IMG/VR virus record: IMGVR_UViG_3300025120_000019
Length of the DNA: 64,000 nt
Origin: a virus
Direction: 5' to 3' (one strand)
Shown: positions 1 to 64,000 of the stretch, piece after piece
How positions within the stretch are numbered: position 1 is the stretch's first letter
Layout: every line of letters begins with the position of its first letter
Made by a program: the position numbers and the translations under genes
The notes under the pieces: generated by a model
What the model saw: the letters and a program-made list of their open reading frames with translations, nothing else
The model's database searches: none
Told to the model about the DNA's origin: nothing

Positions 1-2
1 CA

Positions 3-3000
3 GCAACTACAGATTTTATAACTGAAAAATATCAAGGATATAATTTCAACGCAACAAAGTGTGAAAGAGATACAAAATATATAATTGATGCTCTTTCATA
101 TGACTTATTGTACGGTGGTAATAGTGCTACTATAGATGTAGCTAAAAGTTATTGGGTAGGAACACAAACACAAGTAGCTGATCAAAAAGAAGAAACAGCA
201 GTCACCATAGACTATGTTGGAAAAATATGTGACGAAATAATTAGAGATAAAGATGTTGATTATAAATGGCAAGGTGTAGTAAATCAAGATAAAACTAATG
301 GTGCTGGTACAATTATAGAAGTAGGTAGGGTACAAACACTAGTACAAATTATGGAAGATGTAATTGAAAACGGACTTGATAATCTTCCATCTACTACATA
401 TCCAGATTACCCACAATGGGTAGATACAGATGTTGTACAAGGTATCTCAAACTTGTTTAGTCAAAAAGAAACAATTAAAACTGAAACTGTAGATTATATT
501 GATGCAACATATAATGGTTACTCATATGATCAAGCTAAGTGCAAGCAAGATACTGGATTCTTAATAGATGCAATTACACATGATTCATTTTATGAATCTA
601 ATATTCAAACACTTATTGCAACTAGAGCATACTTTTTAGGATCTGCTCAGTATCTTCCATCTTATCAAGTAGCAAACACAGTAACAGCATACACACATTT
701 ACAAAGTGTAATAGACGATTGTATACAAGGTGTAGCAGTTACTAAATCTGCAGGAAATCCACTTAATCAAACACTAAGTGGTAATTATGGTAATTCTACT
801 GTAGCAAATACTTTTACAGGCTTGATTAATATAACAAAAACAGCAATAAACAATCAAACACTTGTTGGTACTCCAGCAGAAATAGAACCAAACTATAGCT
901 GGATATCACAGGCAACAAGAAACGCTTGTTTAGAATTTTTTAGTCAAAGAGCTTACTATCAAACTGAAGTTATTAACTATCTGAATACAAAAGTTATTGG
1001 CTTTACTTATAATATTGATAAGTGTAAAAGAGATACTGGATATATTATTGATGCCGCTGTGTACGACATGGTTTATGGTGGTGATAAGCAAACACAGAGA
1101 GCCGCAACTGCATATTATAGTGGTACAGTATTACAGGTGACTAACAATGCATATACTGACCAGTGTGAAATAACTGCATATGCTAATTACTATCTTGCAG
1201 ATATTATTGCTAAAGTTTCAATAAATGATACTGTAACAAAAAGTTTTGGCAACACATTTAATCAGATACAAACTATACCAGACGGAAGTACCTTGATAGG
1301 AACAGCAACATATCCGGGTGCAACTTGTGAATTATTGATTAATAGATTAGCAGATTCGATTTATAATAAATCAGTAAGTGGTTGGTTTGAAAGAGAACCT
1401 GACTTAACATTAGGTAACAGCATTTATTTGACTGAACGTAATACTATACTTGCCGCTGAACAAACTATTGTAGACAATGCTATTTCAGCATTAAACTTAC
1501 AATATGGTGGTAGATTTGATGTTAACTTATTTCCAGGAATAATAAGTGTAACTACTGATAAGTTAGGTAGCTTGCATAATGTAAGTACAGTAAGTACTTC
1601 AGGTCACGCATTTGAATATGTAGGTGCAGGTATAACATATAATGCACTACCGTTCTTTGGAGGTACGGCTGTTCCTTCAACAGAAATTATACAAAGTAAT
1701 CAAGGTAAAGTTTTTGCAGGTGGTACTGTTGACCAAATCGGTAACTTTAGAGTTGGTGACTTCTTTGGTGTAAATGCATTAACAGGTAGCATCACACTTA
1801 ATGCTAATGAAATTGATTTATCAGGATTAACTAGTGTTGGACCTTTCATTAGAAACGGTATTCCAGTTGGTGTAGAATTAAAAGAGGTTAGTGATAATGA
1901 AGCACTTGTTTCAAGTTTAGGTACACAGGATTTAAATACTGCTCCTACTCAAAGAGCTGTTTCTAATTATGTTGAAGCTAGATATCTAAATAAATTAACT
2001 GGTGGTACAGTTCAAGGAAACGTTACACTAAACGGAAACTTTGATGTAAATGGTAGTGTTATTTCAACTACTTCAACTGGTGCTTTTGAATTATTAAACA
2101 CAAACGCAACAACAGTTAACGCATTTGGACAAGCAACGGCTATAAATTTAGGCGCCGCAAATGGACTAGTAACTATTAATCCTGATATGACAGTTCAAGG
2201 CGCATTAACTGTAAATGGTAATTTGATATTTACAGGCGATGTTGCAATTACTATACCGGACGAAGAATTACAAGCATATAGTATTACAGAAGGAACAGAA
2301 GATTACATTAGTATTAATACTAGATCAGGTGAAGAATCAGTAACCTTTGGTCAACAACCAAGTGTAATTATTGCTAATACAACTGATAGTACAAGTAAAG
2401 ATACAGGGTCGTTAATAGTAGATGGTGGAGCCGGTATTGAAAAGAATATTAATGTAGGCGGCAGTGCAGACATTGATGATAACTTAACACTAGGTACAGA
2501 CAGAACTGTAAACGCACATACTATTAAAGGTAAAATAGATATTGATATACCAGATTCTGGTATTAACAATTTTAGAATACACGAAAACCTAAGTGAATAC
2601 TTAGACATTGTAACAACAGATGGTTCAGAATCTATAAAACTTGGTACAACACCTAAACTTGTTGTACAAAATAACACAAATGCTACAAGTAGCACAACTG
2701 GTGCAGTACAAATTACAGGTGGGTTAAGTACACAACAAGATATCCATGCTGGTAATGATATAACAGCAGATAGAGATTTAAAAGCTGATAGAGATGTTGA
2801 AGTAAATGGCACAAATATTATTACAGATGAAACAGGTGCTTTCAATGTATTCAATACAAATGCTACAACAATAAATGCGTTTGGAGCCGCTACATCAGTT
2901 AACATAGGAGCGGCAACAGGTACATTAACTATAAACAACGAGGTTGTAATTGTAGATAGTGTTGCTGGTTTCCAAATTCCGGTTGGTACCACAGGACAGC

Positions 3001-4082
3001 GTCCAACAAATGTTACAGGTAGAATTAGATTTAACACTACTACAAATGCATTTGAAGGTTACGATGGTGTAGCGTGGAATAGCTTAGGTGGTGTAATTGA
3101 TGTAGATCAAAATACATATATCTTAGCTGAAGATACACCTGGTGCTGATAACAATGAATTAGACTTTTATACAGAAGGAACTAAACGGGCAACACTTTCT
3201 AACACCGAATTTAATATTGGTACAACAACTATTCTAAATGTACAAAATACTACTGAAAGTACAGATTATCAAACCGGCGGATTAGTTGTATCAGGTGGTG
3301 CTGGAATAGCTAAAGATTTACACGTACAAGGATTTATAGGTGGTGATAATAGCGGAGTGCTTACACTAGCCAATGTTGCAAGTGATAAAATATTAATAAA
3401 AGCAGATACTATTGAATCTCCTGAATCGTTAAAAATTATTACTAATGCACCGGATAGTGCCGCCGACGATGTAGTATATCCAGTTAGTTTAGCACATCAT
3501 AGTGTTAGTGGATCTCCAACAGTTGGTAGTGGTACAGGACTTAAATTTGAATTAGAAACTTCAAATAACAATTTTGAAGTAGGCGGACAAATTGAAGTTA
3601 CAGCAATTGATATTACTGGTAACCAAGAAGATTTTGATATGGTATTCAAAACAATGGTTAACGGTACAGCTGGTATTGAAAAATTTAGAATAAGTGACAC
3701 AACTAGTACATTTACAAATAATGTACAAGTAGATCAAAGCTTATTTGTTACAGGTGTGCTTGATGCTTCAAGCTTTAGAGGTAGTGTTGTTGCTGATGAT
3801 AGTACTGAAATTATTGACGCTATTAATAATAAACTTACTGTTGTAAACGGAGCAATAGGAACCTTATCATTAACAACTGATTTAGAAGTACAATATGGTG
3901 GTACTGGTAGAAGTAGCTTTGTTCCAAACGGTATTGTTTATGGAGATAATACAAGTCAATTGCAAGTTACAGAAGCGGCAGGTAGTGCAGATATTAATAC
4001 ATCATTCCAAATGCTAACAGTAACAGATTCAGGCGATGATACTCCAATTTGGACAGACACAATAGACGGCGGTTCATTTTGA
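3..4082 (+). CDS. Large virion structural / tail fibre-like protein, 5'-truncated (reading frame open from position 3)
   Basis: Frame is open upstream of the tracked TTG at 108 (ATTDFITEKYQGYNFNATKCERD...). Has three KCxR/QD helical repeats, a SGHAFEYVGAG...GNFRVG domain, TNATTxNAFG repeats, a GTTGQRP...IRFN motif and C-terminal IDGGSF, as seen in T4-like phage fibre/structural proteins. Confidence 0.75.
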   Translation, partial: ATTDFITEKYQGYNFNATKCERDTKYIIDALSYDLLYGGNSATIDVAKSYWVGTQTQVADQKEETAVTIDYVGKICDEIIRDKDVDYKWQGVVNQDKTNGAGTIIEVGRVQTLVQIMEDVIENGLDNLPSTTYPDYPQWVDTDVVQGISNLFSQKETIKTETVDYIDATYNGYSYDQAKCKQDTGFLIDAITHDSFYESNIQTLIATRAYFLGSAQYLPSYQVANTVTAYTHLQSVIDDCIQGVAVTKSAGNPLNQTLSGNYGNSTVANTFTGLINITKTAINNQTLVGTPAEIEPNYSWISQATRNACLEFFSQRAYYQTEVINYLNTKVIGFTYNIDKCKRDTGYIIDAAVYDMVYGGDKQTQRAATAYYSGTVLQVTNNAYTDQCEITAYANYYLADIIAKVSINDTVTKSFGNTFNQIQTIPDGSTLIGTATYPGATCELLINRLADSIYNKSVSGWFEREPDLTLGNSIYLTERNTILAAEQTIVDNAISALNLQYGGRFDVNLFPGIISVTTDKLGSLHNVSTVSTSGHAFEYVGAGITYNALPFFGGTAVPSTEIIQSNQGKVFAGGTVDQIGNFRVGDFFGVNALTGSITLNANEIDLSGLTSVGPFIRNGIPVGVELKEVSDNEALVSSLGTQDLNTAPTQRAVSNYVEARYLNKLTGGTVQGNVTLNGNFDVNGSVISTTSTGAFELLNTNATTVNAFGQATAINLGAANGLVTINPDMTVQGALTVNGNLIFTGDVAITIPDEELQAYSITEGTEDYISINTRSGEESVTFGQQPSVIIANTTDSTSKDTGSLIVDGGAGIEKNINVGGSADIDDNLTLGTDRTVNAHTIKGKIDIDIPDSGINNFRIHENLSEYLDIVTTDGSESIKLGTTPKLVVQNNTNATSSTTGAVQITGGLSTQQDIHAGNDITADRDLKADRDVEVNGTNIITDETGAFNVFNTNATTINAFGAATSVNIGAATGTLTINNEVVIVDSVAGFQIPVGTTGQRPTNVTGRIRFNTTTNAFEGYDGVAWNSLGGVIDVDQNTYILAEDTPGADNNELDFYTEGTKRATLSNTEFNIGTTTILNVQNTTESTDYQTGGLVVSGGAGIAKDLHVQGFIGGDNSGVLTLANVASDKILIKADTIESPESLKIITNAPDSAADDVVYPVSLAHHSVSGSPTVGSGTGLKFELETSNNNFEVGGQIEVTAIDITGNQEDFDMVFKTMVNGTAGIEKFRISDTTSTFTNNVQVDQSLFVTGVLDASSFRGSVVADDSTEIIDAINNKLTVVNGAIGTLSLTTDLEVQYGGTGRSSFVPNGIVYGDNTSQLQVTEAAGSADINTSFQMLTVTDSGDDTPIWTDTIDGGSF

Positions 4083-4210
4083 TAGCTTGGCATAAAAAAC
4101 AAATAGAATGGTATAGTGATAAACTAGGTATTGGCTGGTATGGTATAGCTTGGATTGCATTCGCAAAAGGTATAATACTAACAATTATTATTGACTTTTT
4201 GTTGTTCTAG
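4079..4210 (+). CDS. Small Trp-rich membrane protein (43 aa), not in ORF track
   Basis: TTG start overlaps the upstream TGA (TTGA). Translation MIAWHKKQIEWYSDKLGIGWYGIAWIAFAKGIILTIIIDFLLF has a hydrophobic C-terminus and fills the gap before the next promoter. Confidence 0.6.
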   Translation: MIAWHKKQIEWYSDKLGIGWYGIAWIAFAKGIILTIIIDFLLF

Positions 4211-4242
4211 ATCTATAAAACACCCACTATTTTAATCCTTGA

Positions 4243-4248
4243 TAAATA
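4243..4248 (+). promoter_or_regulatory. T4-type late promoter core (gaTAAATAc) for the 3929-aa gene
   Basis: TAAATA in intergenic DNA, the same motif found before many structural genes here; AGGAGG SD just before ATG 4328. Confidence 0.6.
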
Positions 4249-4327
4249 CATTTAAGAGCGATTTCTATCGTAATTAAAATTATGGGCGTCTATATAGACT
4301 TGACTCGTACCTAAATAGGAGGCCGTT

Positions 4328-7300
4328 ATGGCAACAAAAATCAAGCATAAGCGTAGTGCGGTTGCTGGGAAGCAACCAAGTGTATCGCAGTTAGAATCAG
4401 GTGAATTAGCTATTAACACCGCAGACGGAAAAGTATACCTTTTGCGTGATGATAATACAGTTCAAGATATAACAAAAAGAGTTTTTGAAGGAAATACAGA
4501 ATTAAAAGTTGATGATTTAGGTGATAGTACGTCAGCCGCAATTACTGCAAGAGTAAATGCTGACGATAAAATGATAATCACTGATAACGGCATCAATATA
4601 AATGATGATGTACAGATTGAAAATGCCAACACACTTACACTTAAAGAATTAACAGGATCTGGTGCAGACGGAGTAAGTCTAAAAGCACCTGATACGCTTG
4701 ACGCTGGATACTCACTAACATTGCCTCCAAATAGTGGTACTATAGGTCAGCTTTTAAAAACAGATGCTAATGGAAATTTAAGTTTTACTGATCCTGATAT
4801 TTTTGGCGGTAATGTTGTCTACGTTTCTAATGAACAAGGTGATGATATAAATGACGGTCAAAGTGCTCCTGTAAAAACAATTAAACGTGCCTGTCAGATT
4901 GCTTCTGGGTTAGTTTATAATACAGACGGCACAACAAATAATAAACGTGTAAACGTTAAAGTTGCTGTTGGAGATTACACTGAACAAAATCCTATTATTG
5001 TTCCAGATAACACAGTTATTAAAGGTGACGGCTTACGTGGATGTATTTTACGTCCAGCAAATGCTAACGAAGATATGTTACGGGTGCGTAATGCTTGTTA
5101 CTTTGGTGAAGTTACATTTAGAGACGGTGTAGACGAGAACGGAGTTCCATTAATTACTTTTGATTATGCTGTTGCTTTTGATGATCCGTTTGATGTAACT
5201 GTAGCTAGGGTTGGCTATACAAATATGCCAACTTCTAGACCCTTTATTACTACTTCACCATATATCCAAAACTGTTCCATACTTTCATTCTTAGGCGGTA
5301 ACGGAGCAAAAATTGATGGTAGTAAAATTACATCTCCAAACGTTGGACTAGTACCTTCAGAGCAAGAAAACCCAGTTGTAGGATCAATACCTGAACAAGG
5401 TAAGTCAATGGTTGCTAACGCCTTTACTATTCTGTCCTTCGGCGGTACAGCATGGCGATTAACCAACGATGCTTATGCACAGATTGTGTCTTGTTTTGAA
5501 ATCTTCCTACTAAACGGTGTTTATACACAGTCCGGCGGATATTGTTCTATTACTAACTCCGCTACAAACTTTGGTTTGTATGCGTTGAGATCAAGTGGGT
5601 ATTCACCTAAAGCTTTTGAATTTGATAGAGCATTTGTATCGTCAACAGGTGCTTTTGAAGGATTACAAACTTTAAGTGTAGTTGGTATTAATCGTGCTTC
5701 ACCAGTTGAAGAATTTGTATTAAGATTTAGAGACCCTGATTATAAAACTGCACGTGACTTGTTATTATTAGCTAAAAATACTATTGCAACTGATACCGTT
5801 TCATATATCAATACTCAAATTGCTGGTGCATCTGCAAGCATTTGGGCAGGATATGATTACGATCCACTGCAAGCAAAATGTGAAAGAGATACAAAATTAT
5901 TAGTAGATGCTATTAGGTACGACGCGGCGTTTAACACAAATTATAGATCAATTGCATCTGTAATTACATACTTTAATGGACGTCAAACACCAGCAGTATT
6001 TGAATCACAAAGACTACAAGAAGTAGATGCTTTTACACAAGCAAAAGCATTTACTACAAATATAACACAAGATTCCACATATGATGCAAGAGTTAACGCA
6101 TTATGGGATGAAGTTATTGATATTCTGGAACACTCTGGAACATATACTGCTGGCACAGGTACTTCATATAATGCGGCAAGCGGTTCACTTATTTTAAACG
6201 TAGGTGCTCACGATTTAACTGTAGGAACCCAGATTGAAATTGCTCCTAACAGCTTATCATTCAGCTGTGACTATGGACAAGGTGCTCATACTTATGTAGG
6301 TGGTACTGTAACAGATGCAATTACAATTACTTCAGGTAGTGTTAAAAGAGATGTAACTGATGCAACATACAATCATGCAACAGGCGTAATGGAACTTACT
6401 ATAGGTTCACATAGTTTTACAACTAGTGACACAGTAACAATAGAAACAAATTCTTTAACATTTACTTGTGCGGCTGATAGTAATGCAACAAACCATACCT
6501 ATCCAAGAGTAGGAGATCCAGCCGACGGAGTTGCAATAGCTATTTCAGCAGTATCCGGTACTACAATAACTGTTAATGTAGGAGCAGTTGGCTCGTCAAG
6601 TTCTACTAAAACATATCCAAGAGCAGTTAATGCATCTAACGGAGATCCAGATCCGGCATACAAAACTCCTGTTACAATTACCGCAGTAAATGCAACTACA
6701 GTTACAGTAAATATTGGTAACGCAGGATCAGCCGCTTCGTCAGCTCATACTTTTGAAAGTGCTACAGCTAATTCTATTACAGTTGCAGGTACTGGAACAT
6801 TTTCAGATCCCACAGGCTATAATACAAGCTACCTTGCAGGCTACGGTAATGCAAGAGCACAATTAATTGCAAATAGAAAATTTATTGTTGCAGAAATTAC
6901 AGCCTATGTTAATAATCAAATTGCCGCTGGAACTGCACCATTTTCAAAAACATTTACATATAGTAAAGAAAAATGTGAAGAAGATATTGGACATTATTTA
7001 GATGCATTTTTATATGATTTAACATATGGTGGTAACTTACAAACTATTGATGCCGCTAATCAAAATTTTACTAATACAACACAAGCAGGTGGACTTGCTA
7101 ATAATAGACTATCAGAATATGGCGAAAAAGCACAAACACTTGCCGCTTATGTTAGATTGAAAGAAGTATTAGGTCAAATTGTTCAAGAACAAACAGTAAC
7201 TAAAAGTGGTGGAGGAGTTCATACTTATGTAGGTGGTACTGTAACAAATGCGGTTACTATAACAGCACCAAATCAATCAACTGTTCAAAGAGATGTTACA

Positions 7301-10300
7301 AATGCAACATATGATCCTGATACAGGTCTAAGTGTTATTACTATAGGTTCACACAGTTTTACTACAAGCGATAAAGCAACAATAGTTACAAATTCATTAT
7401 CATTTACTTGTGATACAGATGGTAATACTGTAACCAAAACATATCCAAGATCAACTGATCCAGCCGCTGGCACTGCTTTATCAATAGCATCAGTAACTGG
7501 CAATACTATTACTGTAAACATAGGTAAATCTGGAAATACTGTAACACAGGATGTATCAGGTACAGCAGGCGGATCAGATACCGCAGTTTTTGTACAAGCT
7601 AGAATGCAAGAAGTTATAGATTTTATCACAGCAGATGGAGCAACACAACCAACAAAAATTGATCCAGGCGTTAGCTGGGTTGCACAAGCGTATCAAGATG
7701 ACTTAATCCGATTAAATGCAGAAGGTCAAAAAAATATTGCACAAAATGTATCTGGATATATCGAAACACAAACTGAAGCCGCTAAATGGTATAATTTTGT
7801 ATACGATTCAGCCAAGTGCTTAAGAGATACAAAATTAATTGTTGAGGCTGTAGCAAAAGATACCTGGGATACTGGTAACAGATATTCAAGAAGTGCTGGA
7901 CTTTCTTATTACACAAAAAATTTAGCAGACTCGTCACAAATTAGTATTAGTGGACAAGAGAGACAAACAATTGATGCAATCAAAAAAGCAAGAGATTTAG
8001 CATTAACTTATATTACATCAGTATCTGCGGGAACACAAAACTTTGTCTCATCAAGATTTGATATTGTTACTACAATTATTAATGATCCTGGTGATTTACC
8101 AGATGCACAAGATGTAAGTTCTGAAGGTGATACAACAAACAATTTTAAAACTAATGCTACTGAAAAATCATTTAATGCGGCTACAGATGTAAACATAGGT
8201 GTTGATGTCATTACTATTACTGGACATGGATTTGCAAATTTACAAAAAGTAATTTATACTGCTAACGGCAATACACCATTAGGTGGACTAGACGAAGAAC
8301 AAACATACTACATAAACATAATTAATGACGATGAATTTAAACTTACTTTTGATGAATCTGGAGATTTTCCAGTCGATATTAGAGTATTAAGCACAGGAAG
8401 TCATAAGTTCCTATCAGGAGTAATTGAATTTTTTGTACAAGAGATAACATCTTCGCACACAACATACCAGCAATTAGAACTAGAGTCTGGATCAGAAAGT
8501 TTTGTTTTTACTCCAGGTAAATCGATAGCTGGTACAACAGGTTCAAGTAATAACAGTGCTATTGTTTCTAGTTGGGAACCAGCAGAACGTAGACTTATTG
8601 TAAGTGTTGAACAAGTTGCAGTTGGAAGTAGTTTGTTACGTATTCAATTTGATGCTACAAGTGTTATCACAGCAGACCACGCAGGAACTCCAAATGCAAG
8701 TATTGGGGTTAATGCCGTTCAAGCAAAAACAGGATTAGGTAGTGCTACATTTTCAGTAAAAGCTACAGACGGAAGTAGTAGTTTAACAAATTTAGGCAAT
8801 TTACCTGAAAGTCAAGTATGGTTCCATAGACCTAGTATTGTTAACTCATCTTCTCACACATGGGAATATGCAGGTTCGGGTACAGACTATAACGCACTAC
8901 CGCAAAACGGTGGTAACACCAAAGCAGAGTTTGAACAGTTTGAAGAACTACCAGGGCGTGTATACTCATCAGGTACAAACGAACTTGGTGACTTTAAAGT
9001 TGGTGACTTTATTACAGCGTTTAACAGAACAGGTAACATTACATTTAGAAACAAAGTACAGGTGGACGAACTTGATGCTTTGAGATTAAGTGTTTCCGAT
9101 GTTATTATTGAAGAAATTTCAACAAGTGTTAACTTAGGTGATGACGAATTAGGTGGTGCAACTAATACTAGATTATCAACCCAGTTAGCTGTGAGATCCT
9201 TTATTAGTAATAGACTAGGTGGATTTGTTGATAAAACTGTGAGTACTGCGGCAGTACCGGGTGCTATTGTTCAACTTAATGTTAACGGACAATTAAACGC
9301 TGACTTGATTCCTGCTACACGACAGTTTACAAATACAAATACTTTTGGATATCTTTCAAGACTAGATCAAATTGACGATATACCGGCTGTAGATTTAAAG
9401 GCTGGCGATATTGGTACTGAAAACTATGAACAACAAGAATTAACATTAAGTGGAAATATTTCAGCGGCAGACGGAGCAACAATAACACAACCTACTTCTT
9501 TTGGTGCTACAGGCTATGCTAAAGGACTCTATGGTAATAGTGGTAACATTTTGGTTGCAAGTATTACTGGTGAATGGATTGCGGGTGATGATAGTACAGG
9601 GTCACAATGGGCAACAGGCGCTGGAAATAATTTATTTGTAGACGGTGTTGACTCCGGAGTATATCCAACTGCACTTGGCGTAGTTAGTGAAATAGTTGAT
9701 AACTTCTTTATAAAAACATCTAATAGTAGTCAGTTCTTAGTTTTAGATCCTACACCAAATTATACATTTACAACCAATGCTATAGCAAATGCGGCTAGAA
9801 CAAGTAATGTATCTACTATTACAACCAGTGGCGCTCATAATCTACAAATTGGAAATACTGTCAATGTTACTATAGCTGATAATTCAACATTTGATGAAAA
9901 TGCAGTAGTTATTAGTACACCTACTGCAACATCATTTACATATGCAAATGTTGATCCTGATAATGTTGGTAGTTTTAGTGTAACTAGCGGTACAGTAGGG
10001 ACAGTTGTAAAAAGTGCTGATGGTGATGCACAAGGTAAAGTTACAGAAACAAGATTTGGTGTAGCAACTGGTGTTGACAATGCGGCAATTACTGGCGGTA
10101 GTTTATATACCCCAACTACCGGAAGTAAAATATACAAAAATATTCCAATGACAGCCGTAACAGGAAGTGGAACTGGTGCTAGGGCAAATATTACAGTCAC
10201 AGCAGGACAGATAACAGATGTTGACCTAATAAGAGGTGGTACAGGATATGCGTCAGGCGACGAGCTTGGTGCAAGCCCTACAGACATTGGCGGCACAGGT

Positions 10301-13300
10301 AGTGGTTTTAAAATTGTTTGTACTGCTATTGAAAAACGTATATATGTTGATATTATTGGTGGTGTGTTATTTGTTGCAAGTACATCAAGTGTTGACTTTG
10401 TTGAAGATAACACAGCTATTGCAAATAAGAAAACAATAAACTTAGATGATAACATTTCTAAAAACTTCTTAGCTGGTTCATCCGGTGGTAGTGGTAACGT
10501 AGACTATACTAATGATAGAATTACAATTACAAACCACGGATTTACAACTGGTGATCCTGTTTCATATGACACACTTACAAATGTGCCAATTGGAGGGTTA
10601 ACAAATACTCAAGTTGTTTATGTAAAAGTTATTGATGCAAATACAATTGAATTGTACGAAGGATTTTCGTTACTTAACAAAGTAGAGTTCTTAACAACTC
10701 CAGCAAATAATAATCATAACCTTACAAGAAAAACTGTTAACATAACTGATAATAGTATTATTGTTGAAGGACACGGATTTACAACAGGTAACGCACTTAG
10801 ACTTGTTACCTTGTCAGACGGTAGCTCATCAAATGCATTATTTTCTGTAGGTGGAACAGCTATTGCATCAGGTTCTAGATTCTTTGTTGGTTCTGTAACA
10901 ACAAACTCTTTTACATTGCATACGTTAAGATCAGATGCTTTAAGTAGTATTAATGATTTGGTTACTAATGCACAAGACATTGACGGTATTGGTGTTGGTA
11001 GTGCTGAGGTAATACAACAAAATGTTCAAGTTATTTCGCAAGTAAACTCCTCTAGTAAAACAGTATCTAATTGGAATTCACTTGCTGTTACAAATATTGA
11101 CGCAAGTAACATTATTTCTGGTATAGTATCTCCAAGTAGATTGGGTGGAGCAGGTACTCCTAATAGTGATACATTCTTAAGGGGTGATAGTGCATATTCT
11201 GTAGTTGTACAAAAATTGAAAAAAGCATCAACCACAGATAATCCAATAACTCTTACAGGTAGTAGCATTAGTCAAGAATTTTATGGAACAGTAAATGTAG
11301 GTGTAAACAATATTGATCTCAATCCTGGTGGAACTTTTAGTACACTTGGAACATCACGATTTTTACAATCACAATTTGATGTTGCTTCAGATGCTAGTGG
11401 ACAAGTTTTTCTTAAGGATGGTGTAATAGATGCTGGTACATTAGATTCACTAGATAGTGCATACTTCTTGAACCCAGCAAACTTAACATCAGCTGTTCCT
11501 GTAAATAGAGGCGGCACAAACTTAACCACATATGCTGTTGGAGATATAATTTATGCTTCAACAACAGGTACATTGAATCCGTTAAATATTGGTAGGAAAG
11601 ACTCTGTTTTAAAAGTATCAGCAACTGGTATACCAGAGTGGGGTACTGCACTTGATCTTGCAGAAGGATTAGATGTTGGTGCCGCAAAACTTACTTCGTC
11701 AAGCACAGGTGCTGGACAAGTTTATAATGCAAATGTTTCAAGCTTAGAAATTGGTGGCGCCGCAACAAATATTGCTTTTGGTAGTACAGCAGATACAAGG
11801 AATATATTTACACTACTTGCTAGTTACGAAGCAAACGCAAGCCAATCAGTGGTAGCTAACTTAACCAGTATTACTCAAACTACAAATGGTGTTGCGGCAA
11901 ATGGCGATAAAGAAATTCCATTAACATCAACGACAGGAATATTATCAGGTATGCTTATAACTGGTAGTGCATCTATTCCGGCAAACACAACAGTAACTGG
12001 TGTAACTGAAAACTTTATATATCTAAGTGCAGAAACAACAGGTACTGTAGCATCTGCACTAACATTAACTTTTACTTATACACCATTTACATTAGGTATA
12101 AACGTTGGTGATACAATTAATGTTGCTTCAAGTACAATAGCAAATCTAGATGGGTCATGGCCTGTAACTGGTGCTACAGAAAATGCTACATCGTTTACTT
12201 TCCAAACAGATGCTAATGTTACAGCATCAAATGGTGATACCCCGGCTGGTGCATTAACTATTGATTCAAACTTTGTAGTTAAAAATACAAAGTTTGTGTT
12301 AGGAAATGCAGAACACGCAACTACTCCAGAACCTGGAAGACTCTTAGGCACATCTGGTATTGGTACAGATAAATCCGGAGGAAGTATTAGTATTGAGGGC
12401 GGTTTAGGTACAGGTAACGGAACAGGCGGAGACGTAATTATCAAAACAGGTGATGTTTCAACCACTGGTGATATTAAGCATACAAGTAAACAGCGTATGA
12501 AAATTGATACACAAGGTCATGTAGGAATCGGTGAACATGAGCCGGACACTACATTACATATTAAAGAAACAGCTGGAACAGATACTACTTTTACAATGCA
12601 ACGAGGTGCAAATACTGATAGAAACCAAATTGTATTTGAGCAAGCAGACGGAACGGCTGTTGGCCATATTAAGCATGATGCTGGTGGTAATGATATTGTT
12701 ATTGGTAATTATAACGGATCTGCTATAATAGATAGAATTAAAATTACAGGCACAAATGGTAATGTAGAAATTACATCCGACCTAGAAGTAGACGGTGGAG
12801 ATATTACTACGGATCAGGCTACTTTTAATCTAATTAACACAAATGCTACTAGCGTAAATGCATTTGGAGCGGCTACTACTATACAAATGGGTACAGGTGG
12901 CGATGGTGGTGGATCAACTACAATCGGACATGATTTAGTTGTACAAGGTGATCTAACAGTTAACGGAAGTCAAACTACTATTAACAGTACAACACTTACA
13001 GTTGATGATAAAAATATTGTTATTGCAAGCGGAGCCGCAGATAGTTCAGCGGCAAATGGTGCAGGTATTACTATAGATGGTGCAAGTGCTACTTTAACCT
13101 GGGATCACGCTAATACTACTTGGGATTCAAATCAAGACTTTAATCTTGCTAGTGGAAAAGAATACTTTATAAACGATGCTAGTGTATTAAATGCAACAAC
13201 ATTAGGATCAGCAGTAGTTAATTCCAGTCTACAAACATTAGGCACAATTACTACAGGTGTGTGGAATGGAACAATTATAGATCCTACATACGGTGGAACA

Positions 13301-16117
13301 GGTGTTAACAACGGTTCAAAAACTATTACATTAGGCGGATCGTTTACACACACCGGTGCTCACACATTAGGAATTACTACAACAGGAAACACAAGTGTAA
13401 CATTACCAACAAGCGGTACTATTGCAAGAGTAGATGACGGACTAAATCAATTCGCGGCAACTACTTCGGCACAATTAGCTGGTGTATTAAGTGACGAAAC
13501 TGGCACTGGAGTTGCTGTTTTTGGTACAAGCCCAGAAATTACAACAAGTATTACAACAGGTAGTACAACATTTGGCTTAATAGATGCTACTGCTACAACT
13601 GTTAACTTTGCTAGAGCGGCCACAGCTTTAAAAATGGGTGCCGCTACTGGTACAACTACTATACAAAACAACTTAAACGTTGACGGTGACATCGAAATTG
13701 ATGGAGGAGATTTAACATTTAGCGATGCAAGTATTAACATTGCTAACACTACTCCAACCACTGTAAATTTTGCAGATGCGGCATCAACATTAAATATTGG
13801 TGCTACAACTGGTACAATGACATTGAAAAATACAAACATTGTTATTACTAACGACTTAGCAATTAATGGTACATCATTAGATACAGATGAAACTGCAACG
13901 TTTAACCTACTTAAAGATAATGTAACTACTATTGCATTTGGACAAGCGGCAACAGCTATTCAAATGGGTGCAACAACTGGCACAACAACAGTAAGAAACA
14001 ATCTAACTACAGATGGTGACTTAACTATTTCTGCAGGTGGCGTGCTTATAGCAGATGCTATTAATAACATTCCAATTGGAAATTTAACACCAAGCTCAGC
14101 CGCATTTACAACCCTTACAGCAAATAATTTTGTTACGTTCACAGATGCTACAAATGCAACAGGTGATTTTGCAAGTGGTAGTGCATCAGTTAAAATGACA
14201 GGCGGATTACACGTAGCAAAAGATATAAAAGCTGATAACTTCATAGGTGATGCTAGTGCAAGTGACCTTACAAGTGGTACTATTCCAGACGCAAGAGTAC
14301 CTTCAAGTGCAATTACACAACACCAAACAGATATTACTGCAACTGGTATATTAAATGGTGGTAGTATTACATCAGGATTTGGTAGCATTAATATTGGTAC
14401 TAGTACATTTTCTGGAAATGGAGGTGGCTTAACTGATCTAGTTGCTACACAATTATCAAGTGGTACAATTCCAGATGCACGTATCCAATCAAGCGGTGTT
14501 ACACAACACCAAGCTGATCTTACAGCAACCGGACAACTTAATGCAGGAAGTATATCAACAGGATTTGGTAACATTGATATTGGAGCAAGTTCGTTTACTG
14601 GAACAGGTGCTTGTTCTTTTGGTGCAACAAGCTTTAATGATAATAATATTACAAATGTTGGTAGTATTGCTTTAGATAGTATTACTTCAGATAATGGAGC
14701 TAGTATTGATTTTAATTCAAATGCAGTGGTAACATTTGCTAACACAAGTTCATCAACAAGTACTACAACAGGCGCTGTAAGAGTAAGCGGTGGTTTGGGT
14801 GTTGCTGGTGCATTATATGCCGCATCAATGTACACTGCTGATGGTAGTAACGTACAATCACTTAATGCAAGTTATCTTGCAAGCGGTACAGTACCAAACA
14901 CAAGGATTGATGGAACATATAGTAACTTAACAGGTACTGGTGCATTAGACGCAGGTGAAATTACTGCTAACTTTGGTAATGTTAATATCGGCACAAGCAC
15001 ATTCACTGGTAATGGTAGTGGGCTTACAAACGTAGATGCTACAACACTTGATAGTATAGATAGTGGTTCGTTTGTGCGTAGTGATGCTGATGACACTATT
15101 ACTGGACTTTTAACAACAAGTAGAAGCGGCGAACAACTAAAACTTAGTGACACTAGTGCAACAGGTAATCCTTATATTGGCTTTTATCAAGGTACTACAA
15201 GAAGAGCTTATATTCAATTTGTAGACTCTGGAGGAATACTACGTTTAGCAAGTGACGAAAACAATGACAGACTAGATATTGGCAACGGAACAACCGGATT
15301 ACAACACTATGTTGATGGCACTGGTTACACTGTATGGACTTCAGCTAATGACGGTACTGGTAGTGGATTAGATGCTGATACACTTGACGGTGTAAACTCA
15401 GGAAGTTTTTTACGTAGCGATGCAAATGATAGTTTCACTGGTACACTAAGCGGTACAGGAAGCATAAACATAAGCGGAAATGTAAGTTGTACAAGTCTAT
15501 CAGGAGATGGTAGCGGTATCACTGGTGTTACAGCAACAAATGCAGGCACACTTGACAACTTAGATAGTTCACAGTTCTTGCGTAGTGATTCAGCAGATCA
15601 AAAAACATCAGGTAGTTTAAGATTTAATGATAGTATTCAATTAAACTTTGGTACAGGAGACGATGCAGAAATTTATCATAATGGTTCGGATTTGTATTTT
15701 GATCTGAATTCAGACGATGATATATACTTTAGAGATGGTAATAGCAGTAACGCAACAAGATTTACTTTTGATATAAGCAGTGGTAACTTTACAGCATCAG
15801 GCGAAATTACAGCGTTCTCTGATGCTACTCTAAAAGACAATATCGAAATTATTGCAGATCCATTAACAAAGATACTAAGTGTAAGAGGTGTAACCTTTAC
15901 TCGTACTGATCTTGCTGATACTGAAACAAGACACATGGGTGTAATTGCACAAGAAATAGAAGAGCATTTCCCAGAGGTTGTAACCACACATGAAGAATCA
16001 GGTATTAAAACTGTAAACTATGGTGCTATGGCAGGTGTGTTTATCGAAGCAATAAAAGCACAGCAAACTCAAATTGATGATCTTAAAAGAATGGTTAAAA
16101 AGTTAACCGATAAATAG
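4328..16117 (+). CDS. Giant tail fibre / adhesin (3929 aa) with beta-helix-like domain, repeat modules and C-terminal intramolecular chaperone (peptidase S74)
   Basis: N-terminal KIKHKRSAVAGKQP...GELAINTADGK fibre motif; YVS...GDD.NDG...KTIKRA / IKGDGLR pectin-lyase-like start; ITxxxHGF modules; TLD..xS..FxRSD repeats; C-terminal FSDATLKDNI...GVIAQEIE..FPEVV...VNYG + coiled coil (S74). Confidence 0.85.
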   Translation: MATKIKHKRSAVAGKQPSVSQLESGELAINTADGKVYLLRDDNTVQDITKRVFEGNTELKVDDLGDSTSAAITARVNADDKMIITDNGININDDVQIENANTLTLKELTGSGADGVSLKAPDTLDAGYSLTLPPNSGTIGQLLKTDANGNLSFTDPDIFGGNVVYVSNEQGDDINDGQSAPVKTIKRACQIASGLVYNTDGTTNNKRVNVKVAVGDYTEQNPIIVPDNTVIKGDGLRGCILRPANANEDMLRVRNACYFGEVTFRDGVDENGVPLITFDYAVAFDDPFDVTVARVGYTNMPTSRPFITTSPYIQNCSILSFLGGNGAKIDGSKITSPNVGLVPSEQENPVVGSIPEQGKSMVANAFTILSFGGTAWRLTNDAYAQIVSCFEIFLLNGVYTQSGGYCSITNSATNFGLYALRSSGYSPKAFEFDRAFVSSTGAFEGLQTLSVVGINRASPVEEFVLRFRDPDYKTARDLLLLAKNTIATDTVSYINTQIAGASASIWAGYDYDPLQAKCERDTKLLVDAIRYDAAFNTNYRSIASVITYFNGRQTPAVFESQRLQEVDAFTQAKAFTTNITQDSTYDARVNALWDEVIDILEHSGTYTAGTGTSYNAASGSLILNVGAHDLTVGTQIEIAPNSLSFSCDYGQGAHTYVGGTVTDAITITSGSVKRDVTDATYNHATGVMELTIGSHSFTTSDTVTIETNSLTFTCAADSNATNHTYPRVGDPADGVAIAISAVSGTTITVNVGAVGSSSSTKTYPRAVNASNGDPDPAYKTPVTITAVNATTVTVNIGNAGSAASSAHTFESATANSITVAGTGTFSDPTGYNTSYLAGYGNARAQLIANRKFIVAEITAYVNNQIAAGTAPFSKTFTYSKEKCEEDIGHYLDAFLYDLTYGGNLQTIDAANQNFTNTTQAGGLANNRLSEYGEKAQTLAAYVRLKEVLGQIVQEQTVTKSGGGVHTYVGGTVTNAVTITAPNQSTVQRDVTNATYDPDTGLSVITIGSHSFTTSDKATIVTNSLSFTCDTDGNTVTKTYPRSTDPAAGTALSIASVTGNTITVNIGKSGNTVTQDVSGTAGGSDTAVFVQARMQEVIDFITADGATQPTKIDPGVSWVAQAYQDDLIRLNAEGQKNIAQNVSGYIETQTEAAKWYNFVYDSAKCLRDTKLIVEAVAKDTWDTGNRYSRSAGLSYYTKNLADSSQISISGQERQTIDAIKKARDLALTYITSVSAGTQNFVSSRFDIVTTIINDPGDLPDAQDVSSEGDTTNNFKTNATEKSFNAATDVNIGVDVITITGHGFANLQKVIYTANGNTPLGGLDEEQTYYINIINDDEFKLTFDESGDFPVDIRVLSTGSHKFLSGVIEFFVQEITSSHTTYQQLELESGSESFVFTPGKSIAGTTGSSNNSAIVSSWEPAERRLIVSVEQVAVGSSLLRIQFDATSVITADHAGTPNASIGVNAVQAKTGLGSATFSVKATDGSSSLTNLGNLPESQVWFHRPSIVNSSSHTWEYAGSGTDYNALPQNGGNTKAEFEQFEELPGRVYSSGTNELGDFKVGDFITAFNRTGNITFRNKVQVDELDALRLSVSDVIIEEISTSVNLGDDELGGATNTRLSTQLAVRSFISNRLGGFVDKTVSTAAVPGAIVQLNVNGQLNADLIPATRQFTNTNTFGYLSRLDQIDDIPAVDLKAGDIGTENYEQQELTLSGNISAADGATITQPTSFGATGYAKGLYGNSGNILVASITGEWIAGDDSTGSQWATGAGNNLFVDGVDSGVYPTALGVVSEIVDNFFIKTSNSSQFLVLDPTPNYTFTTNAIANAARTSNVSTITTSGAHNLQIGNTVNVTIADNSTFDENAVVISTPTATSFTYANVDPDNVGSFSVTSGTVGTVVKSADGDAQGKVTETRFGVATGVDNAAITGGSLYTPTTGSKIYKNIPMTAVTGSGTGARANITVTAGQITDVDLIRGGTGYASGDELGASPTDIGGTGSGFKIVCTAIEKRIYVDIIGGVLFVASTSSVDFVEDNTAIANKKTINLDDNISKNFLAGSSGGSGNVDYTNDRITITNHGFTTGDPVSYDTLTNVPIGGLTNTQVVYVKVIDANTIELYEGFSLLNKVEFLTTPANNNHNLTRKTVNITDNSIIVEGHGFTTGNALRLVTLSDGSSSNALFSVGGTAIASGSRFFVGSVTTNSFTLHTLRSDALSSINDLVTNAQDIDGIGVGSAEVIQQNVQVISQVNSSSKTVSNWNSLAVTNIDASNIISGIVSPSRLGGAGTPNSDTFLRGDSAYSVVVQKLKKASTTDNPITLTGSSISQEFYGTVNVGVNNIDLNPGGTFSTLGTSRFLQSQFDVASDASGQVFLKDGVIDAGTLDSLDSAYFLNPANLTSAVPVNRGGTNLTTYAVGDIIYASTTGTLNPLNIGRKDSVLKVSATGIPEWGTALDLAEGLDVGAAKLTSSSTGAGQVYNANVSSLEIGGAATNIAFGSTADTRNIFTLLASYEANASQSVVANLTSITQTTNGVAANGDKEIPLTSTTGILSGMLITGSASIPANTTVTGVTENFIYLSAETTGTVASALTLTFTYTPFTLGINVGDTINVASSTIANLDGSWPVTGATENATSFTFQTDANVTASNGDTPAGALTIDSNFVVKNTKFVLGNAEHATTPEPGRLLGTSGIGTDKSGGSISIEGGLGTGNGTGGDVIIKTGDVSTTGDIKHTSKQRMKIDTQGHVGIGEHEPDTTLHIKETAGTDTTFTMQRGANTDRNQIVFEQADGTAVGHIKHDAGGNDIVIGNYNGSAIIDRIKITGTNGNVEITSDLEVDGGDITTDQATFNLINTNATSVNAFGAATTIQMGTGGDGGGSTTIGHDLVVQGDLTVNGSQTTINSTTLTVDDKNIVIASGAADSSAANGAGITIDGASATLTWDHANTTWDSNQDFNLASGKEYFINDASVLNATTLGSAVVNSSLQTLGTITTGVWNGTIIDPTYGGTGVNNGSKTITLGGSFTHTGAHTLGITTTGNTSVTLPTSGTIARVDDGLNQFAATTSAQLAGVLSDETGTGVAVFGTSPEITTSITTGSTTFGLIDATATTVNFARAATALKMGAATGTTTIQNNLNVDGDIEIDGGDLTFSDASINIANTTPTTVNFADAASTLNIGATTGTMTLKNTNIVITNDLAINGTSLDTDETATFNLLKDNVTTIAFGQAATAIQMGATTGTTTVRNNLTTDGDLTISAGGVLIADAINNIPIGNLTPSSAAFTTLTANNFVTFTDATNATGDFASGSASVKMTGGLHVAKDIKADNFIGDASASDLTSGTIPDARVPSSAITQHQTDITATGILNGGSITSGFGSINIGTSTFSGNGGGLTDLVATQLSSGTIPDARIQSSGVTQHQADLTATGQLNAGSISTGFGNIDIGASSFTGTGACSFGATSFNDNNITNVGSIALDSITSDNGASIDFNSNAVVTFANTSSSTSTTTGAVRVSGGLGVAGALYAASMYTADGSNVQSLNASYLASGTVPNTRIDGTYSNLTGTGALDAGEITANFGNVNIGTSTFTGNGSGLTNVDATTLDSIDSGSFVRSDADDTITGLLTTSRSGEQLKLSDTSATGNPYIGFYQGTTRRAYIQFVDSGGILRLASDENNDRLDIGNGTTGLQHYVDGTGYTVWTSANDGTGSGLDADTLDGVNSGSFLRSDANDSFTGTLSGTGSINISGNVSCTSLSGDGSGITGVTATNAGTLDNLDSSQFLRSDSADQKTSGSLRFNDSIQLNFGTGDDAEIYHNGSDLYFDLNSDDDIYFRDGNSSNATRFTFDISSGNFTASGEITAFSDATLKDNIEIIADPLTKILSVRGVTFTRTDLADTETRHMGVIAQEIEEHFPEVVTTHEESGIKTVNYGAMAGVFIEAIKAQQTQIDDLKRMVKKLTDK
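6286..7246 (+). repeat. Dispersed direct repeat inside the fibre gene: identical 28-mer tcatacttatgtaggtggtactgtaaca at 6286-6313 and 7219-7246, heading ~100-aa duplicated domains
   Basis: Direct nucleotide comparison; protein copies HTYVGGTVT...RDVT.ATY...TIGSHSFTTSD...FTC...TYPR..DPA. Confidence 0.9.
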
Positions 16118-16128
16118 ACTATAAGGAC

Positions 16129-16157
16129 TTGACATACATAATTATAAGTGTTAAAAT
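16129..16157 (+). promoter_or_regulatory. sigma70-type promoter TTGACA-17-TAAAAT (TG extension)
   Basis: TTGACA 16129-16134, TAAAAT 16152-16157; a late TAAATA is also present at 16111-16116. Confidence 0.6.
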
Positions 16158-16183
16158 AAAAAATATGAATGTAGGAAAATAAT

Positions 16184-16354
16184 ATGGCTTTACCTAATAC
16201 AGGAAGCACAATTACAATGAGTCAAATCTCTAACTATTTCAGTGGACCATCGTCCACAATTAGACTCAGTGCCGATTTAGGACCATATATAGGTATAGGT
16301 AACCAGGCTACTATATCAATGAGTAGTAGTTTTGGCGGATATTATTTTCCATAA
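16184..16354 (+). CDS. Small fibre-associated protein (56 aa), not in ORF track
   Basis: AGGA SD; MALPNTGSTITMSQISNYFSG...ISMSSSFGGYYFP. The MALPxxGxI..S.I motif is typical of small proteins following S74-containing fibres (gp38 N-terminus-like). Confidence 0.7.
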   Translation: MALPNTGSTITMSQISNYFSGPSSTIRLSADLGPYIGIGNQATISMSSSFGGYYFP

Positions 16355-16370
16355 TTTAACAGGAGAACTT

Positions 16371-16745
16371 ATGATAACATTATACGAAATTATGAACGTA
16401 CACCTAGCTGATGAATATACAAAAGCAAGGAAAAAACATCTAGTCACAACAATGGAGCTAGAAAAAGATTTGTTTAATCAAGCTGTTGAAGCTATTGATG
16501 CTATGGATATTCCAGAAGATGATGAAAGACATCATTGGATACAAAAATTTGGTATCACAGCAGGTATCGATTTGCTTACATTAGGCAAAGTACAGCCAGA
16601 AAATATGTTGGCTATGAGAGGATTAGGTGATGATTTTCAAGAAGCTGTAAAAGTTGCAACAAGCACAGCAAGGAAATTAAATCAAAATACCATCGATGCT
16701 GAAAAAGACCTAAACGAAGAACTTATACCAAATACTACAATTTAA
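16371..16745 (+). CDS. Hypothetical helical protein (start refined to ATG 16371)
   Basis: AGGAG SD at 16361-16365; stop overlaps next start (TAATG). Confidence 0.65.
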   Translation: MITLYEIMNVHLADEYTKARKKHLVTTMELEKDLFNQAVEAIDAMDIPEDDERHHWIQKFGITAGIDLLTLGKVQPENMLAMRGLGDDFQEAVKVATSTARKLNQNTIDAEKDLNEELIPNTTI

Positions 16746-17329
16746 TGAAAATTAGTATATGTGTTCCTTGCAGAGATCAAGTACACACTCTGTTTACACA
16801 AAGTTTAGTTAATCTGACCAATAGACTTACCCGCAAGCAAATAGATTTCGAATTGCATCTGTTTGCCGGAAGTGTAATCTGTGAGTCACGCACAAGACTT
16901 GTTAACGAAGCTTTATCTGTAAATAGTGATAAAATATTATTTTTGGATAGTGATATACAATTTCCTTCAAATGTAGTAGACAAGCTAAATTCTCATAATA
17001 AAGATATTGTTGGAGCAACTTATAGCACAAGATATCCACCTTATCAAACTGTAGCATTTACTAATCCAGATAATATAAAAGATAGATTAGGTGTTTCTAG
17101 TGGGCTACATAAAATTTGGGCTGTAGGAATGGGATGTATGTTGATTGATAAAAATGTATTTTATACATTGCCTAAACCTTGGTTTAATCACGAATATAAT
17201 AAAATAGACGATACGTTTAGCGGAGAAGATATATACTTTTGCAATCAGGCAATGCATCACGGCGTAGATGTATGGATAGATGCTGATATAAAATTAGCAC
17301 ATATAGGAACAAAGGCATACACATTATGA
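16745..17329 (+). CDS. Glycosyltransferase family 2-like protein
   Basis: KISICVP start, LFLDSD (DxD), GMGCMLID, SGEDIYFC, HIG motifs. Confidence 0.8.
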   Translation: MKISICVPCRDQVHTLFTQSLVNLTNRLTRKQIDFELHLFAGSVICESRTRLVNEALSVNSDKILFLDSDIQFPSNVVDKLNSHNKDIVGATYSTRYPPYQTVAFTNPDNIKDRLGVSSGLHKIWAVGMGCMLIDKNVFYTLPKPWFNHEYNKIDDTFSGEDIYFCNQAMHHGVDVWIDADIKLAHIGTKAYTL

Positions 17330-20300
17330 AAGCCATAGACAGATTTAACAAATTTTCTAAGCCTTTACACAACGGACAAGATCAGTTAAAAAATCTTATA
17401 TTTGATAGATATCCAGTATTAAGGATAGATGACTATTGTGATCTTGACAAAGTTTATCAACAAAATATAGATAGCGATTATGTGTGGGTAGTTGATAAAA
17501 ACATTAAAGTATTTGATAGCTTTCCTTGGTGGTTCAAACCAAGGTCAAACGACATTATACAAATACACGAATTTCCTTATGTGTACAAAGAAAGTAGAAA
17601 AATAAAAAGTTGGGATAAAGTGCGTTTAGTACCAACTAAAAAAACACAGCATGAACCACGACAGCATATTCACATCTGTGGAGAATATGATGTATATAAA
17701 GGCAATAGCAAATTTGATTGCTTTTACATAGGAGAAAATCAAGACGATATAAATTCTATACAGCAAAAAGTTCCGCATCTACAAACAGTTAAAACATGGC
17801 AAGAAGCACAACAACGTAGCTACACAGATATGTTTTGGGTAATATGGGAAGATGTTGATGTTAGAAATACATTTAAATTTAGTTTTAAGCCAGACGAATG
17901 GAGTCATGATTTTGTCCATGTGTTTGGCAATGGCGATATTGATCAACTAGACGGAGTAGCATTATTTCCAAAAAATTATAATATAACAGAAAAAGAATTA
18001 GAACATAGATTTTATGTGAATAAAAAAGAAGTTCGTATTATGGCAAGTACTCCAAAAAAATACGAAAGGTTTATCATTGATAATTATGAAGACTACGAAA
18101 ATGCATCACGTAAATCAACTAATGATATGTTCTGGGGAGTTCCGTCTGATGTAGAAATTATTGAAGAATTTGATTTTGATTATTATATTAGTCACCACGA
18201 TAAATCTTTAAGAAAACAAAATCATGTATTTTTAAATAAAAACAAATACAACGGAGTTGTTTTGTTTAGCAAACATTCTATTGTTACAAAAAAAGAAATT
18301 GCATATAGATTTGTTGTTAATCCTATAGAAACTAATATCGTAGCTTCTAAACCTCACCCTATTAAAGTGTTTAGAATGAACAATTATGCAGACTACGAAA
18401 AGGCATTAGAAAATAGTAAAACTCATGTTTTTCTCGGTGTTCCAGATGATGTGATATTGGATAAAAATTTTAATATAGACGAATGGATAGCAGAACAAAA
18501 AACCTTAGATACAGGAACTACACATTTATTTTTAAATGATAAACATTATGATGGTGTTGCTCTTTTTAGTAAAAGTTTTAAGGTTACAAAAAAAGAAATA
18601 AATCATAGATTTCTTGTAAGTAATAAAGAACATAATATAATAGCAAGCATTCCTCGCCCTTATGAAAAGTTTACAATTAATAATTATGAAGATTATTTAC
18701 AAGCACTACAAGATTCTAAAACAGAAATGTTTTGGCTTATTCCTAGCGATGTAGATGTAAAAGACGATTTCAATTTTAATTTGTACTTTAGTCATCACAA
18801 TAAATTTGATAAAGAAATAAATCATGTATTTTTAAATGATAAGAACTATGATGGAATAGCTTTAATGAGCAAAGAATGTATAGCAACTGAAAAAGAAATT
18901 AATCATAGATTTTTTATTAATAAAAAAGAACATGAAGTAGTTGCAAGTACTCCTAAACCATTTGATAAATTTATTATAAAAGATTATGACGATTACTTAA
19001 AAGCAAAAGAAACATCAAAAACAGGAATGTTTTGGATTATATATCATGATATTAATGTTGTGGAAGATTTTAATTTTAATATGTACATATCGCATCATAA
19101 TCAATATGAAAGAAAAATTAATCATGTGTGGAAGAATGGTGAATACTACGATGGAGTTGCACTAGTAACAAAAAATATAGTTCTTACAAAACACGAAATA
19201 GATTATAGATTTTTAGCAATTAAAAAAGAATATACCGAGGTTGGAAGTTATCCTAGTACATTTGATATTGTCTTTATTAGTAACGGTGAAAATAATGCTG
19301 ATAAAAATTATGAAAGATTGACTTCATCATACCCTAATGCTAAAAGAGTTGATAAAGTTAAAGGAATACACCAAGCACATATCGAAGCCGCAAAGCTTGT
19401 AGATACTGAAATGTTTTGGGTAGTTGACGGTGATGCCGAATTACTAATGGACTTTGAGTTAGATTATCAAATTGCATATTACGACATAGATGGGAAACGT
19501 ACTGTATATGTATGGAGGAGTATGAATCCTGTTAACGGATTAGTTTATGGATATGGCGGCGTAAAACTTTTACCAACAAACCTTACTTTGAATATGGATG
19601 TTAATACTGCTGATATGACCACAAGTATAAGTAAAAACTTTAAAGGTATTCCTCGCATGAGTAATATTACAGCATTCAATACTGATAGCTTTAGTGCTTG
19701 GAGAAGTGGATTTAGAGAATGTGTAAAACTTTCTAGTAGGACAATTAATAGACAAAAGGATGACGAAACAACATTTAGATTAAAGTCTTGGTGTTCAAGA
19801 GGACAAGAAAAGGAGTTTGGTGCTGAAACAATAACAGGTGCATATGAAGGAGCAAAGTATGGAATTAAATGGAAAAATAATCCAGATGCTTTGAAAAAAA
19901 TAAATGATTTTGAATGGTTGAAGAAAAGATTTAAGGATACTTATCCACCAAAATCTTTTGATTTTGATTTGGACTTTTTAGATTATTCTGAGGAAGAAAG
20001 TCTTAAAGCGTTTAATCCTATTGTAAGCACAATGTTTAAAGAAATTGAAAATAAGCTAGGAAAGAATTATAAATTTCAGCATGGTAGTGTAAAGTTATCA
20101 GTCACTAATGTTGGAGATTTATTTTGGGATAAAAAAGGTGTAAGAGTAAGTAGCGAATATGCAGATACAGAGATAACAACAGATCTTAAAACAGGCTTAA
20201 AACTTCTAAAAATGGAAGATGATTCTGTAGAAATGTACAAGCGTGGTGATTTTTTATTAGAAGGTGATGCAGACTTAGCAATGCTATTTTTTGATGATTT

Positions 20301-20625
20301 AAAACAGCAGGTTTTACATAAAGAAGAGACCAAAATAGCATTACATAGAATAGCTCTATCAAGTATTGTTGATAATGAATTATTAGATATGCAAATAAAC
20401 ATTAATAAAGTTGGATCAATTAGCATAGATAATAATGGTATTATAGAGAAAGATAACAAAAAAGAAACATATATTGAACTTGATCAAGAGATATTTGAAC
20501 AAATATTAGAAAATGAATTATCTGTTGTTGATGCATTACAGGAAAAAAGTATAACTTATAAAGGTGATATTTTACAAGTTATTAAGTTAAGTCAACAGCT
20601 TGATCGTCAAGAAACACATGAATGA
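17326..20625 (+). CDS. Glycosyltransferase-like tandem-repeat protein (1099 aa) with C-terminal tandem SCP2-like domains
   Basis: Repeated MFWxxxxDV units; terminal GT-A-like unit FDIVFIS...FWVVDGD...YGYGGVKL...AWRSGFRECVKL; two C-terminal segments ending GDFLLEGDADLAM / KSITYKGDILQV. Confidence 0.65.
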   Translation: MKAIDRFNKFSKPLHNGQDQLKNLIFDRYPVLRIDDYCDLDKVYQQNIDSDYVWVVDKNIKVFDSFPWWFKPRSNDIIQIHEFPYVYKESRKIKSWDKVRLVPTKKTQHEPRQHIHICGEYDVYKGNSKFDCFYIGENQDDINSIQQKVPHLQTVKTWQEAQQRSYTDMFWVIWEDVDVRNTFKFSFKPDEWSHDFVHVFGNGDIDQLDGVALFPKNYNITEKELEHRFYVNKKEVRIMASTPKKYERFIIDNYEDYENASRKSTNDMFWGVPSDVEIIEEFDFDYYISHHDKSLRKQNHVFLNKNKYNGVVLFSKHSIVTKKEIAYRFVVNPIETNIVASKPHPIKVFRMNNYADYEKALENSKTHVFLGVPDDVILDKNFNIDEWIAEQKTLDTGTTHLFLNDKHYDGVALFSKSFKVTKKEINHRFLVSNKEHNIIASIPRPYEKFTINNYEDYLQALQDSKTEMFWLIPSDVDVKDDFNFNLYFSHHNKFDKEINHVFLNDKNYDGIALMSKECIATEKEINHRFFINKKEHEVVASTPKPFDKFIIKDYDDYLKAKETSKTGMFWIIYHDINVVEDFNFNMYISHHNQYERKINHVWKNGEYYDGVALVTKNIVLTKHEIDYRFLAIKKEYTEVGSYPSTFDIVFISNGENNADKNYERLTSSYPNAKRVDKVKGIHQAHIEAAKLVDTEMFWVVDGDAELLMDFELDYQIAYYDIDGKRTVYVWRSMNPVNGLVYGYGGVKLLPTNLTLNMDVNTADMTTSISKNFKGIPRMSNITAFNTDSFSAWRSGFRECVKLSSRTINRQKDDETTFRLKSWCSRGQEKEFGAETITGAYEGAKYGIKWKNNPDALKKINDFEWLKKRFKDTYPPKSFDFDLDFLDYSEEESLKAFNPIVSTMFKEIENKLGKNYKFQHGSVKLSVTNVGDLFWDKKGVRVSSEYADTEITTDLKTGLKLLKMEDDSVEMYKRGDFLLEGDADLAMLFFDDLKQQVLHKEETKIALHRIALSSIVDNELLDMQININKVGSISIDNNGIIEKDNKKETYIELDQEIFEQILENELSVVDALQEKSITYKGDILQVIKLSQQLDRQETHE
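18061..19260 (+). repeat. Four tandem 300-nt (100-aa) intragenic repeats starting at 18061, 18361, 18661 and 18961, with more degenerate copies upstream
   Basis: Units begin YERF/IKVF/YEKF/FDKF and share (N/D)Y.DY..A, HVFLN...YDG(V/I)AL, KKEI.HRF motifs at an exact 300-nt period. Confidence 0.9.
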
Positions 20626-21040
20626 GTTTTATTACTGTTTCTAATTTATTATAATTTCTTTTATTTCTTAATGTATTTTGGACACCTTGATGTAGTGGTT
20701 TAGGCCATTGGTTTAATGTTACCCAGCAATACCCATCATGCTCGTCGTTTAACTTTGGTAAAAATTCATTTTGAACAATACAAAGATAGGTATGGAAATT
20801 AAAATGTTGATCACTACTTATAAAAGTTTCTAAAGGAAAAACTTTTTTTATTTTGTTTACTGTGCCTATTTCTTCATTTATTTCTCTACTTAAAGATTCC
20901 CACGGAGATTCTTGATCCTCAGCTGTTCCGCCAACAAGCCCCCACTTGCCTTTGGTTTTTCCTTTTGTTCTATGTAGAAGTAAAAATCTTTCAGTATCTT
21001 GTGCATAAAATAATGCACCACTACAAACTATTTTGTCCAT
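20582..21040 (-). CDS. NUDIX hydrolase
   Basis: Nudix box GGTAEDQESPWESLSREINEEIG. Confidence 0.9.
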   Translation of the reverse strand: MDKIVCSGALFYAQDTERFLLLHRTKGKTKGKWGLVGGTAEDQESPWESLSREINEEIGTVNKIKKVFPLETFISSDQHFNFHTYLCIVQNEFLPKLNDEHDGYCWVTLNQWPKPLHQGVQNTLRNKRNYNKLETVIKLIHVFLDDQAVDLT

Positions 21041-21053
21041 ACAAATAGTTATT

Positions 21054-22796
21054 TTATATTATTAAATCCCAACTTCCTCTTGGATAATATCCATCAACTG
21101 AAAACTGCCAGTAAAAACTATTCCAGTAAAACTGCTGACTTGTGTTTAAGTTTGTTACATAAGTTGGTGTTTTTGTTTGACTAGCATCAAAAATTATTTG
21201 CCATTCAGTACCAGACCATTCACAAATATCTCCAGTATCTGCTACAAAGTCTCGGTCAGTTGTAGATTTCCACGCATCTGCTCCATCTTCGTTTATGTAT
21301 AAAACATACCTTACTTCTTCGCCTGGTCTTGGCATATCGTCTGGCTGTATTTTTAATACTAAACTACCATCAATAGTTTCTTGTGATGTAACATCAGTTT
21401 TACGTATATTATTAATATACAAATCAATATCGTACACTCTATCAGCATCTACTTCTGTTTCTACTCGTGTGGTGCTATTACTTGCGGTAAATATTCTTTC
21501 AATTTGTCCGCCTATGGGTTGTAAAAGTAAAAGTCGAACACCGTTTGCTTTTACAGTAGTAGGATCAAAGTTACGTGGATTAATAATATAATCAACTGTT
21601 CCTGCATTTTTAGTTGGCCCTTGTAAAAGTGTATCTGCTGGTAAAGTATCAACATCGTATGTCAAAACAATCTCTTGTGTATTATTATTAACAAAATCAA
21701 ATGTAGCTACAATAGATGTTAATAATTCAGCTCTTTTTAGTCTTATTTGACTTATTCCTGGTTGGAATTTTGCTGGAGCTTCTGCTTCTAAAACATTTAA
21801 CCAATTTATGTTATTGAGATTTGCCGCATTTTTAGCAAGTTTAGCTAATCGTTTTTCAATTAATATATCAAAATTTCTATAGGTTGCTGTGTTAACATTA
21901 GCTACATTTATATTTCCGTCATTTGAAGTTTTTATAACAGTAGTTCTACTATCTTCAGGGCGTAATCCATCATAAACAACATTACCATCTTCATCGTATT
22001 TTGCTTCTTTTGGTTCATTTGGATTATTACTAACTACTGACCCATCAGGTAATACGACAAATCCGTCTGCAACTTTTGTTTGATCACTTGTATCAGGATT
22101 AAATCCATCTAAAGTTATTGTATTAGCATCTAAATTTAACACACTATTAATTATTTCAGTAATAACACCAAGCTTTTTAACTTTTGTTGGCGGTGAAATA
22201 TAAACAGGAGCAATAAAACTTAATGTAGCAATATCTATTTCTGTTTCTGTTCCCACCGGAATACTTCTGCTACTAAAATTAATATTTTCAAGTTGTAGTA
22301 CAGTTAAACTTGTCCAATCTACATAATTGTCATTTGTTTGGAATTCTAAATCAGGATTAAACATCATAAAAATTTGTTCTAATAGCTGTAATTTTTGTTC
22401 TGTATTAGAACTCCATACATCCACATTTACACCTAAAACATAAGGCGTCGGATGTAATCTTTCTACCGTAAATCCGCTTCCTTGTGTAGTTGAATATGTT
22501 TGACTAGTTTCATCAAATGCACGTTCTTTAATATTAATTTTACTTATAAAACTACTATCACTTAGTCTGCTTCTATCCATTTGCATACTAGTAATATATA
22601 CAGCCATTCTTGGTACAGAAGGCATTTTATTTTCACTATTATCTCTAATAATATTTGCAACTTGTCTTGTCAAATCACCATATGTTACAGGCACTTGACG
22701 TAACTCTTCGTCACCGTCTTTGTAATTAAAATTACTGAAAGCTCTTACAATTTGTGTAAGATACCTTCTTATTTGTCCATCATAAAAATATTGCAT
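21054..22796 (-). CDS. Tail sheath stabiliser / terminator protein (T4 gp15-like) with long C-terminal extension
   Basis: YFYDGQIRRY...VPVTYG...PRM...PTPY...QLLEQI...FNP pattern; synteny with gp13/gp14/gp18. Confidence 0.75.
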   Translation of the reverse strand: MQYFYDGQIRRYLTQIVRAFSNFNYKDGDEELRQVPVTYGDLTRQVANIIRDNSENKMPSVPRMAVYITSMQMDRSRLSDSSFISKINIKERAFDETSQTYSTTQGSGFTVERLHPTPYVLGVNVDVWSSNTEQKLQLLEQIFMMFNPDLEFQTNDNYVDWTSLTVLQLENINFSSRSIPVGTETEIDIATLSFIAPVYISPPTKVKKLGVITEIINSVLNLDANTITLDGFNPDTSDQTKVADGFVVLPDGSVVSNNPNEPKEAKYDEDGNVVYDGLRPEDSRTTVIKTSNDGNINVANVNTATYRNFDILIEKRLAKLAKNAANLNNINWLNVLEAEAPAKFQPGISQIRLKRAELLTSIVATFDFVNNNTQEIVLTYDVDTLPADTLLQGPTKNAGTVDYIINPRNFDPTTVKANGVRLLLLQPIGGQIERIFTASNSTTRVETEVDADRVYDIDLYINNIRKTDVTSQETIDGSLVLKIQPDDMPRPGEEVRYVLYINEDGADAWKSTTDRDFVADTGDICEWSGTEWQIIFDASQTKTPTYVTNLNTSQQFYWNSFYWQFSVDGYYPRGSWDLII

Positions 22797-23950
22797 TAAT
22801 TATCTGCCTTTGGTTTTAATGCTTTACTAAGAGACTGTCTTTCAGTAACTTGTTCGCCGTTGATTGTATTTACAGTAGCATTATTAATAAATGTTCCTTT
22901 TAGAGTATTTTTAACAGTGTCTGGCGTAGTTGTTGTTCGTACAGCATCTTCGACTTTCTTCCAACTATTTCCATTATATCTAAATAGTCTGTTGGGTACA
23001 AAATCTGTACGTAAAAAGTAACTTCCAACACTACTATTTGACGGGAACCCAATTCCCGTTCCAAATGGAGCTCCATTAGGAGGAGTACCATCGCCTACTA
23101 AATATCCTTTATAACCACTTTGAGGAGCAGGATCAATCACGCTTGAAACATCAACATCAAAATCAGCTCGTAGTACATCATCGTCAACAGTCACTATACT
23201 TACTTCTCCGTTAGTATCAACACTTATTGTATAAAAATGTTTTGTATTATAACCAGCTTGTGGAAGATTGTCTTCTGCTTGTGCAACTACTGCATTGTTA
23301 ATCTGCATTTCTGTCTCAAACGTTGATAATACATCTCGTAATGTTTGATCGCTTCCTTCTTCGGAAGGCAAATCAAGTATGTCTTTATATTCTTGTCCAT
23401 CATATATTTGTTTTAGTTTAAGTCTATACAAATGTGGATACCAAGTTTGACTAAAGCCTTCGCTTGCTCTGTTAACATCTTCAACTACATAAAACCTTTT
23501 TAATGCTACTGTTGCATCGTTTAGTGCATATTCGTCTATTAAGTGTGGCAATTCAATAACATCACCACTTATAATTTTTCTCCCTAATGTTTTCACACTA
23601 CTGTTAATATGCACTGTCATAAACAATGTATCGTTTTGTAAAAACAAACCAAATTGAGTTAAATCAAAATCGTTATCTTGAACATTGTAATGTCCTCTAA
23701 TTGAGTAAATATCTTGATCATATTTTCTATCTCTATTTTCTAAAAATAATAAATCTTGAATATTTGATACTGATTCATTTTCATAAATTGGTTTTTCTTT
23801 TGTAGCTTCTTCAGCTGTAGGATTTTTTGTTCCGACATATTTGTGTAAAAGTACATCGGTACCACCAACAGTAAATTGTTCTAGAATAATTCCATCTAGA
23901 AAACTGTAATCTTTTGATTTTTCTGGTCTATATAAACTTAGTCTCGGCAT
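22796..23950 (-). CDS. Neck protein (T4 gp14-like); start refined to ATG at 23950 (MPRLSLYRPE)
   Basis: DLLFLENRDRKY, FGLFLQND, GDVIELPH motifs; adjacent to gp13 and gp15; late promoter 5 nt upstream of the refined start. Confidence 0.65.
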   Translation of the reverse strand: MPRLSLYRPEKSKDYSFLDGIILEQFTVGGTDVLLHKYVGTKNPTAEEATKEKPIYENESVSNIQDLLFLENRDRKYDQDIYSIRGHYNVQDNDFDLTQFGLFLQNDTLFMTVHINSSVKTLGRKIISGDVIELPHLIDEYALNDATVALKRFYVVEDVNRASEGFSQTWYPHLYRLKLKQIYDGQEYKDILDLPSEEGSDQTLRDVLSTFETEMQINNAVVAQAEDNLPQAGYNTKHFYTISVDTNGEVSIVTVDDDVLRADFDVDVSSVIDPAPQSGYKGYLVGDGTPPNGAPFGTGIGFPSNSSVGSYFLRTDFVPNRLFRYNGNSWKKVEDAVRTTTTPDTVKNTLKGTFINNATVNTINGEQVTERQSLSKALKPKADN

Positions 23951-23955
23951 ATGTA

Positions 23956-23972
23956 TATTTATCGTATAAATA
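23956..23972. promoter_or_regulatory. Back-to-back divergent late promoters (minus TAAATA 23956-23961; plus TATAAATA 23965-23972)
   Basis: tatttatcgtataaata lies between the divergent gp14 and gp13 starts. Confidence 0.7.
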
Positions 23973-23988
23973 TATATGGAGAGATTCA

Positions 23989-24759
23989 ATGAACGCAATA
24001 CCTGATCTAACAACAGAAAAACAACAAATATTTGATTATGTGAATGCATTTCTTGGTGGAGGAATGGTTGATGTAGAACTTGATCCTATACATTATGAAA
24101 CTGCTTTATCCAAATCATTAACAAAGTACAGACAGCGAAGTGAAAATAGTGTAGAAGAAAGTTATGCAACTATTACTTTAGTAGAAAGTCAAAATGCCTA
24201 TATCCTACCACAGGAAATTATCGAAGTAAGAAAAATTTTTAGAAGAAGTGTTGGAAGTAGACTAGGAGCAAGTGCCGACGGAGGTAGTTTATTTGAACCT
24301 TTTAATTTAGCATATACTAATACATATTTGCTTGCAGGATCAGGTATAGGCGGATTAGCTACATATGACTTTTTTGCACAACAGCAAGAATTAATTGGAA
24401 GAATGTTTGGTTCATTTATGGAATTCAAATGGAACCCTACAAGTCATAAATTAACTATACTTCAAAGACCAAGAGCCGAAGAAGAAGTTCTTTTACAAGT
24501 TTATAACTATAGACCTGATTTTGAATTATTTGCTGATTATAAAGCCGCACAATGGATTAAAGATTATACACTAGCAGGATGTAAATATATGCTAGGTGAA
24601 GCAAGAAGTAAGTTTAGTACTATAGCTGGCCCTGGCGGCGGAACTACATTAAACGGTGACACACTTAAGGCTGAAGCACAACAGGAAATGGAAAAGCTTG
24701 AACAGGATTTGTTTATGGCAGTAGCAGGTGGTACTGGTTACGGATTTCTAATAGGTTAA
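23989..24759 (+). CDS. Neck protein (T4 gp13-like); start refined to ATG 23989
   Basis: LGGGMVDVEL, WIKDYTLA..K..LGEARSKF, PGGGTTLNG motifs; GGAG SD. Confidence 0.8.
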   Translation: MNAIPDLTTEKQQIFDYVNAFLGGGMVDVELDPIHYETALSKSLTKYRQRSENSVEESYATITLVESQNAYILPQEIIEVRKIFRRSVGSRLGASADGGSLFEPFNLAYTNTYLLAGSGIGGLATYDFFAQQQELIGRMFGSFMEFKWNPTSHKLTILQRPRAEEEVLLQVYNYRPDFELFADYKAAQWIKDYTLAGCKYMLGEARSKFSTIAGPGGGTTLNGDTLKAEAQQEMEKLEQDLFMAVAGGTGYGFLIG

Positions 24760-25028
24760 AGATCTTCGTCATGCACATATAGTTGCATAAGTGCATAATG
24801 TAACACTTTCATAAGATCTTTTCTAGCATCTTCTTTTGTACCTTTTTTGCCATAGCGTTGACCATATTTTAAAACATTTCCAACACAAAACCCAGTACCG
24901 TGTCCACCATCAATTATAAATTCTGTAGCTTGAAATTTATCTTTTGAATAATGAGCACCATAAGTTGTATCTATATATTTTGCAAACTCTTTAATATATT
25001 CATCTTCTTTAAATTTGTATTTTGTCAT
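24756..25028 (-). CDS. DUF3310 / T7 gp1.7-like small protein
   Basis: HY...GFCVGNVLKYxxRYGKK...DLxKxxHY signature; AAGGAG SD before ATG 25028. Confidence 0.75.
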   Translation of the reverse strand: MTKYKFKEDEYIKEFAKYIDTTYGAHYSKDKFQATEFIIDGGHGTGFCVGNVLKYGQRYGKKGTKEDARKDLMKVLHYALMQLYVHDEDL

Positions 25029-25047
25029 AAACAACTCCTTAATTTTT

Positions 25048-25076
25048 ATTTTACACGATTAATTACACTTAGTCAA
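25048..25076 (-). promoter_or_regulatory. sigma70-type promoter TTGACT-17-TAAAAT (minus strand)
   Basis: Reverse complement reads TTGACT aagtgtaattaatcgtg TAAAAT, upstream of the DUF3310-like gene. Confidence 0.6.
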
Positions 25077-25173
25077 TAGAAAAATGCGTGTATTACTGGA
25101 CTAAAATTAATAAAAATAACCAAATCTGCTAAATAATAGTAATAAGAGATTTAGACCCATAGGAGAAATTAAA

Positions 25174-28100
25174 ATGGCATTAACATCACCAGGTGTACAG
25201 GTTAGCGTTATAGATGAGAGTTTTTATACTCCAGCTGAACCAGGTACTACTCCAATCATCTTTGTTGCTACCGCAGAAAATAAACTGAACGGTGCTGGAA
25301 CAGGTATTGCACCTGGAACTACAAAAGCAGGCGCAGGAAAAGTTTATTTGTTATCATCACAAAGAGACTTAGTAGAAACTTTTGGAGATCCAAGCTTTAA
25401 AACGGATGCAAACAATAATCCGATACACGGCGGAGAGCAAAACGAATATGGGCTCCAAGCCGCATATAGCTTCTTAGGTGTAAGTAATAGAGCTTATGTA
25501 GTTAGAGGAGATGTAGATTTAAATGCACTTTCAGCAAGTGCTACAGCTACAACAGCTAATCCAGCTAACGGAACTTGGTGGTTAGATACTAGCACATCAC
25601 TGTTTGGAATTCAACAATGGAATGCCGCCGCAGTAACAACTACTGGCGGACAAACGTTTGGTAATAAGGCTCCTATTGTAATTACAGATTCAACAAAACT
25701 AGTTGGAAATTCAGCTACCGGCGCACCAAAAGGGTCAATTGGTGCAGTAGGTGACTATGCTGTTAGAGCAACTACAACAACAGTAAAAACATATTATAAA
25801 AATACTGCAGGTACATGGGTAGAAGTAGGAAGTGCTCTTTGGAAAAAATCTTGGCCAAGTGTCTCAAGTACATCTGGCGGAACAACAGGTGCAGGTGAGC
25901 AATTCACTATTGCCATTAGTGGAACACCTACTACTATTACAACAAGTAGCACAACATTATCAGCTTTAGCAGGTGACATTAACACAGCCGCTATTACAGG
26001 TATTACAGCGGCAGTTGTAGATAATAAACTAGAAATTTATAATGACGGTACTGGCAGAGACTATATTGCTATTGCTGACGGATCAGGAACACCATTAGCA
26101 GACATAGGTTTAACTGCTGGAACATACTATACTACAGCATTAACTATTGCACCGCATACAAGTGTACCAGAGTATAAATCAGGAGACACAAATCCTAGAC
26201 CTACTGGATCACTATGGATTAAAACAACAAATCCAAACTTAGGTGCAGACTGGAAAGTGCGTAGATGGAATTCAACTACAGAAAAATGGGATCTTTCATC
26301 AGCACCACTTTACACAAATAATGCTACAGCATTAAAAGAATTAGATAAAGCAGGCGGCGGTGCAAATTTAACAGCAAATCAATTGTATGTAAAATATAAT
26401 GCGGCTGATGATGCAACAATATTAGCATCATATTATGTATATTACAGAAAAGAAACTGGTGCAACTACTATTACATCAAGTAAAATTACAGCAACAAGTT
26501 TCTCAGCACAAGCATATGCATTTACTGTAAGTGAATCACTTAAAGATAATGCTACGATGACATCACCAGTTTCAGCATCATTTACTGCAACAGGTGCAAG
26601 CACAGACTCAGACTTAATGGCAACAGCTATTAACAATTTAGGTCTTGTAAATGTAAGTGCAAGTGTTGATAGTCAAAATAGAGTAGTTATACAGCATTCA
26701 TTAGGAGGAGAGATTAACCTAGTTGATACTGATAACGGATTAACACTAGCAGGACTAGTTGCTGGAACAACAGCTAACTTATACTGGCAACCAGGTGAAA
26801 GCGGAAGTAATCCAGAAAAATTAAATGCATCGCTTTGGGCAGGTTTAACATACACTGCGAGTGCGAGTGCACCAACAGCGTTAGCGGCAGACGGTGCCCT
26901 ATGGTATAGCTCAGTTGTAGATGAAATTGATATTATGGTACACAATGGAACTGATTGGGTTGGATACTTATATCAAGGCGGAACTGGAACATCAGCTACA
27001 AGTTCACCGTTCTATAATGCTACACCAGCAAACGCACCAAGTGCGGCAGGGCCAATTGTAAGTGCAACAGAACCAACAGACACAAGTAGGACAGATGGTA
27101 ATGCACTTGTAACAGGAGATATTTGGGTAAGCACAGCAGATCTTGAAAATTATCCTAAGATATACAAATATAACTCAGCACTTACAGTGAACAAATGGGT
27201 ACTACTTGACAACACAGATCAAACTACAGAAAATGGTGTTTTATTTGCAGATGCACGTTGGGCAACAACAGGCGGTAGTGCAAGTACACATACAATAGGT
27301 GCAATCGAAGACATGATGATTAGTGATTATGTTGATCCAGATTGCCCTGATCCAGCTTTATATCCAAAAGGTATGATTTTATGGAACCTACGTAGAAGTG
27401 GATTTAATGTTAAGAAATTTGTAAGAAACAGCATTGACCTTACATTAACAAATACAAGACAAAACGGAGCGTCTATGGCATCATACTATCCACATCGTTG
27501 GGTAACTGAATCAGCTAATAATAACGATGGCTCAGGATCATTTGGTAGACAATCACAGCGTAAAGTTGTTGTTCAAGCATTACAAGCAATGGTTAATAGT
27601 AATGCAGATATTAGAGACGACGAATCAAGAATTTTTAACTTGATAGCAACTCCTGGATATTCAGAACTAATTGGCGAAATGAATAGCTTAAATGCTGATA
27701 GAGGATTAACAGCATTTGTAATTGGTGATTCACCATTTAGATTAGCATCAGATGCAACCACACTTAATAATTGGGCAACAAATGTTGCATTAGCACCAGA
27801 AGATAACGATGACGGACTTGTAACAAGTAATGAATACTTAGGTGTATACTATCCAAGCGGATTTACAAGTGATAATGCAGGTAACAATATTGTTGTACCT
27901 CCAAGTCATATGGTTCTAAGAACTATTGCATTAAATGACCAAGTTGCGTTTCCATGGTTTGCACCAGCAGGTACAAGACGTGGTGGAGTAACTAATGCAA
28001 CTGCAACAGGGTTTATTACAGCAGAAGGTGAATTTAGTAGCATTGCTCTTAATGAAGGACAGCGTGATACGCTTTATGCTAATAATGTAAATCCAATAAC

Positions 28101-28491
28101 ATTCTTAACAGGTGCAGGTTTAGTTGTATTTGGCCAAAAAACTAGAGCGGCTAATGCAAGTTCATTAGATAGAATTAATGTAGCAAGACTTACAGTATAT
28201 CTACGTAGTCAGCTAAACCAACTTGCAAAACCATATTTGTTTGAACCAAATGATAAAATCACCCGTGATGAAATTAAACAAGCAACTGAAAGTTTAATGA
28301 TTGAATTAGTTGGACTTAGAGCATTATATGATTTCTTAGTTGTATGCGACGAAACAAACAATACACCAGCAAGAATTGACAGAAATGAACTTTATGTTGA
28401 TATTGCAGTAGAACCAGTCAAAGCAGTGGAATTTATTTACATTCCGTTGAGATTGAAAAATACAGGAGAGATAGCAAGCTTGGGATCATAA
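25174..28491 (+). CDS. Contractile tail sheath protein (gp18-like), 1105 aa with large insertion
   Basis: SPGVQVSVIDES start, FGDP, PWFAPAG..RG, RDTLY..NVNPI, FGQKT, DRINVARL, FEPND, CDETNNTP..IDRNEL, EFIYI; late promoter at 25130-25135. Confidence 0.95.
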   Translation: MALTSPGVQVSVIDESFYTPAEPGTTPIIFVATAENKLNGAGTGIAPGTTKAGAGKVYLLSSQRDLVETFGDPSFKTDANNNPIHGGEQNEYGLQAAYSFLGVSNRAYVVRGDVDLNALSASATATTANPANGTWWLDTSTSLFGIQQWNAAAVTTTGGQTFGNKAPIVITDSTKLVGNSATGAPKGSIGAVGDYAVRATTTTVKTYYKNTAGTWVEVGSALWKKSWPSVSSTSGGTTGAGEQFTIAISGTPTTITTSSTTLSALAGDINTAAITGITAAVVDNKLEIYNDGTGRDYIAIADGSGTPLADIGLTAGTYYTTALTIAPHTSVPEYKSGDTNPRPTGSLWIKTTNPNLGADWKVRRWNSTTEKWDLSSAPLYTNNATALKELDKAGGGANLTANQLYVKYNAADDATILASYYVYYRKETGATTITSSKITATSFSAQAYAFTVSESLKDNATMTSPVSASFTATGASTDSDLMATAINNLGLVNVSASVDSQNRVVIQHSLGGEINLVDTDNGLTLAGLVAGTTANLYWQPGESGSNPEKLNASLWAGLTYTASASAPTALAADGALWYSSVVDEIDIMVHNGTDWVGYLYQGGTGTSATSSPFYNATPANAPSAAGPIVSATEPTDTSRTDGNALVTGDIWVSTADLENYPKIYKYNSALTVNKWVLLDNTDQTTENGVLFADARWATTGGSASTHTIGAIEDMMISDYVDPDCPDPALYPKGMILWNLRRSGFNVKKFVRNSIDLTLTNTRQNGASMASYYPHRWVTESANNNDGSGSFGRQSQRKVVVQALQAMVNSNADIRDDESRIFNLIATPGYSELIGEMNSLNADRGLTAFVIGDSPFRLASDATTLNNWATNVALAPEDNDDGLVTSNEYLGVYYPSGFTSDNAGNNIVVPPSHMVLRTIALNDQVAFPWFAPAGTRRGGVTNATATGFITAEGEFSSIALNEGQRDTLYANNVNPITFLTGAGLVVFGQKTRAANASSLDRINVARLTVYLRSQLNQLAKPYLFEPNDKITRDEIKQATESLMIELVGLRALYDFLVVCDETNNTPARIDRNELYVDIAVEPVKAVEFIYIPLRLKNTGEIASLGS

Positions 28492-28552
28492 AGTAGGGTG
28501 TTAATGAATTAACATTTAAATATGATAAATACTTGCAAATAGGAGTACAAAT

Positions 28553-29179
28553 ATGGCAATCTCAACACTAACAAATATTACGGTACCTTTAGCAAACGAC
28601 ACTAGTGCAAGCAGTCAAGGCTTGCTTATGCCGAAGCTACAATACCGTTTTAGAATTACATTAGAAAATTTTGGTGTATCTAACGAAACACAAGAATTAA
28701 CAAAACAGGTAATTGATGCTTCAAGGCCTACAGTTTCATTTGAAAACCAAGAACTTCATGTTTATGGTAGTAAAGTAAATATTGCAGGTAAGCATACTTG
28801 GAATGAAATTACTGTAAATTTACGTGATGATGTAAACGGTAATGTTCAAAAATTAGTTGGCGAACAGCTACAGAAGCAATTTGATTTCTTCGAACAAGCT
28901 AGTGCCGCATCAGGTATTGATTATAAGTTTTTACAAAGGCTAGAAATACTAGATGGTGGTAACGGTGTAAACACACCAAATGTTTTAGAAACTTGGGAAA
29001 TATACGGAGCATATTTAACCTCAGTAGATTATGGTTCAGTAGCATACGCTAATAGTGATCCTGTTACAGTCTCACTTACAATAATGTATGATAACGCTGT
29101 ACAAACTCCAATAGGAAATGGAGTTGGTGCAACTGTTGCAAGAAATGTAAGCGTAGCCGCAACAGGTGGCGGAACTTAA
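28553..29179 (+). CDS. Tail tube protein (gp19-like)
   Basis: Follows the sheath gene; AGKHTWNEITVNLRDD, WEIYGAY...YG motifs; late promoter 28526-28531 and AGGAG SD. Confidence 0.85.
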   Translation: MAISTLTNITVPLANDTSASSQGLLMPKLQYRFRITLENFGVSNETQELTKQVIDASRPTVSFENQELHVYGSKVNIAGKHTWNEITVNLRDDVNGNVQKLVGEQLQKQFDFFEQASAASGIDYKFLQRLEILDGGNGVNTPNVLETWEIYGAYLTSVDYGSVAYANSDPVTVSLTIMYDNAVQTPIGNGVGATVARNVSVAATGGGT

Positions 29180-29202
29180 TAAAACAATTTAGAGATTGTT
29201 AT

Positions 29203-29234
29203 GAAAGGAGCCTTGAGCTCCTTTCGTTGTTTTA
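29203..29234 (+). terminator. Intrinsic terminator after tail tube gene
   Basis: Perfect 9-bp stem gaaaggagc-cttga-gctcctttc followed by a T-rich tract. Confidence 0.8.
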
Positions 29235-29264
29235 TACGTATATAAATCAAGTGATAAATACTAT

Positions 29265-30599
29265 ATGAGTAAACTATCCGGATTTTTTGATAACTTTTCA
29301 AGTGCATTAGGAAACCCTAAAGGCAATTTAGGTGACTATGCCCATGCGAGTGCTTTATATGTACGTAATAATTTACGTCTTACTCCAAAACAAAAATTCC
29401 TATATCATGTAGTATTTGATATTAATCAAATAGCATTAGCATCGTTAGGACAAGCGGTAGGTCAACTTTTAAACAAGAAAGAAGTAAATTTACTGGTTAG
29501 AAGTATTGATATGCCTGGATATAGTATTGATACTGATGTAAAAAATCAATATAATAGAAAAAAGATTGTTCAAACAAAACTTAGATATGACCCTGTATCT
29601 GTTGTATTCCATGATGATCAAGCAGGACTAACAACATTGTTATGGGAAACATATTTTAGGTATTATTATCAAGATCCAAATTATGCTAGAAAAAATGCTA
29701 TCGGCCAACCTGATACAACTGTTCCGTTGCCTTTTATAAATAATCCTGATAATACATATGGGTCAGAGTTACGTAATAGTTATAGATATGGACTAGATAA
29801 AACTAGACCTTCTGCACCTTTCTTCAATTCAATTACAATTAATCAATTACATGGAAATAGTGGAGTAAGTAATTTTACTAGCTACACATTAATAAATCCA
29901 ATAATAACAAGTTTAAGACATGATAATTTAGAACAAGGCGCCAGTCAGTTTACAGAAAATCAAATGCAAGTTGAATACGAATCTGTAATGTATGGTAGAG
30001 GACTAACCACTGTAGATAATCCAGCAGGATTTGCAGATCCTTCTCATTATGATGTTGGAAAAAGTCCACTTTCAGTTGAAGGAGGAGGTGTGTCTAATAT
30101 ATTTGGTGACGGCGGAATACTTAGCGGTATAACATCGGTATTCAAAGATATAGAAAATCAAAATGTAGATTTACAAACTATTCTTACAGGATATAATACT
30201 TTACAAAATATAGAAAACTATTCTGATCAAGCAAAAGAAGCAGAAAAAAATAATATAATAGACGGAGCATTAGTAGCTGTTTCAACAATAGCTTTAAATG
30301 GATTAGTTAATAACCTTTTTCCACAACAATCTAATACACAAGCATTTACGCAAACAAGTACACTGCAAGATAATAATAATACAATTTTTAATTTACCAAG
30401 ACAAGATGCTTTAAATGTATTAGCAAATAACCAACAAGCAAGAGATGATTTTGCATTTAAAAATGCATATAGTAATAATCAACAATCTGGCAATTTAAAT
30501 GACAGAAAAGGTGCATGGAATAACTTGAGTAGATCCCAAAAAGATGCATTTGGAACATTAGCAATAGACAACTTTGATAACATAAGGAATTCACAATGA
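29265..30599 (+). CDS. Tail tube-like / baseplate-tube junction protein (gp19/gp48/gp54 fold)
   Basis: LVRSIDMPG...QYNRK...YDPVSVVFHDD, YTLINPII, VEYE tube-fold pattern; synteny. Confidence 0.55.
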   Translation: MSKLSGFFDNFSSALGNPKGNLGDYAHASALYVRNNLRLTPKQKFLYHVVFDINQIALASLGQAVGQLLNKKEVNLLVRSIDMPGYSIDTDVKNQYNRKKIVQTKLRYDPVSVVFHDDQAGLTTLLWETYFRYYYQDPNYARKNAIGQPDTTVPLPFINNPDNTYGSELRNSYRYGLDKTRPSAPFFNSITINQLHGNSGVSNFTSYTLINPIITSLRHDNLEQGASQFTENQMQVEYESVMYGRGLTTVDNPAGFADPSHYDVGKSPLSVEGGGVSNIFGDGGILSGITSVFKDIENQNVDLQTILTGYNTLQNIENYSDQAKEAEKNNIIDGALVAVSTIALNGLVNNLFPQQSNTQAFTQTSTLQDNNNTIFNLPRQDALNVLANNQQARDDFAFKNAYSNNQQSGNLNDRKGAWNNLSRSQKDAFGTLAIDNFDNIRNSQ

Positions 30600-30964
30600 C
30601 AGATGTTACTAGTACCCTAGCAAATACTGATAGTGCAGGAGAAGTTAAAGAATTTTATAATAAGTACTTTTCTAAACAAGTAAATTTTACATCAAACGAA
30701 GTAGACAGTTGTGTAGGATTTTTTGAAAAAAGAGGATTTGGAAAATCTAGTGCCGTATCAACTAGTGTGGCTATACTACAACAGGCTAAGTTAGAAGGCA
30801 CTCCAGTATATACTATTCTTGACACTCTCCGTGGATTGGATGAAGTTCAATTAAGTAGATTAGTTACTACTATACTTAATGTAAATAGAAGTAAATCAAG
30901 TCAATTAGGTTTTAAAGTAGAACCTCAAAATCCTAGCAAAGAACAAAGAAATATTTTATTATAA
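30596..30964 (+). CDS. Hypothetical protein (virion module)
   Basis: ORF coupled to neighbours by ATGA and TAATG overlaps. Confidence 0.6.
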   Translation: MTDVTSTLANTDSAGEVKEFYNKYFSKQVNFTSNEVDSCVGFFEKRGFGKSSAVSTSVAILQQAKLEGTPVYTILDTLRGLDEVQLSRLVTTILNVNRSKSSQLGFKVEPQNPSKEQRNILL

Positions 30965-31398
30965 TGGCAAGGTTTGCTCAAGGAAAGTATACACTGAAAA
31001 ACCCTGACAAATATGTAGGTGGACGTTCCCCTACATATAGAAGTAGTTGGGAATGGGCGTTTATGCGTATGTGTGATAACAATCCTAATATATCTAAATG
31101 GGCAAGTGAATCAATTAAAATACCATATAGAAATCCATTTACTGGAAAATATACAGTTTATGTTCCTGATTTTTTTGTTGTTTATAACGATAAAAATGGA
31201 TCTCAAAAAGTTGAACTTATAGAAGTTAAACCAGCTAACCAAACTGATTTAAAGAAAATAGGTAACAGCCAACATAATAAAGCACATTATGTTTTAAACC
31301 AAGCAAAATGGTCTGCGGCTAGGGCATACAGTAAACAAAAAGGTATATTCTTTAGAGTTATAAATGAAGGAGATATTTTCCATCAAGGCAAACGTTGA
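30964..31398 (+). CDS. Head completion nuclease (T4 gp4-like, TnsA-like PD-(D/E)xK)
   Basis: NPDKYVG, YRSSWE, WASE..IPY, YVPDF, IEVKP, NQAKW.AA. Confidence 0.9.
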   Translation: MARFAQGKYTLKNPDKYVGGRSPTYRSSWEWAFMRMCDNNPNISKWASESIKIPYRNPFTGKYTVYVPDFFVVYNDKNGSQKVELIEVKPANQTDLKKIGNSQHNKAHYVLNQAKWSAARAYSKQKGIFFRVINEGDIFHQGKR

Positions 31399-32021
31399 TG
31401 ATAATATATTGTGCGGCTGATCCTGTATACTTTGATCTTTATTTTGATTTATGGAATAAGCAATTAAATAAATTTTATAATAATGATAAAGTAATTGCTT
31501 TATATAAACCAAGCAAAAGCTCATTACAAAAATGTAAAGATTACAAAGTAGAAAGTATAGATGTTACACATTTGCTTCCATCTAATCCAAAACGTGAACA
31601 TTTCTATTTAATGCGTTGGCTAGGTTTACCCTACTACAAAAAAGTAAATATACTTTGTACACAAATAAATTGTTTAGCAGTTAAGAAACAAAATTTTCCT
31701 AAAATTACTGTAGAACAGTGGCGTATACAAAGACAAAAAAGAGGATACTTAGGAGGAGTGTCAGCAAGTATATTCACATCTAACGCCTCACAAAAAGTTG
31801 TAGAAAAAGCAAAAATAATGTTGACCAATCCACCTACAACAGATCACCTAATGAATATTTGGCAAATAGAAAATCTAACACAATATCAACACAAAAGTGA
31901 ACAGCAACTTAAAACAGAAAACAAACAAGAATTAAAAGATTATACACATTGGATCACTGCTGGAACTAGTGCAGTGTATACAGCCCAACAAAAAATAAAT
32001 GCACTGCTGAATAATATTTGA
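31398..32021 (+). CDS. Hypothetical protein, possibly a divergent glycosyltransferase-like protein
   Basis: IIYCAADPVYF N-terminus resembles GT-A starts; no clear DxD. Confidence 0.4.
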   Translation: MIIYCAADPVYFDLYFDLWNKQLNKFYNNDKVIALYKPSKSSLQKCKDYKVESIDVTHLLPSNPKREHFYLMRWLGLPYYKKVNILCTQINCLAVKKQNFPKITVEQWRIQRQKRGYLGGVSASIFTSNASQKVVEKAKIMLTNPPTTDHLMNIWQIENLTQYQHKSEQQLKTENKQELKDYTHWITAGTSAVYTAQQKINALLNNI

Positions 32022-32054
32022 CTAAATAATACTAGTATATAATGGATTACTTTT

Positions 32055-32540
32055 ATGACAAAAAAACTTGAAGACCTTTTAAATATTGCTGATACAGATA
32101 CAACTAATACACCAGATAAAAAGGCAGAAACAGCAATTACAGAACAAAGCGACACGTTTCGTGACATAGCAGAGTTTGACAAAATTGCTAGTGCATTACC
32201 AGCTGTTAAAGGTTTAGGTCAAATGGCCGATGATGAATTAAATGAAGTAGCAGGAAAAGCCATGCAAGCTTATGATGATTTAATGGACTTAGGTATGAAT
32301 GTAGAAAGTCGTTATAGTGGAAGAGTTTTTGAAGTAGCAGGTAATATGCTTAAAACTACGTTAGATGCAAAAGTTGCGAAAATAGATAAAAAATTAAAAA
32401 TGATTGATTTGCAATTAAAAAAGGAAAAACTAGATAAAGATAGTGGAACATCTGAAGGAATAGTAAGTGGCGAAGGATATGTAGTCACTGATAGAAATAG
32501 TCTATTAGAAAGACTAAAAGGCCTTGATAAAGATAAATAA
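32055..32540 (+). CDS. Probable terminase small subunit (gp16-like)
   Basis: Helical; RVFEVAGNMLK resembles the gp16 R.yEV motif; upstream of large terminase; late promoter at 32023-32028. Confidence 0.6.
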   Translation: MTKKLEDLLNIADTDTTNTPDKKAETAITEQSDTFRDIAEFDKIASALPAVKGLGQMADDELNEVAGKAMQAYDDLMDLGMNVESRYSGRVFEVAGNMLKTTLDAKVAKIDKKLKMIDLQLKKEKLDKDSGTSEGIVSGEGYVVTDRNSLLERLKGLDKDK

Positions 32541-32567
32541 TACTATACATTAAATTAGGATGTTATA

Positions 32568-33128
32568 ATGAAAGAATTTGCTGATTATTTACAAGAGTCT
32601 AAAAAGACTTATGATTTTAAAATTGGAATAGCGGGTAATTTGCCTGATAATTGTGAAGATATGATAGAAAGATGCTTGCAGAAATTTGGTTGTACAAAAA
32701 TGTCAGCAGGTAAAAAGACACCAATACAAGAACGTCCGTTAGATTTTCCACAGTTAGAAAATACAGAAGTACACTATTATGAAGTAACCTGTACATATCC
32801 AACCACTGTACAAGTATTACAAGAATATATTGGATCATGCTGTGATGTACCACAGAGTCATATTATTGTACGTAATCCAAATGAACCTCAAGAATTATAT
32901 CAGCAAGAAAAATCTGAAGAGGAATATACTGCAAAACTAACCCAGGAAGACATGGGCGGAGAATCAGCACAACAAGACTCAGGTGTTAATAGAGTTATGG
33001 ACTTGTTAAAAGAATTAGAAACTGCACGTAAAGAAAGAGATAACGACCCGTTAGATGGTGCTCCGCAAGGAGAAAGCAAAGACATTGGTGATGTAGAAAA
33101 TACAAAAAGCACCATTGCAGGAGCATGA
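32568..33128 (+). CDS. Hypothetical head-associated protein
   Basis: MKEFADYLQESKK start resembles T4 capsid-targeting sequences; late promoter at 32534-32539. Confidence 0.55.
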   Translation: MKEFADYLQESKKTYDFKIGIAGNLPDNCEDMIERCLQKFGCTKMSAGKKTPIQERPLDFPQLENTEVHYYEVTCTYPTTVQVLQEYIGSCCDVPQSHIIVRNPNEPQELYQQEKSEEEYTAKLTQEDMGGESAQQDSGVNRVMDLLKELETARKERDNDPLDGAPQGESKDIGDVENTKSTIAGA

Positions 33129-33129
33129 T

Positions 33130-34152
33130 ATGAGAATAAAAGAAATTAATGAAAAGTCTAAAGGCTTATACTACAACGTAAACAAGCGTAAGAAAGCCGG
33201 CACAAGTAGAGATGCTGATCACCCAGATGCTCCTTCAAGCCAAGACTGGAAAAATGCCGCAAAGACAGCTAAAAAAGAAGCAATCGTAAGCGAAGCTGTA
33301 CCAACAACATTTATTCCAACACACTATGGAGGACCTGGTGGTGGCAATATGATTATGCACGCCCCTGATGGTAATCTTTACTTTCAAAAACCAAAAACTG
33401 GACGCGACGGAATGGCTGTCGGCGGTAAAGAAATAGTTAGATGGAATGGTAATCCTTCCGGCGAAGGATTTTTTGGTAAATGGAACCCAGCAACAATAAA
33501 AGGTATTGTTAAAGGCGGAAGAAAAATTTCTTATCGTCAAGGAGAAAACTTTAAGAATGCACCTTCTAATCAAGTAGGCAAAGCACCAGCACAAAGTTGG
33601 AAAAACCCAGATGCAAAACCAGCAGGAAAAGCAGGAACAAGTAACTTACTACGTAAAGGTAGTAGAGGCGCTGAAGTTAAAGCTATACAAGCACAGCTAG
33701 GTATTACCGCTGATGGTATCTTTGGAAGCGGTACTGAAAAAGCAGTAATGGACTTTCAAAAATCTGCAATACTAAAAGGTAAGCCATTAAAAGTTGATGG
33801 TATTGTTGGACCAAATACTAGAGCCGCATTAAAATTGGCTAAAGTAAAACCAAAAGCAAGACCAACAGCTAAAGCTACGCAAGTAGATCCAGATGGAACA
33901 AAAGCATATGTTGATCAAGCACCAGATGCTAAACAGCTTGGATTAGTAAAACCTAGAGATTTAGATGCTATAGATGCTGAAAGAGAGAAACAAGCACAAA
34001 AAGGCATTACAGATCCAGCCGCAAGAAGAGCCGCAGGATTAGCAGAACCAAATCCAAATAGACCAAAAGGTAGTACTGCACCTAGTAGACTAAGATTGCG
34101 TCAACGAGTGTTACCAGATGTTGACAGTTGGTTAAGTAAGTACGGGAGCTAA
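33130..34152 (+). CDS. Modular protein with peptidoglycan-binding (PG_binding_1) domain; start refined to ATG 33130
   Basis: LRKGSRGAEVKAIQAQLG..ADGIFGSGTEKAV..FQ...DGIVGPNT; GGAG SD. Confidence 0.75.
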   Translation: MRIKEINEKSKGLYYNVNKRKKAGTSRDADHPDAPSSQDWKNAAKTAKKEAIVSEAVPTTFIPTHYGGPGGGNMIMHAPDGNLYFQKPKTGRDGMAVGGKEIVRWNGNPSGEGFFGKWNPATIKGIVKGGRKISYRQGENFKNAPSNQVGKAPAQSWKNPDAKPAGKAGTSNLLRKGSRGAEVKAIQAQLGITADGIFGSGTEKAVMDFQKSAILKGKPLKVDGIVGPNTRAALKLAKVKPKARPTAKATQVDPDGTKAYVDQAPDAKQLGLVKPRDLDAIDAEREKQAQKGITDPAARRAAGLAEPNPNRPKGSTAPSRLRLRQRVLPDVDSWLSKYGS

Positions 34153-34153
34153 T

Positions 34154-35746
34154 ATGATAATTAAAGAAATCGCAATTAAAGAAAGCTTGCCAAAAGAGCA
34201 AATAGATGCGGCAAAACAAATGATTCAAACATTAAAAAATGCTTTGAAAATGTACCCCGACGATAAAGAACTAGGTGCTGAAATGCAAAAAAGAATTGAC
34301 GCCTTAGAAAAAGCTATCAGTGGAAATAAAGACAAAGACAAAGGTGGATTAGACGCCGCACCAAAGGCCGCACCAAAAGCCAAATGGAAAGCAGTTGTTC
34401 CTCAACCAAACGGGTATGGTCGTGAACAAGGTAAAGCAATTATTACAAATGGTAGTAAATATGCTAAAATTGGTTTAACAAAACATAAAGGCAATTCCTC
34501 AGGACCTGGACAAGCTGATTTCGAACATTACAAAGGTAATAATGTGCAGTACGATCCAAAAAATAATAAACTTGGTTTGCAAATGATGAATGCGTTACGC
34601 CTTAATGTTAATAATGTTGATTTAAGTGGACTTGATCAGAATTATTCAAAAATGACAGGTCCAGATGGCAATAACGAACTACCAACAGGACCAGGCGGTG
34701 ACGAAGCACTACCAAAGAGTGAACCACAAGGCGATGGTGCTGGACAAGATAATAGCCCAAATACTGATGCTGAAAAAGATCAAGAACAAACAAGCGATAT
34801 AAATCATTCTTCGATTGCACAAGTGTTGTATGATGCAGTAGACGGAATAGGCACAACAGAAGCCGATATAATTTCGTCAATTGAACAAATACAAACACAA
34901 GCAGATTGGAATCAAGTCAGCGAAGCATTTAGAAGAATATTACTAGATGCCGCAACACTTGGTTCTACTAAAAGAAAGATTAGTAGACAATCTGCTCCGC
35001 TATGGACAAGAATTGATAGCGAATTAAATGATGATGATATAAAGCCTGTTATTGATCATTTAGAGGATATGGGCATTGAATGGACTGTAGACACTACAAA
35101 AGCTACATCAAATGCAGAATCAATAAACAATAAGGAGAACACCATGAACGAAACCACAAACGAGTGCGGCATGGAAGGCACAGAAGGCATGGATATGGGC
35201 TCAGATGGAAAAGTTACAATATCCGGATCAGTTGATGATCTAATACGCATGATGCAATTGGCAGGAGCTTCTGGTGCAAAAGAAGTAGGACCAGATGACA
35301 TAAGCCCACGTATGTCAATGGAGCCACAAGGGTCTCCATCTATGGGAGATATGATTCATATGATGTCAACTGAAGATGAAGCAGAAGACTATGATGGTAA
35401 TTTTCCTGATGCGTCAACTGAACCAGATGAAAAATATATGAATAATGTTAGTGCAAGTGTACCAGCTGGTAATGATTTGCACAAAGTTAAAAAGTCATAT
35501 AAAGCAACATCAGGCGGTGATAACCCAATGAATACAGAAGCATCTATAAAAAATACACTGTTGAACGCACTAGCTGAGAAAAAAGCAAAGCCAGACTTTC
35601 CTGATATAGATGGTGATGGTAATACAAAAGAACCAATGAAAAAAGCCGCAAAAGAAAAAGGCGACAAAAAAAGTTCAAAAGGTCTAAGTGCAAAACAAAA
35701 GAAATTACCAGCAGGCTTGCAGAAAGCTATTGCAGGCAAAAAGTAA
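34154..35746 (+). CDS. Modular low-complexity protein with annexin-like repeat and DxDxDG motif
   Basis: AQVLYDAVDGIGTTEADII...LWTRIDSEL; PDFPDIDGDGNTKEPMKKAAK; internal AAGGAG+ATG at 35144. Confidence 0.65.
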   Translation: MIIKEIAIKESLPKEQIDAAKQMIQTLKNALKMYPDDKELGAEMQKRIDALEKAISGNKDKDKGGLDAAPKAAPKAKWKAVVPQPNGYGREQGKAIITNGSKYAKIGLTKHKGNSSGPGQADFEHYKGNNVQYDPKNNKLGLQMMNALRLNVNNVDLSGLDQNYSKMTGPDGNNELPTGPGGDEALPKSEPQGDGAGQDNSPNTDAEKDQEQTSDINHSSIAQVLYDAVDGIGTTEADIISSIEQIQTQADWNQVSEAFRRILLDAATLGSTKRKISRQSAPLWTRIDSELNDDDIKPVIDHLEDMGIEWTVDTTKATSNAESINNKENTMNETTNECGMEGTEGMDMGSDGKVTISGSVDDLIRMMQLAGASGAKEVGPDDISPRMSMEPQGSPSMGDMIHMMSTEDEAEDYDGNFPDASTEPDEKYMNNVSASVPAGNDLHKVKKSYKATSGGDNPMNTEASIKNTLLNALAEKKAKPDFPDIDGDGNTKEPMKKAAKEKGDKKSSKGLSAKQKKLPAGLQKAIAGKK

Positions 35747-35773
35747 CTAGTTAATCAATAATCCCCCAGACTC

Positions 35774-35800
35774 AATAGCACTTACGGGTGCTATTTTTTT
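35774..35800 (+). terminator. Intrinsic terminator
   Basis: aatagcac-ttacgg-gtgctatt stem-loop followed by a T run. Confidence 0.85.
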
Positions 35801-35814
35801 GACTAAGTATTACT

Positions 35815-37401
35815 ATGAGTAAAAGTTTAGATGGTGTTTTAACCAAAAAAGCAAATCAGCAAGAAACATATACAAATGATCAAGTAGAAGATTTGATGAA
35901 GTGTATGGATCCTGAAACAGGCTATGTTTATTTTGCAAGTAAGTTTGCCTATATTCAACATCCTGTCGAGGGTAAACTATTATTTGATTCGTATGAATAC
36001 CAAGATAGACTTATGCAAAGCTATCATAATCATAGGTTTAACATTAATATGATGCCAAGGCAAACAGGTAAAACAACTTGTGCCGCAATATATTTGTGTT
36101 GGTATGCTATGTTTAATCCTGATCAAACTATTCTAATTGCCGCACACAAATATACAGGTGCCCAAGAAATTATGGCACGTATCAGATATGTATATGAACT
36201 TTGTCCTGATTATATAAGAGCAGGCGTAACCAGTTATAACAAAGGATCTGTTGAGTTTGAAAATGGATCAAGGATTATAAGTCAAACAACAACAGGAACA
36301 ACAGGACGTGGTTTATCTATTTCATTATTATACTGTGACGAGTTTGCGTTTGTTATGCCTAATATTGCTGAAGAATTTTGGACTTCTATATCACCAACTC
36401 TAGCAACAGGTGGTCGAGCAATTATTACAAGTACACCAAATTCAGATGAAGATACATTTGCAACTATTTGGAAACAAGCTGAACAAAAGTTTGATGAAAA
36501 TGGAAATGAGCGTGATGTAGGAATTAACGGATTTCATAGTTTTAGAAGCTATTGGGATGAACATCCGGATAGAGATGAAAAATGGAAAGTTGATGAACTA
36601 GGGCGTATAGGTGAAGAAAAATTTAGAAGAGAATACGGTTGTGAATTTTTAGTATTTGATGAAACTTTAATTAACAGCTTAAAACTTGCACAAATGGAAG
36701 GTGTAATACCTAAAATGAATATGGGTCAAGTACGTTGGTATAAAACTCCTGATCCAGACAAAAGTTATACAGTAGCATTAGATCCATCTATGGGTACAGG
36801 AGGAGACTTTGCGGCTATACAAGTAGTAGAACTTCCTACATACGAACAAGTTGCCGAATGGCAACATAATGTTACAGGTATCCCCGGGCAAATACGTGTA
36901 ATGAAAGATATTTGCACATATATAGCAGAAACTTGTAGAAACGAAGGTGCAAATATTTACTGGAGTGTAGAAAATAATGGTATTGGAGAAGCGGCATTAA
37001 TTGTTATACAGGATTTTGGGGAAGAAAATATACCAGGACTTTTTATTAGTGAACCTATTAGAAAAGGCCATGTGAGGAAGTTTCGAAAAGGATTTAATAC
37101 TACACATGGAAGCAAAACAAGTTCTTGTGCAAGATTAAAAACAATGGTTGAGAATGATAAATTAATTATCCGAAGTAAACCATTAGTAAGTGAATTAAAA
37201 GCATTTGTATCAATAGGTAGTTCATTCAAAGCAAAGCCTGGCGCTACTGATGACTTAGTTAGTGCGTTGATATTAACTCTACGGATTATAACTGTTATGA
37301 GAGATTGGAACCCAGATGTGTATAATACATTTACACAAGCCGAGGAAATAGGCGATTACGAAACTCCAATGCCAATCTTTGTATCTAGCAATTATGGATA
37401 A
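35815..37401 (+). CDS. Terminase large subunit (T4 gp17-like)
   Basis: YQ adenine motif, PRQTGKTT Walker A, LLYCDEFAF Walker B, ITSTP, FRREYGCEF, ALDPSMGTGGD nuclease, DDLV. Confidence 0.95.
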   Translation: MSKSLDGVLTKKANQQETYTNDQVEDLMKCMDPETGYVYFASKFAYIQHPVEGKLLFDSYEYQDRLMQSYHNHRFNINMMPRQTGKTTCAAIYLCWYAMFNPDQTILIAAHKYTGAQEIMARIRYVYELCPDYIRAGVTSYNKGSVEFENGSRIISQTTTGTTGRGLSISLLYCDEFAFVMPNIAEEFWTSISPTLATGGRAIITSTPNSDEDTFATIWKQAEQKFDENGNERDVGINGFHSFRSYWDEHPDRDEKWKVDELGRIGEEKFRREYGCEFLVFDETLINSLKLAQMEGVIPKMNMGQVRWYKTPDPDKSYTVALDPSMGTGGDFAAIQVVELPTYEQVAEWQHNVTGIPGQIRVMKDICTYIAETCRNEGANIYWSVENNGIGEAALIVIQDFGEENIPGLFISEPIRKGHVRKFRKGFNTTHGSKTSSCARLKTMVENDKLIIRSKPLVSELKAFVSIGSSFKAKPGATDDLVSALILTLRIITVMRDWNPDVYNTFTQAEEIGDYETPMPIFVSSNYG

Positions 37402-37412
37402 ATAATATTAAT

Positions 37413-39452
37413 ATGTTGAATTTAGATTTAATAGCAGAACAACTGTTCAATTCAGTTAAGAGTCGATTTTCTAACCTTGTAATAGGTGACGAAAATGGAG
37501 ACATAACCAACACGCCAAAAGAAGCAAGATTTTTTGACTTTGATTTTGGAGTGCAAGAAAATACCTTAGGTAAAGTAAGTGTTAGCTTAGACGAAGATAG
37601 CGGAGTTACTATAATATACAATAAAGATATAATAGACGAAAACTACGGTATTGGTAAAGATAGTTGGTTTTCATTTTTAAAAGATATGAGACACTTTAGT
37701 AAAAAAAGGTTACTTAAATTTGAAGTAAGAGATGTTAATAGATCAAATTTACAAAAAAGAGACTACAAATTTTTAGCAAATAATCGTCCTGGAGATAATA
37801 CAATGTCAGAATCAAAAATGTATGGAACTCATAAAACAAGTTTCCAAAAAATTGGAAGTGCAAAACTTTCAATAAAACATAATGCATCATTAGGTGAAGA
37901 CGAAAGCCGTAATAAAAAAATAGGCTTTATTTTTATTGAAAATAATGAAGGCGAAAAATTCAAGTATCCTTTTAAACATTTAAGCGGAGCAAGAGCTTTA
38001 GCTATGCACGTTTCAGAAGGCGGAAATCCATATGATGATTTTGGAAAGTATATTACAGGACTTAGTGAAGAACTTTCAAAATTAAGAAAATTTAATCAGT
38101 ATTTAAATCGTAGTACAGTAATGGCAGAAACTTTGCAAGAATATACAGGCATTGTAAAAGACAGAACAGTTTCTATTAAAAAAGAAATACAAAATTTACA
38201 AAAACCAAATTACTATAAAGAAACATTTGAAAGCTTTTCACCAACAAATGTAAAAGATGTACCTGTTGATGTTGCAGAAAATTGGATAGATCAGCTTACT
38301 ATTAAACAATTTAACGAAGAACTTAAAGATGTATTTCCATACATATATAACCTAATAGGCGAAATGCAAACTGTTTCAATTATGCCAGAGGATATTTTAG
38401 ACGAGATAGATGATTCTATATGCGAAGATTGCGGAAATGCTAATTGGTCAGCAGTATCAGAAGAAAAGAAAAAAGGTTCACATGGCAAAGTATGTTGGAA
38501 AGGATATCGTAGAGGAAAAGGCAATAGCTGTCATAAAGTAAACGATTCCAAAAGTTACGATGAAGATTTAGAAAACTTTTTTGAAAAAATGATGGGTCAA
38601 TTTAGTGAAACACAAACCTTATCAGAAAGATACATGACAGGATATAAAAATTATTTTTGTGAAGATTGCGGTTGCCAAATGCACGTAAGACAAGATGATT
38701 GTAATTGTAAACATGATTGTGATGACGAATCAGGTAGCTGGTGGAAGGATAAAAACGGAAACGGTGTTCCTGACATAATGGAAACAGAAGAAGGTAACGC
38801 ATACGGTGACGCTGTAAGAAAAGCAAAGATGAAAGGCGCAACAAAAGGCGACAAGGTTGACCACCCAGATTCAGATGAAGATGATATTGTAATTGAAAAA
38901 GATAAGACACCTATAGGCGAATATATAATGAGTCATTTTGACGTACAGACTGGACAATTTCCAAAAGGCGAAACAGCAGTATTAACAGCAATTGAAAAAG
39001 ATTACGGCGAACAATACGTAAGAAACGCAAGTCGATTCATAGAACGTCTAGGCCATGCATTTGAAACATATAAAATGAGAATGAACGCAGGACTGGAAGA
39101 AGGAAGTTTTGATGACTTTGGTTTGAAAGATTTAGGTAAAGAACTCGATCAAGATAACGACGAGGCTGGATTTAAAGAACCACCTATGTTTGATCAACTA
39201 GGAAAAGTTATAGATAGTCAAAGTAGTCCTAACCCTGTTAAAGCAGTGAAAACTGATGATGGGAAATCTCTTCCAGTTTCTGCACAACAAGCTAGAGTCT
39301 TAAGAATGATGGCAACAGCTCAAAACGTAAAACCAATGGTTAAGAGTAGATTCCTAAAAGACATACAAACATCAAATGGCTTACATGATTTTTTAGATAT
39401 TAAAGATTATCACGAAATGCCTAAAATGTTTATGACAAAATATTTAGGTTAA
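37413..39452 (+). CDS. Modular head-associated protein with Cys-rich inserts
   Basis: Conserved-looking N-terminal core (KYPFKHLSGARA..HVSEGG.PYD) plus CEDCG x2, CWKGY and DKNGNG modules separated by hydrophobic-x-E sites. Confidence 0.55.
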   Translation: MLNLDLIAEQLFNSVKSRFSNLVIGDENGDITNTPKEARFFDFDFGVQENTLGKVSVSLDEDSGVTIIYNKDIIDENYGIGKDSWFSFLKDMRHFSKKRLLKFEVRDVNRSNLQKRDYKFLANNRPGDNTMSESKMYGTHKTSFQKIGSAKLSIKHNASLGEDESRNKKIGFIFIENNEGEKFKYPFKHLSGARALAMHVSEGGNPYDDFGKYITGLSEELSKLRKFNQYLNRSTVMAETLQEYTGIVKDRTVSIKKEIQNLQKPNYYKETFESFSPTNVKDVPVDVAENWIDQLTIKQFNEELKDVFPYIYNLIGEMQTVSIMPEDILDEIDDSICEDCGNANWSAVSEEKKKGSHGKVCWKGYRRGKGNSCHKVNDSKSYDEDLENFFEKMMGQFSETQTLSERYMTGYKNYFCEDCGCQMHVRQDDCNCKHDCDDESGSWWKDKNGNGVPDIMETEEGNAYGDAVRKAKMKGATKGDKVDHPDSDEDDIVIEKDKTPIGEYIMSHFDVQTGQFPKGETAVLTAIEKDYGEQYVRNASRFIERLGHAFETYKMRMNAGLEEGSFDDFGLKDLGKELDQDNDEAGFKEPPMFDQLGKVIDSQSSPNPVKAVKTDDGKSLPVSAQQARVLRMMATAQNVKPMVKSRFLKDIQTSNGLHDFLDIKDYHEMPKMFMTKYLG

Positions 39453-39493
39453 CATATAACTTATTGTTTTTTCAAGAAAAATAAAAAAAACAG

Positions 39494-39522
39494 TTGACAA
39501 GATAAATAAAGTTGTGTAGTAT
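39494..39522 (+). promoter_or_regulatory. Dual promoter for gp32: sigma70 TTGACA-17-TAGTAT with a late TAAATA (39503-39508) embedded in the spacer
   Basis: ttgaca agataaataaagttgtg tagtat, with upstream A tracts. Confidence 0.7.
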
Positions 39523-39582
39523 ATAAACTGTGCTACACAATAAAGGCACAATGCATAGGCAAATTTATAAGGAGGCATAACT

Positions 39583-40563
39583 ATGGCATCATTAGCAGAA
39601 ATACGAGCAAAGCTCAAAGAACAAGAAAATCGTACAGGTGGAAATAACACTGGTGGCGATAACGCAATTTACCCATTTTGGAATATGAAAGAAGGCGAGC
39701 AGGCAACCCTGCGTTTCTTGCCTGACGGAGATGATTCAAACACTTTCTTTTGGAAAGAGCGTTTGATGATTAAACTTCCGTTTGCAGGAGTAAAAGGCGA
39801 TACTGATTCTCGCCCAATTCAAGTACAAGTTCCGTGTATGGAAATGTATGGAGAATCATGTCCTATCTTAGGAGAAGTACGTGGATGGTTTAAAGATCCA
39901 AGTCTTGAAGATATGGGTCGTAAATATTGGAAAAAGCGTTCTTATGTTTTCCAAGGTTTTGTAACAGAAGATCCTCTTGGTGAGGATAAGCCAGAAAATC
40001 CAGTTAGACGTTTCATTATTGGACCACAAATCTTTCAACTTATTAAAGCGGCACTTATGGATCCAGATATGGAAGAATTACCAACAGATTATACTGCTGG
40101 AGTTGACTTCCGTTTATCTAAAGGATCTAAAGGCGGATATGCTGACTACGGTGCAAGTAATTGGGCACGTAGAGAGCGACCACTAGGAGATGCAGAAATG
40201 AAAGCAATCGAAACAAATGGATTGTTTAATTTAAGCGACTTCTTGCCTAAGAAGCCCGAAGATGTTGGGGTTAAAGTTCTTACTGAGATGTTTGAAGCAA
40301 GTGTGGATGGCGAAGCATATGATGCAGAAAAATGGAGCCAATATTTTAGGCCCAGTGGAATGCAAGCACGTACTGGTGATCCTAATAAAGCGGCACATAC
40401 TAAACCTGCTCCAGTAGCAGAAACTCCGGCACCAGCACCAGTTGTTGAAGCAACAGAGCCAGTAGCAACACCTGCTCCTACTCCTACTCCTGCAACAGAA
40501 CAAGCACCTGCTGAAGGCGGAGCCCAAGACATTCTTGCAATGATTAGAGCACGACAACAGTAA
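39583..40563 (+). CDS. Single-stranded DNA-binding protein (T4 gp32-like)
   Basis: LRFLP, C...CP, YWKK.SY, GVDFRL.K, YADY..S.W; Pro/Ala-rich linker; adjacent to uvsX. Confidence 0.9.
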   Translation: MASLAEIRAKLKEQENRTGGNNTGGDNAIYPFWNMKEGEQATLRFLPDGDDSNTFFWKERLMIKLPFAGVKGDTDSRPIQVQVPCMEMYGESCPILGEVRGWFKDPSLEDMGRKYWKKRSYVFQGFVTEDPLGEDKPENPVRRFIIGPQIFQLIKAALMDPDMEELPTDYTAGVDFRLSKGSKGGYADYGASNWARRERPLGDAEMKAIETNGLFNLSDFLPKKPEDVGVKVLTEMFEASVDGEAYDAEKWSQYFRPSGMQARTGDPNKAAHTKPAPVAETPAPAPVVEATEPVATPAPTPTPATEQAPAEGGAQDILAMIRARQQ

Positions 40564-40572
40564 TTATTAATT

Positions 40573-40626
40573 GGGAGTTCCGGCAAAAACCTCCGCACGG
40601 TAACCAGCGAGGTCTCCCTTTATTTC
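40573..40626 (+). other. GC-rich structured intergenic element (terminator-like or cis-regulatory RNA) between gp32 and uvsX
   Basis: GGGAG/CTCCC outer stem, ACCT-c-CGC/GCG-AGGT inner stem, followed by tttatttc. Confidence 0.55.
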
Positions 40627-40641
40627 TACTTAGGAGAAAAT

Positions 40642-41727
40642 ATGGCTAAATCTTTTGACGTTAGCAAGTTCCGTAAGGACTTAACAAAAAGCATCTCAGG
40701 CATGAGTTCCGGCTTTAATGATCCAACTGACTGGATCTCAACAGGATCATATGCACTAAACTATCTAGTAAGTGGTGACTTTAAAAAAGGAGTACCTCTA
40801 GGTAAAGTAACAGTTTTTGCAGGAGAGTCGGGTGCAGGTAAAAGTTATTTTTGTGCTGGTAACATTGTAAAACACGCACAAGATCAAGGTATCTTTGTAG
40901 TATTAATTGACTCAGAGAATGCACTTGACGAAAGTTGGTTACAAGCATTAGACGTTGACACTAGTGAAGAAAAACTTCTTAAACTTAATATGTCAATGAT
41001 CGATGATGTAGCAAAAACTATAAGTACGTTTATGGCAGACTATAAGGCAATGGATGAAACAGATCGTCCTAAGGTATTGTTTGTTATTGATAGCTTAGGT
41101 ATGCTACTAACTCCTACTGATGTTGATCAGTTTAACAAGGGTGATATGAAAGGTGACATGGGTAGAAAGCCTAAGGCACTTACCTCACTTGTTCGTAACA
41201 CAGTTAATATGATTGGTTCACATAATGTAGGACTAGTATGTACCAACCACACTTATGCATCACAGGATATGTTTGATCCAGATGATAAGATATCAGGTGG
41301 ACAAGGCTTTATCTATGCATCAAGTATTGTTGTTGCAATGAAGAAGTTAAAACTAAAAGAAGACGAAGACGGTAACAAAATTAGTCAAGTTATGGGTATT
41401 CGTGCAGGTTGTAAAGTAATGAAGACTCGTTATGCTAAACCATTTGAAGGTGTGCAAGTGAAGATTCCATACGAAACAGGCATGAATCCATATAGCGGAC
41501 TCGTTGAGTTATTTGAAGCTAAGAGCGTAATTGAAAAGCAAGGTAATAGATTAAAATATATTGCTTTAGATGGTACTGAACATCTAGAATATCGTAAGAA
41601 TTGGACAGGCGATCTTCTCGAAATGGTCATGTCGGATTACATTAAAAAACAGGCAACTGAGGTAAATACCGACAACGCAGACATAGAAGCTGTGGATCAT
41701 TACGAGGAGCCTGTTACTAATGGATGA
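40642..41727 (+). CDS. uvsX: RecA-like recombinase
   Basis: GESGAGKS P-loop, IDSENA, VIDSLG, NHTY, SGG.G..YASS. Confidence 0.95.
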   Translation: MAKSFDVSKFRKDLTKSISGMSSGFNDPTDWISTGSYALNYLVSGDFKKGVPLGKVTVFAGESGAGKSYFCAGNIVKHAQDQGIFVVLIDSENALDESWLQALDVDTSEEKLLKLNMSMIDDVAKTISTFMADYKAMDETDRPKVLFVIDSLGMLLTPTDVDQFNKGDMKGDMGRKPKALTSLVRNTVNMIGSHNVGLVCTNHTYASQDMFDPDDKISGGQGFIYASSIVVAMKKLKLKEDEDGNKISQVMGIRAGCKVMKTRYAKPFEGVQVKIPYETGMNPYSGLVELFEAKSVIEKQGNRLKYIALDGTEHLEYRKNWTGDLLEMVMSDYIKKQATEVNTDNADIEAVDHYEEPVTNG

Positions 41728-41950
41728 AGAATTTGTTGCGGACTTATGGAATGTTTTTAAAGATTATCTTGATAAGAAACACGTTGAAATGGCGGCAGAG
41801 AGATTTGTTGATACGCTAATAGACTATGGATTTAAAGATGATCAATTAAATGATTTACTAGGCAATGATAAAACGTTGGATTATGCAATTCAGTATTATT
41901 TAGAAATGGACGATGACGAAGTCGACGAAGACAACGATTGGGATGAATAA
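41720..41950 (+). CDS. Small acidic hypothetical protein
   Basis: GAGGAG SD; TAAATA at 41663-41668 inside the uvsX 3' end. Confidence 0.65.
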   Translation: MDEEFVADLWNVFKDYLDKKHVEMAAERFVDTLIDYGFKDDQLNDLLGNDKTLDYAIQYYLEMDDDEVDEDNDWDE

Positions 41951-42405
41951 TGGGTTGGTACAGTCAAGTATCACGAGATATATCACAAATACCCGGTGCT
42001 ATACAACATTTTGAAGCAGAGCTTACTCAAGCTCGAGCCGAAGTAAAGTTAAAAGGAAGTGTAGAAAAAGCATCTTCTGAAATGCCAGGTATTGTTGAAC
42101 ATAGATTTAATCAATTACAAGAGATCGAAGCAATACTACATTACTTAAATATCGAGCTACGTAGATTGCGTAGCTCGTTTTTTAAGACATATCTTGAAAA
42201 CTATCAACGTGCATTATCTAGTAGAGACGTTGAGAAGTATGTTGACGGCGAAGCAGACGTAGTTGACTATGAAAAGATTATTAATGAATTTGCATTGTTG
42301 AGGAATAAATGGTTAGGTGTATTAAAAGGCTTAGATCAAAAACAATGGCAAATTACTAATATAGTAAAACTCAGAGTTGCTGGAATGGAAGATGCAACTT
42401 TGTAA
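41950..42405 (+). CDS. uvsY: Recombination mediator (UvsY-like)
   Basis: Helical; KYVDGEAD...KGLDQKQWQITNIVKLRVAG C-terminus; synteny with uvsX. Confidence 0.75.
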   Translation: MGWYSQVSRDISQIPGAIQHFEAELTQARAEVKLKGSVEKASSEMPGIVEHRFNQLQEIEAILHYLNIELRRLRSSFFKTYLENYQRALSSRDVEKYVDGEADVVDYEKIINEFALLRNKWLGVLKGLDQKQWQITNIVKLRVAGMEDATL

Positions 42406-42413
42406 ATACTGTT

Positions 42414-43145
42414 ATGACACTAACAGTTATTCTTCCTGCCGCCGGTAAAGGTGCAAGATTAAATTTACCATATCCAAAAGAAATCTTAAGACTTGATAAA
42501 AATCAAGCTTTAATAGATTATAGTTTTGACTTTTTTAAAGACTATACAAAAAACGATGTTGATTTTGTAATTGTAATTAACGAGTATAAAACTGAAATAG
42601 TTGAATACTTGTCAAAATATAAAAACAAGTACAATATTGCATTTGTTTATCAAAATCCTAAAGAATTAGAATACACGGGTGCAATAAAAAGTGCTTATAA
42701 CTGGTTTGGCGAAGATAATCTAGTACTGCTACCTGATACAATTTTAAAATTAAAAAATAACGTAGATTTGTATACAACAGTAAAAGATAGATTAGAAACA
42801 AATGAATTTGTATTTTTTTATAAAAAAGAATCAAATCCATCAATGCTATCAACAAAAGGTGCGTTACAAATAGAAAATAATCTAGTAAAGTTATATGAAG
42901 ATAAGCCTCAAACAAATTTTCAAAATTATAATGCTTATTGGTGTAGTTTTGCTTTTAGGGTTTCTAGTTTTGCTGACTCTATAAGTTATATGGAAAAAAG
43001 TACACTTAATCAAAAATTTAATACTAAACAAATGACGCTTACTCCTTTTTATAATACAGAAGGAATAGAAGTTGACGATTATGTTGATCTAGGAACTTGG
43101 AAAGAAATTAGAAAATTACTTGCATTGCATGAGGACGAACCATGA
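42414..43145 (+). CDS. Sugar-1-phosphate nucleotidyltransferase (RmlA/GalU-like)
   Basis: ILPAAGKGARL..PKEIL, YQ, LLPD, EDKP, DLGT. Confidence 0.85.
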   Translation: MTLTVILPAAGKGARLNLPYPKEILRLDKNQALIDYSFDFFKDYTKNDVDFVIVINEYKTEIVEYLSKYKNKYNIAFVYQNPKELEYTGAIKSAYNWFGEDNLVLLPDTILKLKNNVDLYTTVKDRLETNEFVFFYKKESNPSMLSTKGALQIENNLVKLYEDKPQTNFQNYNAYWCSFAFRVSSFADSISYMEKSTLNQKFNTKQMTLTPFYNTEGIEVDDYVDLGTWKEIRKLLALHEDEP

Positions 43146-44065
43146 AATTTTTTATTCCTGATTCTGTGATAGATAGATATAGCTTTAGGGCTAGAGGAAA
43201 ATTATTATTAGAAAATATGCCAAATAGTCATGGATATATAAAGGATTATAAATTAATTAAAGACACAAATGAATTGTACATTATTAGTAAAGAATTTACT
43301 AATGATATTATAGAACATTGTAATAAAAACAACATAAAGTACGTTTTAGATATATCAGATTATAAATTTTATAAAAATTCAGTATTAGAACTATATAAAA
43401 AAGCTACAGAAAATTGTAAGGCAATAGTTACTACTTGCGATCATCTTGCTGATGAAATAAAGAAAATTTTTGGAAAACCTTGTATTGTGATAGAAGATCC
43501 TACTGAACGTAAACAAATCAAACCAAATAAAAAAATATTTACTAAAAATGATAATATCAACTTAGTAACTTATGGTGCTAGAAAAAACATAGGATCAATA
43601 AACTTTGAAATTTTAAAACAACAATTATTTGACATACATCAAAATATACATTTAAAAATAATTACAAATAAAAGCATAGGAGATCCTACGGAATGGTTCG
43701 AGTGGAGTTTTGATTTACAAGAAAAACTTATGCATGAAGCTGATTTTATAATTTTACCTATTGCTTACACAGAAAAGAAAAAAGCTTTTTTAAAGTCAAA
43801 GGGCAATAATAGACCAATCGATGGTATACAACAAGGAAAATTTGTAATTACAAATAACACAATACCAAGTTATGTAGATTTAAATAATTTCCTTTGGGCT
43901 GGAAATATTGCAGAAGGATTACGCTATGCTATAGATAATCCTAATGAAGTTGTTCAAAAGATCACACTTGGACAAGAACATATTAATAAGTACTACACAC
44001 CTAAACATATAGTAACAAAATGGTTAAATTTAGAAAGGAAGATATTAAATGAAACAAGTTTTTAA
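43142..44065 (+). CDS. Putative glycosyltransferase (GT-B-like)
   Basis: VLDISD, ADFIILP, KGNNR...G..VIT motifs; glycan island context. Confidence 0.55.
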   Translation: MKFFIPDSVIDRYSFRARGKLLLENMPNSHGYIKDYKLIKDTNELYIISKEFTNDIIEHCNKNNIKYVLDISDYKFYKNSVLELYKKATENCKAIVTTCDHLADEIKKIFGKPCIVIEDPTERKQIKPNKKIFTKNDNINLVTYGARKNIGSINFEILKQQLFDIHQNIHLKIITNKSIGDPTEWFEWSFDLQEKLMHEADFIILPIAYTEKKKAFLKSKGNNRPIDGIQQGKFVITNNTIPSYVDLNNFLWAGNIAEGLRYAIDNPNEVVQKITLGQEHINKYYTPKHIVTKWLNLERKILNETSF

Positions 44066-44669
44066 TTATTGGCTTCCTGATTCAGATGTACATTTTGAAA
44101 AAATGATTAATAAACGTATAAGTCAAGGCGGTCCTGCAGAATATCAAGATGATGTTAGAGACGAAGCATATAAGTATGTACAACAATTCAATACAGCAAT
44201 CGATGTTGGTGCAAATGTAGGATTATGGACTGTTCCGTTATCAAAAAACTTTAACAAAGTAATATCGTTTGAGCCTATGACACAAGTTTATGAATGTTTA
44301 TTAGAAAATACAAAAGGTATTGATAATATTATTTTAAATAATTTTGCACTAGGTAGTGAACAAAAAAACGTAGATATGACATATGATCCAAACAATACAG
44401 GAAATAGTTTTATAAATGGTAATGAAGGAAGTATCAAAGTTAAAACACTTGACAAAAGTTTTATGCCTCCATTTGATCTTATAAAAATTGACTGTGAAAG
44501 ACACGAGCTTGAAGTTCTTAAAGGTGCAGTTAACACATTATTAAAATACAAACCTATTATTATTATTGAACAACAACCTATAACTGAAGAATGTGCAGGA
44601 AAATTTTTAAAAGATTTAGGTGCTAAAGAACTTAGTAATGTAAGGAAGGATTATATTTTTGGCTGGTAA
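44049..44669 (+). CDS. FkbM-family methyltransferase
   Basis: IDVGANVG, SFEP, ALG, IKIDCE..ELEVLKGA. Confidence 0.9.
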   Translation: MKQVFNYWLPDSDVHFEKMINKRISQGGPAEYQDDVRDEAYKYVQQFNTAIDVGANVGLWTVPLSKNFNKVISFEPMTQVYECLLENTKGIDNIILNNFALGSEQKNVDMTYDPNNTGNSFINGNEGSIKVKTLDKSFMPPFDLIKIDCERHELEVLKGAVNTLLKYKPIIIIEQQPITEECAGKFLKDLGAKELSNVRKDYIFGW

Positions 44670-45462
44670 CAATAAAACAGTTTTAGTCACTGGCGGCTTT
44701 GATCCAATACATTCAGGGCATCTTGCATATTTCAAAGCGGCTAAAAACTTAGGTAATAGATTAATTGTTGGTGTTAACTCTGATGAATGGTTAACTAGAA
44801 AAAAAGGTAAACCATTTATGCCGCTACAAGAAAGAGTAGAAATAATTAAAGGACTTTCTGTTGTAGATAAAGTTATTAGTTTTAACGATGATGATAATAC
44901 TGCGTCTCATGCTATTTTTAATACAATGTCAACTGAAAGTGGAAAAATTATTTTTGCCAATGGCGGAGACAGAACTGATGTAAACATTCCTGAAATGGAA
45001 GTGTACGGTAATCATCCTGGTGTAGAATTTGTATTTGGTATTGGAGGTGAGGACAAGAAAAATTCTAGCAGTTGGATATTAAAAGAATGGCGGGCACCAA
45101 AAGTAGAACGTGAATGGGGGCATTATAGAGAATTATATCAGGGCGAAGGCTTTCAAGTAAAAGAATTAGTTATTTCACCAAAGAGTAAATTAAGTATGCA
45201 AAGACATAAGTATAGAAGTGAAACATGGAATATTGTTTCTGGTGAAGCATATGTTAAAACGAATGTAACACTATCAGACAATCCATTTGACGGTTGTTCA
45301 ATTTGGAATTTACATCCAAATAATCCTGTAGATATTCCTGTAGGAATATGGCATCAAGGTTGTAATGATACTGATAAGCCTGCACACATAGTCGAAGTGT
45401 GGAAAGGACCAACTGATAAATTAACGGAGAAAGACATTGAACGAGCAGATTACAGAAATTGA
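44659..45462 (+). CDS. Cytidylyltransferase-like (HxGH) domain fused to cupin (phosphomannose isomerase type II-like)
   Basis: TGGFDPIHSGH, GVNSDEWL.RKKG, FANGGDR, SSS; then REWG.Y, LSMQRH.YRSETW, WHQ. Confidence 0.85.
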   Translation: MAGNNKTVLVTGGFDPIHSGHLAYFKAAKNLGNRLIVGVNSDEWLTRKKGKPFMPLQERVEIIKGLSVVDKVISFNDDDNTASHAIFNTMSTESGKIIFANGGDRTDVNIPEMEVYGNHPGVEFVFGIGGEDKKNSSSWILKEWRAPKVEREWGHYRELYQGEGFQVKELVISPKSKLSMQRHKYRSETWNIVSGEAYVKTNVTLSDNPFDGCSIWNLHPNNPVDIPVGIWHQGCNDTDKPAHIVEVWKGPTDKLTEKDIERADYRN

Positions 45463-47203
45463 ACCATTAAAAGTATACGTAGGCTGGGACAGTAGAGAAG
45501 ATATTGCATTTCAAGTTTGTAAACAAAGTATATTAGATCATGCAAGTGTACCTGTTGATGTAATACCTTTAAAGCAAAAAGATTTAAGAAGAGACGGAAT
45601 CTATACAAGAGAAACAGATGCAATGGCTAGCACTGAATTTACCTTTACAAGATTTTTAGTTCCACATTTAAATGACTTTACTGGCTGGGCATTGTTTATA
45701 GATTGCGACTTTGTATTTCTTGATGATATTAAAAAGTTATTTGATCAAGCAAATGATAGTTATGCAGTTATGTGTGCTCATCATGATTATTCTCCTAAAC
45801 AATTAACAAAAATGGACGGACAAGCACAGCATATATATCCAAGAAAAAATTGGTCAAGTTGTGTACTGTTCAATTGCGGTCATCCAAATAACGCACAGAT
45901 AAATTTAGATCTTGTAAATGATCCAAGTAAGGGCGGAGCATATTTTCATAGGTTTAGTTGGTTAGATGATAGTTTAGTTGGCGAATATAGTCATGAGTGG
46001 AATTGGCTTGTTGGCTGGTACGAAGAGCCTACAGATGGTGAGCCTAAAGCATTACATTATACAGAAGGAGGTCCTTGGTTTCCTGAATATGAAAACTGCG
46101 ATTATGCATACCATTGGTATAAAGCAAGAATAAGTTATGAAGAATATCTTAATGTAAAATATAATCAAGCATTAGAGAGTGGAGAAAATAAACGGCAACG
46201 GCAAATGGAAAAGTTCGAAGTCGAACGTTTAAAAACTACAACAGACACGCTAGTCCTTTCGGATCAAAAAAAAAAATTAGTAACTGACTTTATTCATTAC
46301 CTTAAAGACCCTGATGGAACATATTACAAAAGAGAACATAAATGGGAGAATATAATGGCTTTACGAGAACCCAGAGTTGCCGCTTTACATCCTGGTAACG
46401 ACGATGAGTTTGGTTTTAAACCTGAAAAGAAAGGATTTTTGTTTGATGAATATTTAGAAGCATTTGTATTAGGAGCAGATGGTGCTAAATTATCATCGTG
46501 GGAAGCAGAAGAACATACAAAGAATACATTATTAATAAGAGGGTTAGGTAAACAGAGTCAGCTTGCTATAAAACATTGTATGAAAACAGGTAGAGAATTT
46601 TATTATATTGATAGCGGATATATGGGCAATGAAACTACAAAAAGTAAAATATATCATCGTATTACAAAAAACGGTTTACAAAACACTGGACCTATTTTTC
46701 CTAGATCACGTAAAAGGCTTATGCCTCTAAAGTACTCATATTCTCCTTTTAAAATGAAAGGTGAAAAAATACTTTTAGTTCCACCTAGTGATAAAGTTAT
46801 GAAGTTTTGGGGCCAAGAAACACCTAACCAATGGGTTGCAAAAGTTAGTAAAGAATTAAAACAATATACAGATAGACCTATTGAGATTAGATTAAAACCA
46901 AAACGTAATGAACGTATAGCAGATAAAAATATTTTATTTGCATTAAGAGATAACGTATATTGTGTAGTGACTTATAATAGTATAGCCGCAACAGAAGCAC
47001 TACTAAATGGAATACCTGCTATTACTTTAGGAAATAATGCGGCTAGTGTATTGTGTAATGATAAATTAAGCGATATTAATAATTTATATGTTTACGAAGA
47101 AGAACAAATGCTCCAGTATGCGGCTCATTTAAGTTATTGCCAATTTACAAGAAGAGAAATGCAAGATGGCACTGCCTGGGCAATTTTAAATGAAAAGCTA
47201 TGA
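45437..47203 (+). CDS. Fusion: GT8-like glycosyltransferase + capsule-synthesis (KpsS/KpsC-like) domain
   Basis: YVGWDSRE, STEFTFTRF, FIDCD, PRKNWSS, HYTEGGPW; C-terminal IDSGY, IRLKP, VVTYNSIAATEALLNGIP; A11 tract and internal SD+ATG (46355) in the linker. Confidence 0.75.
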   Translation: MNEQITEIEPLKVYVGWDSREDIAFQVCKQSILDHASVPVDVIPLKQKDLRRDGIYTRETDAMASTEFTFTRFLVPHLNDFTGWALFIDCDFVFLDDIKKLFDQANDSYAVMCAHHDYSPKQLTKMDGQAQHIYPRKNWSSCVLFNCGHPNNAQINLDLVNDPSKGGAYFHRFSWLDDSLVGEYSHEWNWLVGWYEEPTDGEPKALHYTEGGPWFPEYENCDYAYHWYKARISYEEYLNVKYNQALESGENKRQRQMEKFEVERLKTTTDTLVLSDQKKKLVTDFIHYLKDPDGTYYKREHKWENIMALREPRVAALHPGNDDEFGFKPEKKGFLFDEYLEAFVLGADGAKLSSWEAEEHTKNTLLIRGLGKQSQLAIKHCMKTGREFYYIDSGYMGNETTKSKIYHRITKNGLQNTGPIFPRSRKRLMPLKYSYSPFKMKGEKILLVPPSDKVMKFWGQETPNQWVAKVSKELKQYTDRPIEIRLKPKRNERIADKNILFALRDNVYCVVTYNSIAATEALLNGIPAITLGNNAASVLCNDKLSDINNLYVYEEEQMLQYAAHLSYCQFTRREMQDGTAWAILNEKL

Positions 47204-48141
47204 AGAAAACTGTTGTAAGTTATTTAACTAGTGTTCCAAGAGGTAATACTAATGTCCAAAAAGAAGAACTGCTAATTAAGTTTTATAATGGTGTTTTACG
47301 TACTGGTGATAGTGCAACGCTACATAGAGATTATCACCCTATAGATTGTGATGCCGCTGTAATACAAGGGTGGGTATATTCAGATGTAAATCCTAGCCAT
47401 TTACAATTAAGAAAAAAAGTAATTAATCATCAAATTAAAAATAATAAACATACTATAGTTGCAGATGCAAATCTATTTTTATATGCTGACAAGAAAAATA
47501 GACATGGATATTTGCGTTATAGTTTGAACGGAGTTTTTCCTAACACAGGAATATATTGCGATGATATTATAGACGAACAAAGATGGAATAAAATATCAAT
47601 CAATAGCGGACTACAATTACAAGATTATAAAAAAGATGGCGATCATATTTTACTACTATTACAAAGGCAAGGTGGTTGGAGTATGAGCGGAGAAAGTGTA
47701 ATTGACTGGACTATTAGCACAATAGAAAAAATTAGGAGTGCTGGTTGTAAAAGAAGAATAAAAATAAGAGCTCATCCAGGCTGTAAACAATCACGTAACT
47801 TTTTTATAGAGCAAAAGAGTAACCCGTTTAGGCACTTGAAAAAAGTTGAAGTTGTGGATCCAAACAACTGGTTACAAAACGATTTACAAAATTGTTATGC
47901 AGTAGTAAACAAAAATAGTAGCGGAATTGTTGGACCAATTATACAAGGCTATCATGCTTTTACTACTGATCCTACAAAAAGTCAATGTGCAGAAGTAAGT
48001 AATCATAGTATATTAGATATTGATAACCCTAAAGAATTTGATAGATTAAAATGGCTTAGGCGTATAAGTATGTTTCATTGGAATTTTCAAGAATTAGAAA
48101 GTGGCGAATGTTGGAACCATATAAGGAACTACTGCCAGTAG
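47200..48141 (+). CDS. Capsule-synthesis-like glycosyltransferase (KpsS/KpsC, GT107-like)
   Basis: ILLLLQR, IRAHPG, AVVNKNSS...IIQG. Confidence 0.55.
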   Translation: MKKTVVSYLTSVPRGNTNVQKEELLIKFYNGVLRTGDSATLHRDYHPIDCDAAVIQGWVYSDVNPSHLQLRKKVINHQIKNNKHTIVADANLFLYADKKNRHGYLRYSLNGVFPNTGIYCDDIIDEQRWNKISINSGLQLQDYKKDGDHILLLLQRQGGWSMSGESVIDWTISTIEKIRSAGCKRRIKIRAHPGCKQSRNFFIEQKSNPFRHLKKVEVVDPNNWLQNDLQNCYAVVNKNSSGIVGPIIQGYHAFTTDPTKSQCAEVSNHSILDIDNPKEFDRLKWLRRISMFHWNFQELESGECWNHIRNYCQ

Positions 48142-48971
48142 TTTTCTTTGCGATTAACCATTAAATCTTTTTGTAAACTTTTACCTGTATTTTTTCTATC
48201 GCCCTTCATATGATCAATATATTTTCCTAATTCAGTATTAATTAACGGATGGCCACCGCCTCCGGTTTTAGCTTCTTTTAAATACATTTCTGCACTATAA
48301 TCCAATACATTATTATCAGTAGCTTTCATTATGTTTAATATATGTCCAAATACATAACTATCATGCCATTCTTCTAATTTAAAAATTCCATTCTCAGCGT
48401 CTTCATAAAATCTTTCAAATTCTTTTAAGAACTGTACACACATTGAATGATTTTTATTCATACCGTAGAATCCGCACTCTGGCCATGTTTGTGATCCTTT
48501 ACCCCTGCCCACATAAGTTAACCATTTATCATTTGGTAGTAAAGATTCAAATTGCTTTTGTGACCAATTGCTATGAACAAATGTATCTGCGTCCATCCAT
48601 ACACACCAATCTGTACTTCGTTCAAATGCATCTAATACTGCATAAACTTTATTAGCAAAGCGTACAGCATTCCATTTAAATTCTTTATGATGATCTCGAG
48701 GTCTACGAGCTTTAATATCGTCTGGCGGAATGCCATTTGCTTTTGGAACATCTTTCCAGCGTTTTTTGAACTCCATAAGTTTAGGTAATAGTTGTCTTGT
48801 CTGAAGTTCAAAAACACGATGTCTTCCTACAATAGCCGGAAAGCAATCTTCTGCATACACAAATAACTTGATAGATTCGTCAACATTTTCTTCAAACGAT
48901 TCGATAAATCTCTGTCCGTATAAATCCATTCCTTGTTTATTGAATGTTGTTACCACAGTTATTGCTGACAT
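48129..48971 (-). CDS. GT-A fold glycosyltransferase; start refined to ATG 48971 (MSAITVVTTF)
   Basis: AVRFANKV, WMDAD (DxD), ECGF, WHDSYVF, HMKG. Confidence 0.7.
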   Translation of the reverse strand: MSAITVVTTFNKQGMDLYGQRFIESFEENVDESIKLFVYAEDCFPAIVGRHRVFELQTRQLLPKLMEFKKRWKDVPKANGIPPDDIKARRPRDHHKEFKWNAVRFANKVYAVLDAFERSTDWCVWMDADTFVHSNWSQKQFESLLPNDKWLTYVGRGKGSQTWPECGFYGMNKNHSMCVQFLKEFERFYEDAENGIFKLEEWHDSYVFGHILNIMKATDNNVLDYSAEMYLKEAKTGGGGHPLINTELGKYIDHMKGDRKNTGKSLQKDLMVNRKENYWQ

Positions 48972-48985
48972 TTTGTTTCCCTTGT

Positions 48986-49008
48986 TAAATAGTGTACTGG
49001 AGTATTTA
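48986..49008. promoter_or_regulatory. Crossing late promoters (plus TAAATA 48986-48991; minus TAAATA 49003-49008)
   Basis: Located in the 40-nt gap between two divergent glycosyltransferase genes. Confidence 0.6.
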
Positions 49009-49011
49009 CTT

Positions 49012-49863
49012 ATGAAATTCAGATTATGGAGAGAATATGGAGCGAACAATTCCCGTACTATTTTTGATGCTTTCGAACATTCTTGTATTAGTAATGGGCA
49101 TACTATTAGTAATGATACTAATATTAACAATTCCGATGTTCATGTTATTTGGAGTGTGCTTTTTAACGGGCGAATGGCTAGTAATAAACATATTTGGACC
49201 AGTTGTCAAAAACGCAAAAAGCCGGTTATTGTATTAGAAGTAGGCAGTATAAAAAGAGGAATAACATGGAAGGTAGGACTTAATGGAATCAATCGTGACG
49301 CACAGTTTGGCACTATGGGTAACAATGCTGATCGTGCTAATAGCCTTGGGTTATCTTTAAAACCTTGGCGTAAAGCAGGAGATCATATATTAATATGTGG
49401 TCAACATGAAAAAAGTTTACAATGGCAAAATATGCCAAAAATGAGTAAATGGGTAACAAGTATAATAGACGAAATAAAACTGTATACAGACTTATCAATT
49501 GTATTTAGACCGCATCCAAGATGTTTATTAGAAGCACTTGAAAATCAATATACAAATGTATATACTGATGCGCCGCAAAAAGTAAACGGAACATATGACG
49601 ACTTTAATCTTAGTTTTAAAGACAGTTATGCTGTTATAAACTGGAGTAGTAATCCTGGAATACAAGCTGTTATTAATGGTATTCCTGCATTTACTGGTCC
49701 AAGTAGTTTAGCATGGCCGGTTTCTAACACAGGCTTAAAAACAATCAACAATCCAAATAAACCAGAAAGACAACAATGGTTAAATGATTATGCATGGACA
49801 GAATTTACTGAAGAAGAAATAAGTAAAGGCATTCCCTTGAAAAGATTGACAAACTATATATAG
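49012..49863 (+). CDS. Capsule-synthesis-like glycosyltransferase (KpsS/KpsC, GT107-like); start refined to ATG 49012
   Basis: VLEVG, ILICGQH..S.QW, FRPHPR, AVINWSSNPGIQAVINGIP; GGAG SD. Confidence 0.6.
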   Translation: MKFRLWREYGANNSRTIFDAFEHSCISNGHTISNDTNINNSDVHVIWSVLFNGRMASNKHIWTSCQKRKKPVIVLEVGSIKRGITWKVGLNGINRDAQFGTMGNNADRANSLGLSLKPWRKAGDHILICGQHEKSLQWQNMPKMSKWVTSIIDEIKLYTDLSIVFRPHPRCLLEALENQYTNVYTDAPQKVNGTYDDFNLSFKDSYAVINWSSNPGIQAVINGIPAFTGPSSLAWPVSNTGLKTINNPNKPERQQWLNDYAWTEFTEEEISKGIPLKRLTNYI

Positions 49864-49874
49864 TTTGTTATAAT
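49846..49874 (+). promoter_or_regulatory. Consensus sigma70 promoter TTGACA-17-TATAAT overlapped by a perfect 20-bp palindrome
   Basis: TTGACA 49846-49851, TATAAT 49869-49874; acaaactata|tatagtttgt at 49849-49868. Confidence 0.85.
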
Positions 49875-49879
49875 AAACT

Positions 49880-51121
49880 ATGACAAGTACAGAAAACATA
49901 GAAGATTTGTTACAAGTAGTTCTGGGCAAACACAATCATGAGTTTGTTTTAAAAAATGCTGATCTTACTTTATTAAATAGTTTTGATAGACAAATAAACA
50001 AAGGTGTTGCGTTAACTGATAGGCAACATAATTTATTAAAAACAAAATTACAAATTTATAAAAATCAATTTATAAAATATGAAATTAGAAACTGGCAATA
50101 TTCTCTTGAAACAACAAGAAGTCCGTTTAGAGAAATTGACCGTAGTAAGTATATTACTGTTGTAGATAAATCAAAAATTATTGGACATGATAGATCGTAT
50201 CTTACACTTAAAGATGGAGATTATATAAAAGTAAGATTTCCATTTAATAAAAAACATATTTCTAAATTAGAAAGCTGTTTACTAAAAACAAAAAGAAATG
50301 AATACTTTCATGAAAAAAATTCACACGAGCATTATTTTTTGTTTGATTCAAAAATATGTTATAATTTAGTTGATAATTTTCCTACATGGAATACAGATAA
50401 AGTTATTATAGATACTGCTAAAAAAGTTGAAGATATTATCAACAACAAAAATAATTACATACCTTATTATAAAGATAATAAATTTTTTAACATATCACCA
50501 AATGTTACCGATATTGTACAAAAACTATCTGACGAAAAATCGATAGCAGATAAGTCAATTAAATATGGCTTCTTTTTAAACAATAATAAAAAAATAGATA
50601 CACTGTTAGATAAGATTGCTTATAGAAAAGAACCAGCAGTATTAGCAGATCAAAACAAATATACTATATATAACATTGCCGATGTATTTGATCATCTCAA
50701 TAGATATCCAATAATTGTTTGCTTAGATAAAGATGATTCTTACTTTCAGCTACAAGAATTATATAACGGATTTTCAAAATACGTACCTAATGAGTTACAA
50801 AGCATTTTGTTTCGAATTGAAAGTTCAGATAAAACAAATGTTCAGTTAAATGAATTTGTAAAAGATAAAAAGTTAAATAACTGGGTAGACAATAAAACAA
50901 AAATAGTGTATATTAAAAAAGATAAACTACCTAAAGTTTTATTGAAAAGTTCGTTTAAACCAACAACTGCATTTTGTAAATCAAGTCTTCGACCTAGTAG
51001 ATTAGTTACTAGCTACATTACTTTTAATTGTGATTTGATAGCATACAATGATACAGATTTAAGTAACTTTAAACAAACTTATAATAAAGGATTCAATTCT
51101 TGGCAACTTGTAAACTTATAA
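49880..51121 (+). CDS. Hypothetical protein upstream of uvsW
   Basis: 413-aa ORF directly behind a consensus promoter; no motif recognised. Confidence 0.65.
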   Translation: MTSTENIEDLLQVVLGKHNHEFVLKNADLTLLNSFDRQINKGVALTDRQHNLLKTKLQIYKNQFIKYEIRNWQYSLETTRSPFREIDRSKYITVVDKSKIIGHDRSYLTLKDGDYIKVRFPFNKKHISKLESCLLKTKRNEYFHEKNSHEHYFLFDSKICYNLVDNFPTWNTDKVIIDTAKKVEDIINNKNNYIPYYKDNKFFNISPNVTDIVQKLSDEKSIADKSIKYGFFLNNNKKIDTLLDKIAYRKEPAVLADQNKYTIYNIADVFDHLNRYPIIVCLDKDDSYFQLQELYNGFSKYVPNELQSILFRIESSDKTNVQLNEFVKDKKLNNWVDNKTKIVYIKKDKLPKVLLKSSFKPTTAFCKSSLRPSRLVTSYITFNCDLIAYNDTDLSNFKQTYNKGFNSWQLVNL

Positions 51122-52563
51122 TAGAGGACGAGGTAAACATTAAACTTGAAGGACTTGATGTTGACGTACGAAGAAAGTTAGCAAATAGTCTTAAGTTTGA
51201 GGTGCCTTATGCTAGGTATATGCCTCAATATAAATTAGGACGTTGGGATGGTAAGGTTGCATTTTTTGGTATTGGTGGTACAGGTTATGTAAATCATCTT
51301 GATACTATCACAGATGTATTAGCAAAAAACAAAGTACAAATAGTTGATATAGACGATAGGCGGCATCCAATTAAATTGAACTTTACTCCTGTTACAGAAC
51401 GCTACTGGGCCGACCAAGGTGTTGTATGGCCACAAGGTCATCCTGCAGAAGGTGAAGATGTAATTCTGCGTGATTATCAAGTAGAAGCAGTTAATAATTT
51501 TTTACAAGCACCACAAAGCTTGCAACAAATTGCTACCGGAGCAGGTAAAACTATAACTACTGCAACACTTAGTCATCTTGGAGAAAAGTACGGAAGAAGT
51601 ATTGTTGTTGTACCAAACAAAAGTCTTGTTGTACAAACTGAAGAAGATTATATAAATTGCGGATTAGACGTTGGTGTTTATTTTGGAGATAGAAAAGAAC
51701 TAGGAAAAACACATACAATTTGTACCTGGCAAAGTTTAAATATATTAGATAAAAAACATAAAGACGGTGATGCAGTTTTAAGTCTTGCAGAATTTTTGGA
51801 TGGAGTAACAACTGTAATTGTTGACGAAGTACATCAAGCAAAGGCAGAAGTACTTAAAAATTTGCTTACACGCAATCTAAAAAATGCTCCAATACGTTGG
51901 GGACTTACTGGTACAATACCAAAAGAAAAGTTTGAATTTGAAAGTATACACGCTAGTTTAGGTCCAGTTATTGGAGAAATTAGTGCAAAGGAACTACAAG
52001 ACAAAGGTGTACTTGCTCAGTGTCACGTAAACATTGTACAGCTACTTGATACCCAAGTACACAGTAATTATCAAGAAGAATTAAAATATCTTGTAACAAA
52101 TCAAGATAGAATAGAATATTTAGGCAAATTATTAAACACAGTAAGAGAAGCAGGCAATACATTAATACTAGTAGACCGAATAAGTGCTGGTGAACAATTA
52201 CAAACACTTATACCTAATAGTACATTTGTTAAAGGCGATGTTAAATTAAAAGATAGAAAAGAAGCATATGACGAAATTAATCAAGGGACTAACCATGTTG
52301 TTATTGCAACGTATGGCGTTGCATCCGTTGGCATCAATATTCCTAGGATATTTAATCTTGTACTTATTGAGCCTGGCAAGTCATTTGTTCGTGTGATTCA
52401 ATCAATTGGTAGAGGCGTAAGAAAGGCAAAAGACAAAGACTTCGTTCAGATATGGGATCTTACATCAACGTGTAAGTTTGCGAAGCGGCATCTAACTCAA
52501 CGTAAAAAGTTTTACAAAGAGGCGCAGTACCCATTCACCATTGAAAAGGTAGATTGGAAATAA
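51100..52563 (+). CDS. uvsW: SF2 DNA helicase (UvsW-like)
   Basis: LRDYQ, ATGAGKT, VDEVH, GLTGT, GINIP, QSIGRG.R. Confidence 0.9.
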   Translation: MATCKLIIEDEVNIKLEGLDVDVRRKLANSLKFEVPYARYMPQYKLGRWDGKVAFFGIGGTGYVNHLDTITDVLAKNKVQIVDIDDRRHPIKLNFTPVTERYWADQGVVWPQGHPAEGEDVILRDYQVEAVNNFLQAPQSLQQIATGAGKTITTATLSHLGEKYGRSIVVVPNKSLVVQTEEDYINCGLDVGVYFGDRKELGKTHTICTWQSLNILDKKHKDGDAVLSLAEFLDGVTTVIVDEVHQAKAEVLKNLLTRNLKNAPIRWGLTGTIPKEKFEFESIHASLGPVIGEISAKELQDKGVLAQCHVNIVQLLDTQVHSNYQEELKYLVTNQDRIEYLGKLLNTVREAGNTLILVDRISAGEQLQTLIPNSTFVKGDVKLKDRKEAYDEINQGTNHVVIATYGVASVGINIPRIFNLVLIEPGKSFVRVIQSIGRGVRKAKDKDFVQIWDLTSTCKFAKRHLTQRKKFYKEAQYPFTIEKVDWK

Positions 52564-53069
52564 TGAATATACTCACGCTCGAGAACCAGAGTTTTAATTT
52601 AACTACTATACCTGACGAAGTTGATGATTCTTTAAGATTTAGTGTTTTAGATAATAGTAATCCGCAAGATCCGGATTTCTTTTTTATACCATTGATTTTT
52701 TTAGAAAGCTTCAGTGCGCCAGCAGTAGTTTTAGATATTGACGGACAGTCTGTTACTATGCCATTAGATTGGTGTGTAGCAGTTGGATGTAGTCAATCAG
52801 GAAGTGATTTAGAAGTCCTTCCATTAACAAGTCTTAATCAACGTGGCTTCGAAGCTTACTTGTTTAATCCTCTTACAGGAAGCAAACCTAAATTTGGCAA
52901 AATAGAAATTACAAGTTTTTATAATGATGTGAAATGGTATTTTCCAAAAATAAAAACTGGACAATTACTAAGTATTCCTATAACTACAGGAAACAATCCT
53001 GATTGTGCATTTTTTGTAAAAGACATTAACAGGCAAAGTGAAGTTATAGATTATGGTAAATTATTATAG
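52563..53069 (+). CDS. Beta-rich hypothetical protein translationally coupled to uvsW (possible degenerate Hint fold)
   Basis: TAATG coupling; beta-strand pattern; fold call is speculative. Confidence 0.55.
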   Translation: MNILTLENQSFNLTTIPDEVDDSLRFSVLDNSNPQDPDFFFIPLIFLESFSAPAVVLDIDGQSVTMPLDWCVAVGCSQSGSDLEVLPLTSLNQRGFEAYLFNPLTGSKPKFGKIEITSFYNDVKWYFPKIKTGQLLSIPITTGNNPDCAFFVKDINRQSEVIDYGKLL

Positions 53070-53080
53070 GAGAAAAGATA

Positions 53081-53233
53081 ATGAACAAATATTTAGGAAT
53101 AATTTTTTGGTCAATGCTAGTTGTTGCAGGTGTACTTGGTTATATTGCAACTGATCAACTTGAAAATAGACTAGATAATATGGAAAGTAAGATCGAAGAT
53201 ATAAACACTATGCTAAAGGAGATGAGCGAATGA
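53081..53233 (+). CDS. Small membrane-anchored coiled-coil protein (50 aa), not in ORF track
   Basis: AGGAG SD; MNKYLGIIFWSMLVVAGVLGYIATDQLENRLDNMESKIEDINTMLKEMSE; ATGA overlap with next gene. Confidence 0.7.
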   Translation: MNKYLGIIFWSMLVVAGVLGYIATDQLENRLDNMESKIEDINTMLKEMSE

Positions 53234-53574
53234 AGGCAGGAAAAATTTGGGGACAAACTGAATTAATCCACGCAAACGGTGTGCTTGAATTTCATCGTAT
53301 TGAATACAAAGCAGGATTCAAATGTTCTGAGCATGAGCATAAATTTAAATGGAATGGATTCTTTGTTGAGTCAGGCAAAATGATTGTCAGAGTTTGGCAA
53401 GAAGATCAAGGACTTGTCGACGAAACAATTCTTACCGGTGGACAGTTTACACAAGTAAAGCCGGGTAAAATACATCAATTTGAAGGACTAGAAGACGGCG
53501 TTGCATTTGAATTATATTGGGCTGAATTTAATCACGATGATATTGTAAGAAGGACCGCCGGATCAAATGTATGA
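53230..53574 (+). CDS. Cupin-domain protein
   Basis: KIWG, CSEHEH..K...F.V.SG, PGKIHQF. Confidence 0.8.
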   Translation: MKAGKIWGQTELIHANGVLEFHRIEYKAGFKCSEHEHKFKWNGFFVESGKMIVRVWQEDQGLVDETILTGGQFTQVKPGKIHQFEGLEDGVAFELYWAEFNHDDIVRRTAGSNV

Positions 53575-54119
53575 CAAAACTTTCAACTGAATACTTAGAA
53601 CAACTTAAAAAACTACATAGTACTTCATCTTTTGGTAGCGGTAAAGGATTACCTAAGGATGTAGTAGATTTAATTAATAATGATACAAAGTCTATTTTAG
53701 ACTTTGGTAGTGGTAAAGGATATACATCCGAATGGATAAAAAATACATATCCTAATATTAATCTTTATACATATGACCCAGTTACTTCGCCTATACAATT
53801 ACCAACAGAAGTTGATATTACCTATAGTAGTGATGTACTAGAACACGTTGAACCTGCACACATAGATCAAACATTAGATACATTGTTTAGTATAACCAAA
53901 AAGTATCAGTATCATTTAATAGCGTGTCATCCTGCAAAAAAATTATTATCAGATGGAAGGAATGCACACTTGATTGTTGAATCTCCGGAGTGGTGGAAAA
54001 ATAAAATTCAAAAATATAATTGGGAAATAGTTAGTGAAAAAATAAAAGAAAATTATAGAGAAAAATTTAATCTTAATGTTATAAAATACATTGTCTTATT
54101 AAGAAATAAAGCGGAATAA
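53571..54119 (+). CDS. Class I SAM-dependent methyltransferase
   Basis: ILDFGSGKG, YDP, DVLEHVEP, GRNAHL...WW. Confidence 0.85.
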   Translation: MTKLSTEYLEQLKKLHSTSSFGSGKGLPKDVVDLINNDTKSILDFGSGKGYTSEWIKNTYPNINLYTYDPVTSPIQLPTEVDITYSSDVLEHVEPAHIDQTLDTLFSITKKYQYHLIACHPAKKLLSDGRNAHLIVESPEWWKNKIQKYNWEIVSEKIKENYREKFNLNVIKYIVLLRNKAE

Positions 54120-54123
54120 TTTA

Positions 54124-54318
54124 ATGAAAAACTGGACTAAAAATTCTCCATATAGAAACAAAGACAAAGATGAAATTGCTGATATATTTTATGAACAATT
54201 CAAAAAGCATGGTGTTAGACTTCCAGAAACATATACAGAGCAAGAACTAATTGACTTAAATCCTGGAGTTCCTGTATGGTTCACTAAACAACATATGAAA
54301 TTGAGAGACAAAAAATGA
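54124..54318 (+). CDS. Small hypothetical protein
   Basis: Fills the gap; ATGA overlap with gap. Confidence 0.55.
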   Translation: MKNWTKNSPYRNKDKDEIADIFYEQFKKHGVRLPETYTEQELIDLNPGVPVWFTKQHMKLRDKK

Positions 54319-55274
54319 AAGTAGGTATAAATGGATTTGGCCGAATTGGAAGGTGTTTAGCAAGACATATTATGAGCGAACGCAGTGATATGGAACTTGT
54401 ACAAATTAATGCAACAGGTGGGCAAGAAACGAACTTGCATTTGTTAAAATATGATAGTGTACATGGACGATACACAGGGCCAATACAAGATCCTATACTG
54501 TGGACACAAGAACGTGATATAAGCAAAATAAGATGGTTTAATGTTGATATTGTATTTGAATGCACTGGTGCGTTTAGAGATGGCGATGTTTGTATGCATC
54601 ATGTATCAGGGGGTGCAGGAAAAGTAGTTATTAGTAGCCCAGCAAAGAATGTAGACAAAACAGTTGTATACGGAGTTAATCATAAAGATATAGGCAGTAG
54701 CGATTATATAGTAAGCAATGCTAGTTGTACAACAAATTGTTTAGCACCTCTTGTTAAAGTCTTAGACGAAACAGTTCATATTATTTCTGGTCAAATGACA
54801 ACAATACATAGTTATACTGGTGACCAAAGTACAATAGATAAACGCCATAAAGATCCATATCGTGCTAGAGCCGCAGGTGCAAATATGATACCAACTAGCA
54901 CAGGAGCCGCTAAAGCATTAGATATAGTATATCCTAAACTTGCTGGTAAAATAAAAGGAAGTTCGATACGTGTTCCAACACCTAATGTAAGTTGTGTTGA
55001 TTTGACTGTGCAAGTAGGGCGTGAAGTAGATAGTGATACTATTAATACTATTTTTAAACTTAGTTCAGAAAACGATATGAAAGATATAATTGGTTATGAA
55101 GAAGATCCTTGTGTAAGTATTGATTTTAATACTACAAGAGAGAGTGCAATATTTGCTCCAGAACAAACAAGAGTTTCAGATAACCATTTAGTAAGAATAC
55201 TCGCATGGTATGATAATGAATGGGCTTTTTCGTGTAGGATGGCCGATGTTGGAAATTATATAGGTAGCTTATGA
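54315..55274 (+). CDS. gap: Type I glyceraldehyde-3-phosphate dehydrogenase (auxiliary metabolic gene)
   Basis: GINGFGRIGR, ECTG.F, SNASCTTNCLAP catalytic motif, HSYTGDQ, IPTSTGAAKA, RVPT, WYDNE. Confidence 0.95.
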   Translation: MKVGINGFGRIGRCLARHIMSERSDMELVQINATGGQETNLHLLKYDSVHGRYTGPIQDPILWTQERDISKIRWFNVDIVFECTGAFRDGDVCMHHVSGGAGKVVISSPAKNVDKTVVYGVNHKDIGSSDYIVSNASCTTNCLAPLVKVLDETVHIISGQMTTIHSYTGDQSTIDKRHKDPYRARAAGANMIPTSTGAAKALDIVYPKLAGKIKGSSIRVPTPNVSCVDLTVQVGREVDSDTINTIFKLSSENDMKDIIGYEEDPCVSIDFNTTRESAIFAPEQTRVSDNHLVRILAWYDNEWAFSCRMADVGNYIGSL

Positions 55275-55558
55275 TAAATCAAAGAATAAAGGCAGGAGTA
55301 AAGTTAATAGAAGGCGAGGCTTTAATATATACTAGAGCAAATGGTGTAATATACGCTAATTATAGAGATCCACCGCATAATAAAATTCCAAGATGGATAA
55401 TAGGAGGAGACCCTGCCGCAGTAGCAAGAGAACAAGGCGAATTATTAGATTACAGTGAATGGCAAAACTTATGTGAAATTGCAATTCAAAATCCCACATT
55501 AAAAAAGTTGTTAGATAAACTTGTAACAACATATTATATTATAAAGGAACACAAATAA
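55271..55558 (+). CDS. Hypothetical protein
   Basis: Coupled ORF. Confidence 0.6.
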   Translation: MINQRIKAGVKLIEGEALIYTRANGVIYANYRDPPHNKIPRWIIGGDPAAVAREQGELLDYSEWQNLCEIAIQNPTLKKLLDKLVTTYYIIKEHK

Positions 55559-55791
55559 TGTTAAAAACAAATTCAATGTTAAATAAACTTTTAGAATGGC
55601 TAATTGGTGGTAGTAGTATTACATTAGCAATCGTTTATACAATAGGTCATATGTTTATTGCTATTGTATGCGTAATCACCATTACAGGTGCAAGTATTGA
55701 ACTTGCGGCAATTGATGCCTTAGTTGAACCTATTATTAATGGTGTATGGTTTTATGTGTTACATACAGCATGGAAAAGATTTCAAAAATAA
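55558..55791 (+). CDS. Small two-TM membrane protein (DUF2061-like)
   Basis: Hydrophobic; EP..N..WFY.LH..W pattern. Confidence 0.6.
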   Translation: MLKTNSMLNKLLEWLIGGSSITLAIVYTIGHMFIAIVCVITITGASIELAAIDALVEPIINGVWFYVLHTAWKRFQK

Positions 55792-56570
55792 TGAGAATAA
55801 TATCAGGCCCTTGCCAGCACGAAAGCTTAGAACAAAGTTTAGAAATTGCACAGCATTGTAATGATGTATGTAGTAAGTATAATGCAGAATATTTTTTTAA
55901 AGCAAGTTTTGATAAAGCTAATAGAAGTAGTTTAGGTGGGAAACGTGGAGTAGGCTTTAATACAACACTACACGACTTCCAAGAGATACGTAGTATAGTG
56001 GGCTCTAAGACGCTTACAGACGTTCATACAGTAGAACAAATTAAAGATATAGTAAACTACCACAATACTGCCGTAGACGTGCTACAGATACCTGCATTCT
56101 TATGTAGACAAACTGATTTACTACAAGAGGCTTGTGCTACAGATAAAATTGTAAACATCAAGAAAGGCCAGTTCCTTGCACCCTGGGACATGAATGGAAT
56201 ACTGTCAAAGACAGAAGGTGCCAGAGAAGTTTGGATAACAGAGAGAGGAACAAGTTTTGGATATAATACTCTTGTTGTTGATTTTACTGGCTTGGACTAT
56301 ATGCTTAGTAATTACGATACTCCTGTGGTTCTTGATGCCACCCACTCGGTACAGAAGCCAGGCGGTCTCGGAGGCAGTAGCGGCGGCAATCGCAATTACG
56401 TTCCTAGTTTATGTAGGGCAGGTAGTGCTTTGGGTATTAGGAATTTCTTTTTAGAAGTACATCCAGATCCAGATAATGCACCTAGTGACGGACCTAATAT
56501 GTTAAATTTAAATGACTTTGAAAAAGTAGTAAAGGAGATACATGACTACAGCTATACTAATTCCAGCTAG
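55791..56570 (+). CDS. kdsA: Kdo 8-phosphate synthase; start refined to ATG 55791
   Basis: GPC..E, FKASFDKANRSS, TDVH, QIPAFLCRQTDL, KKGQF, ERG.SFGY, DATHSVQ.PG, EVHPDP..A.SDG. Confidence 0.95.
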   Translation: MRIISGPCQHESLEQSLEIAQHCNDVCSKYNAEYFFKASFDKANRSSLGGKRGVGFNTTLHDFQEIRSIVGSKTLTDVHTVEQIKDIVNYHNTAVDVLQIPAFLCRQTDLLQEACATDKIVNIKKGQFLAPWDMNGILSKTEGAREVWITERGTSFGYNTLVVDFTGLDYMLSNYDTPVVLDATHSVQKPGGLGGSSGGNRNYVPSLCRAGSALGIRNFFLEVHPDPDNAPSDGPNMLNLNDFEKVVKEIHDYSYTNSS

Positions 56571-57204
56571 ATATGCAAGCACAAGATTCCCAGGAAAAAT
56601 GATGGCACACCTTAATGGAGTGCCGTTGATTGAACACGTTTATAATAGATGTGCAGGCACTGGATATGATACATATGTACTAACCGATCACCAAGATGTT
56701 TTTAATCATATGGGTGGTAAATGTCTTATGACAACAGATGCAGATAATGGAACTGAACGTTGTATGCAAGTTATAGATGAAAAGCTACAATATGATAGAT
56801 ATATAAATGTACAAGGGGATATGCCAGATATTACTACAGATATTATCAAAGCTGTAGAAAGAGAACTGCAACGTAGTGATGTAGCAACTGCTTATACACC
56901 GATGGATTTTAACTTGCGAAATGATCCAAACTGTGTTAAAATGATACATAACAGAGGACGAGCACACTGGTTTTTACGAGCAAGTTTAACTTACGGAGAT
57001 CATCATTTAGGAATATATGGCTATAATAGAGAATCCAAAGCTATGTATAATATAAGTAAAAAGTTTCCTGAAGAAGATATTGAAAAGTTAGAACAGTTAC
57101 GCTGGATACAAAACGGTATAAAGATTGGTGTAGTTGAAGTAGAATTTGATGGGATTGAAATAAACACTCCGGAGGATTTAGAAAAGTGGCAAACAAAGAA
57201 CTAG
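56542..57204 (+). CDS. kdsB: CMP-Kdo synthetase
   Basis: IPARYASTRFPGK, GTER, NVQGD, HLGIYGY, EKLEQLR, INTPEDL. Confidence 0.93.
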   Translation: MTTAILIPARYASTRFPGKMMAHLNGVPLIEHVYNRCAGTGYDTYVLTDHQDVFNHMGGKCLMTTDADNGTERCMQVIDEKLQYDRYINVQGDMPDITTDIIKAVERELQRSDVATAYTPMDFNLRNDPNCVKMIHNRGRAHWFLRASLTYGDHHLGIYGYNRESKAMYNISKKFPEEDIEKLEQLRWIQNGIKIGVVEVEFDGIEINTPEDLEKWQTKN

Positions 57205-57656
57205 ACTTATTCAAAGAGCTAATACCAAGCATTGATAATGGTATTAAAGAATTATATGATGCCGCAGGAGAAGACGGAAAGAAAGATATTAAACTTGACT
57301 TATGGAATCTAAACCGTTATATTAGTAGTATCAAAGGTAGTAGAGAAGAACAAGAATTAGCTGTATTTAAAGTTAATGAATATTATAATAGAAATTGGAA
57401 CGTATTAGGCGGAACAGATCATGTAAAATTGCAATGGCAACTATTATGTGTAGCAGGCAATTTTGGAAAAAAGAAATTTCATCCATGGATTGGCTTGAAA
57501 AAGAAAAAAGACGATAGCAGTAAAGCAGTAAAAGTATTAGCAAACATATATCCAAATATGAAAATGGACGAGGTAGAAACACTTGCTAGAATATCTACAA
57601 AGAAAGAAATTAAGCAACTCGCCAAAGAACATGGTTACGAAAAAGTTGACATCTAA
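57186..57656 (+). CDS. Probable clamp loader small subunit (T4 gp62-like)
   Basis: NRYIS...N...H..LQ...KKFHPW..KK pattern; GGAGG SD with GTG start. Confidence 0.5.
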   Translation: MANKELDLFKELIPSIDNGIKELYDAAGEDGKKDIKLDLWNLNRYISSIKGSREEQELAVFKVNEYYNRNWNVLGGTDHVKLQWQLLCVAGNFGKKKFHPWIGLKKKKDDSSKAVKVLANIYPNMKMDEVETLARISTKKEIKQLAKEHGYEKVDI

Positions 57657-58326
57657 GTATACTTGTGAATATTGTAATAAAAGCTACACAAAAGAAAGCA
57701 CACTCATTGCTCATATGTGTGAGCCTAAAAGGCGTTGGTTACAGAAAGATGAAAAACGTGTACAATTAGGGTTCTATGCATTTCAAAGATTTTACAAGTT
57801 AAGTGCAGGATCTAAAAAAGAAAAAACATATAACGAATTTGTTAAGTCTAGTTTTTATAACGCATTTGTAAAATTTGGTAGTTTTGTAAGCAATGTTCGC
57901 CCTTTATATCCAGACAAGTATATTGACTGGGTAGTTACATCACGTGTAAAACTAGATCACTGGTGTAAAGATGAAATGTATGAAACATATGCAAATGAAT
58001 TAATCAGGAAGGAAGGAGTCGAAACTGCATTAGAACGTAGTATAAATACAATGGCTGAATGGGCCAAAGAACATGATAGTTCTTATAATCATTATTTTTT
58101 ATACGCTAGTACAAATAGAATTACTTGGGATATAAAAGATGGCAAAATATCTCCGTGGATATTATTAAATTGTAAAACAGGAAAAGCAGTTCTTAATAAT
58201 TTAAACGAAGAACAACTTACAATGCTTACAAATGTGTTAGATCCTAGACACTGGGCAGTTAGATTTAGAAGACAAATTAAAGATTTAGAATTGGTACAAC
58301 AAGTAGTAAAAGAAGCAAACTTATGA
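57631..58326 (+). CDS. Zinc-finger (CxxC...H.C) replication-associated protein
   Basis: YTCEYCNKSYTKESTLIAHMC; GKISPW; start uncertain (57631 ATG or 57646 TTG). Confidence 0.6.
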   Translation: MVTKKLTSKYTCEYCNKSYTKESTLIAHMCEPKRRWLQKDEKRVQLGFYAFQRFYKLSAGSKKEKTYNEFVKSSFYNAFVKFGSFVSNVRPLYPDKYIDWVVTSRVKLDHWCKDEMYETYANELIRKEGVETALERSINTMAEWAKEHDSSYNHYFLYASTNRITWDIKDGKISPWILLNCKTGKAVLNNLNEEQLTMLTNVLDPRHWAVRFRRQIKDLELVQQVVKEANL

Positions 58327-58901
58327 ATAATATGCCTGACATAGATATCGATTTTGCAGATAGATCTAAAATTTTAGATAAAATAAAACATCGTGTGGCA
58401 AAATTAGATTCTGGTAAAAAACATAATACTGGAATTTATGCAACTGAGATTCCACACAACCCTGTTGATAATTTATCAACAATCGACCACAAAGAAGCAG
58501 AACAAAGAGGATACTTTAAACTTGACTTTTTAAATGTTTCTATCTATAAAGAAATAACCAACGAACAACATTTAAACCAATTAATGAATAAGGAACCAAT
58601 ATGGGAACTACTGGAACACAAAGACTTCGTCGATCAGCTGTTTCATCTAAGCGGACACGACAAACTATTAAAACAATTGAAACCTACATCGGTAGAGCAT
58701 TTGGCCGCGACACTAGCGATAATAAGACCAGCCAAAAGAAATTTAGCAAATCAATCGTGGCAAACAATAATGGAACAAGTTTGGATAAAACCAAAAGACG
58801 GTGAATATTTTTTTAAGAAAGCTCATGCTATTGCATATGCTGTAAGTGTAATTGTACACATGAATTTAGTTTGTGAAAGCTATCTTTTACGTAATACTTG
58901 A
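58323..58901 (+). CDS. Miniature DNA polymerase III alpha (DnaE, C-family)-like protein, 192 aa
   Basis: PDIDIDF, KHNTG, FKLDFL, LAIIRPA and YFFKKAHAIAYA occur in DnaE order. Confidence 0.8.
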   Translation: MNNMPDIDIDFADRSKILDKIKHRVAKLDSGKKHNTGIYATEIPHNPVDNLSTIDHKEAEQRGYFKLDFLNVSIYKEITNEQHLNQLMNKEPIWELLEHKDFVDQLFHLSGHDKLLKQLKPTSVEHLAATLAIIRPAKRNLANQSWQTIMEQVWIKPKDGEYFFKKAHAIAYAVSVIVHMNLVCESYLLRNT

Positions 58902-59245
58902 ACGCTTTTTCTTTTAATTCTTTTACTAGATAAATTATTGATATTGACACACGGACCAACACTTACTTTGACATCTTTTGTATTCATTGTCATCATGCAA
59001 TAGTTAAATTTTTCCATTTCTTTTTTTAGAAATATATTAATAGGAATCATTCTATTTGATTCCCACCACCAAATTTCTCCTACTTCAAGAAAAACTTTTT
59101 TTTCTATATCTGATTTAATTTTGTTGAAAACAAACATAGTAGTGACATATGCATCTTGATTAGATACAATACCTACATATTCGTGTCCACCGTATGCAAC
59201 CACACTTACGTATGGGAAGTTTTTTTCAATATCTTTTAATAACAT
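58880..59245 (-). CDS. Conserved-looking hypothetical protein
   Basis: EYVGIV.N, WWWESNRMIPINIFL; minus-strand TAAGTA at 59259-59264 and AGGA SD. Confidence 0.65.
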   Translation of the reverse strand: MLLKDIEKNFPYVSVVAYGGHEYVGIVSNQDAYVTTMFVFNKIKSDIEKKVFLEVGEIWWWESNRMIPINIFLKKEMEKFNYCMMTMNTKDVKVSVGPCVNINNLSSKRIKRKSVQVLRKR

Positions 59246-59284
59246 AATTTCCTATAAATACTTATACAAAAAGGTTTCCAGTCG

Positions 59285-60280
59285 ATGCAAAAAACGTATA
59301 GATATTTAGCAAAAAATAAAGTTATAGTTGTAGCCAATTTGGCTGGATTTATTACGGAGTACAGACCAGTGTATCAAAAAAATTTAAAAGTATATCGAGG
59401 AATAGATAATTTACTCTATTTTGAAATTAAAAATCACGATCAAAAAAATGTAAGCTTATCAGGCTATACTCCAATGCTAATGGCCTGGAATGATGAAAAT
59501 ACTTTAGTAATTGAAAAAACAGGAACTAGCTTAGACGATGTTGTAACAAAAGAAACTTCAGCCGCCCAAAGTGCAAAAGGAACAACTTTGAAATTTGGAT
59601 TAACAACAGGTATAGTGCTTGGCCAAATTGTAAGTGGAACATACATCACTAGAGGAACAATAGTAACTGCTATTACATCTGATACTGTTACATTAAGCAA
59701 ATCTACAACAAACGTAGTACCATTAGCAACCAATATAACATTCCAAACTAGTAGCAAAAAAGGTGTGTTCACTGTTAATGTTACAGAAAACGATCTACTA
59801 GCAATTAACCAACAATATTTAAAATATGTTGTATATTTAGAAGATAGTTCTAAAGAAAGAACAATTACTTATAGCGGAGCAGATTTTGATTTCTCAGGTA
59901 CTATCCATGTAGATAGTACGTCAATGCCTGGACCAAAGTCTAGTGTTTCTGTAAAAGACTTTGTAGAAATTAATGATTTTTGGTATGCAGGATCTAGTAG
60001 TGCTACTCAGATTACAGCTCAACCTGCACTAAATGGCAATAACGCATTACATACTGTTGCTGTTTATACTGACGGATATATAGGTGGCTTAGAAGTACAG
60101 GCAACCTTAGACAATCAAATTACAGGTTCTAATAACTGGACAACTGTAAGCACTTTAACATTTACAGGATCAGAAACACAGCCACAGCCTACAAATTTTA
60201 ATGGAATATATAACTATCTAAGATTCAAAGCAAGTGCAGATCCTTCAAGTAAAATAACAAAAGTATTAGTACGAAATTAA
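59285..60280 (+). CDS. Putative virion structural protein (baseplate/fibre-associated)
   Basis: Late promoter TATAAATA 59253-59260; beta-rich; YRGIDN...NHDQK; G.LEVQATL...W...YLRF carbohydrate-binding-like C-terminus. Confidence 0.55.
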   Translation: MQKTYRYLAKNKVIVVANLAGFITEYRPVYQKNLKVYRGIDNLLYFEIKNHDQKNVSLSGYTPMLMAWNDENTLVIEKTGTSLDDVVTKETSAAQSAKGTTLKFGLTTGIVLGQIVSGTYITRGTIVTAITSDTVTLSKSTTNVVPLATNITFQTSSKKGVFTVNVTENDLLAINQQYLKYVVYLEDSSKERTITYSGADFDFSGTIHVDSTSMPGPKSSVSVKDFVEINDFWYAGSSSATQITAQPALNGNNALHTVAVYTDGYIGGLEVQATLDNQITGSNNWTTVSTLTFTGSETQPQPTNFNGIYNYLRFKASADPSSKITKVLVRN

Positions 60281-60292
60281 GGTAAATATAGT

Positions 60293-60637
60293 ATGCCAAG
60301 TAATAGTGAAATAATTTTATCAGCTCAAACACACCCAGAAGATAGTACTGTGCAAACTGCTACTGGAGACAAAGCTAAAGGCGACGGATATTACAGTAGA
60401 GCCGACGGTCTTCATACTGTGCAGTATAACTTAAACCAGTTTATAGGTACTATTACAATGCAAGCTACATTAGCATCTATACCAGCTGAAGCTGATTGGT
60501 TTGATATCACTTCTATTACTGAAATTAGTTTAACTGGGTCTAAAGTGCAAAACTTTACTGGAAACTATGTTTGGGTAAGAGCTAATGTCAGTGAATGGAC
60601 TGGCGGCACAATTAATAGTATAACATTAAATCATTGA
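60293..60637 (+). CDS. Small beta-sandwich structural protein, similar to the preceding C-terminal domain
   Basis: HTVQY...FIGTITMQATL...WFDI...NFTGNYVWVRA resembles HTVAVY...IGGLEVQATL...NFNGIYNYLRF; late promoter at 60283-60288. Confidence 0.6.
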   Translation: MPSNSEIILSAQTHPEDSTVQTATGDKAKGDGYYSRADGLHTVQYNLNQFIGTITMQATLASIPAEADWFDITSITEISLTGSKVQNFTGNYVWVRANVSEWTGGTINSITLNH

Positions 60638-60661
60638 CAAATTAATAAATGATGCTACAAT
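60634..60661 (+). promoter_or_regulatory. sigma70-type promoter TTGACA-16-TACAAT (TG extension) for primase
   Basis: ttgaca 60634-60639, tacaat 60656-60661. Confidence 0.55.
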
Positions 60662-60667
60662 GTAAAT

Positions 60668-61645
60668 ATGAGCATTGTATCGGATATTCTGACTGCACAC
60701 TTGCCTGCAAAACGCAAAACTACTCCTAGTGGTTGGACTAGTTTTCGTGCGCCTTGTTGTGTCCATAACGGCGAAACACAGGATAAAAAAGGACGTGGTG
60801 GTATTATATACGAAGGTGATGTAATATCATATCATTGTTTTAATTGCGGATATAAAGCCAGTTGGCAACCAGGACGTAATTTAAGTTATAAATTTAAAAA
60901 ACTTTTAGAATGGTTAAACACAGCCGATAGTGATATTACAAAATTAGCACTAGATGTTATGCGTGAAAACGAAGGAGTTGAAGTTCAACAACATAGAATA
61001 GAACTGCCAGAATTTGCAACAACACAGCTTCCTAATAATAGTGTAAAAATTAATAATATAACAACATTTGATAAACATAGTACAGCGGTATTAGAATATA
61101 TGTCAGCAAGACATTTAAACTTAGATGATACAGATTATTACTGGTCTCCAGAACTTGCTTATAGAGATAGAATAATAATTCCTTTTTATTATGAAAATAG
61201 AATAGTAGGTTATACAGCAAGAACAGTTAAAGATAATAAAGTTAAGTACCTCACAGATAGTCAACCTGGATTTGTGTATGGACTAGACGAACAAAATTCA
61301 AACAAAGTATTTTGTATTTTATGCGAAGGGCCTATAGATGCTATTCATATTGATGGTTGTGCATTGACAGGTAGTGACATAAATGATCAGCAAGCATTGT
61401 TATTAAACAGACTTAACAAAGATATATTTGTTGTACCAGATAGAGATAAAGCTGGTAGTAAACTTGTTGAGCAAGCTATTGATAGAGGATGGAGTGTAAG
61501 TTTACCTACTTGGGAAGAAGGAATAAATGATATAGGAGATGCAGTTAATAAATACGGTAGATTGTATACACTTTATAGTGTGTTTAATTCTGCAGAAAGC
61601 TCACCGCTTAAGATTAGATTGAAAGCAAAAAAATGGTTTACTTAA
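60668..61645 (+). CDS. DNA primase (T4 gp61-like; zinc-binding + TOPRIM)
   Basis: PCC...YHCFNCG, RIIIPF, GYTAR, KYL, CEGPIDA, PDRDKAG, ND..D. Confidence 0.9.
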   Translation: MSIVSDILTAHLPAKRKTTPSGWTSFRAPCCVHNGETQDKKGRGGIIYEGDVISYHCFNCGYKASWQPGRNLSYKFKKLLEWLNTADSDITKLALDVMRENEGVEVQQHRIELPEFATTQLPNNSVKINNITTFDKHSTAVLEYMSARHLNLDDTDYYWSPELAYRDRIIIPFYYENRIVGYTARTVKDNKVKYLTDSQPGFVYGLDEQNSNKVFCILCEGPIDAIHIDGCALTGSDINDQQALLLNRLNKDIFVVPDRDKAGSKLVEQAIDRGWSVSLPTWEEGINDIGDAVNKYGRLYTLYSVFNSAESSPLKIRLKAKKWFT

Positions 61646-61755
61646 AAAAATTATGGAATATTATAATCTATCCTTATACATATATTAGAGACGAAATGCG
61701 TTATAGAAAACGTTTAAAAGAACTTAAAAAAAGAGATCCGTTTATTTACAAATGA
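61633..61755 (+). CDS. Small basic protein ending RDPFIYK (40 aa), not in ORF track
   Basis: MVYLKKLWNIIIYPYTYIRDEMRYRKRLKELKKRDPFIYK; overlaps primase stop and next start. Confidence 0.6.
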   Translation: MVYLKKLWNIIIYPYTYIRDEMRYRKRLKELKKRDPFIYK

Positions 61756-61868
61756 TAGAAATTATACTTTACAACATTTTATTTTGGACATTTTATTATT
61801 GGATTGGTAGCTTACCTGTAAAGCTTATGCAATATGCAATTGATAACTCAGATAACATAGGAAAATAA
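61752..61868 (+). CDS. Small hydrophobic protein (38 aa), not in ORF track
   Basis: MIEIILYNILFWTFYYWIGSLPVKLMQYAIDNSDNIGK; ATGA overlap; ends 3 nt before prs. Confidence 0.5.
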   Translation: MIEIILYNILFWTFYYWIGSLPVKLMQYAIDNSDNIGK

Positions 61869-61871
61869 TTT

Positions 61872-62813
61872 ATGAAAATCATTACTGGAAATGCTAATAA
61901 AAAATTAGCACAAGAGATCGCAGAACATTGCTTTGCTCCAATAGTTCCTGCAAATGTTAGTGCGTTTGCAGATGGAGAAACTAGCGTTGAATTTTTAGAA
62001 AATGTAAGAGGGCAAGATGTTTTTATTGTTCAACCAACATCAACACCAGTCAATGATAGTATAATGGAACTAATGATTATGATTGATGCGGCACGTAGAT
62101 CAAGTGCTAATAGAATTACAGCAGTTATTCCTTACTTTGGATATGCTAGGCAGGACCGTAAGAGTGCGTCACGTACTCCTATTACTGCTAAACTTGTCAG
62201 TAATTTAATTACAACATCAGGTGCTGATAGAATTCTTACTATGGACCTCCACGCTGGTCAGATACAAGGTTTCTTTGATATTCCTGTAGATGATCTTACC
62301 AGCCGGGTAGTTTTTGCAAAAGACATACGCCGTAATATAGATACAACTCAAGGTATGGTGTTTGTAAGTCCTGATGCAGGTGGTGTTGTTCGTGCTAGGA
62401 AGTTTGCAGATATGTTTGGTGGGGACATTGCTATAGTAGATAAACGTAGACCAGAAGCTGGCAAGTCAGAAGTAATGAATTTAATTGGCGATGTAACCGG
62501 CAAGCACGCCATACTAGTAGATGATATTGTAGACAGTGGTGGAACATTATGTAATGCGGCAAAGGCAATTTTAGATGCAGGTGCATTAAGTGTTAGAGCA
62601 TATATTACACACGGAGTATTAAGCGGAGAAGCTTGTCAAAAAGTTGAAAAGAGTGTTTTAGAAGAACTTGTAGTAACTGACAGTATTTTAGATCATTGTC
62701 CAAAAAATTGTAAAAAAACAAGGTATGTTACTGTATCTAATCTGTTTGGTGAAGCTATAAGACGTGTGCATAATGAGGAATCTGTTAGCACATTATTCAA
62801 TCAAAAATTATGA
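61872..62813 (+). CDS. prs: Ribose-phosphate pyrophosphokinase (PRPP synthetase)
   Basis: [48 protein letters not shown]. Confidence 0.97.
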
Positions 62814-64000
62814 TTACATGGGGTATTAGTGGCAATAGTCACGATGCATCACTAGCTGTTTTTAAACACTACCCTTGGTTAGAAATATTGTTTGCTAGTC
62901 ATAGTGAACGATATAGTGGCAAGAAAAATGATGCACATTTAAATACTGCATTAATAAAAGATGCTTTAAATTATGGTGAGCCCGAAGAAGTTATTTGGTA
63001 TGAAAATCCATATAAAAAAACATTAAGACAAATATATGCAGGACAAGGTTATAAAACATTTAAGAAAAATCGCATACGCAAGTATCTACGCAATTATAAC
63101 ATTAAGTGCCCTGTACATTTTGTTGATCATCATAGGGCTCATTGTGCTGGCGGTTATTATACATCAGGCTTTACTGATGCTACTGTAATTTGTATAGATA
63201 GTATAGGAGAGTTTGAAACACTAAGTATCTGGAATGCAGAGGGTAATAAATTAAAACGTGTATATAGTCAAGGATATCCGAATAGTGTAGGACTTTGGTA
63301 TTCGGCTATGACGCAACGTATAGCTTTAAAACCACAAGAAGATGAATATATACTTATGGGTATGGCCGCATATGGAGACCCTAATCGTTTTTATGATAGT
63401 ATACATAATGATTTACTAACTATTAATAACCTGGGTACTAAACCTCTTATACAATTTAAACAAAATTTACATAGGGGGTGCTTATGGTGGCAACCAGAAT
63501 ACAATAGCCCCCAGGATATTTTAGACATAGCATCATCAACCCAACGGGTGTATGAAGAAATTTTTGATCACGTTCTTAAACAGGCTAGAATGAAAACTAG
63601 TAGTAAGAACTTAGTAGTAATGGGTGGATGTGCTTTAAACTGTTCGGCTAATTCGCAAGCATACAATTATTTTGATAATGTGTGGATTATGCCTAACCCG
63701 GGTGATGCAGGCAGTGCATTAGGTGCTGTTTTAAGTCACTATGATAAACATATTGAATGGCCCGGACCTTTTCTTGGCCACAACATAGAAGGAGATTATC
63801 CATATGAGAACATCATACAGGAACTTAAAAAGACAGGTATCGTTGGCGTGGCTAACGGCAGGGCTGAGTTCGGTCCTAGGGCTCTTGGCAATCGTAGCCT
63901 TATTGCTGATCCTAGGGGCATGGATGTCAAAGACAGGGTTAATGCTATCAAACATAGACAGCAATTTAGACCATTCGCACCAGCAATTATCTCTGACAGA
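62810..64000 (+). CDS. Carbamoyltransferase (NodU/CmcH family), 3'-truncated by window; not in ORF track
   Basis: [78 protein letters not shown]. Confidence 0.92.

Follow-up and report, generated by a model that had tools for sequence, protein, structure and literature searches.

Two Kdo-pathway genes and a glycan cassette with three paralogous Kdo-transferase-like modules were found in the window, i.e. the whole 64,000-nt stretch of viral DNA that was analysed. The modules, named GT1C, GT2 and GT3, were recognised as distantly homologous to KpsC, WbbB and KrkA and similar to them in structure, an assignment supported by profile and structure searches. The source is an uncultured marine T4-like giant phage, and both gene sets are located in a hyperplastic region around uvsW (Table 1). 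An earlier note on this DNA had proposed that the phage builds a Kdo-containing glycan of its own; this idea is plausible but unproven. The preferred reading, held here with evenly balanced confidence, is that of two separable modules, kdsAB and a soluble glycosyltransferase cassette containing the Kdo-transferase-like paralogues, with the glycan made in the cytoplasm.

Table 1. Features of the glycan cassette and the kdsAB block (positions in the window)
Feature	Position	Strand	Basis
Sugar-1-P nucleotidyltransferase	42414-43145	+	Pfam, NCBIfam
Possible GT-B	43142-44065	+	Atlas lead to Glyco_trans_1_2
FkbM methyltransferase	44049-44669	+	Pfam, NCBIfam
Cytidylyl/adenylyltransferase-cupin fusion	44659-45462	+	Pfam, NCBIfam
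GT1N, GT8/GT24-like retaining GT-A domain, N-terminal half of 588-aa fusion	45437-46354	+	PHROG, Pfam, fold
GT1C, KP-type Kdo-transferase-like module, C-terminal half of fusion	46355-47203	+	BLASTP, motif columns
GT2, G-type Kdo-transferase-like enzyme (QRQGG; RAHPG; NKNSS...G)	47200-48141	+	BLASTP, motif columns
GT-A-like glycosyltransferase (WMDAD)	48129-48971	-	Weak match to Pfam family GT2, 0.0035
GT3, S-type Kdo-transferase-like enzyme (QHEKS; RPHPR; NWSSNPG...G.P)	49012-49863	+	Model, fold search
Perfect sigma70-type promoter (TTGACA, 17-nt spacer, TATAAT, TG)	49846-49874	+	12/12 match
Cupin, class I methyltransferase, small ORF and GAPDH-like gene, between uvsW and kdsA	53230-55274	+	Pfam
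kdsA, Kdo-8-phosphate synthase	55746-56570	+	NCBIfam, Pfam
kdsB-like CMP-Kdo synthetase, short form, 220 aa	56542-57204	+	Pfam, NCBIfam, PDB

The kdsA assignment was confirmed at the sequence level. Its product cleared the curated NCBI KdsA cut-offs, with 333.9 bits for NF003543 (cut-off 242) and 319.7 for TIGR01362 (cut-off 314), and matched Pfam DAHP_synth_1 at 4e-51. Homology begins at about residue 13, and the Met at 55770 may be the true start. The second gene probably encodes a KdsB in short form. Its product passed PF02348 (CTP_transf_3) at 1e-23, and all 13 PDB sequence matches were KdsB structures (best 1e-31). The top NCBIfam matches were also all KdsB, under their cut-offs (best NF003952, 170 bits vs 193). 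Of 80 related viral loci, 78 have kdsB next to kdsA. Both genes thus stand as the earlier note had described them, and so does its statement that KdsD and KdsC are missing from the window: no SIS (KdsD) or HAD-phosphatase (KdsC) domain was present in the window ORFs scanned. The complete four-enzyme Kdo pathway (KdsD, KdsA, KdsC, KdsB) is not encoded in the window. The gene pair would cover the second and the fourth of the four reactions that lead to CMP-Kdo, and arabinose-5-P isomerase (KdsD) and Kdo-8-P phosphatase (KdsC) would have to be supplied by the host.

The three related glycosyltransferase domains of the earlier note were found to be true paralogues and to lie in ORFs at the expected places. 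BLASTP matched GT3 to GT2 at 5e-12 and to GT1C at 1e-14. The kinship of GT1C and GT2 runs through GT3, because their direct match reached just 0.32. GT1C has no gene of its own: a single 588-aa ORF (45437-47203) encodes it as the C-terminal half of a fusion with a GT8-like domain. None of the three modules was recognised by any model in Pfam, NCBIfam and PHROG searches, and PF05159 (Capsule_synth) gave no match to them even at E up to 10. GT3 has 4621 homologues, none of the 120 listed carrying a Pfam domain, and the family comprises 4739 clusters at 50% identity. It is a very large, mostly viral family without a name, and a sister of the retaining beta-Kdo transferases (GT99, GT107, GT140). 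KpsC and KpsS represent CAZy GT107 and Pfam PF05159 and are retaining beta-Kdo transferases of group 2 capsule linkers.

A family profile was built from 120 sequences and searched against the PDB. Its only specific matches were KpsC (6mgd, 3.8e-4) and WbbB (2e-3), the latter spanning the HP and NS...G.P region. Weak matches to PF05159 were obtained for 10 of the 120 members (best 3e-8), and one tested QxxxD-type member scored 19.5 bits, under the 20-bit cut-off. The AF2 model of GT3 (pLDDT 97.4) adopts the fold typical of retaining beta-Kdo transferases, a modified two-Rossmann (GT-B-like) one. In the VIA ranking of this model KpsC (Z 14.0), WbbB (13.0) and KrkA (10.6) lead, KpsC 6mgc being superimposed with an rmsd of 4.0 across 236 residues. 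The top 15 entries were all KpsC, WbbB or KrkA (Z 14.0 to 10.4), and generic GT-B enzymes reached at most 9.5 with an rmsd above 6. Foldseek placed WbbB first (3e-7); ranks 1-21 were KpsC, WbbB or KrkA, and KpsC appeared again down to rank 29. The model of the fusion matched KrkA at 4e-5 and KpsC at 2e-4; these matches were assigned to GT1C because GT1C is homologous to GT3. The comparison with KpsC and WbbB suggested in the earlier note was thereby carried out by structure and by profile, and beta-Kdo transferases came first in both.

In the known enzymes, the Asp of the QXXXD motif is the nucleophile, its Gln binds the Kdo carboxylate, and the HP motif provides acid catalysis for the departure of CMP (PMC10148158, PMC9587256, PMC12887879). 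In the PDB profile alignment, Asp165 of KpsC-C aligns to the Q+4 column of the phage family. This column holds Ser in GT3 (QHEKS), Gly in GT2 (QRQGG) and Val in GT1C (PSDKV), and over 120 family members it holds S in 69, D in 26 and G in 18. Other positions are highly conserved in the family (Q in 118, H in 116 and P in 117 of 120), and Asp42 (112/120) and Arg108 (113/120) are nearly invariant. The Gln is kept in GT2 and GT3 and is replaced by Pro in GT1C. The HP motif reads RAHPG in GT2 and RPHPR in GT3, and RLKP in GT1C, with His changed to Lys; GT1C (PPSDKV, RLKP) is hence without Gln, Asp and His. From the motifs listed in the earlier note, RLKP was recovered in GT1C, and R.HP and NS...G.P in the other two modules, but the Gln of 'IL...Q' is absent from GT1C. 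The GT107/GT99-like identity considered in that note holds for homology and fold and fails at the QXXXD Asp. Membership of GT1C, GT2 or GT3 in GT107 or GT99 by the defining catalytic motif is not supported, as the Asp nucleophile, a hallmark of all characterised enzymes with this type of fold, is missing in all three.

KpsC is the best structural and best PDB profile match of the phage family. KpsC and KpsS share the Gln, R.HP and (T/N)S...G.P motifs with GT2 and GT3, and solubility and multi-module occurrence with the phage modules; they differ in that the phage modules are viral, about 12-15% identical, unmatched by PF05159 and without kpsMTED/FU context. WbbB (GT99), the O-antigen terminator of Raoultella terrigena, shares the fold, the profile match and the multidomain glycosyltransferase setting, but its Asp232 has no phage equivalent, and it exceeds the phage enzyme by about 110 residues and contains additional helical insertions. 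KrkA (GT140), the E. coli K13 capsule polymerase, shares the fold and likewise fuses a Kdo-transferase-like module to a second glycosyltransferase. In the phage fusion, unlike KrkA, the Kdo-like module is C-terminal and devoid of Q, D and H, and it is joined to a GT8-like domain instead of a ribosyltransferase.

The motif states suggest a donor and a chemistry for GT2 and GT3. Both retain the Gln that would contact the ulosonic-acid carboxylate, the His-Pro that would serve the CMP leaving group and a putatively nucleotide-binding NS...G.P; we infer a CMP-activated ulosonic acid as donor, most probably CMP-Kdo. The same superfamily includes KpsS1 (GT118), a retaining pseudaminic-acid transferase of A. 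baumannii (PMC12887879), which by its description indicates that the fold can accept CMP-ulosonic acids besides Kdo. The donor therefore need not be Kdo. No pse or neu genes are present in the window. The covalent Asp-Kdo (double-displacement) route would not be usable by GT2 and GT3, and direct displacement is therefore most likely, which would yield alpha-Kdo. WaaA/KdtA (GT30) is the sole known inverting Kdo transferase family (PMC9587256). If the prediction for the phage enzymes is right, single displacement and the use of CMP-Kdo would be common to both, but GT30 is a separate GT-B lineage and is not among the fold matches listed.

GT1N was matched to phrog_28018 at 2e-48, and its Pfam GT8 match was weak (20.3 bits vs a cut-off of 24.3). 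Fold matches of the fusion model for this half were WbbM, GlyE, LgtC, the UGGT catalytic domain and XXYLT1 (1e-6 to 1e-5). The predicted GT-A fold carries the DXD motif of the GT8/GT24 clan, read directly as DCD in FIDCDFVF. In T4-like phages, in Mosig and in the Caulobacter phage CcrColossus, GT1N is either fused to a KP-type module or lies next to one. GT1C may belong to a bifunctional enzyme in which it assists a GT8-like hexosyltransferase as a non-canonical partner or by binding the acceptor. Another reading is that all nucleophile-less modules are catalytically dead and act as scaffolds that bind sugars or nucleotides, or as chain-length or acceptor-binding subunits for the GT-A enzymes. 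The KP-type module, devoid of Gln, Asp and His yet retained at 32 to 86% identity and always beside GT1N, is consistent with this, as are the copies in Mosig, which are all degenerate (KP-type). Such a role for the whole set is nevertheless highly improbable: Q, R.HP and NS...G.P, as kept in GT2 and GT3, are near-invariant across thousands of clusters, a pattern that would be difficult to account for if no ligand chemistry took place.

The cassette enzymes all appear to be soluble, as judged from their sequences; no hydrophobic segment was found in any of them. Among the window ORFs scanned there was no priming transferase, flippase, ABC exporter, KpsMTED-type or other lipid-carrier or export gene, and no Pfam domain of a group 2 capsule (kps) context, KpsMT exporter, KpsED or KpsF/KpsU. 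Because every enzyme appears soluble and lipid-carrier and export genes are absent, the glycan would probably be assembled in the cytoplasm upon a phage or host macromolecule, with virion proteins as the favoured acceptor. The gene order in CcrColossus favours this reading: there the family member comes immediately after the tail protein gene and is accompanied by a 'sialyltransferase' and a GT9 gene. Alternatively, the enzymes might work on the cytoplasmic side of the inner membrane and modify glycolipids of the host, either the LPS core or a lipid anchor of KpsS/KpsC type, and so provide superinfection exclusion or evasion of grazers and phages. KpsC and KpsS are soluble or peripheral although their acceptor is a lipid (PMC10148158), the net charges of GT2 and GT3 are +10 and +7, and PMC5332604 and PMC12801897 cite a 'lock-out' hypothesis to explain LPS genes in phages. 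The missing carrier and export genes argue against this reading, as do the short time a lytic T4-like phage has for surface turnover and the position of the CcrColossus homologue between tail and lysis genes. It is regarded as distinctly improbable.

The genes from 42414 to 45462 form the upstream part of the glycan cassette. The GT-A-like gene on the opposite strand was found in 41 of 80 related loci, including every locus with the Kdo-transferase-like family. In the uvsW-kdsA interval, the cupin gene is present in 66 of 80 related loci and the GAPDH-like gene in 1 of 80. The sigma70-type promoter precedes orf49880 and uvsW and divides the cassette from the kdsAB block; the strict pattern recurred in 24 of 39 related loci, though its -35 box overlaps conserved RLT codons of GT3.

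The set of one S-, one G- and one KP-type module recurs as a conserved unit in some 38 related viral loci, and wherever a related locus reaches far enough, kdsAB and this trio lie in synteny. Independent lineages with kdsAB and the family are G004 and megaphage LR756500, in the latter of which a QxxxD family member lies 3.7 kb from kdsA-kdsB. The link is nonetheless loose: the co-occurrence that the earlier note had offered as a check was seen in the syntenic loci, but each set was also found alone. The distribution independent of kdsAB that the earlier note had named as grounds for refutation is therefore seen in part. Two phage genomes of 342-345 kb (G001 and G002, 95-99% complete) contain the trio and neither kdsA, any CTP_transf_3 gene nor neuB; locus L101 has the trio at the exact syntenic position and no kdsAB. 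Pelagibacter phage Mosig has the reduced form, two members of KP-type only, and kdsA, a CTP_transf_3 gene and neuB were not found in it. Conversely, cyanophage S-SCSM2R, whose KdsA is 40% identical to that of the phage and whose kdsB adjoins a GT1N homologue, has kdsAB (PMC12801897) and no KpsC-like family member.

These patterns bear on the reading that kdsA-kdsB is a stand-alone auxiliary module which boosts host CMP-Kdo for LPS and outer-membrane upkeep during infection, the cassette being unrelated and using other donors. In published work, kdsA and kdsB of viruses are described as common LPS AMGs of the surface ocean, and kdsA is reported from the complete genome of an environmental virus (PMC10653327, PMC5332604). 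The separate occurrence of both sets, the promoter between the blocks and the lack of the catalytic Asp also point in this direction. Against it, the only sequence and structure relatives of the modules are Kdo transferases, Gln and His-Pro are kept in two of them, and two individually rare gene sets occur together in at least three lineages. Since hosts make CMP-Kdo already, a cassette could use Kdo even where kdsAB is missing. A stand-alone function is considered somewhat unlikely.

Virus-encoded KdsA and KdsB have been published for S-SCSM2R (PMC12801897) and as marine viral AMGs (PMC5332604, PMC10653327). CroV and Fadolivirus carry full Kdo pathways (PMC9614988), CroV differing from the present phage in encoding the isomerase and the phosphatase too. 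None of these four reports ties a viral Kdo pathway to KpsC-like transferases. In its most specific form, the preferred reading of a cytoplasmic glycan would make the Ser- and Gly-type enzymes new, mainly viral inverting alpha-Kdo transferases on a retaining scaffold, which together with the GT8-like/KP enzyme would glycosylate virion proteins in the cytoplasm. This full version is quite doubtful. If true, it would be the first viral Kdo protein glycosylation system, and one widespread in marine phages.

The three transferase-like domains of the window (GT1C, GT2 and GT3) were identified as paralogues through GT3, which matched GT2 at 5e-12 and GT1C at 1e-14; GT1C and GT2 were linked only via GT3. 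None was recognised by Pfam (E up to 10), NCBIfam or PHROGs. The search with GT3 yielded 4621 homologues at E <= 1e-3 in 90% clusters, and the 120 listed among them were all unnamed or 'hypothetical' and without a Pfam domain. The resulting family comprises at least 4739 representative clusters at 50% identity, mostly marine viral, and the Atlas clusters closest to it are viral. When bacterial genomes were queried with GT3, a single match was obtained, in a phage-like contig of a metagenome-assembled genome. This 44.6-kb contig (L101, JBDNIA010000151.1) is syntenic with the window and was binned with Crocinitomicaceae (Bacteroidota), which either points weakly to a host or reflects a binning artefact. 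Query P0235 gave no match in viral contigs, and query P0272 none in bacterial genomes.

An alignment of 120 family members (A2) was used for profile and model building. Its near-invariant columns, in GT3 numbering, are Q131, R166, H168, P169, S213, G223 and P225, and Pfam matches of its members were to Capsule_synth (10 sequences, weak, best 3e-8), DUF6716 (11) and polysialyltransferase (2). An initial profile of eight sequences (A1) matched a single PDB entry, an Lmo1076 repeat judged to be spurious, and the deeper A2 was required; its only specific matches in the PDB were KpsC (6mgd, 3.8e-4) and WbbB (5fa0, 2e-3). The AlphaFold2 model of GT3 generated from A2 (pLDDT 97.4, pTM 0.92) was compared with the PDB using Foldseek; ranks 1-21 were occupied by WbbB, KpsC and KrkA (best 3e-7), and KpsC recurred down to rank 29. 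VIA-align of the model gave Z scores of 14.0 for KpsC-N (rmsd 4.0, 236 residues), 13.0 for WbbB and 10.6 for KrkA, against 9.5 or less, with rmsd above 6, for ordinary GT-B enzymes. Viral models with the GT3 fold came from uncultured phages, Caulobacter phage CcrColossus and Tetraselmis virus 1. In the latter, a giant virus of a green alga, four proteins share the fold (TM 0.66-0.75, BFVD), and the family therefore extends to viruses of eukaryotes.

Kdo counts as a hallmark of Gram-negative envelopes. To our knowledge, it is attached only by inverting enzymes of GT30 and by the Asp-dependent retaining families GT99, GT107 and GT140. In retaining beta-Kdo transferases, the Gln of an invariant QXXXD motif holds the Kdo carboxylate, the Asp of this motif is the covalent nucleophile, and the His of an HP motif protonates the CMP leaving group (PMC10148158, PMC9587256, PMC12887879). 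Alignment of the family profile to KpsC placed the family Gln on Gln161 of KpsC-C and the nucleophile Asp165 on the family Q+4 column, which holds S in 69, D in 26 and G in 18 of the 120 members. The description of the domains as KpsC/KpsS-like in the earlier note holds for fold and distant homology, but not for the nucleophile, which is replaced by S, G or V in the window. GT1C, GT2 and GT3 differ in this respect from GT99, GT107 and GT140, and were not placed in these families because none could form an Asp-Kdo adduct. Two of the three modules keep the Gln that binds the carboxylate, the HP motif and the nucleotide motif NS...G.P, which argues for a CMP-ulosonic acid as their putative donor and for a different chemistry, probably a single displacement. 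The family as a whole retains the donor-binding motifs of Kdo transferases, but most members have exchanged the catalytic nucleophile.

The KP-type module GT1C was read as a non-canonical partner and not as a Kdo transferase, since Q, D and H are all lost. The earlier count of three domains was correct for paralogous modules, but the first is no separate gene; it makes up the C-terminal part of a 588-aa ORF, the N-terminal half (GT1N) being a GT8-like GT-A domain. A KP- or P-type module, a QxxxG/HP module and a QxxxS/HP module occur together in about 38 related loci, with a QxxxD member added in only two; Pelagibacter phage Mosig has just two degenerate KP-type copies. Fusion of the KP-type module with the GT8-like domain was seen in the window and in loci that include L005, L054, L056 and L101; L007, L016, L071, L087 and others encode the module as a gene of its own next to that domain. 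The fusion junction is considered evolutionarily labile, because in relatives the halves are sometimes fused and sometimes encoded by two overlapping genes. The adjacency was also found in Mosig and, in reversed order, in CcrColossus (gp128-gp129). An AF2 model of the fusion (pLDDT 84) consists of two folded domains and a helical linker, and its fold matches fell into two groups, GT8/GT24 enzymes (WbbM, GlyE, LgtC, UGGT) and the Kdo transferases KrkA and KpsC; by homology, the former would belong to the N-terminal and the latter to the C-terminal domain. In this the fusion is similar to KrkA and other bifunctional polymerases. The DNA for the low-confidence helical linker contains a run of 11 A.

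Features of the window
Feature	Position	Strand	Details
TnsA-like endonuclease domain gene	30964-31398		1.5e-21
Terminator-like hairpin	42153-42177		11-bp stem then T6; within ORF 41950-42405
GT1N	45437-46354		GT8-like half of 588-aa ORF
11-A run	46266-46276
GT1C	46355-47203		Q motif PSDKV; HP motif RLKP
GT2	47200-48141		Q motif QRQGG; HP motif RAHPG
GT-A-like gene	48129-48971	opposite
GT3	49012-49863		Q motif QHEKS; HP motif RPHPR
Perfect sigma70-type promoter	49846-49874		TTGACA, 17-nt spacer, TATAAT, upstream TG; -35 box in last GT3 codons
uvsW	51100-52563		unbroken
GAPDH-like gene	54315-55274		full-length; Gp_dh_C 3e-56
kdsA	55746-56570		above curated cut-offs of two KdsA equivalogs
kdsB	56542-57204		just below NCBIfam cut-offs; passes PF02348; KdsB only among solved-structure matches
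PRPP synthetase, then NodU/CmcH-type carbamoyltransferase	61872-64000		at window edge

The ORF positions of the earlier note were borne out, and kdsA and kdsB are real on the evidence listed in the table. KdsD and KdsC, reported as absent, were also not detected here, as no SIS (KdsD) or HAD (KdsC) domain was found in the window. Two ORFs, orf57186 and orf49880, were considered as the missing KdsC or KdsD and rejected; they have no Pfam match and no HAD-type motif. The GAPDH-like gene between uvsW and kdsA was present in only one of 80 related loci and was therefore regarded as a recent accessory gain. Viral kdsA and kdsB have been published previously (PMC12801897, PMC5332604, PMC10653327), as have the Kdo pathways of CroV and Fadolivirus (PMC9614988).

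The proposed link between kdsAB and the glycosyltransferases was analysed in 80 IMG/VR loci retrieved with KdsA as query (68-92% identity). In 78 of them kdsB adjoins kdsA, and the glycosyltransferase set was present in unchanged order wherever the upstream flank was sufficient. Since these loci represent one lineage, the co-presence is synteny and not independent support. Both elements were found together in two independent lineages: the complete 170-kb genome G004 carries six to seven family members, kdsA and a kdsB-like gene, and in megaphage LR756500 a distance of 3.7 kb separates kdsA-kdsB from a canonical QxxxD member. They were also found apart. Two genomes, G001 (342 kb, 95% complete) and G002 (345 kb, 99%), contain the cassette and no kdsA, CTP_transf_3 gene or neuB; L101 retains the cupin gene, orf55271 and orf57186 in synteny, with kdsAB missing; and cyanophage S-SCSM2R has kdsAB beside a GT1N homologue and no family member. 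Mosig also lacks kdsA. The association is real but facultative. It agrees with phages drawing on CMP-Kdo of the host and at times adding a supply of their own, and is just as compatible with kdsAB as an independent AMG. In S-SCSM2R, the hypothetical proteins of genes 262 and 263 (L001:13398-14859), located between kdsB and the GT1N homologue, are candidates for another type of enzyme that uses Kdo, as they matched neither Pfam nor the KpsC-like profile.

The sigma70-type promoter separates the cassette from orf49880-uvsW...kdsAB, which speaks against the link, and was recovered in 24 of 39 related loci. It ends 6 nt ahead of the orf49880 ATG, and an early transcript of orf49880 and uvsW with no leader or a very short one is therefore predicted. 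Late promoters of the cassette were not established: TATAAATA occurred four times against 13.8 expected, and TAAATA cores, located 11, 26 and 37 nt upstream of 42414, 49012 and 48971, also precede several structural genes, the hexamer being common. A strong terminator-like hairpin lies just upstream of the cassette.

The window has a G+C content of 33-38% and encodes T4-type tail sheath, gp15-like protein, terminase, gp32, UvsX, UvsW and primase. The stretch was seen again in marine metagenomes from several studies. Among 50,697 phage records, none matched 45437-57204 by megablast. A TnsA-like domain gene is located amid the structural genes, and the PRPP synthetase and carbamoyltransferase genes at the edge may be additional genes for glycan tailoring or nucleotides. 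In some relatives uvsW is broken into two or three ORFs (L101:12054-14866, gap of about 870 nt; L057-L060), which suggests an intron, intein or homing-endonuclease insertion.

Regarding the acceptor, no hydrophobic segment was found in any cassette enzyme, and no priming transferase, flippase or exporter in the window. The CcrColossus homologue is located between a tail protein and lysis genes, together with a 'sialyltransferase' and a GT9 gene, and a small podovirus homologue adjoins terminase and a TibC-like protein heptosyltransferase. DNA glycosylation was considered as target of the cassette because beta-gt of T4 lies beside uvsX; no hydroxymethylase was found in the window, and this target is considered very improbable. 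Maf enzymes are described as able to attach Kdo to proteins (bioRxiv 10.1101/2020.06.03.131540). Together with the lack of hydrophobic segments and export genes and with both gene contexts, this weakly favours cytoplasmic glycosylation of virion proteins.

No paper was found in the literature that ties viral kdsA/kdsB to KpsC-like enzymes or describes the nucleophile-less family. New here are the motif-state analysis, the conserved trio with the GT8/KP pair, and the cases in which cassette and kdsAB occur apart. If the family is inactive or takes a different donor, it is a mistake to annotate phage kdsA/kdsB together with 'capsule synthesis' genes routinely as a Kdo-glycan pathway. If it is active, the known chemistry of ulosonic-acid transfer would be extended, and abundant ocean phages, including relatives of cultured SAR11 and Caulobacter phages, would make a common, unrecognised glycan. 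Such a glycan would bear on host recognition, virion stability and the reading of 'LPS-type AMGs' in viromes.

Follow-up and report, generated by a model that had tools for sequence, protein, structure and literature searches.

A marine giant-phage gene encoding the C-terminal unit of the split minimal DNA polymerase III alpha family

C-family DNA polymerases are known as the large single-chain replicases of bacteria. A split minimal DNA polymerase III alpha has been described from sequence in the group 2.2 jumbo phages by Iyer, Anantharaman, Krishnan, Burroughs and Aravind (Iyer et al. 2021, Viruses 13:63, PMC7824862, section 3.4.1), and that section already reaches the same two-gene model to which our own analysis leads. 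Members of the corresponding protein family, phrog_11778, are labelled 'DNA polymerase' or 'DNA polymerase III alpha' in Atu_ph07, PA5oct-like phages, RaK2, GAP32, 121Q and others. Our literature search found no biochemical test of any member of the split minimal Pol III alpha family, and none after Iyer et al. 2021. Here we examine a 64,000-nucleotide stretch of viral DNA (IMG/VR record IMGVR_UViG_3300025120_000019; hereafter the window) with a focus on the gene at 58323..58901 (+), which encodes a protein of 192 aa. This protein, which we call the C-half, represents the C-terminal unit of the split minimal Pol III alpha, the part that binds metals and template (PMC7824862; phrog_11778). For this window the work is a confirmation and an annotation rather than a discovery, the idea having been published earlier (PMC7824862).

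The window is part of an uncultured marine T4-like giant myovirus. Its genes include those for a tail sheath, a tail tube, a large terminase, a gp32-type SSB, UvsX, a UvsW-type helicase and a DnaG-type primase. A megablast search with 14 kb against deposited phages gave no nucleotide match, and over 15.7 kb the window shares 99.96% identity with a marine metagenome contig of 178 kb. On both sides of the replication module (54315-57204 and 61872-64000) lie auxiliary metabolic genes, which encode GAPDH (Gp_dh_N/C), KdsA-like (DAHP_synth_1) and KdsB-like (CTP_transf_3) proteins, a PRPP synthetase and a carbamoyltransferase. Elsewhere in the window, the one domain recognised in a 3929-aa ORF at 4328-16117 (+) is an endosialidase-chaperone (Peptidase_S74) at the C-terminus, so this ORF presumably encodes a giant tail fibre; a 1099-aa ORF at 17326-20625 has no family match. 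Past the window end (L268:16125-20579), the genome goes on to encode an aldolase-like protein, DnaB, a dioxygenase of the TauD family, a protein of 230 aa and a NifU-like protein.

Near relatives, whose C-halves are 75-79% identical to that of the window, additionally encode a complete, PHP-less DnaE-like polymerase of 549 aa (PF07733, E 5e-41; fingers PF17657, E 3e-16). Its gene adjoins DnaB and lies ~6-8 kb downstream of the C-half gene (L087:541-2187:- of IMGVR_UViG_3300020442_000013; L090:16351-17463; L045; L012/L013; L008). These near relatives therefore carry two kinds of C-family polymerase genes. The 549-aa protein is about 25% identical to the mini C-half over 113 residues. Neither the window nor the next 4.9 kb contains this gene; instead, TauD and the 230-aa gene follow DnaB there (L268).

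The 192-aa ORF is the only long frame at 58323-58901 (+). Its ATG shares the tetranucleotide ATGA with the stop codon of an upstream C2H2 zinc-finger gene, and another in-frame ATG is found three codons downstream, at 58332. The ORF holds five motifs in the same order as in DnaE, all on the plus strand. PDIDIDF (58335..58355, residues 5-11), which aligns with SMPDIDIDF of M. tuberculosis DnaE1, bears the first two catalytic aspartates, D6 and D8, which correspond to E. coli DnaE D401 and D403. KHNTG (58419..58433, residues 33-37) is the counterpart of the DnaE H-x-G-G palm strand; it pairs with KHCGG of the 549-aa phage protein in BLASTP and falls on strand E33-39 of the structural model described below. 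FKLDFL (58515..58532, residues 65-70) contains K66 and the third catalytic aspartate, D68, which corresponds to D555 of E. coli DnaE, and it likewise pairs with LKVDIL of the 549-aa protein in BLASTP and lies on model strand E66-71. Two fingers motifs follow: AIIRPA (58716..58733, residues 132-137), corresponding to DnaE ALYRPG and aligned with IALYRPG of DnaE1, and YFFKKAHAIAYA (58806..58841, residues 162-173), corresponding to DnaE Y-x-F-N-K-S-H-A and aligned by phmmer to DYAFNKSHAAGY of DnaE1. The phmmer alignment with M. tuberculosis DnaE1 is collinear throughout (residues 3-16 with 412-425, 91-141 with 616-667 and 160-174 with 773-787). An initial annotation of this DNA, made from the letters alone, had placed the five DnaE motifs exactly here, and the collinear alignment with DnaE1 and with the 549-aa phage protein bears this out.

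Profile searches place the protein in the same family, and their matches, like those of the fold comparisons below, go well beyond chance expectation. The C-half matches phrog_11778 ('DNA polymerase') with E 1e-59, residues 4-186 covering positions 6-194 of the 197 in the profile, and it gives a weak match to the full-length DnaE family phrog_405 (E 2e-11). Residues 91-140 match Pfam DNA_pol3_finger; the C-half does not reach Pfam gathering thresholds. Structure prediction of the C-half alone, a check that the initial annotation had proposed, yielded a DnaE-type palm/fingers fold. The AlphaFold2 model, built on an 80-sequence alignment, has a pLDDT of 96.4 and a pTM of 0.88, and the first 17 Foldseek matches in the PDB are C-family polymerases only. 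Similarly, the 14 best VIA-align matches are all DnaE or PolC, with model residues 1-190 covered. The model superposes on Taq DnaE 458-841 (3E0D; Z 9.9, rmsd 3.7 A, 188 aligned), on E. coli DnaE 397-784 (Z 9.1, rmsd 3.9 A, 184 aligned) and on PolC 968-1363, compared with Z 3.4 for the best unrelated chain.

The model shows a predicted fold that comprises the beta-sheet half of a Pol-beta-like palm, bearing the metal-binding carboxylates D6, D8 and D68 together with K66, and, after this palm half, a trimmed fingers subdomain with the R135-P136 and K165..H168 motifs. Some 385 residues of DnaE are thus represented by 190 in the C-half, and ~200 residues, the thumb included, are gone. By arithmetic on the phmmer alignment to M. 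tuberculosis DnaE1, the loss falls into two blocks, one of ~116 residues between the DxD and KxD strands, which includes the thumb, and one of ~87 residues comprising part of the fingers. This agrees with the earlier reading that the DnaE spacers were deleted and the catalytic residues kept. The C-half lacks the DnaE thumb and roughly half of the fingers, as well as the PHP, clamp-binding and OB domains. The chain begins at DnaE residue 397 and has no match to a PHP domain; the model stops at residue 784 of about 1160, so that the clamp-binding, OB and tau-binding parts are lacking. The GS loop (GRGS) is found neither in the C-half ORF nor in the 64-kb window, which leaves the palm incomplete in the single chain. 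The description of this gene as a miniature polymerase with its motifs compressed into ~190 aa was therefore overstated, since the chain holds only half of the catalytic palm.

The C-half belongs to a large and uniform family. Homologues form 6695 clusters at 90% identity, nearly all of 184-192 aa (184-215 aa overall), and an exhaustive HMMER search gave 424 representatives at 50% identity. Across 80 diverse homologues, down to 30% identity, D6, D8, K66, D68, R135 and P136 are invariant, and D10, H34, G37, Y39, K165, H168 and A173 are at least 90% conserved; none of the 80 has lost a catalytic Asp. Nei-Gojobori dN/dS between the C-half and its nearest relative is 0.034/0.24, and the median over 218 unsaturated pairs is ~0.14. 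The C-half gene is under purifying selection. Random decay, against which the initial annotation had also argued, does not account for the short chain because the catalytic residues are invariant and dN/dS is about 0.14.

The missing half of the palm is encoded elsewhere in related phages. In Pseudomonas phage PAC2 and Agrobacterium phage Atu_ph07 we found a separate gene of 169-177 aa, here termed the N-half, that matches positions 18-98 of PF07733. Its C-terminus reads ...GVGRGSS..YILYIIGVHKVNSIKYDLD..EFLK-stop and so ends right where the C-half (MPDIDIDF) starts in DnaE order; the pattern shared by PAC2 and Atu_ph07 at this end is GVGRGSS..Y.L..IGVHKV.S.KY.LD..EFL-stop, just ahead of DnaE PDxDxDF. 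The two genes lie 43 kb apart in PAC2 and 182 kb apart in Atu_ph07. With tblastn, the C-half was found in 96 phage records and the N-half in 120, about 100 of the latter in the same jumbo phage groups; the remaining records are true DnaE genes from other phages. About 100 cultured jumbo phages carry both halves, and the two families are of similar size (7182 clusters for the N-half vs 6695 for the C-half). Among complete IMG/VR relatives (328-462 kb), each of the six has one N-half, one C-half and one B-family polymerase of ~900 aa. The N-half has conserved neighbours too: a gene of ~78 aa precedes it, and it is followed by a gene of ~100-130 aa bearing an NARGD motif, then a GroES/gp31-like gene and an AAA+ clamp-loader large subunit beginning MKELWVEKYRP... 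(L102:2977-5299, L128, L147, L153 and L106; PAC2 L005:4847-6981; Atu_ph07 L006:2821-5381).

The two halves also occur as a natural fusion. P0245 (L267:1066-2193:+) is a single metagenomic ORF of 375 aa in which residues 8-182 are an N-half (hhalign 99.8%, E 1e-27) and residues 186-375 a C-half; the only instance seen lies on one metagenome scaffold of 2.4 kb. The gene that converges on it from downstream is homologous to the 121-aa gene of the window, which is the usual context of the C-half. The initial annotation had suggested a minimal or split C-family enzyme whose GRGS-containing part might be a separate gene, and the ~170-aa N-half in all six complete relatives, along with the one fusion, substantiates that suggestion.

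Within the window itself, neither tblastn nor a GRGS motif search found an N-half, nor did one turn up in the 4.9 kb beyond (L268), so the GRGS partner that the initial annotation proposed to look for is documented in the six complete relatives and not in this stretch. The same applies to the B-family polymerase on which it also proposed a search: no PolB was found among the window ORFs scanned, which were part of the total, and all six complete relatives have one. Ten related IMG/VR fragments also gave no N-half, and the clamp-loader gene that usually stands beside it is missing there too; these fragments therefore do not cover the N-half region. Shared flanking genes yielded nothing useful for linking N-half contigs to the lineage of the window. 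A terminase search singled out one complete relative, G039. In another genome, G020 (the contig behind L111; 543,035 bp, CheckV 100%), the N-half is present and no C-half match was obtained at E <= 0.001 with the window's protein as query; this genome either has a very divergent C-half partner or is an exception to the pairing.

The C-half gene sits in a conserved module. The gene order is a 156-aa gene, the C2H2 gene, an interval of 0-2.4 kb, the C-half, a convergent 121-aa gene, a virion-protein gene and the primase, and about 82-87 of 88 related loci, those of PAC2 and Atu_ph07 among them, retain the 156-aa/C2H2/C-half/121-aa/primase module. The 156-aa gene (57186..57656, +; phrog_11758) is present in 85 of the 88 loci. 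The C2H2 gene (57631..58326, +; phrog_11058; alternative TTG start at 57583) has a stop that overlaps the C-half start. Of the 88 loci, 87 have it upstream on the C-half strand, and in about 41 it is immediately adjacent; in about half of the relatives (L008-L086), 160-2400 nt of extra DNA, which may consist of small ORFs or mobile elements, separate the two genes. The 121-aa gene (58880..59245, -; phrog_11637), found in 82 loci, overlaps the C-half gene by 22 nt at its 3' end. The DnaG-type primase (60668..61645, +), with a Zn ribbon and a Toprim domain (phrog_47, E 2e-37; Pfam Toprim_2 and DNAG_N), is found in 64 of the 88. A promoter and terminator scan showed nothing above chance. Of the neighbours named in the initial annotation, the zinc-finger gene directly upstream and the primase were correctly recognised, and the clamp-loader-like subunit has no sequence or profile match to a clamp loader. 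The latter was probably the 156-aa ORF at 57186-57656, for which searches with Pfam, PHROG, PDB phmmer and profiles lend no support to a clamp-loader small subunit.

The C2H2 protein consists of one N-terminal classical C2H2 finger and a ~200-aa helical body without a recognisable fold. Its model has a pLDDT of 91.7, Foldseek found nothing at E <= 0.001, the best hit of a wide VIA search reached Z 4.9, and a profile search recognised the zinc finger alone. Two candidate identities were rejected: the T4 gp59 helicase loader superposes with only Z 3.7 and an rmsd of 12 A, and a palm remnant at the C-terminus, proposed from a weak tblastn match (E 1.2), was dropped given an all-helical model without GRGS. 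Complex prediction of the C-half with the C2H2 protein, run without controls, returned a score of 0.00, which speaks in neither direction on whether the two bind. It is conceivable, though rather unlikely in our judgement, that the C2H2 protein, the conserved 121-aa protein or both are dedicated subunits that replace the deleted parts in trans, providing either a thumb-like grip on duplex DNA or a link to the primase or clamp. The C2H2 protein is a candidate here because its gene is translationally coupled to the C-half in the window and lies upstream in 87 of 88 loci. If true, this would make a modular multi-subunit C-family polymerase, of which we have encountered no earlier description.

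Taken with the partner gene, the data make it likely that the C-half is one unit, the C-terminal one, of a minimal C-family (Pol III alpha/DnaE-type) nucleotidyltransferase which T4-like jumbo phages encode in two genes. We infer that the C-half would be inactive alone and would assemble non-covalently with the separately encoded ~170-aa N-half, which would supply the GRGS triphosphate-binding loop and the palm helices. The two together may form a ~360-aa enzyme that extends a primer on a template by adding nucleotides. Such an enzyme would be distributive, because it has no thumb and no clamp contact, and, working without proofreading, could assist the main replicase by filling gaps, extending primers or repairing DNA; the initial annotation had likewise guessed at priming, primer extension or repair. 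The candidate for that main replicase is the B-family polymerase present in all complete relatives examined (6/6). The C-half stands beside the primase and the N-half, in relatives, near the clamp-loader gene, and this conserved placement suggests that the pair belongs to the replication gene set.

Several other readings of the C-half were considered. The 192-aa chain could be self-sufficient, binding dNTP, metals and DNA and polymerising without any N-half, as might be supposed from its confident predicted fold in isolation, its possession of all three catalytic Asp and the fingers motifs, and the lack of a partner in the window. However, the chain has neither the GS/GRGS loop nor the helices that complete the palm of every Pol-beta-like nucleotidyltransferase, its model starting at DnaE 397, and a cognate N-half co-occurs in 6/6 complete relatives and is fused to the C-half once, so we regard activity of the lone chain as very improbable. 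The Pol-beta-like superfamily also includes terminal transferases, RNA or primer synthases and makers of nucleotide signals. A real two-piece enzyme of one of these kinds, rather than a templated DNA polymerase, would be compatible with the lack of a thumb, clamp-binding or proofreading module, with the B-family replicase already present in relatives and with the closeness of the C-half gene to the primase. Yet only the Asp triad is more strongly conserved than the DnaE-specific fingers motifs (RP and K..H). In DnaE ternary complexes these motifs contact the incoming dNTP and the template. Moreover, the closest folds are replicative C-family polymerases only, and on balance a non-templated activity seems unlikely, though less so than a self-sufficient chain.

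The C-half might, on the other hand, have no catalytic role at all and serve as a decoy or adaptor for the C2H2 protein, the 121-aa product, the primase or parts of the host replisome. Conservation of the gene module in about 82-87 of 88 loci would fit such a role, but strict invariance of D6, D8, D68 and K66 at 30% identity is not expected of a mere adaptor, and we give this reading hardly more credit than the next. The least credible explanation is that the gene is a decaying fragment of a phage dnaE. It is far shorter than DnaE and some near relatives have the intact 549-aa DnaE-like gene nearby, as a pseudogene might suggest; against this stand thousands of intact ORFs of the same length, a dN/dS of about 0.14 with invariant catalytic residues, a compact and confidently predicted fold, and a clean start and stop with translational coupling to the upstream gene.

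A two-gene enzyme of this kind would mean that the C-family catalytic core is reducible to about 360 residues spread over two genes. Selection maintains both halves, alongside a B-family replicase, in thousands of genomes of giant phages that come from oceans, soil and gut. The split mini family offers a small and tractable system for studying the minimal requirements of a C-family active site and the reason for which a phage with a replicase of its own retains a further polymerase. The natural fusion, the C-half gene module and the location of the N-half close to the clamp-loader gene may be useful for bench work.

Compared with known systems, the C-half is homologous to bacterial DnaE and PolC (PDB 2HNH, 2HPI, 3E0D and 5LEW) in the palm strands that bear the three catalytic Asp and in the fingers motifs, but it differs from them in lacking the PHP, thumb, clamp-binding, OB and tau-binding parts and in having the GS-loop half of the palm on another polypeptide. 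The PHP-less DnaE-like Pol III alpha of ~550 aa, found for example in Streptomyces and Rhizobium phages and represented here by L087:541-2187:-, is, like the mini enzyme, a phage-borne shortened C-family polymerase; unlike the C-half, it is one chain with a full palm, thumb and fingers. Cyanobacterial split DnaE resembles the phage system in that a C-family polymerase comes from two distant genes, although its split site differs from that of the mini Pol III and, unlike in cyanobacteria, the split ends of the mini Pol III carry no intein fragments, so the association of N-half and C-half would be non-covalent. A split-intein reading was rejected, as N-halves terminate directly behind EFLK and no more than 1-4 residues precede the DxD strand in the C-half. 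The closest counterpart remains the split minimal Pol III alpha of cultured jumbo phages. Unlike those phages, the window's lineage is uncultured and marine and has no nucleotide match to deposited phages, yet its C-half has the same length and motifs and is 35-51% identical to the cultured-phage proteins, and, as in PAC2 and Atu_ph07, it has a C2H2 gene upstream, a convergent small gene and a primase downstream.
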